Source: a bacterium (GTDB lineage: Bacteria > Patescibacteriota > Patescibacteriia > Buchananbacterales > UBA6539). From it: DNA of 24,433 bases. Made by a program: the position numbers and the translations under genes. Positions 1 to 24,433 of the stretch are shown here, piece by piece (within the stretch, counting starts at the first letter, position 1; every line of letters starts with the position of its first letter). The stretch covers positions 1 through 24,433 of the forward strand of contig JAHFHR010000001.1 in the NCBI GenBank assembly GCA_023246815.1. The letters run 5' to 3'. The notes below the pieces were generated by a model. The model made no database searches and was not told the origin of the DNA. It saw only the letters and a list, made by a program, of their open reading frames with translations.

Positions 1-23
1 TCATAGATTTTTAGTAACCACTG

Positions 24-45
24 CCCCGCCTTTGGCGGGGTTTTG
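24..45 (+). terminator. Rho-independent terminator of an upstream gene
   Basis: CCCCGCC(24-30)-TTT-GGCGGGG(34-40) followed by TTTT; a possible stop TAG lies at 4-6. Confidence 0.8.
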
Positions 46-67
46 GTTTTTATGAGGTTTATATTGA

Positions 68-96
68 TGGACACTAACATCATTTGAACGTATAAT
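68..96 (+). promoter_or_regulatory. sigma70-type promoter of the glycosyltransferase operon
   Basis: TGGACA(68-73), 17-bp spacer, TATAAT(91-96), 32 nt upstream of the ATG at 129. Confidence 0.7.
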
Positions 97-128
97 AGTA
101 CTAAGTATTTGTTCTATTTTTTAAGGAA

Positions 129-1619
129 ATGAGCCTCTTTCGTCAATTAACACCAGTCAAGATTGTGCTGCTGGCCGCAACGCTGGTGGGGGTATTTTTT
201 GTTGTGTACAGTCCACATTTTTCATACCCATTCCCCTTTCATATTGATGAGTGGCACCACATTGATCAGTCAATTTTGCTGGGGAGCTATGGTGATTACT
301 TTGATCGCTTACGCGTTGACCTTGAGGCGCGACCGAACAGTTTTGAAATCGGCTTTCATTTATTTTTACTACTACTGTCGCTTATTGTTAACGTCCCTAC
401 CACGCTGCAATTTATGCCCGGGCTGTGGGCGGTGTTGACGGCCAGCGTTCTTTTTTATACGACCTACAAATTAACTCGAGGTAATTTTTTGGCAGCGTGG
501 CTGGCAATCATTTTTTTTGCATCAATCAAATCAAACGTTAATCTAACGGGGCTGTGGTTTTTTACGCCCTTGACGTTTGCCGCACCATTTTTGTTTTTAT
601 ACATGTATTTATTCAGTGAGGGACTATTGCGTCAGGACAAGCGAATGGTGCTGGGGAGTCTTGCCATTATGGTATTTTTAATTCCGACCCATTCGGTCTC
701 ACTTTTGTTTGCGTTGCCGGCACTGACCATGTACGGTCTTTTTTATTGGAGATATATCCTTTCGGAATGGAAGTTTTTTTGGATTTTTTTGGTTATCCCA
801 GTAGCTGGTTTTATCTTTTTTAAGGATGCGCTTGGGCTTGCTTGGGGGGAAGCGTTTGTGCACTTTGCGCAAGGCATTCAGTTTCCCTATGGTTGGGGGG
901 TTTTAGAGTTAAATAATTCTTTATTCGAGGTGTACACCCTTGTTGGTGTTGTTTTTGCATTTGCCGGAGTTGTTTTGATTACCATGAAGCCAGAGCGGTG
1001 GCGATTTTTATTGTACCTATTATGGCCACTCAACGCTTTTATACTCATTGTGCTTTTTAGAGCAACTGGCATCTCATTTTTGGCCCCTTTCCAGCGCAAT
1101 CTATACTACTTGGCACTGGGGTTGCCAGTATTAAGTGGTGTGGGCGCCGCGCACCTTATCACTTTTACCAGTGAGCAGTTTAAGCGTTTTTTGTCATCAG
1201 CCAAGGATATTGAATATATAACCAAGGTGCTTACCGTTGGGGTGGTTATGGTAACCGTTCTTTTTTCATTTGTTTCTTACTACGAGGTTCCGGCCGGACT
1301 CGAGCTTTACCAACCGATTAATAAGGCAGACTACGCCGCGCTTCAATTTCTAGCTCAGCAACCACCAGGGCATGTTTTAGCATCACCGTTTGTATCAACG
1401 GCGGTGTTCTCGGTGTCAGGCATGCGTCCGCTAGCAACGGTTTTCTTTGATTCACAGTTTCGTGGCATCACGGAGCAATTTTTTGTTGTTGACTGTGAGC
1501 AAAAAAATGCATTGCTGCAGGGCGTTGAGGAGCGTCTGTATATTATTTCACAGCGAGCACTTACGTGTGGTTGGAATACTATTTATAATGATGATGATTA
1601 TATTTATCAAATAAATTAA
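129..1619 (+). CDS. Polytopic membrane protein, putative GT-C-fold (PMT/ArnT-like) glycosyltransferase
   Basis: 496 aa with many hydrophobic segments; acidic motif FHIDEWHH in the loop after TM1; soluble C-terminal tail; first gene of a GT operon. Confidence 0.6.
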   Translation: MSLFRQLTPVKIVLLAATLVGVFFVVYSPHFSYPFPFHIDEWHHIDQSILLGSYGDYFDRLRVDLEARPNSFEIGFHLFLLLLSLIVNVPTTLQFMPGLWAVLTASVLFYTTYKLTRGNFLAAWLAIIFFASIKSNVNLTGLWFFTPLTFAAPFLFLYMYLFSEGLLRQDKRMVLGSLAIMVFLIPTHSVSLLFALPALTMYGLFYWRYILSEWKFFWIFLVIPVAGFIFFKDALGLAWGEAFVHFAQGIQFPYGWGVLELNNSLFEVYTLVGVVFAFAGVVLITMKPERWRFLLYLLWPLNAFILIVLFRATGISFLAPFQRNLYYLALGLPVLSGVGAAHLITFTSEQFKRFLSSAKDIEYITKVLTVGVVMVTVLFSFVSYYEVPAGLELYQPINKADYAALQFLAQQPPGHVLASPFVSTAVFSVSGMRPLATVFFDSQFRGITEQFFVVDCEQKNALLQGVEERLYIISQRALTCGWNTIYNDDDYIYQIN

Positions 1620-1626
1620 TTCCGGC

Positions 1627-2328
1627 ATGTCTAAACAATATCCAGAAATTTCCATTATTTTACCCTGTCGTGATGAGGAGGCAGCTATTGGTTGGTGCTT
1701 AGAGCAGTTACGGCTGGTGATCACTTGCTATAATCTTTCAGCTGAAATTGTTGTCTCTGATTCTTCTTCTGATCGATCTCCCGAAATTGTCGCACAGTAT
1801 GCGGAGGTAAAATTAGTGAAACATAATCAGATTGGCTATGGCCGTGCCTATTTGGCAGGAGCGGCCGCGGCCACCGGGCAGTATTTATTTTTTGCCGATG
1901 CTGATGCCACCTATGATTTTCAGGAGATCCCTCGCTTTATTGCCGGGCTACGAGATGGGGAAGATTTTGTTATTGGTAATCGCTTTGCAGGGGCAATTGA
2001 ATCAGGCGCCATGCCCTGGCTACACCGATATTTGGGCAATCCGTTGTTGTCTGCCTTAACACGGTTCATTTTTAAACTATCAGTACGTGATGTACACTGC
2101 GGTATGCGCGCGCTTAAGCGTTCTGCCTTTGAAGCGATGCAATTAAAAACGTCGGGCATGGAGCTTGCCACTGAAATGGTGGTAAAAGCTAAAGTCCTTG
2201 GCCTCCGCGTTGCTCAACTGCCTATCAACTATCATTCGCGGCTCGGGACTTCAAAATTAAAGACTTTTTCTGACGGTTGGCGCCATTTGCGGTTTATGGC
2301 AAGCGCCATGAATATGAATGAGAAATGA
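1627..2328 (+). CDS. GT2 polyprenyl-phosphate glycosyltransferase (DPM1/ArnC-like)
   Basis: ISIILPCRDEE, VVSDSSSD, GYGRAY, FADADATY (DxD), DVHCGMRA, ELATEM, YHSRLGTSKL motifs. Confidence 0.85.
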   Translation: MSKQYPEISIILPCRDEEAAIGWCLEQLRLVITCYNLSAEIVVSDSSSDRSPEIVAQYAEVKLVKHNQIGYGRAYLAGAAAATGQYLFFADADATYDFQEIPRFIAGLRDGEDFVIGNRFAGAIESGAMPWLHRYLGNPLLSALTRFIFKLSVRDVHCGMRALKRSAFEAMQLKTSGMELATEMVVKAKVLGLRVAQLPINYHSRLGTSKLKTFSDGWRHLRFMASAMNMNEK

Positions 2329-3947
2329 GCATGTTACCACTACCGGTGCTCAGTCATCCCAAACGTTTAGCGTGGGGGCTATTGCTACTGAGCACTATTT
2401 TTTTGTTAGGGTATCAGTTACGCGCGTACCACGATATTCACTCTTTTTTACCGTATTCTCCCTACGAAGCTTACGATGCGCATACTCTTGAGCGCGGAGA
2501 CCGTTTTTTTAGCGACCACATTCCCCTCTATCCGACTAAGTTTTTGATTCGTTTGGTAACAGAAACTTTTTTTGGTTCACTGTATGTCCTCTATCTCGCT
2601 GGCTTTGTCGCGGTTTTCTTACTGGGGCGTTTTTTTTCAAAAAATGATCTTGGAGGCGTGCTCGCTGTTATGTTATATGCGATTGCCCCTGACAATCTAC
2701 TCCAGTATACTAAAACGGTTTTAGTAAATGATAGCGGTGTGTCGTATATTGCAGCACTTTTTGCAATTCTGTCGCTTGGGGCTTATCTACGATCAAGGCT
2801 TCGAGTATGGCTACTTTTATTTTTTCTCTGTGGTGTGATTGCGCTCACCTCATATCATACCGGAGCAGCGGCATTCGCAATAATCCTTCTTGCTTCGTTG
2901 GGATCTCTGGCGTTGAGTAGTATGTTAAGCATCAGCTCCGCGATCACTATTGGTGGATTACTACTTCTTTATAGCGTTTGGTTGATCTTTGTCGATCCCG
3001 AGCAGTTCGCGCTTTTTTATCAGACCGTGCGACCGGACATGTTAGCGTATGCGCTAGCTGGCTTGCTGGTAGCAGTTGGTGTACTTTTTTTATTTTCTCT
3101 TTCTAGATTCTCCAAACGACTTTACAGCCTCTCTGAGTGGTTGCCGCTACTTGCGGTAGTTAGCGGGGCGCTACTATTGCTAAGCGACACTGATATTTTT
3201 GGTAGACTACTAGGAGTGAGTTCAGATTCAGGTGGGCACTATTTGTCTTTGCTAACGCTCAACAGTGCTTTAGCACAGGCGCTGTTGGTCTGTTTGTATA
3301 GCAGTATGGTAGTGCCGTTTTTCTCTAAACGAATCTTAAACCTTGAGCAGACACTCTTGCGTGGCTGGATGGTCGGGGTAGTATTGGTTGGGGTAGCGCT
3401 TATTGCTGGCGGGTACATGAGTCGGATACCCGACTATCTATTTCCTATTTGTTATGTATTTTTTGCATGCTATTGGTCGGACCGCTTTAGATTCAGAAAA
3501 ATTGTAGTGATTGCCACTGTATTACTATTAGTTGTTGCGCAACTTCGTATCTTGGAAGATCCTTTTTCACAACGCCGTTTTTATACTTTGGCTGAAGTGG
3601 AATCTGCTCGTGCAGTTGCCGCTCGTAACCTAGCAGGACCAGTGATGTCTGACTTGCGTACCGCCGCGCTATTACGGTACGTTGGGATGTCCGACGTTCA
3701 ATTTTTTTCCGAAAATAGTACAGAGCACCACACATTGTTTTATGGGTACGATCAACTTTATCCTTCTGATGATACGTCGTACGTGATACTCACTCGTGCA
3801 ATGCGTGATGTCGTGTATGCCACTAATTTTCAAACGACACCACTTGATGCCAGCGTATATGCTTTTTATCGAGAACGATTTACCGAGGTATACAGTGATG
3901 GAATATTTTATGTCTACGAACTTTCCGTGCCTCCTAATCTGCAATAG
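2325..3947 (+). CDS. Polytopic membrane protein, possible GT-C-like glycosyltransferase
   Basis: 540 aa, largely hydrophobic; acidic loop YEAYDAH after TM1; soluble C-terminal domain; ATGA overlap with the GT2 gene. Confidence 0.5.
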   Translation: MSMLPLPVLSHPKRLAWGLLLLSTIFLLGYQLRAYHDIHSFLPYSPYEAYDAHTLERGDRFFSDHIPLYPTKFLIRLVTETFFGSLYVLYLAGFVAVFLLGRFFSKNDLGGVLAVMLYAIAPDNLLQYTKTVLVNDSGVSYIAALFAILSLGAYLRSRLRVWLLLFFLCGVIALTSYHTGAAAFAIILLASLGSLALSSMLSISSAITIGGLLLLYSVWLIFVDPEQFALFYQTVRPDMLAYALAGLLVAVGVLFLFSLSRFSKRLYSLSEWLPLLAVVSGALLLLSDTDIFGRLLGVSSDSGGHYLSLLTLNSALAQALLVCLYSSMVVPFFSKRILNLEQTLLRGWMVGVVLVGVALIAGGYMSRIPDYLFPICYVFFACYWSDRFRFRKIVVIATVLLLVVAQLRILEDPFSQRRFYTLAEVESARAVAARNLAGPVMSDLRTAALLRYVGMSDVQFFSENSTEHHTLFYGYDQLYPSDDTSYVILTRAMRDVVYATNFQTTPLDASVYAFYRERFTEVYSDGIFYVYELSVPPNLQ

Positions 3948-3949
3948 CC

Positions 3950-5881
3950 ATGTTTGTGCCTAAGTTATCATCGTTACTCCGAATCCCCAGCCAGTACACG
4001 GCGTGGCTACTCTTGTTGGTTGTGGCAGCGTATGTGCTTCGTATATTGCCCTATGCACTCGGGTATAACTTGCCTATCGCTCAAGAAGGAATGCGGGATT
4101 TTCAGCAGGTGCAGTACTTACTTGAGCATCACCAGATCAATGCGACAGCTAGCTACTTTGATTATGGTGCGTTCCCCGTGCTGCATATACTGGTTGCGGC
4201 TATTGCCTGGCTTGGGTTTGATCCGCTGCGGGTTTTTCTTTTTGTGCCCCAGCTGTTTCCCAGTATTGGATTAATTTTTTTCTATTTTTTTCTAAGTCGT
4301 TACTTTTCAAAAGCTCAAAGTCTCTGGGCAATTTTTTGTGTAGCAGTATTTATCCCCCACATCTATTGGACCGCGCAACCAGTGCGCGAAACAACGGGGT
4401 TATTTTTCTTTCCGCTCATTATCTATGGACTTGATCGTGTCCTGCAGCCCATTACTAGGCAGAAGCGCTGGGCATGGTGGCTATTTCTGGTGTCTTCACT
4501 TGGGTTGCTGGTTGTTACCCACCATTGGACAAGCGTAATGGTAGTCGCATGGATTTTTGCTTATAGTTTAGTCTGGGTTGATAAACCTCGGCCTGTTGCC
4601 ACGGGATTATTGCTTGGAACTGGATTTCTAAGTGTAACCTTGCTCTACTGGTTTTTCTTTTTTGAACGCGGCCTTGAACTATTATATTCTCTGCTGTCGC
4701 CCGTACCGCTTGTGCTACTACTCGGAGTATTGTTATCCATAATGCTCGGTCACACGGTGAGTACTGGTTCGGTCGCGCTACGCTGTATTAGTGCGTGCAG
4801 AACCCTTCCTGGAGCAATTATTGCTTCTGTTCTTGGGGGCTCCGCAGCAGTAGTGGTTGGATTTTTTTTACTACCAATTAACTATCCGCTACTAGTGTGG
4901 GGATTTTTTATTGTCCTAGCAGTGTTATTTTTTATCGGATTTTTTAAGAGATCAACTCTGCACACCGATCAATTATTGCTTCTGTCTACCGCCTACCTAT
5001 TAGTGTGGCCCGTGGTGATGCCGCTGGTGCTATTGGGCAATGATTTAAATACAGTTCCTTTTGATCCTTTTAGAACAGCTGAGTTTATTATTTATCCGTT
5101 AAGCCCATTAATTGCTGCTGGTATACTTTATGCACTGCGCACTAGTCGTTGGTTCGCCTACCTGGCCATCGTGCTACTAGGAGCGCTCTCCACTATGGCA
5201 TACCCAACTATCTATATTTTTAACACTAATTTTTATGGTACTCTGTTATATGATATTCGTAGTGACTTGCGATACATTTCCCCTGCTGTTCAGCAGCTGG
5301 TGTCTTTGGCCGCTGCGGACGGCAAGGCTGTGCGTACGCCTTTGTCAGAAATCGCCACCTACCAAGAAGCATTTTTTGGGGTCAAATCGAGCCAGTATAC
5401 TTTGGTGACCGCACAAGACCAGCGAGTAAAGAATCACGCCGCTTTGATTAATCACGAGATCGCTGGCGTTAGTATCAACGAATACTGGGAAGATTATCAG
5501 AGTATTTTTCCAGAACTCATTGTAGCTCGGCGCGGCGAGGATTTATTATTGCGAGATCCATTGCTTGATGCTGGGTTTATTTCACAAACCGCTGATCGAT
5601 TGCTGACCATTGGTGCTGTGCCAAGTGTCACCGTAGTATATGAAAATACGGGGACTGACCGGTGGCGAACTAATCGCGGTGATGAGCTAACTAGTAATCA
5701 TGGCTATAGTATCCCCTTGCCTTATGATGTTGTACCCGGAGCTCGTGTTACTTTTTTTGCTATACAGCCTCTTGTTGGCATCCTTGGTGTTTATGATGTT
5801 GTCTGGAGGATGCATCGCCCAGGCCTTGGATTTTTTGGTTCATCAAGCCCAACCACTACGGTTACCTTGATTAGAGAGTAG
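3950..5881 (+). CDS. Polytopic membrane protein, possible GT-C-like glycosyltransferase with C-terminal Ig-like domain
   Basis: 643 aa, many TM segments; acidic loop QEGMRD after TM1; C-terminus YENTGTDRW...LPYDVVPG...YDVVWRM...FFG resembles NBR1/FW Ig-like domains. Confidence 0.5.
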   Translation: MFVPKLSSLLRIPSQYTAWLLLLVVAAYVLRILPYALGYNLPIAQEGMRDFQQVQYLLEHHQINATASYFDYGAFPVLHILVAAIAWLGFDPLRVFLFVPQLFPSIGLIFFYFFLSRYFSKAQSLWAIFCVAVFIPHIYWTAQPVRETTGLFFFPLIIYGLDRVLQPITRQKRWAWWLFLVSSLGLLVVTHHWTSVMVVAWIFAYSLVWVDKPRPVATGLLLGTGFLSVTLLYWFFFFERGLELLYSLLSPVPLVLLLGVLLSIMLGHTVSTGSVALRCISACRTLPGAIIASVLGGSAAVVVGFFLLPINYPLLVWGFFIVLAVLFFIGFFKRSTLHTDQLLLLSTAYLLVWPVVMPLVLLGNDLNTVPFDPFRTAEFIIYPLSPLIAAGILYALRTSRWFAYLAIVLLGALSTMAYPTIYIFNTNFYGTLLYDIRSDLRYISPAVQQLVSLAAADGKAVRTPLSEIATYQEAFFGVKSSQYTLVTAQDQRVKNHAALINHEIAGVSINEYWEDYQSIFPELIVARRGEDLLLRDPLLDAGFISQTADRLLTIGAVPSVTVVYENTGTDRWRTNRGDELTSNHGYSIPLPYDVVPGARVTFFAIQPLVGILGVYDVVWRMHRPGLGFFGSSSPTTTVTLIRE

Positions 5882-5887
5882 ACTGTT

Positions 5888-6979
5888 ATGCGAGTTGCCA
5901 TTTTCCACAATTTTATGGACAATATCGGTGGTGCTGAGTATGTTGATTTAGTTCTTGCTCAAGCGCTCGGTGCTGATATTTATACCACTAACATCAACCA
6001 AGGGAAGATTGCTAAGCTTGGTTTTTCAACGGACAACATTTTTAGCATCGGTTCTGTGCCGGTCAATCAACCCCTGCGCAATGAAGCAGCGCATCAGCGA
6101 TTTAAGCGTCTGAATTTGGGCACTCGTTACGATGCCTATATTATTGCCGGTGATTGGGCAATGGCTGCTGCTATTCATAACAAGCCCAATCTTTGGTACA
6201 TTTATTCTCCGGCTCGTGAAATCTGGGATGCTCACGAATTTACTCGGCAGACATTGGTACCTGCGCCAGCTCGTCCTTTATTTACGGCTTGGGCAAAGCA
6301 TCATCGCAGACAAACGTTACAGAACCTGCAGCATATTAATCGTTTTGTTGCTATTTCTGAAAATGTTCGTTCTCGGGTGCAACGTTACTTGAGGCGTGAT
6401 GCTGTGGTGGTTCACCCACCGACGGACACTCAGCGTTTTAGGTATCAGGGAAATGGAGATTTTTGGTTGTCAGTTAATCGGCTATTCCATCATAAGCGCG
6501 TTGAGTTACAGCTTCAGGCGTTTTCGATGTTACCCCAGGAACAGCTGGTGATTGTTGGCTCATATGAGCGTTCACGTCATTTCCGTCGCTATGCTCAAGA
6601 GATGGAGCGGCTTAAGCCAGCCAACGTAACCTTATTGCACTGGGTTGATGCGCAGGCACTTGTTGATTTATATGCTCGTTGTCGGGGATTTTTAACCACT
6701 TCAATGGACGAAGACTATGGAATGGGGCCGGTTGAGGCAATGGCTGCAGGTAAACCGGTCATTGCTCCGAATGAAGGAGGGTACCGTGAAACCGTTATTG
6801 ATGGTCAAACTGGGGTGCTTATTGATGCTATCACCCCTGAAAAAATAGTAGCTGCGATAGGTGTGGTTGGTCCTCGTGCCGCTGAATATCAAATAGCCTG
6901 TCAAAAACGAGCCCAACAGTTTGATGTATCGATTTTCATTTCTAAAATGCAAGAACAGCTTAATGAGCTTATTAAATAA
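5888..6979 (+). CDS. GT4 (GT-B fold) glycosyltransferase
   Basis: N-terminal RVAIFH...GGAE; EDYGMGPVEAMAAGKPVIA (EX7E motif); GGYRETVIDG. Confidence 0.9.
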   Translation: MRVAIFHNFMDNIGGAEYVDLVLAQALGADIYTTNINQGKIAKLGFSTDNIFSIGSVPVNQPLRNEAAHQRFKRLNLGTRYDAYIIAGDWAMAAAIHNKPNLWYIYSPAREIWDAHEFTRQTLVPAPARPLFTAWAKHHRRQTLQNLQHINRFVAISENVRSRVQRYLRRDAVVVHPPTDTQRFRYQGNGDFWLSVNRLFHHKRVELQLQAFSMLPQEQLVIVGSYERSRHFRRYAQEMERLKPANVTLLHWVDAQALVDLYARCRGFLTTSMDEDYGMGPVEAMAAGKPVIAPNEGGYRETVIDGQTGVLIDAITPEKIVAAIGVVGPRAAEYQIACQKRAQQFDVSIFISKMQEQLNELIK

Positions 6980-7828
6980 ATGAAACCGACTGTTTCTGTT
7001 ATTATTCCCGTGTATAATGGCGCGGCAACGCTTCGTGCGTGCCTTGCATCCGTGTTAGCACAGGCGTACCCTAGTTTTGAAGTGATTGTGGTTGATAATA
7101 ATTCTACTGACACCACAGCTGATATTATTAAATCGTTTGGTGATCAGGTGCGCTCTGTGTTTTTAGCGAAAAGGGGTCGTGGTAATGCTCGCAATGCAGG
7201 CATTGCTGCCGCGCACGGCGACAGTATTGTTTTTACTGATTGTGACTGCATTGCCTCGTCCGACTGGCTGGCTTGTCTTGTCGCGCCGCTACTCAGTAGT
7301 AGCGCCAGTGCCGTGACCGGATTTCATGTTGCTGCTACTACTGACTATTGGGCACGACAGGTACAGCAACGCGATCAGATTTACTTTGATCGAGTCCGAA
7401 ATGGAGAATGGATTCATCATGTTGACACTAAAAATTTTGCTATCGATGGCACACTAATGCGTGCGATGTTATTTAATGAAAGTTTGCAGAATATGGAAGA
7501 CTACGATTTTTGCCTTCGGCTTACGACCGCTGGTGTGCCTATTTCATTTGCTCCTAACGCAGTAGTGGCCCACCACCACCGTTCATCATTGCGCGCAGTG
7601 ATAGCCACTAATCTTTCTCGCGGATACTGGATCGGGCGCGTACAGCGCATGCATCATTCTCGGCAGATAGTACCTCCTATGGGCGAGAGTTTTAGTCTGG
7701 GGAATGCAATTAGTTTTCCGATTTGGCTGGTAGGGCAGCTCGTTCGTCATCCCGCGCACTTCCCCTATCTCTTTATTTCTGAAATCAGTTGGCGACTCGG
7801 CAGTATTTGGCAATTTTTTAAGTTATGA
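6980..7828 (+). CDS. GT2 (GT-A fold) glycosyltransferase
   Basis: VSVIIPVYNG, VVDNNSTD, ARNAG, FTDCDC (DxD), EDYDF. Confidence 0.9.
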   Translation: MKPTVSVIIPVYNGAATLRACLASVLAQAYPSFEVIVVDNNSTDTTADIIKSFGDQVRSVFLAKRGRGNARNAGIAAAHGDSIVFTDCDCIASSDWLACLVAPLLSSSASAVTGFHVAATTDYWARQVQQRDQIYFDRVRNGEWIHHVDTKNFAIDGTLMRAMLFNESLQNMEDYDFCLRLTTAGVPISFAPNAVVAHHHRSSLRAVIATNLSRGYWIGRVQRMHHSRQIVPPMGESFSLGNAISFPIWLVGQLVRHPAHFPYLFISEISWRLGSIWQFFKL

Positions 7829-8865
7829 ACGATCATCGTAAAAATCTTTTAGTTACCTTGGCTGATCGGGCCTATCTGTCAGCTGCACAGCAGCTATTTG
7901 CGAGTGCCCACTTGCACGGCGGTTGGGATGGCGATTACATGTTGCTCACCCCAGAGGACGTTGATGATTCTGAGCTTGCGTGGTTTTACCGACAGGGGGT
8001 TGTTGTAAAAAAGTTGCCCATTCCTGTGCACTACGCTGGTGCGACTGGCTTTCCGTTAACTATTTATTTAATGCTGCATCTGTTTACGCCAATGGTTGCG
8101 GCGTGGGATCAGGTGGTGTTTATAGACGCAGACTGTATTGTTCGCGCCTCACTTGCTGAACTATCTCATGTACCTAGTTTTTCGGCAATTCGTGATGTGT
8201 TAAAAATGAAACTTGCTGATCAATTTCGCTGGTATTTTGTTCAAGTTTCTAGTGCCTCTCTTTACCAACTTTCTCCTGTCTCTCATCTTGAATACAAGAA
8301 TACCTATTCGCGGTTGAAACACGAGTACCCACTCCGCAGCCCTTCGTTTAATTTGGGAGTACTTGCGTTTCCAACATCAATTATTACCGACGAGCTACTA
8401 AGCAACTTACATCGTATCTACCAAACATACGGGGCCATCGGAGCTTTTGCAATTCAAGGCGATCTCAACCTTCTTTTTGCTGAGCGCTGGCACCACTTGC
8501 CTCCCGCATACAATGCCTTTGCTTATTATTGGATGAGCCACTACGGACTTTCTCGGGAGCGCGTTGACGGAGTGTTGCTCCATTTTGCTGGAGGGCCGAA
8601 GCCTTGGGAAACGAGCAATCCTTTTTATCCGGAATGGAAGGAAAATTTTGATGCTTCCGAGAATATTGATCTTCAAATATTTCGACCAGCAACCCGAATT
8701 TGGAATACGGAGGAGTTGGAAGAGCACCAGCTTTTTATGGATACTAAACATTTTGAATATACAGTTTGGTTTACGATCGATCGTAGTCTTGGTAACCTCG
8801 GTAAGGCAGTTCGTTGGTGCTCACCACGACTATATGACTTCATAAAACGACTGATTGTCGGATAG
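7825..8865 (+). CDS. GT8 family glycosyltransferase
   Basis: VFIDADCIV, FNLGV, QGDLNLLF, LPPAYN and LLHFAGGPKPW are characteristic GT8 motifs. Confidence 0.85.
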   Translation: MNDHRKNLLVTLADRAYLSAAQQLFASAHLHGGWDGDYMLLTPEDVDDSELAWFYRQGVVVKKLPIPVHYAGATGFPLTIYLMLHLFTPMVAAWDQVVFIDADCIVRASLAELSHVPSFSAIRDVLKMKLADQFRWYFVQVSSASLYQLSPVSHLEYKNTYSRLKHEYPLRSPSFNLGVLAFPTSIITDELLSNLHRIYQTYGAIGAFAIQGDLNLLFAERWHHLPPAYNAFAYYWMSHYGLSRERVDGVLLHFAGGPKPWETSNPFYPEWKENFDASENIDLQIFRPATRIWNTEELEEHQLFMDTKHFEYTVWFTIDRSLGNLGKAVRWCSPRLYDFIKRLIVG

Positions 8866-8883
8866 GCGGCAATGGTATATCAT
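8855..8883 (+). promoter_or_regulatory. Possible internal sigma70 promoter for the acpS-ACP-ligase-acyltransferase module
   Basis: TTGTCG(8855-8860), 17 bp, TATCAT(8878-8883), at the largest intergenic gap of the operon. Confidence 0.4.
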
Positions 8884-8906
8884 AAGGTAGTAATTTGTTT
8901 ACTTGT

Positions 8907-9269
8907 ATGAACACCGCTACCATTGGGCTAGGCGTTGATCTTGAAGAAAATAAACGTTTTTTAGGGTTGGATCGCGTTGCTGATCGGCCATTTTTAGAAA
9001 AAATTTTTACCCCACAAGAGCTGGACTACTGTTTCAGTAGGCCGCTACCGGCACAACATTTATGCGCTTGTTTTGTCGGCAAAGAAGCAGTCATTAAAGC
9101 TCTGGGTAGTTGCGGTCAGACTATCAGCAGCTACCACGATATTGAAATTGGCCATGCGTCTGACGGCGCACCGGTTGTTACCCTTGCTCATCATCCAACA
9201 GCACACGTTACCATTAGTCTTTCGCACAGTGCCCAACAATCAGTAGCATTTGTGCTTCTGTATTGGTGA
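8907..9269 (+). CDS. acpS: Holo-ACP synthase (4'-phosphopantetheinyl transferase, AcpS type)
   Basis: IGLGVD, IFTPQE, KEAVIKA and ISLSHS motifs; ATG at 8907 preferred over TTG at 8895. Confidence 0.85.
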   Translation: MNTATIGLGVDLEENKRFLGLDRVADRPFLEKIFTPQELDYCFSRPLPAQHLCACFVGKEAVIKALGSCGQTISSYHDIEIGHASDGAPVVTLAHHPTAHVTISLSHSAQQSVAFVLLYW

Positions 9270-9517
9270 ATATGAATATACAACAACAAGTCATCGCCAT
9301 CTTTTGTGACTCAGTTGAACATTCAGTGGATCGAGATACGCTGGATCTTACTATGCCGCTAAAAAATATGCCCTACATTGATTCCCTAACGCTTCTGAAG
9401 TTTGTTTCAGCCATTGAGGCTAGGTACAAAGTTTCAGTGGCGATGAATGAGGTTGATCAAGTTTTTCGCAGTATCGGTAGTGTTGTTGCCTACATTGAAG
9501 CTCATCACTCTACATGA
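9266..9517 (+). CDS. Acyl carrier protein
   Basis: ~83 aa with IDSL (phosphopantetheine Ser) followed by LLKFVSAIEARY; GTGA overlap with the acpS stop (alternative ATG at 9272). Confidence 0.85.
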   Translation: MNMNIQQQVIAIFCDSVEHSVDRDTLDLTMPLKNMPYIDSLTLLKFVSAIEARYKVSVAMNEVDQVFRSIGSVVAYIEAHHST

Positions 9518-11013
9518 CCTCTGTTGATCCAAAAGAGCTACTGATTGCCATGGTTACGCGGCAACCGGACGTGCCAGTGCTGATTGCCGGTGATCACATC
9601 GTGACCCATCGGCAGTTTTTAACGCTGGTTGAACACGCTGAGGCTAAACTTGATCAACTTGGCGTGACTCCGGGCAGCACTGTTGGTGTGGTTTTGCCCA
9701 ATAGTCTTGAGCTGCTCGTGCTCACTCATGCGATACTATGGCGCAAGGCCATTGTGTTTCCTATTGCACCGACGGTTACGCCAGCTGAACTTACTCAGCT
9801 TGTTGGTCCGACCACGCTTGCATTGTGCATTGTCCCACCTTTTTTATCGTCGCTTACTGCCACATCCTTTGCGGCGAAAGTTGTCCAGGTTACTACTGAT
9901 TATGCCTCATTAGACTTGATTGTGGTGACATCCGACAGCACGCTTGTTCCAAGTTTGGTCGCACCATTCTCTGCAGGTAATCCCTATGTTGTTCGCCTTG
10001 TCTCTTCTGGCACCTCGGGCGCCTATAAACAGGTACTGCATACCGCCGCAGCCCTGTTTGCTATGGGCGCCAACCTTACGACCGCATACCACTATCGGAT
10101 TGGCGCGGAGCGCGCGATGATGCTGGTGCCACCGAGTCATCTTATTGGTTTTGGCTATTTAATGTCGCCTATTTATTTCGGTTGGACTAACATTATTACC
10201 AATGGCTTTGTTCCACAACAGTTTATTGCCGAACTGCAGCACCATCGCGCCACCCTACTGTTTGCCACGCCATTTATTTTTGAAACCCTTGCCAAAGTCG
10301 CTCCTGCTGATCTTGATTTGTCGCACTTACAAAAGGCGGTATCTAGCGGTGGGCCTTTGTCTGAGGCCGTGTATCGCAGCTTTACCAGTCGGTGCCGAGC
10401 GTCGCTACACATAATGTATGGCTCCACTGAAGCAACAATTGTGACCGCCCGAATTGATGATGGAAATTATTCTGGAACAGATGTTGGTAAGCCGGTTGCT
10501 GACATGATTGTTAAAGTTTTTGATGATCAAAAGAATGAATTACCAACTGGATCAGTTGGTAATGTCGCCGTATCCGGCCCTACGGTTATTAGCGGGTATT
10601 TCAACAATGACCGGGCCAACGTAGAATTGTTTGTTAATAATTTTTTACTAATGGGCGATCGTGGATTTCTTGATGCTACTGGCAATCTGCATATTGTCGG
10701 TAGAACAAATTTGGTAATCAGCGTCGGCGGACTCAAGGTTGATATTATGGAAGTTGAGGCCGTACTTGCCGGGCACCCTAGCGTTGCCGAAGCACTGGTG
10801 TATGGCGTGTCACAGGCCAGTACTGAAGTGGTCAAAGCTGCGGTCGTATGTACTGATACGACCTTGACTACTGAAGCCCTCATGCAACACTGCCGCGACC
10901 ATTTGTCTGACTACAAAGTTCCCAAAGAGATTATTTTTGTGCCCCAGCTCCCCCGCAGCGCTACTGGCAAAGTAGTGCGCGGCGATGTCGCGGCCTTATT
11001 GAGTAAAAAATAA
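9514..11013 (+). CDS. Class I adenylate-forming enzyme (acyl-CoA / acyl-ACP synthetase-like)
   Basis: SSGTSG..K P-loop, PPSHLIG, YGSTE, GDRG, GR, EVE and PRSATGK motifs. Confidence 0.9.
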   Translation: MTSVDPKELLIAMVTRQPDVPVLIAGDHIVTHRQFLTLVEHAEAKLDQLGVTPGSTVGVVLPNSLELLVLTHAILWRKAIVFPIAPTVTPAELTQLVGPTTLALCIVPPFLSSLTATSFAAKVVQVTTDYASLDLIVVTSDSTLVPSLVAPFSAGNPYVVRLVSSGTSGAYKQVLHTAAALFAMGANLTTAYHYRIGAERAMMLVPPSHLIGFGYLMSPIYFGWTNIITNGFVPQQFIAELQHHRATLLFATPFIFETLAKVAPADLDLSHLQKAVSSGGPLSEAVYRSFTSRCRASLHIMYGSTEATIVTARIDDGNYSGTDVGKPVADMIVKVFDDQKNELPTGSVGNVAVSGPTVISGYFNNDRANVELFVNNFLLMGDRGFLDATGNLHIVGRTNLVISVGGLKVDIMEVEAVLAGHPSVAEALVYGVSQASTEVVKAAVVCTDTTLTTEALMQHCRDHLSDYKVPKEIIFVPQLPRSATGKVVRGDVAALLSKK

Positions 11014-11819
11014 TGTCCATCCCAACTCCTAAGCGCGTAGCCGTTGTTATTTATTCACTAGTACGTCAGCGCGCGCGAGCACTACCCGCAGCTATAGTCT
11101 CTCTTGCATGGGTGTTACCGCGACTGCCCTATCTTCTGCGCTCTATTCATGCTATTAAAAACGCGGTTCGTCCAGCTGAATCAACGATTCGGTTTTTTTT
11201 TCAGATGCGGCGCTTTCAGAATTTGTATGCTCGTTCAGACTATATCCAAAATTTTCGTAGTAAAAATATTGTTTCTGACGAAGCTGCTGCCGCGCAGTCC
11301 AGCACGCGACCGATTATTTATTTAAGCTGGCATCACGGCGCCGGACGCATTGAAGAGCTCTCGCGGCGCGCTGACCCCCAAGCCTATATTTTTAGCGCTT
11401 ACAGCTTTACAACGCCTCGCACGCTGCCGGCTGATCATCAAGCGCTGGTGAAGATGTCCAAGATACTCGCTGCTGGTGGACGTCTGGTTATTACCTTTGA
11501 CGGGCAGTTTGGCCAGCTTGATCTGGAGAATAGTATTTTTGGGGTGCCGCAAAATTTATCTAGCTCCTTTTTATATCTGATTAAACTCCACAATCCAGTG
11601 TGCATTCCAATGACGTTTTACGCGCATGATACTGGCGAGGTTGATATTTTTTACGGCCCTGATTTGAATGCTTCCGGCGCACTTACTCGCCGTGAGTATA
11701 GCGATGGGCTGCAGCATGTCTTGGAATATTTTACCCAAGATTTTTTAGCACACGGCTCGTATCAGATTGATTATCGTTTTTTACTTTATCCCGAACGAAT
11801 TAAACTATTGCCGTGGTAA
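11013..11819 (+). CDS. LPLAT-fold acyltransferase, LpxL/HtrB- or PatA-like (divergent)
   Basis: IIYLSWHHG, LAAGGRLVITFDG, IFGVP and PVCIP blocks correspond by eye to LpxL-like blocks; TAATG coupling to the ligase; catalytic HX4D/E spacing is not canonical. Confidence 0.55.
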   Translation: MSIPTPKRVAVVIYSLVRQRARALPAAIVSLAWVLPRLPYLLRSIHAIKNAVRPAESTIRFFFQMRRFQNLYARSDYIQNFRSKNIVSDEAAAAQSSTRPIIYLSWHHGAGRIEELSRRADPQAYIFSAYSFTTPRTLPADHQALVKMSKILAAGGRLVITFDGQFGQLDLENSIFGVPQNLSSSFLYLIKLHNPVCIPMTFYAHDTGEVDIFYGPDLNASGALTRREYSDGLQHVLEYFTQDFLAHGSYQIDYRFLLYPERIKLLPW

Positions 11820-11840
11820 TTTTTATCACGGCGGTAGTAT

Positions 11841-11879
11841 CAAAACTCCTCCCGGAACATCTTTTAGGGAGGAGTTTTG
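11841..11879. terminator. Bidirectional terminator between convergent operons
   Basis: Perfect 13-bp stem CAAAACTCCTCCC(11841-11853)/GGGAGGAGTTTTG(11867-11879), with T-runs at the stem base on both strands. Confidence 0.8.
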
Positions 11880-11886
11880 TACTGTT

Positions 11887-11940
11887 TTGTCGACTATGTT
11901 GTTGGCGTGGTTGTCGACTATGTTGTTGGCGTGGTTGTCG
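11887..11940. repeat. 24-bp tandem repeat (2.25 copies) spanning the giant gene's stop codon
   Basis: TTGTCGACTATGTTGTTGGCGTGG at 11887-11910 and 11911-11934, plus partial TTGTCG at 11935-11940. Confidence 0.95.
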
Positions 11941-14900
11941 GTGTTGCTGCTGGCGCTGGAGTGCCCGGTGGTTCAATGACACAGCTGCCGTCATCTTGGG
12001 TCGCATCGGCATTAAAATTATTTGCATCGGCGTTGGTACAACCAAGTACTGTTGCCGGGGGTTCTGACTGCTCAGCCCCCTCATTGGCAATCTCAGGCCC
12101 AGGTTGTGGTTTGTTGTCCGAACCAGCCAAGATTAGTATTGTTTTTGACAGCTCAACTTCATTCGTGCCATCTGACACAATAACGCGCACCGTCATCTCG
12201 GTATTTTCCGTTGGCAAATCACCTTCGTTTGCCTGCCAATACACAATGCCTGATTTTCCATCTACTTTGCCGATGTGCGGGGACAGTACCCAGCGGTAAC
12301 GCAGATCTTTGTTTTCGGTGTCGGGGTCGGTAACCTGCGCCCAGAATTCAACGGGCACACCAGCGCCTACTGATTGATGCGAGAGTATTAAGTCGTTGAT
12401 TACTGGCGCGGTTTTACTGGCTGCCAAACTGCCGTCAATAGCAAGCGCGATCCAGTCAAAGGTGACTGACTCATTCACCGTGTTTTCCAGCGCAATGGTG
12501 AAGCCAGTGGCGGTTTTGTCAATAATTTTCCAGTTGACAAATACGGCAGAGTCGTCAGACAAGTTGGCCACGATTTTCGGCACCGTGCCATACTCACCAT
12601 CAAAAGTTACCTGAGTACTGGTCGCATTGGCTTTTACTACAGCACTGCCAGCCTGATCACCTGAAACATAAAGTTTACCCAAGATTTTAACGTCTTTTCT
12701 AAAGACAACAATGTGTTCAAATTGAGCTTCGCCTTTGACAACGATCGTACCATAAAATGTGGCGGCTTGGTTAACGATTAGCCTGTCATTGTAGGTTACT
12801 GGTGCACGGTAGATTACTTCACCAGTTACTTCAACTGGTTGATCAATGTACAAGGTGTTTGCAGCTACATTTGGACTTTGACCTTCTTGGGCAGTTGGAT
12901 TGCTGGAACCTTGGAGTAAGCCTTGGATCTGTTCTTGTTGCTGTTGGAGGGCTCGAATAATGACCGGTGCAAATTTATTGTAATCAATAGACCAGATGTG
13001 TGTATCGTCACCAGGGTGGACTGCTTCCGGGATAATATCTAACACTTCCTGTGCAACAAGACCGATAGTATTAAATCCTTCCCCGGTGAGTACCAGTTCG
13101 CCATCCACAAATGTAGCTCCGAATTGATTATATCGTTTTGGTTTCAGTTTCATGATTTCAGCAATACCATAATCAAGTTGTTGTTGATTTTTTTTAATAC
13201 GATCATCAGAGCTGTCTGTCCAACCGATGGCATTTCCATAACCCGTATTGCCTGATCCTGCTAGTGGTAGTACCACTGAGTAGCCGGTCGCGCTAGTGTC
13301 AATAGCACCACTGTCCAGGGCAACATTTCCGGTTGAACCATGAATCGCCAGTCCAGTATTGGTACCCAACACCCCCCCATTCTGACTTGCTGCATAGCTG
13401 ATCATAAACTGGTCGCCAGTACTTGAGTTATCAATACCCATGATATAGTCAACACCTGAAGCAACTGCAAATTCAAGTGCCGCATCGCCAGTACTATCTT
13501 GTTCAATATACAATTCAGGAGTAGCTGTATCGGTGTCACTAACATATACGTGCAAGTTAGAGCCAGGGGCGGCAGTGCCAATACCGACATTACCCGTTCC
13601 TAAATATACATTATTAGCTGAAGCATTATATATTGAATAATTAGTTGTTCCAGCAGGTCGTGTACCAATTAACAGCCCAATTTCTTCTGATGCAAATCCT
13701 GTTTCTTCAACGATATTTAATCCAACATAGCTCCTCATAGCATCTGCCGTACCACTATAGGTAGAGTTAATCCTCATAGCGTATCCGTCACTAGAAACTT
13801 CTGCACCTGATTCGTCAAATAAAGGGATAAGATAAAGACCATGACCATCATCAGCATTACTACTAAAATCAACCTCTCCATCAATTAACACTATACCATC
13901 GACACTAGCTGAAGTATCAGATAATGTTCCACCAAAACGAACTTGTGAAACATTGTCCAATGAAGAACCAAACGCTGATTGGCTAGAGGCGGTAAAGTTG
14001 CCCGTGGTTGTGGCGTTGCGGCCGACATATAAATCACCAGTACCAAGAGCAGGTGTTATACCAAATGTTTTACCAATCTGGACGTACCCAGTGGTTGAAG
14101 CATTGCCTGATGAATCAATAGTGAACAGCTCACCTGAGCCGACCGTGAAAAGCGATGCTGGCGAGGTATCACCGATACCAAAATCCCCGCCATTGAAATA
14201 CGAATCAGCTGCTGTGTGCAATAATACATCTGCATTACCAGAAAGATCGTAAAGGTTTATTAGAGAATCTCCAGCACTACTTTGTTTTAAATTTATACCA
14301 GGTGTTCCAAATCTATTTGTAGCTTCTAGGTAATCTCCTGATGTTCCCCAATTAAAGAGTTTGAGAGCATAAATACTGTCCGTTCCATTCTTTTCAACAG
14401 TAAGCCCTGCCGAAGTATCTGGAGTGGTAGTACCAACACCAACACTATTAGTATCAGCCTGCACGACAAGGGTTGTGCCGTCCACCGTAAGATTGCCGGT
14501 GGTGGTGGCATTGTTACCGACCCACAAATCACCTGAGCTAAGCGCTCTACCATTATTTGCCTTTCCAATATTGAGGTAACCAGTAGTTGAGGCATTACCT
14601 GATGAATCAATGGTGAACAGGTCACCACTGCCAACCGTGAATAGCTGGCTTGGTGTTCCATCGCCAATACCGATGTTACCGGTTTCTTCAACGAATAAGG
14701 CTGTGGTTGCTGAACCAGCAGTATTAGGACGTACTTGTAGTGCGATAGAACCGGTGTTTACTGCTGCCCCTTTTTCAAAAAGAATTCGGGCAATGGCACT
14801 TTTGTCAGCGGTGGCAGTAGTATCGAAATTCATTACGTCAATTTGAGCTACATCTCCGTCAGCACTGGTTCTTAAGCCTTGCAACTCAGTAATCGCCGAT

Positions 14901-17425
14901 GAACCAGTGCCAGAGTTAATACCAGCAAGCTGGAAGTAGGTGGTTGCATTACCCGCTACTGATAAAGTTCTTTTAGGAGTAGTAGTCCCAACACCAACAC
15001 GGTCAGTGTCTGCCTGAACCACTAAAGTCGTTGCATCAACAGTTAGGTTTCCTGTAGTGGTGGCGTTGTTACCGACCCATAAATCACCCGAGCTAAGCGC
15101 TCTACCATTATTTGCCTTTCCAATATTGAGATAGCCAGTGGTTGAAGCGTTACCCGATGAATCAATGGTGAACAAGTCACCATTACCAACTACAAATGAT
15201 TGACTTGGGGTTAGATCTAGGATGCCTACTCTATTAGTATCGGCTTGTACTATGAAGGTACTTGCATCAACCGTAAGATTGCCGGTGGTGGTGGCATTAT
15301 TACTAACCCACAAGTCACCTGAACTTAATGATCGTCCATTATTCGCCTTCCCAACATTTAGGTACCCGGTGGTTGAGGCGTTACCTGATGAATCAACGGT
15401 GAACAGTTCACCTGAACCAACTGTGAAGAGGCTGGCTGGAGAGGTGTCGCCGATACCGACATTACCAGCAAAATAGTTATACGCATTGGAGTCTGAAGCG
15501 TAAAATGAGAATGGCGTATTGGTTTGTGTGCCGGTGGTAATATCCCCAATATACGCTCCATAAGTAGTACCAATAGTTCCGGCATTGGTGATGTCTCGAA
15601 CACGTAGTCCATAAGCAGTAGTCATAACACCAGATGAATTTTGAATCATAGTGTCAAGGCCAACAGCAAGAGTGACTGTTTGGCCGCCGCTATTAGTCAC
15701 AAATGAAAATTCCCCGATAGCTCCTCCAAGTGTTCCGGTGCCAAGGTGTCGCGCTTGATTACTAGCTCCAAAAATAGTTAGGTTAGTAAGTGCAGTACTA
15801 TTACCAGAGGGAACGGTGGTCAGTGAATACAGACCTTGAATATTTTTAGCAGTACTGGGGTCGGCAGCCAAATTGGCACTTGTATCTATATAAAAAGCTC
15901 GCAATGGTTGGGTGAAGCTTTCATTGGTGAACTGTTGATTAAATACAGTTCCAACGGTTAGAGCTTGGCCAGCCGTATCGGTGTAAGAACCAAGACTGTT
16001 AAGGGCTTGCAGGTGGAGTAGCCCGACGGGTGAAGCAGTGCCAATACCAATGCGGATATCTTCTTTTGCAGCCCCTGTTTGTACAATAAAGGTTGACGTT
16101 GATACCGAGAAGTTTCCAGTGGTGGTGGCATTGTTACTCACCCACAAATCACCTGAGCTAAGCGCTCTACCATTATTCGCTTTTCCAACATTTAAGTACC
16201 CGGTGGTTGAAGCGTTACCCGATGAATCAATGGTGAACAAGTCACCATTACCAACTGTAAATGCCTGAGATGGTGAAAGGTCTAAAATACCAACTCTGTT
16301 ATTGTCAGCCTGTACAATAAAGGTGCTACTATCTACCGTGAGATTGCCGGTGGTGGTGGCATTATTACTCACCCATAAATCACCAGCACTATTGGGCCCG
16401 GTTGGGTTTGCAGTGCCTATTAACAACTTACCGGTAGTGGTAGTGCTGCCAAATACCGACAAATCTGTTCGCACCTGCAATGGTGAGTAGGCGTAAATGC
16501 GTTCTACCTGGAGATCCTTGCCCTGGGCAATCGTCACATTAGTTTGGAAGGTGGTAGTAGCAGTGCTACTATTTGCCGCATTATTGATTTCGTTGACTGA
16601 AAATATACCAGTGGTAGTAGCATTACCGTCAATACGCAAGTCACGTACTGTTGAAGATGCCGTAATATACAATCCAATGTTCGTGCTGGTTGGCGTGATC
16701 GCCCGGTCAAAGGCGTAACTCCAGTATGACAAGCCATTCGCGCCCGTGAGCTGGGCGGCATCAAAGAACAAATTATTTCCAGAAACATACAGGTTGTTAA
16801 AGTTTGCAATATTATCGCCATCACCACCAAAAATTAGATTGGTACTGGTAGCTCTTGTTGAGGATACTCCCCCGTCAAATAAGTTTAAGGTTTTTTTGCT
16901 ATCATAAGCTGGTAGATAATTTGCCACTGCCTTAGTATTGGTGGCATGGAAACCATCAACGGTGTCGGCGTTGAAGGCGTATGGCACAGCGGTTAATCGT
17001 TTTCTGGTACCAAACGCCTCTTCCCAGGTGCCATTACCGTTAGCATCAATGTGTACCTGAAGGTAGAGGCTGTCGCTGTTAAAGTTCACCCCAGCAATTG
17101 ACGAGATGCTCCCCAAGCTGACACTAAATATTCCATTGACCGTGGTCACTTGGGTTGAGGTTGATGTCCAGCGCTCAGTCCAAAGTAGATTCCCTCCGCT
17201 ACTCGCATCGTAGAGCCTGAATCTAAAGGCCCAGCTACCATTTGACACTTGATTGCCACTGGTGTCCGTGAGTTTGCCTTGGTAGTTGAGCTGACTGTTG
17301 ATGCCGGTAGCGGCACGAACTTCACCACTGTCAAGCGCCAAACCAAAACCAAGCAACGCTACCATCAGTGCTGGGAGTACCAGTGGCGCGCAGTATCGCT
17401 TGAATTTAGTTAGAAGCTCGTACAT
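11918..17425 (-). CDS. Giant secreted repeat fibre/adhesin-like protein with internal Peptidase_S74 intramolecular chaperone
   Basis: 1835 aa; signal-peptide-like N-terminus (…VRA|A); NYQGKLTD…VPYA domain; GIG/GVGTxxP modules; SDDRIKKN…IGLVAQEV…IDY…ALQ chaperone at ~12918-13210; Ig-like domain and GCT…DDGSC motif at the C-terminus. Confidence 0.9.
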   Translation of the reverse strand: MYELLTKFKRYCAPLVLPALMVALLGFGLALDSGEVRAATGINSQLNYQGKLTDTSGNQVSNGSWAFRFRLYDASSGGNLLWTERWTSTSTQVTTVNGIFSVSLGSISSIAGVNFNSDSLYLQVHIDANGNGTWEEAFGTRKRLTAVPYAFNADTVDGFHATNTKAVANYLPAYDSKKTLNLFDGGVSSTRATSTNLIFGGDGDNIANFNNLYVSGNNLFFDAAQLTGANGLSYWSYAFDRAITPTSTNIGLYITASSTVRDLRIDGNATTTGIFSVNEINNAANSSTATTTFQTNVTIAQGKDLQVERIYAYSPLQVRTDLSVFGSTTTTGKLLIGTANPTGPNSAGDLWVSNNATTTGNLTVDSSTFIVQADNNRVGILDLSPSQAFTVGNGDLFTIDSSGNASTTGYLNVGKANNGRALSSGDLWVSNNATTTGNFSVSTSTFIVQTGAAKEDIRIGIGTASPVGLLHLQALNSLGSYTDTAGQALTVGTVFNQQFTNESFTQPLRAFYIDTSANLAADPSTAKNIQGLYSLTTVPSGNSTALTNLTIFGASNQARHLGTGTLGGAIGEFSFVTNSGGQTVTLAVGLDTMIQNSSGVMTTAYGLRVRDITNAGTIGTTYGAYIGDITTGTQTNTPFSFYASDSNAYNYFAGNVGIGDTSPASLFTVGSGELFTVDSSGNASTTGYLNVGKANNGRSLSSGDLWVSNNATTTGNLTVDASTFIVQADTNRVGILDLTPSQSFVVGNGDLFTIDSSGNASTTGYLNIGKANNGRALSSGDLWVGNNATTTGNLTVDATTLVVQADTDRVGVGTTTPKRTLSVAGNATTYFQLAGINSGTGSSAITELQGLRTSADGDVAQIDVMNFDTTATADKSAIARILFEKGAAVNTGSIALQVRPNTAGSATTALFVEETGNIGIGDGTPSQLFTVGSGDLFTIDSSGNASTTGYLNIGKANNGRALSSGDLWVGNNATTTGNLTVDGTTLVVQADTNSVGVGTTTPDTSAGLTVEKNGTDSIYALKLFNWGTSGDYLEATNRFGTPGINLKQSSAGDSLINLYDLSGNADVLLHTAADSYFNGGDFGIGDTSPASLFTVGSGELFTIDSSGNASTTGYVQIGKTFGITPALGTGDLYVGRNATTTGNFTASSQSAFGSSLDNVSQVRFGGTLSDTSASVDGIVLIDGEVDFSSNADDGHGLYLIPLFDESGAEVSSDGYAMRINSTYSGTADAMRSYVGLNIVEETGFASEEIGLLIGTRPAGTTNYSIYNASANNVYLGTGNVGIGTAAPGSNLHVYVSDTDTATPELYIEQDSTGDAALEFAVASGVDYIMGIDNSSTGDQFMISYAASQNGGVLGTNTGLAIHGSTGNVALDSGAIDTSATGYSVVLPLAGSGNTGYGNAIGWTDSSDDRIKKNQQQLDYGIAEIMKLKPKRYNQFGATFVDGELVLTGEGFNTIGLVAQEVLDIIPEAVHPGDDTHIWSIDYNKFAPVIIRALQQQQEQIQGLLQGSSNPTAQEGQSPNVAANTLYIDQPVEVTGEVIYRAPVTYNDRLIVNQAATFYGTIVVKGEAQFEHIVVFRKDVKILGKLYVSGDQAGSAVVKANATSTQVTFDGEYGTVPKIVANLSDDSAVFVNWKIIDKTATGFTIALENTVNESVTFDWIALAIDGSLAASKTAPVINDLILSHQSVGAGVPVEFWAQVTDPDTENKDLRYRWVLSPHIGKVDGKSGIVYWQANEGDLPTENTEMTVRVIVSDGTNEVELSKTILILAGSDNKPQPGPEIANEGAEQSEPPATVLGCTNADANNFNADATQDDGSCVIEPPGTPAPAATPTTTPTT
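13991..16291 (-). repeat. Five intragenic ~231-bp (77-aa) repeat units
   Basis: Units at 16049-16291, 15227-15457, 14996-15226, 14441-14671 and degenerate ~13991-14179; core FT(I/V)DSSGNASTTGY…GD(L)W/YV.NNATTTGN; a partial copy precedes the first (~16292-16445). Confidence 0.9.
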
Positions 17426-17562
17426 GGTTAATTATCGTTGGTAGTAAAAGTTTGTCTTTAGGAAACTAGAAATTTCGCCAGTATATTTTTCTAGCGAATG
17501 GTAAAAATGTTGTTGATGGCAACTCCAGACATACATGGCACAATTTAAAACACCCAAAAGCC

Positions 17563-17814
17563 TTACGCTCCAACTAAGTGTGAAGCGGCTGTTGCGTGTT
17601 GGTTCTTGTGAACGTTGTGGCCACTGCGGAAATAGTCGGTGGCGTGAACCAACCGAATAATTTCGTCGACCTGCGCTTGACTGTAACAACGCCAGCCGCG
17701 ACTGTCGCGGTGCGCTTTGGGAATCAGTCCTTCCTCTTCCCAGCGAATGACGGTTGTTTTGTTGCGGTCGATCTCCCGCAGGATGTCCTGGAGTCGATAA
17801 TAGCCTGCTATCAT
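17563..17814 (-). CDS. Stand-alone MerR-type helix-turn-helix protein
   Basis: 83 aa from ATG 17814 with GGAG upstream; YRLQDIL…KTTVIRWEEEGLIP…RDSRGWRCY matches the MerR HTH pattern; no effector or dimerisation domain. Confidence 0.85.
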   Translation of the reverse strand: MIAGYYRLQDILREIDRNKTTVIRWEEEGLIPKAHRDSRGWRCYSQAQVDEIIRLVHATDYFRSGHNVHKNQHATAASHLVGA

Positions 17815-17859
17815 AGTGCTCCGTTTTGTTATTTTTATCTTTGTTTTTGTATAGTGCCG

Positions 17860-18131
17860 ACCTTTGGCAAACAAAAAGACGTTTGCACAAAAAGCAAAAC
17901 GTCGCAAAGGTTCCCCAAGGGGAAGTACCGTTATATAATTGCGCAGCTTTGGTAGCGTAGATACTACTACCTCCAGACGTCATTTGACGACCGGCACGAA
18001 GCTGAGTTTGGCCACTTCTACTGATTTTGGCAGAAGTAGTACGTTTTTGCTTTTTGTTTTGCTGGGCCTCTTTCCCCCAAGGGGTATAAGATTTCTGTCC
18101 AGCAAAGTATACCGCTATACCAGTATACTCT
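17860..18131 (-). ncRNA. Structured cis-regulatory leader or sRNA (candidate riboswitch/attenuator)
   Basis: At least seven helices between the promoter and the MerR ATG; three G-U wobble pairs work only on the minus strand; a 16-bp long-range helix is mutually exclusive with the terminator. Confidence 0.65.
17869..17903 (-). terminator. Intrinsic terminator within the leader upstream of the MerR-type gene (attenuator)
   Basis: Minus strand GACGUUUUGC-UUUUUGU-GCAAACGUC followed by UUUUUGUUU, ending ~54 nt before the ATG. Confidence 0.65.
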
Positions 18132-18137
18132 GATATA

Positions 18138-18166
18138 AGTGTAGCACAACTAAGCCAAAAAGTCAA
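18138..18166 (-). promoter_or_regulatory. sigma70 promoter (extended -10) for the leader/MerR/giant-protein unit
   Basis: TTGACT(18166-18161), 17 bp, TG-n-TACACT(18143-18138). Confidence 0.7.
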
Positions 18167-18251
18167 TAGTTTTAGCCAAAATTTGCCTAATTTTACTTTT
18201 ATTTTCATTTTTTTGATCTTTTCCTCCATAAGTTTATTTTTAGCCCTACTT

Positions 18252-18446
18252 TTACGTCTTTGGTTTTTTCTTTATTTTGCGGCCATATACAAAAGCAATC
18301 AGATCCCGTTCGAAAATCCGATAGGTTCTTTCTCCAAGTTGGCTTACGGGCAGTTCGCCTGATTCAATCCAGCGATAGACAGTCTTAAGGCTTACACCAA
18401 GCCTTTGGGCGACTTGCTCCATTGTCAGCAGATCAAAATCTGCCAT
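18252..18446 (-). CDS. Excisionase-family (HTH_17) helix-turn-helix DNA-binding protein
   Basis: 64 aa; LLTMEQVAQRLGVSLKTVYRWIESGELP…YRIFERDL is the typical pattern. Confidence 0.85.
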   Translation of the reverse strand: MADFDLLTMEQVAQRLGVSLKTVYRWIESGELPVSQLGERTYRIFERDLIAFVYGRKIKKKPKT

Positions 18447-18502
18447 GTTGAGTCATTTTTTTAGAAAATTCCACGCGGAACATTAAGCGCTATTTTCGCT
18501 AT

Positions 18503-18532
18503 ATTATACTGAAATTATAGCCAAAATGTCTA
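18503..18532 (-). promoter_or_regulatory. sigma70 promoter for the HTH_17 gene
   Basis: TAGACA(18532-18527), 18 bp, TATAAT(18508-18503); a second TATAAT lies at 18519-18514. Confidence 0.55.
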
Positions 18533-18666
18533 CTTAAGTAAAGTGGATATCTTAAAAGACATTTAAAATAGATAAAAATAGCTATAAATACTCTCAAGTT
18601 TATTTAAGTCTTTTAATGTCTTTTTAAATTAGAATAAAATAGCTTAGAAATTAAATATTTGTTATA

Positions 18667-18695
18667 TTGGTCACTCCCTGATGGTGTGTTATACT
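18667..18695 (+). promoter_or_regulatory. Extended -10 promoter for the SxtJ/carbamoyltransferase cassette
   Basis: TTGGTC(18667-18672), 17 bp, TG-n-TATACT(18690-18695); the ATG follows 8 nt later. Confidence 0.5.
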
Positions 18696-18703
18696 GCAAC
18701 CAC

Positions 18704-18967
18704 ATGAACAGCAAAAAACAACAAAGCATGTCTTCTCTCGGGTATATTCGCGAGGCCGGTCAGGAGTATGTTCGGCTGGTCAATACAATCATCAATGGTA
18801 TGTTGTTAACCGTCGTGTATGTGGTGGGTATTGGGTTGACAGCAGTAGTGGCAAAGCTTTTTGGTAAGCATTTTTTAGAGACAAAGATTGATGACGTGAC
18901 CGTAACGTACTGGAATGATTTTGAATCCGCGGTGTCGATTAAAAAGAGCATTTATCGCCAGTTTTAA
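18704..18967 (+). CDS. SxtJ-family small membrane protein
   Basis: 87 aa; NGMLLTVVYVVGIGLTAVVAKLFGKHFL…TYW…RQF matches the SxtJ-like pattern; adjacent to a carbamoyltransferase; ATG 18704 preferred over TTG 18659. Confidence 0.75.
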   Translation: MNSKKQQSMSSLGYIREAGQEYVRLVNTIINGMLLTVVYVVGIGLTAVVAKLFGKHFLETKIDDVTVTYWNDFESAVSIKKSIYRQF

Positions 18968-19031
18968 CCTTCATCCCTAACCCCTGCCTATCGGCCCGCT
19001 ACACCGGAGCGTTAGTGAGGCGAGCACTTGT

Positions 19032-20762
19032 ATGTATATTTTAGGAATTTCTTGCTATTACCACGACGCAGCGGCAACGTTACTGAAAGATGGCGTGGTG
19101 ATAGCGGCTGCCGAAGAAGAGCGCTTCACGCGCAAAAAGCACGATAACGCTTTCCCGCTCAATGCCATTCGGTTTTGTTTAGCGCGTGAGGGCATTACTG
19201 CAAAAGATCTAGCGTTTATTGGATTTTACGAAAAACCGTTAGTAAAATTTGAGCGCCTGTTGTTCTCCTGTCTAGAAACTTTCCCTCAAAGTTTTATAGC
19301 ATTTATTTCGGCTTTGCCATCGTGGCTCACTGAAAAATTGCGGATTCAAAAAACGATTCGCAAAAAATTAAAATATAAAGGCGATATTATTTTTATTCCG
19401 CACCATCTGGCGCACGCCGCTCAGTTTTTGGTCAGTCCATTTGAACGCGCTGCGGTGGTGACTGTTGATGGCGTAGGGGAGTGGACCACGACTGCCTGGG
19501 GCATTGGTGTTGGAACAAACATCAGCTTGAAAAAAGAAATTCGTTTTCCGCATTCGCTTGGGTTATTGTATTCAACCATCACTGCCTATCTTGGTTTTTC
19601 AGTAAATGACGCGGAGTATAAAGTAATGGGCCTGTCAGCCTATGGTAACACTGATCCCGCCACTAATGAGTATTACCAAAAATTGCGACGGCTGATTGAC
19701 GTGAAGTCAGATGGCAGTTTTCGGTTAGATATGAGCTACTTTAGCTATCATTATACTGATCGAATGCCATCAAAAAAATTGCAGCAACTGTTGGGTGGTT
19801 CGACGCGCTTGCAGGATACAGAGATTACCAAGCGCCATCAAGATATTGCTGCTGCAGTCCAACTACTCTATGAAGATATATTTTTTAAAATATTGCAACA
19901 CGTTCAAAAAAGCACTGGTGAAGAAAATCTGGTGTTGTCGGGTGGCACCATTCAGAACAGTGTTGCTAATGGTAAAGTGTTTCAGCAGACTCAATTTAAA
20001 AATGTTTGGGTCTCTTCCAATGTGACCGATGGTGGCACCAGTTTGGGTGTTGCCAGTTATATTTATCATTCAGTATTAAACAACCCACGTCAGCAGGCAC
20101 TTGCTACAGCGTTCCTTGGTCCTGCTTTTTCATCTGACGCGGTCCAGCTATTTTTAGACAACCATCATATTAGCTACACTACATTCCAAGATCGTCAACA
20201 GCTGATTGACGCTGCCGTTACGTTACTACTTGATAATCAGGTCGTTGGCTGGTTTCAGGGTGCGATGGAGTTTGGTCCGCGGGCGCTGGGGGCACGTAGT
20301 ATTTTAGCTAATCCTACTAACCCTGCGATGCAAGAAGTTTTAAATAAAAAAGTAAAGCACCGAGAAGCATTTCGTCCGTTTGCGCCGGTGGTATGTACCG
20401 AAGACGCCGCGACCTATTTTGATGTTCCAATGCCGTTACCCGCGGCCGCAGATTTTATGACGATGGTGTTTCCGGTGCGTTCAGAGTGGCGCCAGCGGTT
20501 ACCCGCGATTACCCATGTTGACGGTAGTGCGCGCGTCCAAACATTGCAGCGTCAGCACCAGCCGCTGCTGTATGACGTGATCAAGGCATTTGGCGTGGCG
20601 TCTGGGGTACCAGTACTGATCAACACTTCCTTTAACGTGCGCGGTGAGCCGATTGTCTGTACTCCGGAGGATGCATATCGCTGTCTGATGGGAACCGAGA
20701 TTGATTTTTTGGTGATGGAAAATTTTTTAATAAAACGAAGTGATAACCTCCTTCATAGCTAA
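19032..20762 (+). CDS. O-carbamoyltransferase (NodU/CmcH/TobZ family)
   Basis: HDAAA, AEEERFTRKKH, HHLAHA, DGVGE, EYKVMGLSAYG, EFGPRALGARS, REAFRPFAP, HVDGSARVQT and NTSFN motifs. Confidence 0.95.
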   Translation: MYILGISCYYHDAAATLLKDGVVIAAAEEERFTRKKHDNAFPLNAIRFCLAREGITAKDLAFIGFYEKPLVKFERLLFSCLETFPQSFIAFISALPSWLTEKLRIQKTIRKKLKYKGDIIFIPHHLAHAAQFLVSPFERAAVVTVDGVGEWTTTAWGIGVGTNISLKKEIRFPHSLGLLYSTITAYLGFSVNDAEYKVMGLSAYGNTDPATNEYYQKLRRLIDVKSDGSFRLDMSYFSYHYTDRMPSKKLQQLLGGSTRLQDTEITKRHQDIAAAVQLLYEDIFFKILQHVQKSTGEENLVLSGGTIQNSVANGKVFQQTQFKNVWVSSNVTDGGTSLGVASYIYHSVLNNPRQQALATAFLGPAFSSDAVQLFLDNHHISYTTFQDRQQLIDAAVTLLLDNQVVGWFQGAMEFGPRALGARSILANPTNPAMQEVLNKKVKHREAFRPFAPVVCTEDAATYFDVPMPLPAAADFMTMVFPVRSEWRQRLPAITHVDGSARVQTLQRQHQPLLYDVIKAFGVASGVPVLINTSFNVRGEPIVCTPEDAYRCLMGTEIDFLVMENFLIKRSDNLLHS

Positions 20763-20765
20763 GAT

Positions 20766-21980
20766 ATGCGGCTACGGAACGATCTTATTTTTGTAATAAT
20801 AGGCGTTGGATTAATGCTTGCGGCATTTACTTTAAATCCGTGGATACTAGAGTATTTTTTTTCTCCTGATCGGCACCTTGATTTTATCTGGAAATACGTA
20901 TTGATCCTTTGTCTAGACAGCCTTTTGTTTATTTTTGGTTGCCTCGTGGTCTTGCCAAGACCACGGCTTTTCTTAAGCTCCTATCGGTATAAATTTTTGA
21001 CATTATGTGTTGCTCTCTTATGTGCTTTTTTAATTGCCGAGGTACTAGTAAGGATCTTGGATACACAGACTGATCTCACTATTTCTGACAACACACTTGG
21101 CACTATTCCAAACCCTGGGCTACGTCCGGAGTCGCTTGGTTTTCAAGAAACCGAACTTAACTTTGCCAATCTTGCGCAGGACAATCTTGTGTACGCTATT
21201 GGTGATTCATTTGCTTATGGATACGTAGATTACGATGACAATTATCTTACCATTGTTGATGAAAATTTTCCCGAGTATAATGTTGTTAATCTAGGAGTTT
21301 GGGGGCATCAACCTTGGCAGTATTTTGAGATGATTAAACGTTATTCAGAAATTAGAAAACCAAAGTACATCTTACTCAATTTTTTTGTTGGTAACGATTT
21401 TTATGACGTAGAGAATGTTGATTTTTATCTTCGGCAACGCCCTTATTTGTCACCACTCTTTACACTGAGTGAATTTTCGAAACTTATATCCGAGGCTAAT
21501 CAGTTTTTAGTCGCCACTATTTTGAACGAAGATTTTTTTCTACATGTTAACAGGTTGTACTTTGAAGTGAGTCGCAAGCAGTCGCTGTCACCATGGCAAC
21601 AATCTACTGACGCTTCTTTACAATCAATTGATGATATCATTACGTACACTAGTACTCGCGATATTAAATTGGTAGTTTTAATTTTGCCTTCAGAGCCACA
21701 GGTTGACATAACGTTGCGCGAAACTATGCTTAAGCGATTTTCTCTAGAGTCTCAGGATTTTGATATTGCACGACCTCAACGTATCTTAACGGAGCATCTT
21801 GCTTCTGAGGGCATTCCTTTTATTGACTTATTGCCATCATTTCAAGAGGCTGGTAAAACCGAGAGGCTCTACTTACCTAGAAATACCCACTGGAATCCGG
21901 CGGGTAATGCGTTGGCCGCTGACGTAATTACTCAACAGCTTAGGGATACTAATTTTTTCACCAATAATGTTTCGGAATAA
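20766..21980 (+). CDS. Membrane-anchored SGNH/GDSL hydrolase-family protein (AlgX/AlgJ-like)
   Basis: N-terminal TM segments; IGDSF, NLGVWG, GND and NTHWN blocks. Confidence 0.75.
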   Translation: MRLRNDLIFVIIGVGLMLAAFTLNPWILEYFFSPDRHLDFIWKYVLILCLDSLLFIFGCLVVLPRPRLFLSSYRYKFLTLCVALLCAFLIAEVLVRILDTQTDLTISDNTLGTIPNPGLRPESLGFQETELNFANLAQDNLVYAIGDSFAYGYVDYDDNYLTIVDENFPEYNVVNLGVWGHQPWQYFEMIKRYSEIRKPKYILLNFFVGNDFYDVENVDFYLRQRPYLSPLFTLSEFSKLISEANQFLVATILNEDFFLHVNRLYFEVSRKQSLSPWQQSTDASLQSIDDIITYTSTRDIKLVVLILPSEPQVDITLRETMLKRFSLESQDFDIARPQRILTEHLASEGIPFIDLLPSFQEAGKTERLYLPRNTHWNPAGNALAADVITQQLRDTNFFTNNVSE

Positions 21981-23034
21981 AAAAGTTTATATTTTTATCG
22001 GCGTATTGATTAGTTTTTTGGTATTTTTTTTCTGTTTAGTTGGGCTTGAAATACTATTACGGACTTGGCCGACGATGCTGCTGGGAAATAATTTTACAAA
22101 TGAAATACGATCAAAGTATCATGGGGGCGATGACGGTATCTATTGGTATGATTCAGCGTTGCGGATTAAAAGAATGAAACCTCACTATGAAACAACTATG
22201 TATTTTAATGAGTATGAATGGCATCACACAACTAATGCGGATGGTTTTAGAATCGCTGATGATCGTACTGATGCCGATATTGTGCTACTTGGTGATTCAC
22301 TTATTTATGGTCATGGACTCGATGACGATGAGTCCATCGGCTATCTTCTTGATGCGCAGTCACAATTAACTTCTGCGAATTTGGCACTTCAAGGTAATGG
22401 TTCGTTTGACAATTTTGTTATTTTTAATGCTTTTACCTTTAATTATCACCCGAAGTATATTTTTTATTTCTTTTTTGGTAATGATCTGACGGATTTTAGG
22501 GGACACCAAGATGTTGATGTTACCCTTAGAGAGTTAAACGATTTCGTTGCTACTCCTTTGGATGAATTTGATTTTTCGAATCTTCAGCCAAGTCCATATG
22601 TTGAACACACTGACGAATCTCGGCCACTGGCGATTGAAGTCGCAGTTAGATTTTTTGTTCACCGCGCCCTTGAGTTTTTAGGTGTGGAAGCGCCACTTGA
22701 TGGATATACTGATTTCGAGGACGAATTACTATGGGAGTATACGGAGAAAGTATTGCAGTACATGAAGTACAAAGCTGATGCCATTGATGCGGAGTTTGTA
22801 CTAGTGCCAGCGACCACATTTTATCAGTACACCAATGTTAATGATGAACAATATGAAAGACTTCATACCATTGCCGATGATTATGACATTTCTTTTATTG
22901 ATTCTCGGTCAATTGGTCGTGATTCAAAAAATTTTCTCCATCAACACTATGATGGACACTACAGTGAAGACGGTGCTCAAGTAATAGTGGATCTACTCTT
23001 GCAATTTATCGCAGATCACCCCGATGGTGTATAA
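21967..23034 (+). CDS. Membrane-anchored SGNH/GDSL hydrolase-family protein
   Basis: N-terminal TM; LGDSL, NLALQG, GND and DGHY blocks. Confidence 0.8.
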   Translation: MFRNKKVYIFIGVLISFLVFFFCLVGLEILLRTWPTMLLGNNFTNEIRSKYHGGDDGIYWYDSALRIKRMKPHYETTMYFNEYEWHHTTNADGFRIADDRTDADIVLLGDSLIYGHGLDDDESIGYLLDAQSQLTSANLALQGNGSFDNFVIFNAFTFNYHPKYIFYFFFGNDLTDFRGHQDVDVTLRELNDFVATPLDEFDFSNLQPSPYVEHTDESRPLAIEVAVRFFVHRALEFLGVEAPLDGYTDFEDELLWEYTEKVLQYMKYKADAIDAEFVLVPATTFYQYTNVNDEQYERLHTIADDYDISFIDSRSIGRDSKNFLHQHYDGHYSEDGAQVIVDLLLQFIADHPDGV

Positions 23035-23043
23035 TATAGCTAT

Positions 23044-23712
23044 ATGCAATTCGATATCATCACTATTTTCCCCGACATTTTTGACTCTTATATTAATGAG
23101 TCAATTCTTAAGCGTGCGCTACAAAAAAAATTGATCAAAATCACCAGTCATGACTTGCGAAAATTTTCTACGGCTAAAGGTATTCATAAAAGCGTTGACG
23201 ACAAACCCTACGGCGGCGGCCCGGGTATGATTTTGATGGTTGAGCCAATTGATAAAGCATTACGTGCCTTGAAGTTAAAAACAAAAAGTAAAAAATCAAA
23301 GACCCGAGTAATTATGTTAACGCCAGCTGGCCAACGCTTTACCCAACGAGAGGCTGAGCGTTTGGCAAAGTATGACAGATTGGTATTACTCTGCGGTCGC
23401 TATGAAGGATTTGATGCCCGAGTTGACGAGCTTGTTGATGAAAAAATTTCCATTGGTGATTATGTCTTGGCCGGTGGGGAACTACCAGCATTGGTGGTAG
23501 CGGAGGCAGTGGCACGCAACATTCCCGGAGTAGTGGGGCACGAGCACGCACTTGATGACGAAACATTCTCTCATGATTTAGAGTATATTGAATACCCGCA
23601 GTACTCTCGACCAGAAAATTTTAAGGGCATGACAGTGCCAGAAGTGCTTTTGTCTGGGGATCATAAAAAAATTAGTGAGTGGCGGAAAACTCAAAGTAAA
23701 AGAATAAAATAA
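23044..23712 (+). CDS. trmD: tRNA (guanine-N1)-methyltransferase
   Basis: FDIITIFP, DDKPYGGGPGM, CGRYEG, SIGDYVLAGGE, YPQYSRP and VPEVLLSGDH motifs. Confidence 0.98.
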   Translation: MQFDIITIFPDIFDSYINESILKRALQKKLIKITSHDLRKFSTAKGIHKSVDDKPYGGGPGMILMVEPIDKALRALKLKTKSKKSKTRVIMLTPAGQRFTQREAERLAKYDRLVLLCGRYEGFDARVDELVDEKISIGDYVLAGGELPALVVAEAVARNIPGVVGHEHALDDETFSHDLEYIEYPQYSRPENFKGMTVPEVLLSGDHKKISEWRKTQSKRIK

Positions 23713-23719
23713 TAACAAA

Positions 23720-23755
23720 TTAAAAAACACCACCATCATTGGCGGTGTTTTTTAA
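23720..23755. terminator. Bidirectional terminator between trmD and the convergent small ORF
   Basis: TTAAAAAACACC/GGTGTTTTTTAA 12-bp stem plus an inner stem; the inner A-C mismatch becomes G-U on the minus strand. Confidence 0.85.
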
Positions 23756-23756
23756 C

Positions 23757-23822
23757 TCACCTGAAACACCAAACAAAGTTTACTGTTTCAGGTGAATGGC
23801 GGAAAGTATAATACTTTCCGCC
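23757..23822. repeat. Two further adjacent perfect 12-bp inverted repeats
   Basis: TCACCTGAAACA(23757-23768)/TGTTTCAGGTGA(23784-23795) and GGCGGAAAGTAT(23798-23809)-A-ATACTTTCCGCC(23811-23822). Confidence 0.9.
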
Positions 23823-23841
23823 GGTTGTGTTGCGTAGATAC

Positions 23842-24003
23842 CTAGCGAGCGTTGATGGCCTGAGCCAACAACCTGCCGGCATCTCCGGCGTCGGTGCAGA
23901 CGAAGGTCTGCTGACCGATGTGAATTGAGCACACTGGTTTGGTGACAGGTGCTGTCACCAGTTTTTTACCGGACTCGGTGAAAAAGTACGCTTGCGTTTT
24001 CAT
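23842..24003 (-). CDS. Small hypothetical protein (53 aa, MKTQAYF…AINAR)
   Basis: AAGGAG Shine-Dalgarno (24016-24011) 7 nt before ATG 24003; own strong promoter upstream and terminator downstream; no recognisable family. Confidence 0.6.
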   Translation of the reverse strand: MKTQAYFFTESGKKLVTAPVTKPVCSIHIGQQTFVCTDAGDAGRLLAQAINAR

Positions 24004-24122
24004 GCTGCTTCTCCTTAGTTGATTTTTGTCTAGCTGGATGCAACTCATGCTTTTATTTACATAAGCCGCTTCTTAGCTAGACAAAATACTTGGATAGAAG
24101 CAAATTGACTTTAAAGATCAAT

Positions 24123-24156
24123 ATATAATGATAACATGCTTCATTATATTTGTCAA
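24123..24156 (-). promoter_or_regulatory. Strong sigma70 promoter with overlapping palindromic operator
   Basis: TTGACA(24156-24151), 17 bp, TG-n-TATCAT(24133-24128); 9-bp inverted repeat ATATAATGA(24123-24131)/TCATTATAT(24141-24149) overlaps the -10 and spacer. Confidence 0.7.
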
Positions 24157-24301
24157 GTATTTAGTCCTTATTTTACTATTTTTTAGCTAAAATAAGATAA
24201 TTTTATCCAGTAGAGCTAATAAGCTGGTAAGCGGTATAGTACCTGATTTTGGTTGCTTTACCTGCTTACTTTGCTCCATGAGCTTACTAGTTGTCACGAA
24301 C

Positions 24302-24330
24302 TTGACAATGACTTTGAAAGGGTGTAGACT
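24302..24330 (+). promoter_or_regulatory. sigma70 promoter for a gene beyond the window
   Basis: TTGACA(24302-24307), 17 bp, TAGACT(24325-24330). Confidence 0.7.
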
Positions 24331-24419
24331 AGGAGGAGTTAAAAATTAACTTTTACAAACAGCAATTTACACTGACATTAAACTTGTTTTTTGATCCCGT
24401 GTAGGGATAAGGAAAAACA

Positions 24420-24433
24420 GTGGCATCTAAATT
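24420..24433 (+). CDS. Probable 5' end of a truncated CDS (MASK(L/F)…)
   Basis: GTG GCA TCT AAA TT preceded by AAGGA and ~85 nt downstream of a strong promoter; only 4.7 codons are visible. Confidence 0.35.

Follow-up and report, generated by a model that had tools for sequence, protein, structure and literature searches.

The eleven-gene row g1-g11 of the 24,433-nt window (the whole stretch of DNA analysed here) joins seven glycosyltransferase-like genes to a cassette of AcpS, acyl carrier protein (ACP), ligase and acyltransferase genes. We favor the view that the row specifies a pathway in two layers, which would follow a logic like that of PIM/lipomannan synthesis, would use a scavenged acid and would yield an acylated, membrane-associated surface glycoconjugate, either a glycolipid or a lipoglycan; we give this reading a probability of about one half. 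The row is a composite of a glycosyltransferase (GT) core and the acyl cassette as a rare accessory.

Layout and boundaries of the gene row

All eleven open reading frames are located on the plus strand between 129 and 11819 (Table 1), with spacings of 0 to 41 nt or small overlaps. From g1 to g11 the junctions are +7, -4 (ATGA), +2, +6, 0, -4, +29 or +41, -7, -4 and -1 nt (TAATG). Hence the tight gaps and overlaps claimed in the first-pass annotation are borne out by the ORF coordinates and the operon-like packing is real. Its list of gene families (three GT-C, two GT2, GT4, GT8, AcpS, ACP, ligase and acyltransferase) agreed with our family and fold searches.

The promoter that had been proposed upstream of g1 held as the best consensus match of the region and was the only one above 9/12 in positions 1 to 12500, while promoter-like sites as a class were not enriched with 15 found and 20 ± 4.5 expected. 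It comes after the hairpin and T-run that close the upstream unit. The terminator proposed behind g11 was supported by comparing its folding energy with that of shuffled sequences: the hairpin folds at -32 kcal/mol (z = -5.8), a stability that none of 200 shuffled sequences reached. U-rich runs follow this hairpin, which our pattern scan overlooked because the loop comprises 13 nt. The convergent gene on its far side (11918-17425) encodes a fibre-like protein of 1835 aa.

Table 1. Positions of the genes and flanking signals in the window.
Feature	Position	Strand	Basis or remark
Terminator-like GC hairpin with T-run	23-51	+	8 pairs, 7 GC; T-rich tail; closes upstream unit
Sigma-70-like promoter TGGACA-17-TATAAT	68-96	+	11/12 consensus score; consensus match only
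g1, predicted GT-C-fold membrane glycosyltransferase, 496 aa	129-1619	+	fold matches
g2, GT2 resembling polyprenyl-phosphate hexose synthases (DPMS/AglJ/ArnC type), 233 aa	1627-2328	+	PF00535 2e-26
g3, GT-C-like membrane protein, 540 aa	2325-3947	+	fold matches
g4, GT-C-like membrane protein whose C-terminus bears an additional soluble domain, 643 aa	3950-5881	+	multi-TM; sub-threshold PMT_2
g5, GT4 (GT-B) glycosyltransferase	5888-6979	+	PF00534 7e-27
g6, soluble GT2	6980-7828	+	PF00535 8e-33; DCD motif
g7, GT8 retaining-type glycosyltransferase	7825-8865	+	PF01501 1e-10
Weak promoter-like site TTGTCG-17-TATCAT	8855-8883	+	9/12; spans g7 stop and g7-g8 spacer
g8, AcpS-type 4'-phosphopantetheinyl transferase	8895 (TTG) or 8907 (ATG) to 9269	+	PF01648 4.5e-16; TIGR00556 above cut-off
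g9, acyl carrier protein, DSL serine motif	9263-9517	+	PF00550 1.6e-7, above cut-off
g10, ANL-family adenylating ligase, 499 aa	9514-11013	+	PF00501 3e-52, PF13193 3e-19
g11, LPLAT acyltransferase, LpxL/LpxM/PatA structural type	11013-11819	+	rare, unannotated subfamily
Strong hairpin, probable bidirectional terminator	~11841-11879		between g11 and convergent 1835-aa gene

The glycosyltransferase core

Neither g1 nor g3 had a Pfam match. The Atlas model of g1 (pTM 0.85) aligned with PMT_2 and STT3 clusters at TM 0.70-0.77, and residues H38, D40, E41 and W42 after TM1 were invariant in six orthologues. For g3, Atlas features gave 0.98 to RgtA-D-like and PMT_2 clusters, and Atlas TM values were 0.50-0.59 to PMT_2, GT39 and GT22 clusters. 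The AF2 model of g3 was of low confidence (pLDDT 61, pTM 0.61); the best 25 PDB matches of this weak model were all GT-C enzymes (STT3, DPY19, AglB, ArnT, PglB, ALG12; best E 6e-6), and WaaL scored E 0.6. g4 matched PMT_2 with 9.7e-5 and 23.1 bits, below the cut-off of 26.1, and D50 in the loop after TM1 was invariant in five orthologues. Thus g1 and g3, by their fold matches, and g4, by its sub-threshold match, look GT-C-like.

The top NCBIfam matches of g2 were AglJ (4e-32) and Dol-P-hexose transferase (6e-31), both under the equivalog cut-offs, and the nearest solved structures were DPMS of P. furiosus (5mlz, 1.8e-13) and ArnC. The protein carries a DAD motif and has no TM domain. Its orthologues comprise 376-406 aa; the one on the metagenome contig L030 carries PF26629, a C-terminal TM domain, which is missing from the G000 copy. 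Lacking this domain, g2 may be impaired. g5 matched PDB 2f9f ('first mannosyl transferase wbaZ-1') with 5e-47 over residues 178-345 and is the best conserved gene of the cluster, with 52-61% identity in relatives and L030. g7 has the motifs DAD and HFAGGPKPW and matched WbbM with 1.4e-5.

In three-component GtrA/GtrB/GT-C systems such as CsbB/GtcA/YfhO of lipoteichoic acid, a GT2 makes a polyprenyl-phosphate sugar that the GT-C enzyme uses outside the membrane, as described in PMC8035078, PMC5836110 and PMC11127046. The pairing of a g2-type GT2 with GT-C and the adjacency of g1 and g2 are similar. In contrast, the putative operon has no GtrA-type flippase (a GtrA-family gene is located beside GT2 genes on contig C20 of the same genome), three GT-C genes accompany one synthase, g2 is devoid of a membrane domain, and nothing in these systems corresponds to the acyl cassette.

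The GT-C enzymes might instead O-glycosylate secreted proteins, the fibre-like protein being a candidate, with polyprenyl-phosphate-hexose from g2 as the donor as in actinobacterial Ppm1/Pmt; the cassette would then be unrelated or act on the same glycan. The likeness of g1 and g3 to PMT_2 and STT3 clusters and the PMT_2 match of g4 speak for this, as does genome G013, where a fibre-like gene also lies some 10 kb away from a g1-g2-g5 core. However, the type of acceptor is not readable from a GT-C fold, most core-bearing relatives had no fibre gene in the stretch read, and the association of GT8 with the acyl cassette is left unexplained. We consider protein O-glycosylation quite improbable.

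The acyl cassette

g9 resembled FAS-type ACPs weakly. The ligase g10 carries the motifs SSGTSG and YGSTE and a C-terminal GK. Its top NCBIfam match was the long-chain-fatty-acid ligase PRK06187 (241 bits, under cut-off), its nearest PDB entries were oxalate-CoA and fatty-acid CoA ligases (1e-42 to 1e-36), and it scored similarly against oxalate-, malonate-, aryl- and fatty-acid ligases. g11 had no significant Pfam match of its own and no conserved H(X)4D/E motif. H107 was kept in at least 90% of 16 sequences and D163 was invariant. PatA and VexE have a dyad of His and a distant acid (PMC9597891); the two g11 residues are consistent with this dyad, although not mapped onto it. Residues 6-52 form a long N-terminal helix that is reminiscent of the membrane-associated N-termini in this family.

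The glycan might instead be decorated with a small acid (organic, hydroxy or amino) as its acyl group, as by carrier-protein modules for sugar decoration such as the Vibrio cholerae O1 tetronate genes or the Dlt system. This would agree with the oxalate- and malonate-CoA ligases among the best solved relatives of g10 and with the character of g9. On the other hand, g11 has the LpxM/PatA-type fold, whose characterised members accommodate chains of C10-C16 in a hydrophobic tunnel (PMC9597891), none of the loci read had a gene for making or modifying an acid inside the four-gene cassette, and the row lacks an MBOAT (DltB) and closes with a gene for an LPLAT, not for a DltD-type partner. A small acid therefore seems unlikely to us.

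The Dlt pathway (DltA, DltC, DltB, DltD) is alike in that a small carrier protein, charged by an ANL ligase, serves the modification of an envelope glycopolymer. As a family assignment it was rejected: the row encodes no MBOAT, its transferase is a putative cytoplasmic-face LPLAT, and no DltA model was among the best 25 NCBIfam matches of g10. In the rhizobial AcpXL/LpxXL system a dedicated ACP feeds an LpxL-family acyltransferase, and a glycolipid thereby receives a special acyl chain. Dedicated Fab enzymes, whose genes lie alongside, make that chain, whereas the cluster has a ligase in place of synthesis and its acceptor is presumably other than lipid A. The Vi-antigen locus protein VexE (Salmonella Typhi, Achromobacter) has a TPR extension and uses the housekeeping ACP and beta-hydroxyacyl chains from FAS in a diderm; the cluster in contrast has a private ACP, AcpS and ligase, and neither FAS nor an ABC2 exporter was found in its genome.

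The source organism is a tiny groundwater bacterium. In its genome, which is 88% complete, we found no ketoacyl synthase and no PlsC (PF01553) acyltransferase, and the only PP-binding and AMP-binding genes were those of the cassette and of a second copy on the variant contig C76. The lack of PlsC and of a fatty-acid synthase and the membership of g11 in the LPLAT superfamily would also suit a salvage of membrane lipids, in which the cassette re-acylates host-derived lysolipids in a PlsC-like manner and has no role in glycan synthesis. Lysolipids are reported to be enriched in CPR bacteria (10.1101/465690), which also fits this reading. We regard lipid salvage as very improbable.

Recurrence of the two halves and the proposed pathway

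The first-pass annotation had staked the link between the halves on their co-occurrence in other genomes, which was searched for and found. On L030 nine of the eleven genes are repeated in order (g1-g2-g4-g5-g7(x4)...g8-g9-g10-g11). GT4/GT8 genes are located immediately beside the cassette on L027, L022, L002 and C76; on L027 this includes g5 (58% identity) directly upstream, and C76 keeps g5-g6-g7-g8-g9-g10. The order AcpS-ACP-ligase-acyltransferase is preserved on several metagenome contigs (L022/L023, L030 and L027-29) despite a g11 identity of 23-25%, an ACP-acyltransferase pair occurs on L002 and a ligase-acyltransferase pair on L003 and L026. GT8 genes flank the cassette on L022, L030, L027-29, L002 and C76. 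In fact, every CPR-like locus with identifiable flanks has GT8 in the gene row of the cassette, as the immediate neighbour in all except L030. The recurrence of both halves suggests that they are functionally tied.

It is also conceivable that two independent systems are adjacent by chance and that any co-transcription is incidental: the conserved core g1-g5 would act outside the membrane on a wall polymer or protein and glycosylate it in the three-component manner, and g6/g7 with g8-g11 would make a separate small acylated glycolipid or sugar. Orthologues of g1 occurred in 10 of 60 relatives searched (8 of 19 genomes of the same family, 42-48% identity), and the seven such loci that were read contained GT genes only (g2/g5, often g3/g4/g7); g11 was not found in the 60 relatives or in 400 further genomes of the phylum (460 in all). 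These cassette-free loci imply that acylation is optional, and the halves might make separate products. On L030 a gene on the other strand lies between the GT8 genes and the cassette, which can thus form a transcription unit of its own. In the window a promoter-like site marks the g7-g8 junction, where segments within 8781-9080 (including the spacer) are 92-93% identical to C76 with flanks at 64-75%. Furthermore, the cassette is accompanied by GT8/GT2 and no visible GT-C genes on L027-29 and L022. Yet these contigs are short and GT-C genes may thus lie past their ends, L030 has both halves adjacent in the same order, and the GT4 of the core precedes the cassette on L027. We consider two unrelated systems doubtful, albeit worth weighing. 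g1 and g2 are adjacent here and also occurred side by side in the set of genes on L030 and at six of the seven loci read in relatives.

The gene families, the folds, the packing and the recurrence of the cassette beside GT8/GT4 genes are observations; the following scheme for the favored acylated glycolipid or lipoglycan, with its acid, acceptor, step order and topology, is our inference. At the cytoplasmic face the soluble g5, g6 and g7 would use nucleotide sugars to assemble a short glycan on an acceptor in the membrane. g8 would first convert g9 to the holo form; g10 would then adenylate a carboxylic acid and load it onto g9. Because the genome shows no fatty-acid synthase, this acid is most likely a fatty acid imported from outside. 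The membrane-associated g11 would shift the acyl group from the ACP to a sugar hydroxyl of the glycan intermediate, probably on the sugar added by GT8. At the outer face, polyprenyl-phosphate-hexose made by g2 would, once flipped, be used by g1, g3 and g4 to extend or decorate the product. The proximity of g2 to polyprenyl-phosphate glycosyltransferases, the GT-C likeness of g1, g3 and g4, the conserved acidic residues after TM1 of g1 and g4 and the GtrA-family flippase gene on C20 argue for the outer-face role. The earlier proposal had left open an acylated glycan or glycolipid and glycosylation of surface protein; the LpxM/PatA-type fold of g11 and the constant presence of GT8 genes near it favor the former, as acylated glycolipid or lipoglycan, over the latter.

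In Pfam and NCBIfam searches none of the eleven products matched a Wzx, Wzy, ABC-exporter or nucleotide-sugar family, in line with the first-pass annotation, which had recognised no such gene. Its conclusion of a route other than classical O-antigen or capsule synthesis stands for the operon alone, but not genome-wide: Wzx- and Wzy-like genes are present elsewhere in the genome. On L030 an ABC2-type exporter pair adjoins the cassette. For the acylated intermediate we found neither a flippase nor an exporter, which counts against the proposed pathway. So do the possible impairment of g2, the similar scores of g10 against several classes of acid ligase, the lack of a conserved H(X)4D/E motif in g11 and the low confidence of the g3 model.

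The gene set parallels that of the mycobacterial PIM/lipomannan pathway with the GT4 enzymes PimA/PimB', the acyltransferase PatA, the polyprenyl-P-mannose synthase Ppm1 and GT-C mannosyltransferases such as PimE. We take this likeness as parallel logic and do not claim membership. g11 is about 9-10% identical to PatA, and PatA uses acyl-CoA, whereas the cluster supplies a dedicated ACP, AcpS and ligase. In addition, the cluster has a GT8 and a second GT2. PimB' matched g5 weakly (2.7e-4).

Layout of the gene cluster

The window is the complete 24.4-kb contig of a genome bin of 0.74 Mb in 94 contigs with a completeness of 88%, and the DNA runs containing it are groundwater metagenomes. The segment 129-11819 was filled by eleven plus-strand open reading frames, g1 to g11, with junctions spanning overlaps of up to 7 nt and gaps of up to 41 nt, several of them ATGA or TAATG overlaps. 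Signals at both ends are listed in the table. Promoter-like sites as a class were not enriched in the 12.5 kb scanned. The stem-loop behind g11 was passed over by a pattern scan because its loop comprises 13 nt. A metatranscriptome of the same sample gave zero cover of 1-12100 except for an unrelated match of 36 nt. We infer that g1-g11 form a single transcript.

Table. Genes and signals of the cluster and of the units next to it
Feature	Position	Assignment or location	Basis or remark
GC hairpin with T-run	23-41	upstream of g1	ends preceding unit
Promoter match TGGACA-17-TATAAT	68-96		consensus scoring; sole 11/12 match in 12.5 kb
g1	129-1619	GT-C-like
g2	1627-2328	GT2	motifs present
g3	2325-3947	GT-C-like
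g4	3950-5881	GT-C-like
g5	5888-6979	GT4	motifs present
g6	6980-7828	GT2	motifs present
g7	7825-8865	GT8	motifs present
Weak promoter-like site	from 8855	before widest internal gap	9/12
Widest internal gap	8866-8894 or 8866-8906	between g7 and g8
g8	8895 (TTG) or 8907 (ATG)-9269	AcpS
g9	9263-9517	ACP	DSL motif
g10	9514-11013	ANL ligase	core motifs intact
g11	11013-11819	acyltransferase
Stem-loop	~11841-11879	between g11 and convergent 1835-aa gene	-32 kcal/mol, z = -5.8, then U-runs
Fibre gene	11918-17425	convergent, 1835 aa
SGNH genes	20766-23034	separate unit past fibre gene

Glycosyltransferases g1 to g7

Families, motifs and folds of g1-g11 agreed with the gene inventory of the first-pass annotation, including its call of g11 as an acyltransferase, the PMT_2 match of g4 being below threshold. 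The enzymes g2, g5, g6 and g7 were clearly assigned. g2 has a GT-A domain with a DxD motif (DAD) and most resembles DPMS, AglJ and ArnC. Its top NCBIfam models were AglJ and Dol-P-hexose transferase, with all scores under the equivalog cut-offs, so that neither the sugar nor the exact family is fixed thereby; P. furiosus DPMS and ArnC were the nearest solved structures. The enzymes nearest to g2 act by charging polyprenyl phosphates. The 233-aa protein had no TM segment, and the C-terminal transmembrane domain PF26629 was missing. Some members of the polyprenyl-phosphate glycosyltransferase family, such as human DPM1, function without a C-terminal TM domain. The orthologues of g2 at three loci of relatives (L016, L020 and L030) have 376-406 aa, that of L030 reading with a multi-helix C-terminal membrane domain (PF26629). 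The loss of this domain in the present genome is clean, g3 beginning on an ATGA overlap.

g1, g3 and g4 each have a large polytopic N-terminal membrane domain. A crude hydropathy scan gave 12-14 hydrophobic peaks per protein, some of which overlap, the true number of helices being lower; the model of g3 was nearly all helical up to about residue 411. All three matched solved or annotated GT-C enzymes. g1 had no Pfam match, and its model in Atlas, a clustered protein and structure collection, aligned with PMT_2 and STT3 clusters at TM 0.70-0.77 (pTM of the model 0.85). The best 25 PDB matches of g3 were GT-C enzymes throughout, with a best E of 6e-6 from a weak model (pLDDT 61). g4, the least tested of the three and judged on sequence only, matched solely through PMT_2 at a sub-threshold 23.1 bits (cut-off 26.1). 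In this set the first extracytoplasmic loop also carries an acidic residue that is conserved. In g1 it belongs to an HxDEW motif that follows TM helix 1, includes D40 and E41 and is invariant across orthologues; D50 of g4 is invariant and lies in the equivalent loop, and E48 of g3 is the consensus residue, outside the invariant columns. These residues would face outward. The donor of the GT-C enzymes may be a polyprenyl-phosphate-linked sugar, the one pointer to it being the adjacent g2.

A flippase or polymerase reading was unsupported for g1 and g3: g3 matched the O-antigen ligase WaaL at E 0.6, and its significant matches included no flippase. BLASTP did not detect g1, g3 and g4 as mutual paralogues, bar one weak match in a TM region. 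A word-based homologue search returned two relatives of g3 and one of g11. With E 5e-47, the C-terminal half of g5 matched PDB 2f9f ('first mannosyl transferase (wbaZ-1)'). For g1 and g3, the nearest clusters in Atlas were mostly archaeal (Nanobdellota, Methanobacteriota, Thermoplasmatota). Because of these clusters and the g5 match, the glycosyltransferase half looks archaeal-like.

The cluster differs from Wzx/Wzy- or ABC-transporter-dependent assembly in that neither a flippase plus polymerase nor a Wzm/Wzt-type exporter was among the 11 products, as the first reading of the DNA had held. Elsewhere in the bin, Wzx-like genes were found on contigs C75 and C78 and Wzy_C-like genes on C41, C78 and C75, while no ABC2_membrane match exceeded the cut-off in the genome. 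This and every other absence from the genome reported here is provisional because the bin is 88% complete. On contig C20 (2094-5247) a GtrA-family gene adjoins a pair of GT2 genes, of which one is g2-like. These genes are a second polyprenyl-phosphate-sugar system, and the GtrA protein could supply the flippase absent from the operon.

The acyl cassette and its linkage to glycosyltransferase genes

The last four genes encode an AcpS-ACP-ligase-acyltransferase cassette. g11 has the LPLAT fold of the LpxL/LpxM/PatA branch (PF03279). g11 itself did not match the Pfam model, and 6 of 16 relatives did so weakly (best E 2e-4). The partner of the catalytic His is either the acidic residue of H(X)4D/E or, in PatA and VexE, a distant Asp/Glu. 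In the g11 family H107 is kept in at least 90% of the sequences, the X4 position is non-acidic and D163 is invariant; WHHG and FDG motifs are also conserved. It is a very rare family: 20 representatives turned up among 1.84 billion clustered proteins, and a sequence profile found no solved structure for it. g11 defines a rare, unannotated acyltransferase subfamily, which in the readable loci is accompanied by its own carrier-protein machinery. The adjacent ACP and the GT8 neighbours suggest acyl-ACP or acyl-CoA as the donor and a glycolipid or sugar as the acceptor. An enzyme of the LPLAT fold might instead serve lysolipid salvage, which we consider very improbable.

Neither a ketoacyl synthase nor a PF01553 acyltransferase was found in the genome, and the PP-binding and AMP-binding genes of the bin were only those of the cassette and of its copy on contig C76 (see below). 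The nearest solved structures of the ligase leave the acid unsettled, and they would also accommodate a small-acid decoration of the glycan. We regard this as unlikely. In characterised members of the acyltransferase branch of g11, a tunnel accommodates chains of C10-C16 (PMC9597891), and an acid-making enzyme was never part of the cassette. For these two reasons we favor a fatty acid, rather than a small acid, as the substrate of g10. A Dlt-like D-alanylation was rejected because MBOAT (DltB) and DltD are absent from the operon and the transferase is an LPLAT; the SGNH genes of the window belong to another unit.

Of 19 genomes of the same family, 8 had an orthologue of g1, as did both sister-family genomes; it was accompanied by g2 and g5 and often by g3, g4 and g7. 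Searches of 60 relatives and of 400 genomes drawn from across the phylum did not recover g11. Since the glycosyltransferase genes recur where g11 was not found, the acyl half is accessory. The two halves might then be adjacent, independent systems, and the widest internal gap with its weak promoter-like site does lie between them; set against the loci described next, we hold this reading to be doubtful. The acyl half is not a random neighbour of the glycosyltransferase half.

The coupling of the two halves proposed in the first-pass annotation recurs elsewhere. The 18.7-kb contig L030 carries both, in the order rpsP, KH, g1 (48%), g2 (59%), g4 (34%), g5 (61%) and four GT8 genes (27-38% to g7), followed by a DegT aminotransferase gene on the opposite strand, g8 (48%), g9 (36%), g10 (34%) and g11 (25%). 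Immediately past the acyltransferase, an opposite-strand ABC_tran + ABC2_membrane pair (Wzm/Wzt-like; L030:17117-18534) adjoins the cassette, unlike in the present operon. No orthologues of this exporter or of the DegT gene were found in the genome studied here. At L027, g5 (58%) lies immediately upstream of the cassette, and GT8, a PlsC-type acyltransferase, GT8, two GT2 and a polysaccharide deacetylase follow downstream. The four cassette genes had identical order on L022/L023, L030 and L027-29 despite a g11 identity of 23-25%, and parts of the cassette were present on L002, L003 and L026; several of the supporting contigs are short. Every CPR-like locus with identifiable flanks had a GT8 gene in the same gene row, adjoining the cassette everywhere except in L030. 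At L045 (NCBI GCA_037146775.1, JBAWWL010000007.1, 8001-10679), a distant relative of g11 is followed by a protein of 82 aa and by an ANL ligase, amid genes for GT9 (heptosyltransferase family), GT2, other glycosyltransferases, radical-SAM and methyltransferase proteins. Hence this trio does not seem confined to CPR-like loci; at L045 it has no adjacent AcpS.

A proposed two-layer pathway and variation of the locus

The most economical reading of g1-g11 is a pathway in two layers. At the cytoplasmic face g5, g6 and g7 would assemble a short glycan, using an acceptor in the membrane. Meanwhile, g8 would convert g9 to its holo form, g10 would activate an available acid and load it onto holo-g9, and g11, presumably monotopic like PatA and LpxM, would esterify the acid onto a sugar of the glycan intermediate. 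At the outer face the GT-C enzymes would lengthen or decorate the product, the hexose coming from a polyprenyl-phosphate-hexose made by g2. In this scheme we infer the acid and the acceptor, the succession of steps and the flipping. The enzyme set parallels that of the mycobacterial PIM/lipomannan route, an analogy of logic that implies no membership. The sugars could alternatively go onto protein by O-glycosylation, for example onto the neighbouring fibre. Beside a dedicated acylation cassette this appears quite improbable, and the two-layer pathway remains our preferred reading.

Every component class is already known, and both three-component GT-C systems and ACP-fed glycolipid acylation by LPLAT enzymes have precedents. 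Three points are new: a self-contained cassette of AcpS, ACP, ligase and LPLAT whose acyltransferase belongs to an unannotated LPLAT subfamily, the fixed linkage of this cassette to GT8 loci, and its presence in a genome that yielded no fatty-acid synthase. For lipids, Patescibacteria are believed to rely on other cells; their surface chemistry is, to our knowledge, almost unknown. A bolder proposal, speculative and in our view rather unlikely, is that a bacterium unable to make fatty acids or glycerolipids would give a surface glycan its own membrane anchor by esterifying scavenged fatty acids directly onto sugar with this private cassette, in the style of VexE or PatA. The cassette would then be a portable glycan-lipidation module for GT8-containing Patescibacteria loci, with a looser form at the GT9 locus L045. 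The cluster offers a concrete, testable route from scavenged acids to an anchored or hydrophobic surface glycoconjugate, and g8-g11, being small and soluble or monotopic, are suited to in vitro reconstitution.

Contig C76 of the same bin (3841 bp) repeats g5-g6-g7-g8-g9-g10 in the same order and aligned with 5930-9800 of the window, at protein identities from 92% down to 55%. DNA identity was mosaic: 83-94% within g5, 66-75% through most of g6-g7 except for one stretch at 91%, 92-93% over the end of g7, the spacer and the start of g8, and 64-71% in g9-g10. DNA contigs of two sequencing runs (X1 and X2) held variants at about 90% identity. Because of the divergent second copy and these variants, C76 is probably a co-binned strain or sister population. 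It looks as if alleles of a surface-glycan locus recombine among co-occurring strains. The mosaic divergence of the two copies points to a variable surface structure as the product, perhaps with a role in interactions with a host or with phages.

The glycan cluster lies within a conserved rpsP-KH ... trmD neighbourhood (L030:2168-3156; L020:15327-16019; window 23044-23712). rpsP-KH is immediately upstream of the cluster in L030, and trmD lies downstream of it in the relative G004 and, farther along, in the window. The interval from the glycosyltransferase genes to trmD differs among genomes; its content in the window is the acyl cassette, the fibre gene, HTH genes and carbamoyltransferase/SGNH genes. 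A second genome (L019, G013:C16; 1069-4914 and 15337-18988) has a relative of the fibre gene some 10 kb away from its g1-g2-g5 core, a weak hint that fibre and glycan cluster are neighbours more than once.

Follow-up and report, generated by a model that had tools for sequence, protein, structure and literature searches.

In Escherichia coli, Vibrio harveyi and Chlamydia, the Aas, AasS and AasC enzymes bypass fatty-acid synthesis (FAS) by means of an adenylate-forming (ANL) ligase that loads free fatty acid onto acyl carrier protein (ACP). Aas uses the housekeeping ACP and acts on lyso-PE through a PlsC-type domain. The late lipid A acyltransferases LpxL, LpxM and LpxP take acyl-ACP donors, and rhizobial LpxXL works with a dedicated ACP, AcpXL, for which dedicated Fab enzymes make the acyl chain. 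PatA, of the mycobacterial PIM/LM/LAM pathway, acylates the sugar of a membrane glycolipid at the cytoplasmic face with palmitoyl-CoA from the cell's own metabolism, and in the Dlt system (DltA, DltC, DltB, DltD) an ANL ligase loads a dedicated carrier protein for the modification of a polymer at the cell surface. Routes by which acyl-ACP synthetases use exogenous fatty acids have been summarised (PMC13014828), the roles of PatA His126 and Glu200 as well as the chain-length rulers of PatA and LpxM have been described (PMC8519569), and CPR bacteria are thought to get their lipids from other members of their community (PMC7242380). We analysed a stretch of 24,433 nucleotides (the window) from the genome of a tiny groundwater bacterium and compare its four-gene module with these systems.

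A four-gene module ends a sugar-polymer operon

The features of the operon are as follows.

129-7828, + strand: upstream co-directional operon genes, from Pfam matches; context, outside the four-gene module
within 129-7828, + strand: 496-aa protein, no family assigned
1627-2328, + strand: GT2 glycosyltransferase (Pfam)
within 129-7828, + strand: 540-aa protein, no family assigned
3950-5881, + strand: PMT_2-like GT-C candidate (PMT_2 score 23.1, below the gathering score of 26.1)
5888-6979, + strand: GT4 glycosyltransferase (Pfam)
6980-7828, + strand: GT2 glycosyltransferase (Pfam)
7825-8865, + strand: GT8-family glycosyltransferase, conserved cassette partner (PF01501, E 1.1e-10)
8855-8883, + strand: weak sigma-70-like hexamer pair, TTGTCG-17-TATCAT (9/12 consensus positions)
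8907-9269, + strand: AcpS-type 4'-phosphopantetheinyl transferase (PPTase), 120 aa from the ATG; alternative TTG start at 8895
9272-9517, + strand: stand-alone ACP, 81 aa; DSL serine Ser38 (codon 9383-9385)
9514-11013, + strand: class I adenylate-forming (ANL) ligase, 499 aa (PF00501, E 3.4e-52; PF13193, E 2.8e-19)
11013-11819, + strand: ORF4, predicted divergent LpxL/LpxM/PatA-fold acyltransferase, 268 aa, basic; putative catalytic His107 (codon 11331-11333) and Asp163 (codon 11499-11501)
11829-11892: strong hairpin between the converging genes for the acyltransferase and a 1835-aa surface protein

AcpS, ACP, ligase and ORF4 are thus the last genes of a sugar-polymer operon, all on the forward strand. 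Only 2 bases separate AcpS from ACP, the ACP and ligase genes overlap in ATGA, and the ligase and ORF4 genes overlap in TAATG; judged by these junctions, the four genes are translationally coupled. Their adjacency is more than chance, because the gene order repeats in independent, divergent loci. The earlier note had read the module as a complete carrier system. This was confirmed for the PPTase, the DSL-type ACP and the ligase by direct profile matches, while the "LpxL/PatA-like" label of the fourth gene stood at the level of profile and fold comparison and not as a direct Pfam or NCBIfam match. The window also encodes carbamoyl-transfer and SGNH/AlgX-like glycan-modifying genes.

A promoter of the module's own had been suggested at 8855-8883, but the analysis gave no support for it: the hexamers match at 9 of 12 positions, and the region holds 3 sigma-70-like sites, fewer than the 5.3 +/- 2.0 of shuffled sequence, which puts the pair no higher than chance. 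The hairpin downstream is likely a bidirectional terminator that ends the operon. The RNA fold of 11815-11895 has an energy of -32.9 kcal/mol (z -5.7; 0/200 shuffles as stable), and a simple terminator scan overlooked the hairpin because its loop is 13 nt long. No transcript was detected in the single metatranscriptome from the same sample.

The host appears to lack fatty-acid and phospholipid synthesis

The host looks like a member of the Patescibacteria (CPR), as the earlier note had considered, since its genome is only 743 kb (assembly 88% complete) and the TrmD encoded on the same contig has its nearest relatives in Patescibacteria MAGs (56-64% identity). That note had also seen no fab, KS or condensation gene around the module, and a family search of the window ORFs of at least 100 aa agreed. 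The check was extended to the whole genome, where the 88%-complete assembly yielded no FAS II family: KS (PF00109), FabD (PF00698) and FabA/Z (PF07977) were not detected, nor were PlsC, PlsY, FakB (DegV), CdsA, CDP-alcohol transferase or CoaE. With these three FAS families not found in the genome and no such domain or condensation domain in the window, a type II FAS, PKS or NRPS was rejected as an identity for the module. From its gene content, the host appears incapable of fatty-acid or phospholipid synthesis, and free CoA is probably scarce in it because CoaE was not found.

No acyltransferase besides the module's and no other ACP-using enzyme were found in the genome. Its only ACP, PPTase and ligase (AMP-binding) genes are those of the module and of a diverged second copy on another contig (C76); AcpS is one of just two PPTase genes and the ACP one of just two carrier proteins. 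The missing FAS would be an artefact if the contig had been mis-binned and came from an ordinary bacterium that synthesises its own fatty acids. The bin does consist of 94 contigs with an estimated contamination of 2%, and it must hold at least two related strains or copies because of the diverged copy on C76. However, the TrmD on this very contig is of Patescibacteria type, the G+C of the contig is near the genome mean of 45%, and an AcpS inside the cassette is what would be expected for hosts without a housekeeping AcpS, so we find mis-binning hard to credit.

The cassette recurs in divergent lineages but is rare

The order GT8-AcpS-ACP-ligase-acyltransferase was found in three other divergent metagenome lineages (L095/L096, L097 and L098/L099), with acyltransferases that are just 23-25% identical across cassettes. 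The flanking GT8 homologues in L095, L097 and L098 share 26-27% identity (E 1e-23 to 1e-41), and every full cassette seen adjoins GT8 genes inside glycan clusters, so the link to glycan synthesis is conserved. No cassette copy has lost AcpS or ACP, and in each the two are translationally coupled to the ligase.

A general role of such a module in CPR bacteria was not borne out. The cassette acyltransferase family turned up in 0 of 400 genomes sampled from the phylum, 0 of 400 sampled from the class and 0 of 19 from the same family. On this survey, with ~900 other genomes of the phylum covered, the cassette is rare and does not explain in general how such bacteria acquire lipids. In 5 of 400 sampled Patescibacteria genomes, AcpS lies directly beside a gene for a ligase-ACP-PlsC fusion. 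A related AcpS (45% identity) is found in another polysaccharide locus, whose other genes encode an HMGL-like enzyme, a cyclase, an ACP and an N-acetyltransferase-like protein. The L130 cassette is a different system, as it has no ORF4-family gene. The partner enzymes of other AcpS-ligase-ACP cassettes from glycan loci point to acyl groups that are small and not fatty.

AcpS, ACP and the ligase

AcpS is a single-domain protein that matches PF01648 (59.3 bits, cut-off 25, E 4.5e-16) and TIGR00556 (50.9, cut-off 45.35) and shares 40-48% identity with its counterparts in the other cassettes. The blocks GVDLEE (GxDxEE) and KEAVIKA (KEAxxKA), whose GxD and KEA parts we take to be the acidic Mg-binding residues, are kept in four cassette AcpS proteins. 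The ACP (pI 5.1) matches PF00550 with 31.9 bits (cut-off 20.8, E 1.6e-7), and its (I/L)DSL motif is kept in all cassette ACPs.

The ligase carries the motifs SSGTSGAYK at 164, YGSTE at 302, GR at 396 and TGK near the C-terminus. In its substrate-pocket motif, PPSHLIGFG, the His presumably occupies the position of the Asp that binds the amino group in amino-acid-activating domains. It stayed below every NCBIfam equivalog cut-off (best NF004837, 241 bits; cut-off 476), so the profile scores do not place it as an AasS/Aas-type acyl-ACP synthetase or as a named acyl-CoA ligase equivalog. Among solved proteins it comes closest, at similar scores, to oxalate-CoA, malonyl-CoA and various fatty or aryl CoA ligases. 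In the ligase tree the cassette ligases are monophyletic (support 100/99) and group (94/83) with ligases of large-genome bacteria encoded directly upstream of canonical Lip_A_acyltrans genes; the ligase/Lip_A_acyltrans pairs of L009 and L133 have no ACP gene nearby.

These pairs without ACP would suit an ordinary acyl-CoA synthetase, with an acyltransferase taking acyl-CoA and with ACP and AcpS serving another step. So would the ligase's best scores, which are to acyl-CoA ligase families, and the donor of PatA, which is acyl-CoA (PMC8519569). Against this stand the constant retention and coupling of AcpS and ACP with the ligase, the lack of any other ACP-using enzyme found in the genome, and the probable scarcity of free CoA where CoaE was not found; we regard such an arrangement as very improbable.

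ORF4 is placed in the LpxL/LpxM/PatA fold

ORF4 gave no direct match to Pfam or NCBIfam, and PF03279 (Lip_A_acyltrans) was absent even at E 10. Of its homologues, 7 of 19 match PF03279 (best E 9.8e-9), profile-profile comparison of ORF4 with LpxL/LpxM/PatA gave a probability of 95.7%, and the structural match spans the whole catalytic core, with remote homology to PF03279. In the structural comparison two glycolipid acyltransferases rank first, well ahead of PlsC types, and PlsC/AGPAT models match at weaker scores. Profile and model comparison together place ORF4 in the LpxL/LpxM/PatA fold, with just 8-9% sequence identity in the structural alignments with PatA. His107, in a WHH block, aligns with the catalytic His of the family; the column holds His in all but one of the covering homologues (18 His; 17-19 aligned) and is invariant in the closer set. 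The nearly invariant Asp163, in an FDG block, aligns with PatA Glu200. No acid stands at +5 from His107 or His108, so the HX4(D/E) spacing of LpxL/LpxM is missing, and from the alignment a remote acidic partner of the PatA type (Asp163) is plausible for His107. With a pI of 9.6 and an N-terminal hydrophobic helix, ORF4 would be membrane-associated, like PatA and LpxM.

The same carrier-protein route could also serve a short, hydroxy, dicarboxylic or aryl acid, for a small-acyl decoration of the glycan comparable to O-acyl or D-alanyl groups. The oxalate-CoA ligase and malonyl-CoA synthetase among the best solved ligase relatives, the partners of the related AcpS and the carbamoyl-transfer and SGNH/AlgX-like genes of the window would all agree with it. 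To our knowledge, however, the chains moved by the characterised enzymes of the LpxL/LpxM/PatA fold are all fatty acyl chains of C10-C18 or longer; the ORF4 match covers the entire catalytic core of that fold, and the L130 cassette, having no ORF4-family gene, is a different system. We therefore consider a small acid unlikely.

One could also imagine an Aas-like salvage in which scavenged lysophospholipids or other membrane lipids are re-acylated for membrane building and the location in a glycan operon is incidental. ORF4 falls within the wider lysophospholipid acyltransferase superfamily, as its weaker PlsC/AGPAT matches reflect, no second acyltransferase was found in the genome, AcpS and ligase-ACP-PlsC fusions occur in the same phylum, and lysolipids are reported to be enriched in CPR-rich size fractions (PMC7242380). 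This is nevertheless improbable, as GT8 genes in glycan clusters adjoin every full cassette, the glycolipid acyltransferases far outscore the PlsC types, and the ~900 related genomes in which the cassette was not found have an equal need for membranes.

Proposed function

On balance it seems to us probable, from the sequence comparisons above, that the self-priming module charges its own ACP with a scavenged acid, probably fatty, for the acylation of a glycolipid or lipid-linked glycan. AcpS would move 4'-phosphopantetheine from CoA acquired by the cell to Ser38 of the dedicated ACP. The substrate of the ANL ligase would be an exogenous free carboxylic acid, most likely a fatty acid of medium or long chain; the enzyme would adenylate it and then form the thioester with holo-ACP instead of with free CoA. 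The membrane-associated acyltransferase, with His107 as general base assisted by Asp163, would take the acyl group off acyl-ACP and place it on a sugar hydroxyl of a glycolipid or lipid-linked glycan at the cytoplasmic face, built by the neighbouring GT8 and other glycosyltransferases. The acylation of PIM2 by PatA and of lipid A by LpxL/LpxM may serve as precedents for the transfer step, and the product would probably be a lipid-anchored or extra-acylated surface glycoconjugate. Points against this reading are that PatA itself takes acyl-CoA, not acyl-ACP (PMC8519569), that the ligase was assigned no substrate class, that ORF4 is without the HX4(D/E) spacing of LpxL/LpxM, that the metatranscriptome yielded no transcript, that the partners of other AcpS-ligase-ACP cassettes point to small acyl groups, and that lipid genes could have escaped the search in an assembly of 88% completeness.

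A host without a housekeeping AcpS would account for the PPTase that the cassette brings along, which would make the cassette portable between genomes without fatty-acid synthesis. We tentatively extend this to a bolder picture, which may well go too far: a portable self-priming kit spreading among bacteria unable to synthesise fatty acids, which would fix or tune the membrane anchoring of surface glycans with host-derived fatty acids by way of a protein-bound pantetheine arm, and whose acyltransferase would open a new GT8-linked branch within the LpxL/PatA group. If true, each carrier protein would cost a cell that cannot synthesise CoA just one salvaged CoA molecule.

Comparison with known systems

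PatA resembles ORF4 in that the catalytic His aligns and its remote acidic residue Glu200 lines up with the putative partner Asp163, and the operon logic of the PIM/LM/LAM pathway is similar, as the cassette operon has GT4, polyprenyl-phosphate-type GT2 and GT-C-like proteins. The two differ in that the cassette couples a dedicated PPTase, ACP and ligase to its acyltransferase where PatA draws on cellular palmitoyl-CoA, and the low identity and lack of a Pfam match set ORF4 itself apart. LpxL and LpxM share the proposed acyl-ACP donor but have the HX4D/E motif missing from ORF4, and the window shows no sign of a lipid A pathway. With respect to AcpXL, the ligase replaces the synthesis of the chain.

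The Dlt system is alike in its ligase and dedicated carrier, whereas the amino-group-binding position of the cassette ligase holds His, not Asp, and the transfer would be cytoplasmic, through an LpxL-fold enzyme. No MBOAT (DltB) or DltD family member was found among the ORFs adjoining the module, and Dlt-like D-alanylation was rejected on this account.

Aas, AasS and AasC share the salvage logic of ANL ligase, ACP and direct transfer by an acyltransferase, but the cassette differs from Aas in its dedicated ACP and PPTase, its LpxL/PatA-type acyltransferase and its glycan-synthesis context. The uncharacterised AcpS and AMP-ligase/ACP/PlsC fusions of the Patescibacteria likewise bring together primer, ligase, carrier and acyltransferase in the same phylum. 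They differ in being one protein of ~840 aa whose acyltransferase is of the PlsC type and which has no glycan context, and their ligase domains form a separate clade in the ligase tree (support 100/100). The cassette is a distinct, glycan-linked variant of the kind of module that the AcpS and ligase-ACP-PlsC fusions of CPR bacteria represent.

Operon organization and signals

The assembly consists of 743 kb in 94 contigs, with a G+C content of 45%, and is estimated to be 88% complete and 2% contaminated; the window is one of these contigs in full (C17, 24,433 bp). In the window, eleven co-directional genes on the + strand span positions 129-11819, ending with the AcpS-ACP-ligase-acyltransferase cassette:

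Gene 1, +: unassigned protein of 496 aa
Gene 2, +: GT2
Gene 3, +: unassigned protein of 540 aa
Gene 4, +: PMT_2-like protein (under the Pfam threshold)
Gene 5, +: GT4
Gene 6, +: GT2
Gene 7, 7825-8865, +: GT8
8907-9269, +: AcpS (PF01648, E 4.5e-16)
9272-9517, +: ACP of 81 aa (PF00550, E 1.6e-7), the serine of its DSL motif being residue 38
9514-11013, +: ANL ligase of 499 aa (PF00501 and PF13193)
11013-11819, +: ORF4, acyltransferase of 268 aa, without a direct Pfam or NCBIfam match

AcpS and ACP are separated by 2 bases, ACP and ligase overlap by ATGA, and ligase and ORF4 by TAATG. Both the translational coupling and the identities of all four proteins are established, in agreement with the complete carrier module described in the earlier note. 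The possible own promoter of this note was not borne out: a promoter-like site at the left edge of the region matches at 9 of 12 positions, but such sites were not more frequent than in shuffled sequence, leaving an own promoter unsupported. Between the end of the operon and a converging gene for a 1835-aa surface protein lies a very stable hairpin (11829-11892; -32.9 kcal/mol, z -5.7) with a 13-pair core, extended by extra pairs, and a 13-nt loop, which a simple terminator scan did not pick up. A metatranscriptome from the same sample gave no match on the operon; as its contigs are low-depth, it does not follow that the operon is silent. Further along the window (19032-23034, +), a carbamoyltransferase gene is followed by genes for AlgX/SGNH-like and GDSL-like proteins, all further candidates for glycan O-modification.

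The fourth gene encodes a divergent acyltransferase

ORF4 had no match in direct Pfam or NCBIfam scans, and a word-based homologue search returned nothing beyond itself and one variant of 89% identity. An exhaustive HMMER search recovered 20 relatives, the closest at 35% identity, and 7 of the 19 aligned family members matched PF03279 (Lip_A_acyltrans; best E 9.8e-9). When the family profile was compared with three canonical Lip_A_acyltrans proteins, they aligned over 174 columns with 95.7% probability (E 9.3e-9). A scan of metagenome contigs with a reduced family alignment gave a single weak partial match. An AlphaFold2 model built on the family alignment (pLDDT 85, pTM 0.81) had significant Foldseek matches in the PDB to LpxM of Acinetobacter baumannii (E 5.6e-11) and PatA of Mycobacterium smegmatis (about 1e-6) only; among Swiss-Prot models the best were LpxP, LpxL, PatA, LpxM and VexE. 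Profile comparison, model and structural search thus bear out the LpxL/PatA-like label at the level of the fold.

The catalytic His of the Lip_A_acyltrans family has its counterpart in the alignment in His107, part of a WHH block that is conserved. No acidic residue lies five positions further on, so ORF4 departs from the HX4(D/E) motif of LpxL/LpxM. The nearly invariant Asp163, in an FDG block, aligns with Glu200 of PatA, with which the general base His126 is paired in that enzyme (PMC8519569). With a pI of 9.6 the protein is basic, and the long N-terminal helix of the model carries a hydrophobic stretch, which would fit peripheral membrane association. ORF4 is a very divergent, undescribed branch of the LpxL/PatA acyltransferases that Pfam misses.

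Host genome and lipid genes

TrmD encoded on the window contig is closest to proteins of Patescibacteria MAGs (56-64% identity), in agreement with the CPR host considered earlier and making it hardly credible that the contig was mis-binned. Genome sizes in samples from the host's class and phylum are 0.6-1.4 Mb.

Searches of the 88%-complete assembly for ketoacyl synthase, FabD and FabA/FabZ came back empty, and neither PlsC-type acyltransferase, PlsY, DegV/FakB, CdsA, CDP-alcohol phosphatidyltransferase nor CoaE was found in it; each of these lipid and CoA family searches gave matches in most control genomes. The case for a host devoid of lipid and fatty-acid genes is strong, though short of conclusive at 88% completeness. 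Published work describes CPR bacteria as lacking lipid synthesis and identified no enzymes that produce or require ACP among the CPR genomes it examined (PMC7242380).

Within the genome, ACP, PPTase and AMP-binding genes occur solely in the cassette and in a diverged second copy, and no other ACP client or lipid pathway was detectable in it. Judging from gene content, the sole visible use of the host's ACP system would be to take an externally supplied acid and hand it to the LpxL/PatA-fold acyltransferase. With AcpS and ACP both encoded in the cassette, an acyl-CoA route that bypasses ACP is very improbable.

A second copy and strain variants

The second copy lies on C76, a 3.8-kb contig (3841 bp) of the same assembly that is collinear with window positions 5939-9773 at 77.8% nucleotide identity and carries GT4-GT2-GT8-AcpS-ACP-ligase, the ligase by its 5' part only. 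Protein identities between the copies form a mosaic (GT4 92%, AcpS 87%, GT8 68%, ligase N-terminus 55%), ligase and GT8 diverging fastest. The stretch is present in two groundwater metagenome runs, one of which also contains a variant of the acyltransferase gene about 10% different, indicating that related strains coexist there. C76 may for this reason come from a co-binned strain rather than being a paralogue.

Conservation and rarity of the cassette

The order AcpS-ACP-ligase-acyltransferase is kept in three more metagenome lineages (loci L095/L096, L097 and L098/L099), in each of which one or several GT8 genes adjoin the cassette inside a glycan cluster. In a fourth relative of the acyltransferase, an ACP gene lies directly upstream. 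Compared with the window proteins, those of the other cassettes are 40-48% (AcpS), 33-36% (ACP), 32-38% (ligase), 26-27% (GT8) and 23-25% (acyltransferase) identical, so that gene order has outlasted deep sequence divergence. Set beside this recurrent glycan context, the idea that the module re-acylates a lysophospholipid appears decidedly unlikely.

The cassette acyltransferase family went undetected in 400 genomes sampled evenly from the host's phylum, in 400 from its class and in 19 from its family. One weak profile match among 100 relatives, in genome G454, proved to be a stand-alone canonical Lip_A_acyltrans outside any cassette. With no cassette found in some 900 related genomes, it is an accessory trait of rare occurrence, and not a general route to CPR membranes.

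Other carrier modules do occur in the phylum. PPTase genes were present in 18 of 400 other sampled phylum genomes, and in five of these 18 (L123-L127, in G179, G030, G063, G337 and G162) AcpS is directly followed by a fusion of 821-855 aa joining AMP-binding, PP-binding and PlsC-type acyltransferase domains. A sixth copy is probably carried by G272, split across contig ends. Stand-alone AMP-binding proteins of ~585 aa, which share 38-43% identity with the fusions' ligase core, are present in all ten sampled genomes of family f24, and AcpS was undetected in all ten. Five consecutive genes at a Patescibacteria locus (L121, G053:C1, 5965-11600) encode AcpS, ANL ligase, iron-type alcohol dehydrogenase, LuxE-like acyl-protein synthetase and LuxC-like acyl-CoA reductase, which suggests that fatty acids are reduced to aldehydes or alcohols. 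On metagenome contigs (L130/L131, 10001-15403), an AcpS 45% identical to that of the window opens a different cassette in a polysaccharide locus, whose further genes encode an HMGL-like enzyme, ligase, 253-aa protein of unknown function, cyclase, ACP and Antibiotic_NAT-like protein; the acyl group that this cassette supplies is probably small and unusual. The 253-aa gene following the ligase in L130 was considered as a relative of ORF4 and is not homologous.

Ligase phylogeny and substrate

A maximum-likelihood tree of 43 ligases places the four of the cassettes in one clade (100/99 support), separate from that of the fusion ligase domains. This clade groups (94/83) with ligases of large-genome bacteria whose genes immediately precede a canonical Lip_A_acyltrans gene, and at those loci no AcpS gene lies inside the retrieved flanks. 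From this grouping and these loci, the ligase-acyltransferase pair looks like an old unit to which the cassette version would have added carrier and primer. Two gene arrangements with a ligase and a Lip_A_acyltrans-type gene were also observed. A conserved row of class I/II aminotransferase, zinc alcohol dehydrogenase, ligase and canonical Lip_A_acyltrans occurs in L009/L010 and L133, where the surrounding 5-6 kb or so contain no ACP gene. A large-genome bacterium (L007/L008, 4251-12374) carries ACP, a tandem pair of ligases and a Lip_A_acyltrans-like gene beside glycosyltransferases and genes of a sulfation set (PAPS-reductase-like, CysN/CysC-like and sulfotransferase); this locus is a candidate cluster for a sulfated acyl-glycolipid.

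In amino-acid activators of this kind, an Asp in the substrate motif binds the alpha-amino group; the cassette ligase has His there. This residue, together with the missing MBOAT, led us to drop a Dlt-like reading, and an NRPS/PKS reading was dropped as KS, AT and C domains are missing. The nearest solved ligase relatives and the family models do not point to a single substrate; a small non-fatty acyl decoration is a reading we hold to be unlikely. A fatty acid is favoured because of the His and because characterised members of the LpxL/PatA fold transfer fatty acyl chains.

Proposed pathway and relation to known systems

With a fatty acid as the favoured substrate, AcpS would prime Ser38 of ACP with phosphopantetheine drawn from imported CoA, the ligase would adenylate the free acid and load it onto ACP, and the acyltransferase would pass the acyl group to a hydroxyl on the sugar part of an acceptor bound to the membrane at its cytoplasmic face, either a glycolipid or a lipid-linked glycan. 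Of the interpretation put forward earlier, a glycan-linked salvage module in a host without detected fatty-acid synthesis survives as the likeliest reading; its rarity argues against a general means by which CPR bacteria acquire lipids. The four proteins, small and soluble or peripheral, are amenable to expression and assay, and offer a concrete entry to the use of scavenged fatty acids by CPR bacteria and to the making of lipid-anchored surface glycans, probable contributors to host attachment.

With its GT4, PatA-like acyltransferase, small GT2 and PMT_2-like membrane protein, the operon resembles the mycobacterial PIM/LM/LAM scheme, an analogy that counts as no more than a lead. The cassette shares its logic with the AcpS and tri-domain fusion pairs of the phylum but differs in having separate proteins, another acyltransferase family and a glycan context; it would be a new, glycan-linked version of the known acyl-ACP-synthetase salvage theme.

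What the first reader, a model, noticed from the sequence alone, without database searches (positions are those of the whole stretch)
11918..17425. Chromosomal, Sec-secreted 1835-aa tail-fibre-like protein with no phage genes nearby
Seen: signal peptide, NYQGKL…VPYA N-domain, fibre-type GIGTxxP modules and an S74 chaperone. Established: S74 chaperones fold and then self-cleave from trimeric beta-helical phage fibres and endosialidases. Inference: a cell-encoded trimeric appendage, plausibly the host-attachment fibre of an episymbiont. This one gene occupies more than a fifth of the window.
Basis: partly seen in the sequence, partly recalled or inferred. Interest (0 to 1): 0.65.

Follow-up and report, generated by a model that had tools for sequence, protein, structure and literature searches.

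The report
Secreted phage-like surface fibre, Patescibacteria
A tiny groundwater bacterium (Patescibacteria, Buchananbacteria-like) carries in its own chromosome a gene for a 1835-residue exported fibre, built like a phage tail fibre and related to the fibres that the predator Bdellovibrio uses to recognise prey, so it is a good candidate for how such host-dependent bacteria hold on to other cells.

Summary
Window 11918-17425 (-) is one intact 1835-codon gene. It has a Sec-type signal peptide, a conserved ~135-residue N-domain, seven GIGxxxP modules and a Peptidase_S74 domain with an intact SDxxxK motif (S1406, K1411). No phage genes were found on the contig, in the 743-kb assembly or beside orthologues on 170-200 kb contigs.

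The N-domain matches NCBIfam Bdello_MAT_N (34 of 36 relatives, best E 1.3e-12). The closest known kind is therefore the Bdellovibrio mosaic adhesive trimer (MAT) fibres. The published MAT survey table I read lists no Patescibacteria. Here the N-domain occurs in 128 of 401 sampled genomes of the phylum.

The main difference from MAT is that S74 is internal. About 430 residues follow the cleavage serine:
- a coiled coil and a floppy linker
- an H-type-lectin-like domain
- a PKD/Ig domain
- a Cys-bracketed motif and a Pro/Thr tail

The N-terminus and this C-terminal module are conserved. The ~1100-residue middle is mosaic.

Likely mechanism: the protein is exported and held by its N-end. The S74 cassette trimerises the chains and then cuts itself off, exposing a variable tip. 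Trimerisation, cleavage and host binding were not tested.

This scan has followed up the same family on other DNA many times, including this gene's orthologue.

The parts
11918..17425 (-). Whole gene, 1835 codons plus stop (protein P0001)
   Evidence: 79 homologues of 1000-3200 aa, named ones all Patescibacteria
17312..17425 (-). Sec-type signal peptide, residues 1-38, with a likely cut after V-R-A
   Evidence: n/h/c regions read from the sequence; the same layout occurs in 56 of 58 homologues; not run through SignalP
16901..17305 (-). Conserved N-domain, residues 41-175. It is a beta-sandwich of MAT-N type and the likely cell-proximal anchor
   Evidence: NF053851 Bdello_MAT_N at E 1.8e-8, and 34 of 36 relatives match; AF2 pLDDT 81; no PDB fold match; 75-79% identical in the nearest homologues
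13211..16900 (-). Shaft, residues 176-1405. It carries seven G[IV]G[TD]xxP modules and five ~77-residue constant repeats that alternate with cassettes unique to this protein. The last cassette (1281-1405) is the pre-S74 tip
   Evidence: cassettes 815-915, 1000-1080 and 1150-1280 hit none of the 79 homologues
13992..16396 (-). Stretch holding the diverged direct DNA repeats (63-83% identical) that encode the constant repeats
12899..13216 (-). S74 / intramolecular chaperone fold, residues 1404-1509, including the long C-terminal helix 1482-1506
   Evidence: Pfam PF13884; AF2 pLDDT about 90 or more over most of it; MyRF ICA 7dc3 at Z 9.1; the profile hits 8jov, 6f45 and 7dc3 at E 1e-11 to 4e-8
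13193..13210 (-). Catalytic motif S1406-D-D-R-I-K1411 (SDxxxK)
   Evidence: in the family alignment Ser is kept in 47 of 65 rows and Lys in 54 of 65
12788..12895 (-). Low-confidence linker, residues 1511-1546
   Evidence: pLDDT under 50
12404..12766 (-). Beta-rich stretch plus H-type-lectin-like beta-sandwich, residues 1554-1674
   Evidence: weak Pfam H_lectin hit in the query; 22 of 65 family members match H_lectin, best E 2.6e-5; pLDDT 82-98; Pam1 tailspike 7eea at Z 8.4; present in 51 of 79 homologues
12119..12403 (-). PKD/Big-type Ig-like domain, residues 1675-1769
   Evidence: pLDDT about 96; Z 9-10 to PKD, intimin and invasin domains; Big_9 or PKD in family members
11981..12043 (-). Cys-bracketed 21-residue motif, residues 1795-1815. 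C1796 and C1815 are the only cysteines outside the leader
   Evidence: the same motif forms arrays of up to 35 copies in other proteins; no Pfam or NCBIfam model matches
11921..11980 (-). Pro/Thr-rich disordered tail, residues 1816-1835. It has no sortase or transmembrane signal
17563..17814 (-). MerR-like HTH gene, 83 aa, directly upstream and conserved with the fibre gene
   Evidence: Pfam MerR_1; 81% and 71% identical counterparts at the same place in G003/L009 and G007
18252..18446 (-). HTH_17 (excisionase-type) gene, 64 aa, at the head of the cassette
   Evidence: found upstream of the fibre gene in all 5 family relatives examined, via loci L004-L008 and L009 (L006 and L009 are the same genome)

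Best explanation
This is a chromosomal gene for a cell-surface fibre of the MAT (mosaic adhesive trimer) kind, in a Buchananbacteria-like Patescibacteria genome.

Proposed course of events:
1. The protein is exported by Sec through its N-terminal leader.
2. The conserved beta-sandwich N-domain stays next to the cell. It would be held either by binding an envelope component or, if the leader is not cut, by the leader acting as a membrane anchor.
3. Three chains are brought into register from the C-terminal end by the S74 intramolecular-chaperone cassette. The shaft then folds into a long trimeric beta-structured fibre made of constant ~77-residue repeats and protein-specific cassettes.
4. The S74 dyad (S1406, K1411) cuts the chain. 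This detaches the conserved ~430-residue cassette (chaperone, coiled coil, H-type-lectin-like domain, Ig domain, Cys motif, Pro/Thr tail) and exposes the variable tip (1281-1405).
5. That tip and the variable cassettes are the likely binding surfaces for a partner cell.

Shown here:
- the gene and its domain order
- homology of the N-domain to MAT-N and of residues 1404-1509 to S74/ICA
- conservation of the catalytic dyad
- the mosaic pattern of conservation
- the chromosomal, non-phage context
- the spread across the phylum

Inferred: export, trimerisation, cleavage, which end is the tip, and host binding.
For: N-domain homology to Bdello_MAT_N: 34 of 36 relatives match, best E 1.3e-12.

Same layout as published MATs: a signal peptide, then a ~130-aa beta-rich domain, beta-helix modules with G-x-G-x-x-x-P loops, and S74 with SDxxxK (PMC10769870).

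S74/ICA fold and sequence.

The dyad is kept in family members that also carry the long C-terminal module: Ser in 47 of 65 rows and Lys in 54 of 65.

Mosaic conservation. The N-terminal 200-300 residues are 48-61% identical to homologues and the C-terminal 420-550 residues 37-39%. The middle ~1100 residues have no collinear counterpart or match only at repeat level. Three cassettes have no hit at all.

Chromosomal context. Orthologues lie on 172-201 kb contigs beside rpoBC, a Mur ligase and glycosyltransferases. A conserved HTH_17 / MerR-like / fibre cassette is present.

No phage markers in the assembly. No relative of the N-domain in IMG/VR. In 50,697 phage records only the S74 region and the stretch just before it match, at 26-33% identity.

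Distribution. The N-domain occurs in 128 of 401 sampled genomes of the phylum and 106 of 320 genera, usually in 1-6 copies and including single-contig genomes. That tally includes one unpublished genome, G194; without it the count is 127 of 400.
Against: No experiment and no trimer model were possible.

The match to NF053851 is below its curated cut-off (34 bits against 60). This shows superfamily-level kinship, not membership of the Bdellovibrio subfamily.

If S74 cuts, a large and well-conserved lectin-like/Ig module is discarded. That is costly for a 0.7-1.2 Mb genome and hints that the module has a function of its own.

The one metatranscriptome from the same sample holds none of the gene, but that run is small and the result is uninformative.

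Nothing shows that this organism is an episymbiont. Only its phylum and its small genome suggest it.
Confidence: 0.65

Rival explanations
1. The conserved C-terminal lectin-like/Ig/Cys module is the working distal tip or a second functional unit. Either S74 only acts as a trimerisation clamp and the module stays attached (uncut or held non-covalently), or cleavage releases a trimeric lectin with its own role. Such a role could be docking the nascent fibre to the cell's own glycan during assembly, or binding a partner's glycan.
For: The module is more widespread than a BLAST-detectable S74: the H-lectin-like domain is in 51 of 79 homologues against 14 of 79 for S74. There are 54 representative clusters at E < 1e-30. 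It folds confidently. From established knowledge, H-type lectins are trimeric sugar binders. A floppy 36-residue linker joins the module to the chaperone helix. In MyRF an internal S74/ICA domain separates two functional halves (PMC3742443, PMC8326128; seen in abstract only).
Against: Receptor-binding parts of phage and MAT fibres are the variable parts, whereas this module is conserved across genera and the pre-S74 tip is variable. The Ser/Lys dyad is retained in proteins that carry the module, so cleavage is under selection. The H_lectin match is weak: 15-18 bits, below the cut-off of 24.
Confidence: 0.2
2. It is a structural or self-directed surface fibre (envelope scaffold, cell-cell aggregation or biofilm attachment) and has no role in recognising a host cell.
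For: It lies beside, and convergent with, an 11-gene glycan and acyl-carrier operon, in this genome and in part in the orthologous locus. Only one copy is found in this assembly, against 21 in Bdellovibrio. No host is known for this lineage.
Against: The cassette-level variability between close relatives fits recognition of changing targets better than a housekeeping scaffold. The gene was not found in 5 of 19 genomes of the same family that were searched, so it appears dispensable.
Confidence: 0.12
3. It is a leftover tail fibre of a prophage, tailocin or contractile injection system.
For: The S74 chaperone is typical of phage fibres. An excisionase-type HTH_17 gene lies upstream. The contig is only 24 kb long and the assembly is 88% complete.
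Against: It has a Sec leader, which phage fibres lack. No capsid, terminase, sheath or baseplate genes are in the assembly. No integrase is on the contig. The HTH_17 / MerR-like / fibre cassette stays fixed beside cellular genes in other genera. No relative of the N-domain was found in IMG/VR. The gene is present in about a third of the sampled genomes of the phylum.
Confidence: 0.03

Closest known systems
Bdellovibrio bacteriovorus MAT (mosaic adhesive trimer) fibres, S74 subgroup, e.g. Bd3182 (Caulton et al. 2024, PMC10769870)
   Same: A signal peptide is followed at once by a conserved ~130-residue beta-rich N-domain (HMM match). The body is long and fibre-like, with repeated G-x-G-x-x-x-P loop motifs. 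An S74 chaperone with SDxxxK is present. The design is mosaic, with one conserved end and diversified cassettes. The gene is cell-encoded and not in a prophage.
   Different: The host is a probable monoderm with a 0.7-1.2 Mb genome, not a Gram-negative predator. The protein is about twice as long. There are 1-3 copies per genome in this family against 21. S74 is internal and is followed by a conserved ~330-residue lectin-like/Ig/Cys module. The score lies below the NF053851 cut-off. Patescibacteria are not in the paper's survey table S3.
Phage tail fibres and tailspikes with a C-terminal intramolecular chaperone (K1F endosialidase, T5 pb1; Pfam PF13884)
   Same: The S74 fold and the Ser/Lys dyad. 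A beta-structured stalk lies before it.
   Different: Phage proteins have no signal peptide, attach to a virion by their N-end and stop about 110-150 residues after the serine. Here 430 residues follow the serine and there is no virion.
MyRF / MrfA intramolecular chaperone autoprocessing (ICA) domain (PDB 7dc3)
   Same: The S74-type domain lies inside the protein, so cleavage would separate two folded parts. It is also the best solved structural match to residues 1395-1514 (Z 9.1).
   Different: MyRF is a eukaryotic membrane-bound transcription factor with no fibre and no lectin module. The resemblance is limited to this one domain.
H-type lectins (Helix pomatia agglutinin, discoidin; Pfam PF09458)
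   Same: Residues ~1590-1674 give weak H_lectin matches in the query and in 22 of 65 relatives. From established knowledge H-type lectins work as trimers, which would fit a three-fold fibre.
   Different: All scores for the query are below Pfam's cut-off. Sugar-binding residues were not examined, and no solved H-type lectin appeared in the fold searches.

Membership tests
MAT (mosaic adhesive trimer) fibre superfamily | Signal peptide at the N-terminus | tested here: met
   A three-part leader with an AxA-type site, also present in 56 of 58 homologues. Judged by eye and by hydropathy, not by SignalP.
MAT (mosaic adhesive trimer) fibre superfamily | Conserved ~130-aa beta-rich domain immediately after the signal peptide | tested here: met
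   NF053851 Bdello_MAT_N matches at E 1.8e-8 (34 bits, under the subfamily cut-off of 60). 34 of 36 relatives match, best E 1.3e-12. The model is a beta-sandwich with no PDB homologue, as the paper reports for MAT-N.
MAT (mosaic adhesive trimer) fibre superfamily | Trimeric intertwined beta-helix/prism shaft with capping-loop motifs | tested here: inconclusive
   Seven G[IV]G[TD]xxP...L motifs are present and resemble, but are not in exact register with, the published V-G-G/N-pi-x-x-P-x-x-x-L. No multimer prediction was available.
MAT (mosaic adhesive trimer) fibre superfamily | One conserved end and diversified cassettes or tips | tested here: met
MAT (mosaic adhesive trimer) fibre superfamily | Surface exposure and binding of another cell's surface | not testable with these tools
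   Needs microscopy, proteomics or binding assays.
Peptidase S74 / intramolecular chaperone autoprocessing domain | Pfam PF13884 match above the gathering score | tested here: met
   28.1 bits against 22; 33.4 bits in the genome search.
Peptidase S74 / intramolecular chaperone autoprocessing domain | Catalytic Ser and a Lys five residues later (SDxxxK) | tested here: met
   S1406 and K1411, conserved in the family.
Peptidase S74 / intramolecular chaperone autoprocessing domain | Chaperone fold with a long C-terminal helix | tested here: met
   AF2 model; 7dc3 at Z 9.1 over 114 residues; profile hits to 8jov, 6f45 and 7dc3.
Peptidase S74 / intramolecular chaperone autoprocessing domain | Located at the C-terminal end, about 110-150 residues from the serine to the stop | tested here: not met
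   430 residues follow S1406. Among the 14 homologues with a clean [ST]DxRxK motif, 279-478 residues follow it in 12 and 111 or 141 in the other two.
Peptidase S74 / intramolecular chaperone autoprocessing domain | Autoproteolysis after trimerisation | not testable with these tools
   Needs expression of wild type against S1406A.
H-type lectin (PF09458) | Pfam match above the gathering score | tested here: not met
   15-18 bits against 24. 22 of 65 relatives match at E <= 0.01, so a remote relationship is likely but membership is not shown.
Prophage or tailocin tail fibre | Lies among virion or tail structural genes | tested here: not met

The most novel reading that the evidence does not exclude
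In Patescibacteria the S74 domain has been turned from a terminal, discarded folding aid into an internal release switch, as in MyRF. After assembly it would separate a variable host-binding fibre from a conserved trimeric lectin/Ig/Cys module that has a job of its own, for example holding the nascent chains on the cell's own glycan coat or acting as a shed lectin. Together the two parts would form the main host-recognition apparatus in about a third of this phylum.
Probability: 0.3. Interest if true: 0.7.

Novelty: new variant of a known kind. Interest (0 to 1): 0.5.

Why it matters
How ultrasmall, host-dependent Patescibacteria find and hold their partner cells is largely unknown beyond pili. 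This gene belongs to a large family in that phylum that shares its anchor domain and its assembly chemistry with experimentally studied prey-recognition fibres of Bdellovibrio. That gives concrete candidates for host-range determinants. It also gives a defined biochemical test, cleavage at S1406. Relatives carry names from Saccharibacteria, the one class with cultured, genetically tractable members. The internal position of S74, ahead of a conserved lectin-like module, is not part of the published MAT or phage picture.

Tried and rejected
- Rfam (gathering threshold) and ARAGORN on the whole window found nothing.
- The 265-codon ORF at 17432-18229, which gene callers report in the orthologous locus as well, was rejected as spurious. 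Another frame, the 83-aa MerR-like gene, is far better conserved: 74-81% against 44%.
- Sequence search of the whole protein against PDB found no hit. Only the family profile found S74 structures.
- Foldseek of the multi-domain C-terminal model against PDB returned only generic tandem Ig or cadherin matches. The VIA search was more useful.
- The Cys motif has no Pfam or NCBIfam model. An earlier scan note's 'half-dockerin' reading could therefore not be confirmed.
- Read laying showed only thin, fragmentary metagenome contigs and no RNA. It gives no evidence on expression.
- The Atlas look-up of the pre-S74 tip gave only weak leads, to S74 and phage-tail-like trimerisation clusters.
Full report
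**Observation.** Window 11918-17425 on the minus strand is a single open frame of 1835 codons. It takes up 22.5% of the window. The window is the entire contig C17 of a 743-kb, 94-contig, 88%-complete assembly.

- A leader with basic residues (K7, K9, R10), a 20-residue hydrophobic core and V-R-A|A at 36-39.
- A domain from residue 41 to 175 that starts GINSQLNYQGKL and ends shortly after VPYAFNADTVDG.
- Seven G[IV]G[TD]xxP motifs, at 460, 657, 811, 919, 996, 1083 and 1281.
- Peptidase_S74 at 1406-1470, above Pfam's cut-off.

I could not run SignalP. However, 56 of 58 homologues have the same three-part leader ending in an AxA-like site directly before the N-domain. That is stronger than a single prediction. 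There is no lipobox. If the leader were not cut, it would act as an N-terminal membrane anchor, which also puts the N-end at the cell.

**Context.** On one side the gene meets, tail to tail, an 11-gene operon of glycosyltransferases plus AcpS, ACP, an AMP-ligase and an unassigned protein. On the other side lie two small HTH genes on its own strand, then a carbamoyltransferase, two SGNH proteins and TrmD. PHROGs finds nothing structural; the only phage-type matches are DNA-binding ones to the HTH_17 protein. The assembly holds no HK97 capsid, TerL, tail sheath or baseplate J.

The orthologue P0003 lies on a 201-kb contig with the same HTH_17 / MerR-like / fibre order and glycosyltransferases beyond. 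P0006 lies on a 172-kb contig beside rpoB, rpoC and a Mur ligase. An HTH_17 gene sits upstream of the fibre gene in all five family relatives examined. The 83-aa MerR-like gene (17563-17814) is 81% and 71% identical in two of them. The gene is therefore cellular and sits in a stable locus.

**Family and spread.** A search of 5.8 billion proteins gave 79 homologues of 1009-3161 residues. Every one that carries a taxon name is from Patescibacteria, several from Candidatus Buchananbacteria, and PGAP calls some of them 'tail fiber domain-containing protein'. Four relatives in the same GTDB family are the genomes that encode P0002, P0003, P0024 and P0029. Three of those are labelled Buchananbacteria.

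The N-domain profile finds a match as follows:

| Sample | Genomes with a match |
|---|---|
| Same family | 14 of 19, 1-3 copies each |
| Whole phylum, evenly sampled | 128 of 401 (106 of 320 genera) |

The phylum tally includes single-contig genomes, and the matches lie in open frames of up to 7471 codons. It also includes one unpublished genome, G194; without it the count is 127 of 400.

A pattern scan of species-representative genomes confirmed 324 loci. The best 80 are almost all named Buchanan-, Paceibacterota, Saccharibacteria, Moranii-, Falkow-, Magasanik-, Vogel- or Nomurabacteria. IMG/VR held no relative of the N-domain. Among 50,697 phage records, only the S74 region and the stretch just before it found matches, at 26-33% identity.

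**Anatomy.** Residues are numbered on the protein; window coordinates are in the parts list.
- *1-38:* leader.
- *41-175:* N-domain. The AF2 model is a beta-sandwich with pLDDT 81, and 85-94 over the first 110 residues. It has no solved structural relative. In AlphaFold DB it recurs as the N-terminal module of proteins named S74, YadA-like head, tail-fibre, collagen-like or GLUG.
- *176-1405:* shaft. Five copies of a ~77-residue unit (core SSGNASTTGY) alternate with cassettes. At DNA level the copies are only 63-83% alike, so they are old repeats. Cassettes 815-915, 1000-1080 and 1150-1280 match none of the 79 homologues, and the pre-S74 tip (1281-1400) matches four.
- *1404-1509:* S74/ICA fold with a long helix. 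The best solved match is MyRF ICA at Z 9.1. The family profile hits the chaperone ends of two phage fibres and MyRF at E 1e-11 to 4e-8. The motif is S1406-D-D-R-I-K1411.
- *1511-1546:* low-confidence linker.
- *1554-1674:* beta-rich stretch and an H-type-lectin-like sandwich. The Pfam H_lectin match is weak in the query, and 22 of 65 relatives match at E <= 0.01. The closest solved fold is the receptor-binding domain entry of the cyanophage Pam1 tailspike (7eea, chain residues 688-758), at Z 8.4.
- *1675-1769:* PKD/Big-type Ig domain, Z 9-10.
- *1795-1815:* a motif bracketed by the only two cysteines outside the leader.
- *1816-1835:* Pro/Thr tail with no sortase or membrane signal.

**Pattern of conservation.** Against the six best full-length homologues, only two parts are collinear: the N-terminal 200-300 residues (48-61% identity overall, 66-79% within the N-domain) and the C-terminal 420-550 residues (37-39%). 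The ~1100 residues between them are unmatched or match only through the repeats. The post-S74 module is widespread, with 54 representative clusters at E < 1e-30 and 886 at E < 1e-10. In the full-length hits the match runs to or near the protein's C-terminus.

In an alignment of 65 C-terminal regions, the catalytic Ser is kept in 47 rows and the Lys in 54. These include proteins with 279-478 residues after the serine. Only two homologues have the classical short ending of 111 and 141 residues.

**Mechanism proposed.** Steps 1 to 5 are inference from homology:
1. Sec export.
2. Retention by the N-end.
3. Trimer nucleation at the S74 cassette, which leaves the membrane last, followed by folding of the shaft.
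4. Self-cleavage at S1406.
5. Binding of a partner's surface by the variable tip and cassettes.

The argument that the variable parts, not the conserved lectin-like module, carry specificity follows the rule seen in phage fibres and MATs. The retained dyad argues that cleavage matters.

The main open point is why a genome this small keeps a 330-residue folded module beyond the chaperone. It may keep the C-termini of three unfolded chains together on the cell's own glycan until they trimerise, or it may be a second, released binding unit. I rate the second (the module is functional as a tip or as a free lectin) at about 0.2.

**Comparison with what is known.** The closest described system is the Bdellovibrio MAT family. 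It has 21 fibres, each with a signal peptide, a ~130-aa beta-rich N-domain with no PDB homologue, trimeric beta-helices with G-x-x-x-P capping loops, and either an S74 domain with SDxxxK or another tip. These fibres are shown to be surface-exposed, and one binds prey glycans (PMC10769870).

NCBIfam's model of that N-domain matches the query and 34 of 36 relatives. The scores are below its subfamily cut-off, so I call this superfamily kinship. The paper's table of MATs outside Bdellovibrio lists Oligoflexia, PVC, Alpha- and Deltaproteobacteria, the FCB group and Omnitrophica, but no Patescibacteria. A 2026 preprint on a Patescibacteria pilus mentions in one sentence a 'tail fibre-like protein' near the pilus operon and gives no analysis. 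I found no paper that describes this family in Patescibacteria or the internal S74 followed by a lectin-like module.

**Within this scan** the family is not new. A word search returned 240 notes in at least 204 genomes. Earlier follow-ups reached the same MAT comparison and had already described the internal S74 with a lectin-like module. One of them was on the 2445-residue orthologue P0003. I reached the MAT link from the NCBIfam hit before reading those notes, and I re-tested the main points here.

What this window adds:
- A clean single-copy example.
- The conserved two-regulator cassette.
- The five-fold alternation of constant repeats and variable cassettes.
- The count of the dyad across 65 relatives.

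**Limits.**
- No multimer modelling, no SignalP and no expression evidence. The only RNA run from the sample is small and holds none of the gene.
- The assembly is incomplete, so 'single copy' means one copy found.
- That this organism is an episymbiont is assumed from its phylum and genome size.

Noticed in passing
window 17432-18229 (-) against 17563-17814 (-): The 265-codon ORF listed here is probably not a gene, although the orthologous locus L009 has it called as a 252-aa gene. Its product has an odd, R/S/Q/K-rich make-up, and another frame holds an 83-aa MerR-like HTH gene that is far better conserved (74-81% against 44%). Gene callers are likely to mis-annotate this spot across the family.
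   Followed up: yes
window 17815-18251 (-), blocks at 18166-18138, 18060-18045 and 17902-17887: The 437-nt spacer between the HTH_17 and MerR-like genes is about 66% identical to its counterpart in L009. In a three-genome alignment (window, L009, L008) it holds invariant blocks. One is a promoter-like TTGACT-17-TACACT. The others are a perfect 13-base inverted repeat (ACAAAAAGCAAAA / TTTTGCTTTTTGT) whose arms flank an insert of variable length (about 60-140 nt) and are followed by a T-run. The arms never vary, so there is no covariation to tell an RNA attenuator hairpin from a pair of protein-binding sites.
   Followed up: partly
window 11981-12043 (-); proteins P0085, P0107, P0127, P0180: The Cys-bracketed motif (consensus G-C-T-D-x-x-A-x-N-Y-N-x-x-A-T-x-D-D-G-S-C) occurs once here. 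In other proteins of the representative library it forms tandem arrays of 8-35 copies. No Pfam or NCBIfam model covers it.
   Followed up: partly
window 129-11819 (+) and L009 16881-23090: The glycosyltransferase and AMP-ligase gene block that is convergent with the fibre gene is partly syntenic in the orthologous locus (GT2, GT2, AMP-binding, methyltransferase, GT8). The fibre locus and a glycan-building operon therefore travel together in at least two genera. Whether that glycan is what the N-domain or the lectin-like module binds is open.
   Followed up: no
L044, L052, L073: Three N-domain relatives lie in MAGs labelled Hyphomicrobiales, Candidatus Methylomirabilis and Gammaproteobacteria (the last on a 927-kb contig). 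These are either binning errors or genuine members outside Patescibacteria.
   Followed up: no
window 11000-18700: Two groundwater metagenomes of one study hold the gene at low depth. Contigs of two kinds are seen, identical and about 10% divergent, so at least two strains coexist. One divergent contig joins 14470 to 15185, which is most simply explained by the internal repeats.
   Followed up: partly

Follow-up and report, generated by a model that had tools for sequence, protein, structure and literature searches.

A predicted attenuator and a conserved stop-free frame ahead of a MerR-like gene and a giant fibre-like gene in Patescibacteria

The locus and its structured leader

To our knowledge, gene regulation in Patescibacteria (CPR) is almost unexplored. 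Giant surface proteins of these bacteria are thought to mediate attachment to host cells, and the locus described here raises the question of how the gene for a giant fibre-like protein may be controlled. The window, by which we mean the whole stretch of 24,433 nucleotides that we analyzed, comes from contig 17 of a 0.74-Mb genome (88% complete) from a groundwater metagenome; related contigs carry the labels Patescibacteria/Parcubacteria, for example Candidatus Buchananbacteria. On its minus strand, an HTH_17 gene is followed by a structured leader, a MerR-like gene and the fibre-like gene (Table 1), with glycosyltransferase, acyl-carrier and carbamoyltransferase genes on the flanks. The HTH_17 gene is co-directional with the leader and lies directly upstream of it, a synteny kept in most homologous loci. 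The MerR-like gene sits nested, out of frame, within a longer stop-free frame, ORF-X, and the first possible start codon of the fibre gene in the window lies 6 nt past the ORF-X stop. DNA sequencing runs contain the locus; three metatranscriptomes from the same sample or study yielded no contig on it.

Table 1. Coordinates of the features in the window
Feature	Position	Strand	Description
HTH_17 (excisionase-type HTH) gene, 64 aa	18252..18446	-	Pfam PF12728, E = 1e-14
ORF-X, 265 codons	17432..18229	-	stop-free frame, -1 relative to the MerR-like ATG
Inverted repeat TTAGGCAAA-T-TTTGGCTAA	18172-18190		just upstream of the -35
Internal promoter-like site	18138..18166	-	-35 TTGACT 18166-18161, 17-nt spacer with TG, -10 TACACT 18143-18138
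P1, 10-bp hairpin	18105..18130	-	18130-18121 / 18114-18105
P2 hairpin	18060..18104	-	outer stem 18104-18099 / 18065-18060, plus inner stems
Strand A (ACAAAAAGCAAAAACGU)	18041..18057	-	anti-terminator 5' strand, from the predicted fold and homologues
Variable insert within A:B	17903..18040	-	hairpin 18039-18012; three-way junction 18004-17944 (18004-17999 / 17949-17944, with hairpins 17994-17973 and 17971-17951); stem 17943-17939 / 17907-17903
Strand B (ACGUUUUGCUUUUUGU)	17887..17902	-	anti-terminator 3' strand and terminator 5' arm and loop; invariant in 14 sequences
A:B long-range helix	18057-18045 and 18043-18041 with 17902-17887	-	16 bp, one bulge
Terminator-like hairpin B:C	17869..17903	-	17903-17894 / 17886-17878; U-run 17877-17869
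AAAGGTCG motif	17858..17865	-	between terminator and MerR-like start; conserved across distant MerR-like loci
MerR-like HTH gene, 83 aa	17563..17814	-	Pfam MerR_1, 25.6 bits against a cut-off of 21.6
Fibre-like protein gene, 1835 aa	11918..17425	-	Peptidase_S74 (S74 chaperone domain)

We folded the leader (17860-18131, minus strand) and compared it with 200 dinucleotide shuffles. Its minimum-energy fold reached -98 kcal/mol against -70.6 +/- 4.9 kcal/mol for the shuffles (z = -5.64), and 0 of the 200 shuffles folded as well. The opposite (plus) strand reached -85.9 kcal/mol (z = -4.17). This is 12 kcal/mol worse, which fits with several G-U pairs that work on the minus strand only; the original prediction had pointed to such pairs, and all the helices that it named are present in the minimum-energy fold.

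We looked for homologues at the DNA level in 60 relatives, scanned all species genomes from a protein anchor, ran a protein search and screened metagenomes for a DNA pattern. These searches yielded 15 distinct homologous leaders, from one Patescibacteria family (groundwater) and from metagenomes, few and related enough that counts across them overstate independence. Every one lies directly upstream of a MerR-like gene. Their common modules are the promoter, the P1 GGUAUAG hairpin (three or four 8-nt GGTATAG repeats), P2, strand A (ACAAAAAGCAAAAAC), the insert, strand B (ACGUUUUGCUUUUUGU), arm C (CAAAACG) and the U-run. RNAalifold recovers P1, P2 and A:B. The leader had been predicted to be a structured cis-element ahead of the MerR-like and fibre genes, and its strand specificity and its conservation in 15 leaders bear that out.

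Base pairs were counted with RNAalifold and our own scripts. The closing pair of P1 is AU in eight homologues, GU in four and GC in one. The outer stem of P2 varies as AU:6/CG:5, UA:10/CG:2 and GC:11/AU:1, with double compensatory changes at three of its five pairs (RNAalifold); its 5' internal loop, AGAAAUC, is conserved, and P2 as a whole is absent in one lineage (G007). Between the window and L120, 71 pairs include 6 compensatory and 5 wobble changes and no broken pair; between L124 and L128, 90 pairs include 4 of each and again none broken. Within lineages the insert keeps its structure and not its sequence: close pairs change 8-11 stem positions, none of them broken, and unpaired columns vary 2-3 times as often as paired ones, counts on close relatives that lean toward structure because the structure was chosen to fit both sequences.

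Strands A and B are invariant in 14 sequences and there say nothing about pairing, so that direct covariation of A:B comes from three divergent leaders. Those of G015 and G004 share a coordinated 2-nt deletion on both strands (CAAAGC/GCUUUG), and that of L074, which reads AAUAAAGCAAA/UUUGCUUUAUU, differs by two compensatory changes. Arm C drifts from A to G, giving U-G pairs; strand B, which has two would-be partners, stays fixed. An inverton, that is DNA inversion at the A:B inverted repeat, was rejected: both the strand asymmetry and the drift of arm C toward U-G pairs favor a function at the RNA level, and no recombinase lies nearby. An RNase III site was considered among other readings of A:B and set aside.

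A covariance model of the 5' module, run on 150 class-level genomes, returned family members, L073 and two doubtful or false matches only. As nothing convincing appeared outside the family, the element is narrowly distributed. Extra matches to the 17-nt A motif, found in many genomes, came from rpsD coding sequence (EKQKAKR) or were A-rich noise.

A promoter had been predicted ahead of the leader, and a promoter-like site is indeed located there. Its TTGACT and TGCTA are invariant in the homologues even though ORF-X, which crosses them, is under no amino-acid constraint, and distant MerR-like loci carry the same promoter type. We expect that it acts as an internal promoter. P1, which follows, is built of three 8-nt repeats (GTATAC-TG-GTATAG-CG-GTATAC) that double as -10-like hexamers; L124 and L128 have four GGTATAGT repeats in place of three. 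The TATAG repeat array is family-wide and found in MerR-like loci of several Patescibacteria orders; it may act as an RNA hairpin, as an operator or as a sigma-dependent array of pause sites.

Several smaller features of the locus were recorded. Across loci (window 18105-18130; L073-L108), the arrays consist of 2-4 direct TATAG(Y)NN repeats at about +8 to +35, with an 8-nt period; they follow a near-consensus TTGACC-17-TATAAT promoter, and each repeat reads TATAGT/TATACT, a -10-like hexamer. In L068 (G005a) the P1 region is duplicated, with a 16-nt tandem repeat. One of the HTH proteins may use the inverted repeat next to the -35 as its operator. GCTAA/TTAGC half-sites also recur upstream of promoters in the distant relatives L080, L094 and L116. 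Further downstream, AAAGGTCG(A/G)AAAC stands 40-100 nt ahead of the MerR-like start in L083, L087, L093, L097, L102 and L050, and is kept across distant lineages, including one gene copy that has no leader. A second promoter-like site (AAGACA-16-GATAAT, 17431-17458) has the ORF-X stop codon within its -10; a fibre-gene mRNA begun there would be leaderless, with its 5' end at the ATG (17425). The conservation of this site is not convincing.

A predicted terminator against a predicted anti-terminator

The terminator hairpin is weak, at -9 kcal/mol in the window and -3 to -10 kcal/mol in the homologues. A simple consensus terminator scan of the window did not call it, owing to the bulge in its hairpin. 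A hairpin followed by a run of U5-U9 is nonetheless present in all homologues, and it is the predicted 3' structure in 14 of 15 leaders once strand A is blocked (ddG in this comparison, 2.5-12 kcal/mol). The A:B helix spans 13-16 bp and is worth -11 to -20 kcal/mol across homologues. Strand A is mostly unpaired in predicted folding until strand B is transcribed, and in 15 of 15 leaders A:B is predicted as soon as B emerges, with no ligand needed. The two structures share strand B. They are mutually exclusive in all 15 distinct homologues, as had been foreseen for the window.

With strand A free up to the point at which B is transcribed, and with A:B much more stable than B:C, read-through is the predicted default. 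In this model, termination would need strand A to be occupied, and the leader hairpin would then probably be a site of real termination. When A:B forms, arm C can also pair with part of the U-run (GCAAACG/UGUUUGC, 17867-17886), which would disable the terminator further.

What, then, might set the choice between the two forms? A protein is one answer. An HTH protein or another factor could act on the GGTATAG array, as a DNA operator or as an RNA hairpin, or a factor could bind the A-rich strand A, and so decide whether the terminator forms or the promoter fires. Beyond A, B and C, the most conserved parts of the leader are the repeat array (about +8 to +35) and the promoter; both are found across orders, always before a MerR-like gene. 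Strand A stays single-stranded until B appears, and three genomes (G005a, G015 and G004) have A:B:C without ORF-X. However, neither HTH protein has a recognizable RNA-binding domain, and the 8-nt period of the repeats fits no known operator geometry. We consider control of this kind unlikely on balance.

The original prediction offered another answer: a riboswitch with the ON logic of pbuE. A metabolite or ion bound at the three-way junction or at the P2 AGAAAUC loop would stabilize or destabilize A:B. The layout of the leader, with a predicted terminator and anti-terminator that exclude each other, is that of a riboswitch platform, and P2 has its conserved internal loop. No known family matches either. 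Rfam 15, riboswitches and T-boxes included, gave 0 matches over the window at gathering thresholds; at E values up to 10, positions 17400-19100 gave two chance matches, both outside the element, in line with the prediction that it belongs to no known Rfam family. A literature search for structured RNAs or riboswitches in Patescibacteria returned nothing relevant.

A riboswitch would show a conserved aptamer architecture with conserved junction nucleotides, and the homologues do not. The insert enclosed by A:B ranges from 61 to 202 nt, and only 34 nt separate A from B in L074. Most lineages have a three-way junction with CCRGAC...GUCUGG, but its junction and loop bases are unconserved. The insert architecture differs in G008, G007, L123 and G015, and the junction is missing from the first three, of which G007 lacks P2 as well. 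In L082 (G015), the insert even tolerates a (GTTGA)14 microsatellite of 70 nt. The proposed logic is not supported either: in pbuE, a short P1 requires ligand to out-compete the terminator, whereas here A:B (-11 to -20 kcal/mol) is predicted to beat the terminator (-3 to -10 kcal/mol) unaided. The downstream genes give no metabolic hint. Judged by its sequence, the leader lacks the marks of a metabolite riboswitch and has no conserved ligand pocket, so the riboswitch claim is not supported; we hold it to be improbable.

Processive antitermination of the Q-like or put-like kind was also weighed. By analogy, the -10-like repeats would pause the polymerase, and a factor or the nascent RNA would modify it so that it runs past the leader terminator and on through the 5.5-kb fibre gene. 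The gene order is suggestive: a near-consensus promoter is followed by TATAGT/TATACT repeats and, some 100-330 nt downstream, by a terminator; the gene just upstream encodes a small DNA-binding protein, and a tail-fibre-like gene lies downstream. Yet no Q, N or LoaP homologue was seen, A:B and ORF-X would be left unexplained, and the case is purely one of analogy, which makes it decidedly improbable. We give even less credence to an independent, trans-acting small RNA of about 265 nt running from the internal promoter to the terminator: the strong promoter, the compact stable fold and the terminator-like 3' end would suit one, but the predicted dominant fold removes its own terminator, the genome holds no other complementary sites, and the element always lies directly upstream of a MerR-like gene.

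A stop-free frame through the leader

The leader had been treated as non-coding. We found that a conserved open frame, ORF-X, crosses all of it: the frame starts just past the HTH_17 stop, runs through the promoter, the whole leader and the MerR-like gene, and stops 6 nt before the fibre ATG. ORF-X is open in 13 of 13 lineages, and the leaders contain no stop in its frame against 4-19 in the other frames. In five genome homologues, the -1 frame is open for 99-173 codons upstream and 89-142 codons downstream of the MerR ATG; in some 50 other MerR-like loci it is open for just 2-56 codons downstream. Six further loci, collected with a DNA pattern independent of any ORF, all had it open (6/6). 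When MerR codons were resampled synonymously, the -1 frame was open in 0 of 2000 trials per sequence. At the level of sequence, the open frame is not a product of chance.

Insert lengths point the same way: all ten distinct lengths are 1 mod 3. The sole exception, L126, carries two opposite frameshifts that restore the frame, so that its strand B is read in a different frame. Substitutions in the leader nevertheless fall evenly on the three codon positions of ORF-X (21/20/20, 22/22/28, 12/13/14 and 23/25/22), and likewise in the tail. In the MerR overlap they fall at MerR third positions, with no bias in the ORF-X frame. A test for purifying selection on ORF-X as a protein found no third-position excess. 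Thus the frame is maintained, but its protein product shows no conservation.

ORF-X is annotated as a hypothetical protein. It matches no Pfam family, and only three relatives were found among 5.8 billion proteins. A functional membrane protein, with the RNA structure incidental to its coding, is the least credible reading of all, since the conserved start with GGAGG, the hydrophobic N-terminal stretch and the calls of gene predictors stand against the missing third-position excess in leader and tail, conserved residues that exactly overlay the promoter, P1, A and B/C, the other reading frame of B in L126, the compensatory changes in the stems, and the lack of a family.

Both ends of ORF-X have a regular setting. 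At the start, the conserved GGAGG lies ahead of the frame, which begins 20-90 nt beyond the stop codon that ends a co-directional gene upstream (in most loci HTH_17; in L126 an XRE-type HTH gene; in L123 an enzyme gene). At the end, the ORF-X stop lies 6, 7, 4, 3, 18, 19, 23 or 24 nt from the fibre ATG, or overlaps it as TAATG, in nine of nine distinct loci; these are the loci with the fibre ATG on the contig, L124 and L128 being left out because the contig ends past the ORF-X stop. In the latter two, which are metagenome contigs, the -1 frame crosses two tandem MerR-like genes and reaches 413-431 codons. The fibre gene start has no Shine-Dalgarno sequence of its own, and a stop near or overlapping the next start is the geometry of translational coupling. 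We infer that ORF-X is translated and coupled to the fibre gene.

ORF-X is present only where a co-directional upstream gene adjoins the leader without a terminator. Around the leaders that lack it in G004, G015 and L074, long spacers with terminator-like hairpins separate the upstream genes. Since A:B:C is present without ORF-X in the three genomes mentioned above, the trigger of the attenuator must be independent of ORF-X, and a second input is likely.

Translation may also enter the leader in more distant relatives. In Falkowbacteria, Komeilibacteria and others, the same promoter type and TATAG array are followed by an A-rich ribosome-binding stretch and a leader ORF. Such ORFs, of 19-38 codons, occur in 15 of 22 distant leaders against 7 expected by shuffling, and their stop codon lies in the terminator loop or just past the stem. 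They begin MKxNKN (L073, L080, L084, L087, L091, L093-L097, L101, L102, L104, L105 and L108); the peptides are rich in Lys and Asn because the RNA is A-rich, and no cluster of regulatory codons was seen on inspection of them. Strand A of our leader matches the A-rich ribosome-binding region of these leader ORFs in position and in sequence. Translation into the leader terminator thus appears to be a family-wide theme.

The long-range helix has a different distribution. A':B' pairing in the 22 distant MerR leaders was no better than in shuffles (median z = 0.2), so that the long-range anti-terminator is restricted to our lineage. The long A:B helix, and later ORF-X, would then be lineage-specific variations on the leader-ORF theme. 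Two of the distant leaders, L080 (CGCCAAAAUAAA/UUUAUUUUGGCG) and L094, resemble A:B when judged by eye.

A proposed ribosome-sensitive switch and its known counterparts

We propose that the leader is an attenuator with a default-winning anti-terminator, embedded in a translated conduit frame, and that it works as a ribosome-sensitive attenuator and translational relay. We would give this proposal an even chance. It draws on the conserved and covarying structure, the mutual exclusivity of its two forms, the geometry of stop and start, and the conservation of a frame whose amino acids are unconstrained.

Transcripts from the internal promoter would lack the ORF-X start and hence have an untranslated leader. 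Such a leader would fold A:B, read-through would follow and the MerR-like protein would be expressed. In transcripts entering from the upstream gene, ORF-X would be translated and its ribosomes would melt the leader; they would overrun the MerR-like start and reach the fibre start by termination-reinitiation. Termination in the leader would take an occupant of strand A; the candidates are a protein and a ribosome or 30S subunit seated on what was once a ribosome-binding stretch. The terminator would be blocked by a ribosome that follows the polymerase closely and favored by one that lags in the insert.

One further suggestion is more tentative. ORF-X may be a conduit kept open purely for ribosome travel over some 800-1300 nt, from the upstream gene to the start codon of the giant fibre gene, across a promoter, an attenuator and one or two out-of-frame regulator genes, with two mutually exclusive outputs, the MerR-like regulator or the fibre. 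We think this rather less likely than not. If true, the locus would be a bistable, phase-variation-like switch for an attachment fibre in an episymbiotic bacterium. More generally, the locus appears to be an unusually clean case of selection on the act of translation and not on the protein product, with a frame that stays open across hypervariable RNA under structural constraint as well as across the synonymous sites of another gene.

The locus offers a conserved, testable control element for a giant surface protein, and it carries two cautions. For riboswitch hunting, fold stability, covariation, overlap with a terminator and the lack of an Rfam match are together insufficient. For gene calling, a frame such as ORF-X is annotated as a hypothetical protein.

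How does this leader compare with known systems? Like the pbuE-type (adenine) ON riboswitch, it has one strand that serves both in a long-range closing helix and as the 5' half of the terminator. Unlike pbuE, it has no conserved aptamer core and no Rfam match; its closing helix, of 13-16 bp, is predicted to win ligand-free, and the enclosed domain varies in length and architecture. In the lambda pR'-tR' arrangement, a promoter with an early -10-like sequence and a leader terminator serves Q control of the late genes. Our locus resembles it, by analogy only, in its strong promoter, early -10-like sequence, leader terminator, upstream regulator gene and downstream fibre-type gene, but there is no Q homologue here.

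Protein-mediated attenuation by PyrR, TRAP or BglG/SacY is similar in that a factor, by occupying part of a default anti-terminator, lets a terminator form instead; in contrast to those systems, no such RNA-binding protein or binding motif was found here. Termination-reinitiation coupling, as in trpE-trpD and the overlapping genes of RNA phages, likewise places a stop a few nt before, or overlapping, a start that has no Shine-Dalgarno sequence of its own. It differs in that ORF-X apparently has no function at the protein level and overlays a gene, a promoter and an attenuator.

Leader-peptide attenuation, as in the trp operon and pyrBI, departs from our locus in several respects: ORF-X begins upstream of the leader's promoter, is 188-431 codons long, covers an entire regulator gene in another frame and ends at the ATG of the next gene, and no regulatory-codon cluster was seen here. 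Yet both have three-segment alternative pairing, here the predicted A:B versus B:C, and in both a translated frame would run into or through the terminator, if ORF-X is translated as we suppose. The leader ORF of pyrBI runs through its attenuator, and in the distant relatives of our leader, classic leader ORFs (19-38 codons) stop within the terminator loop.
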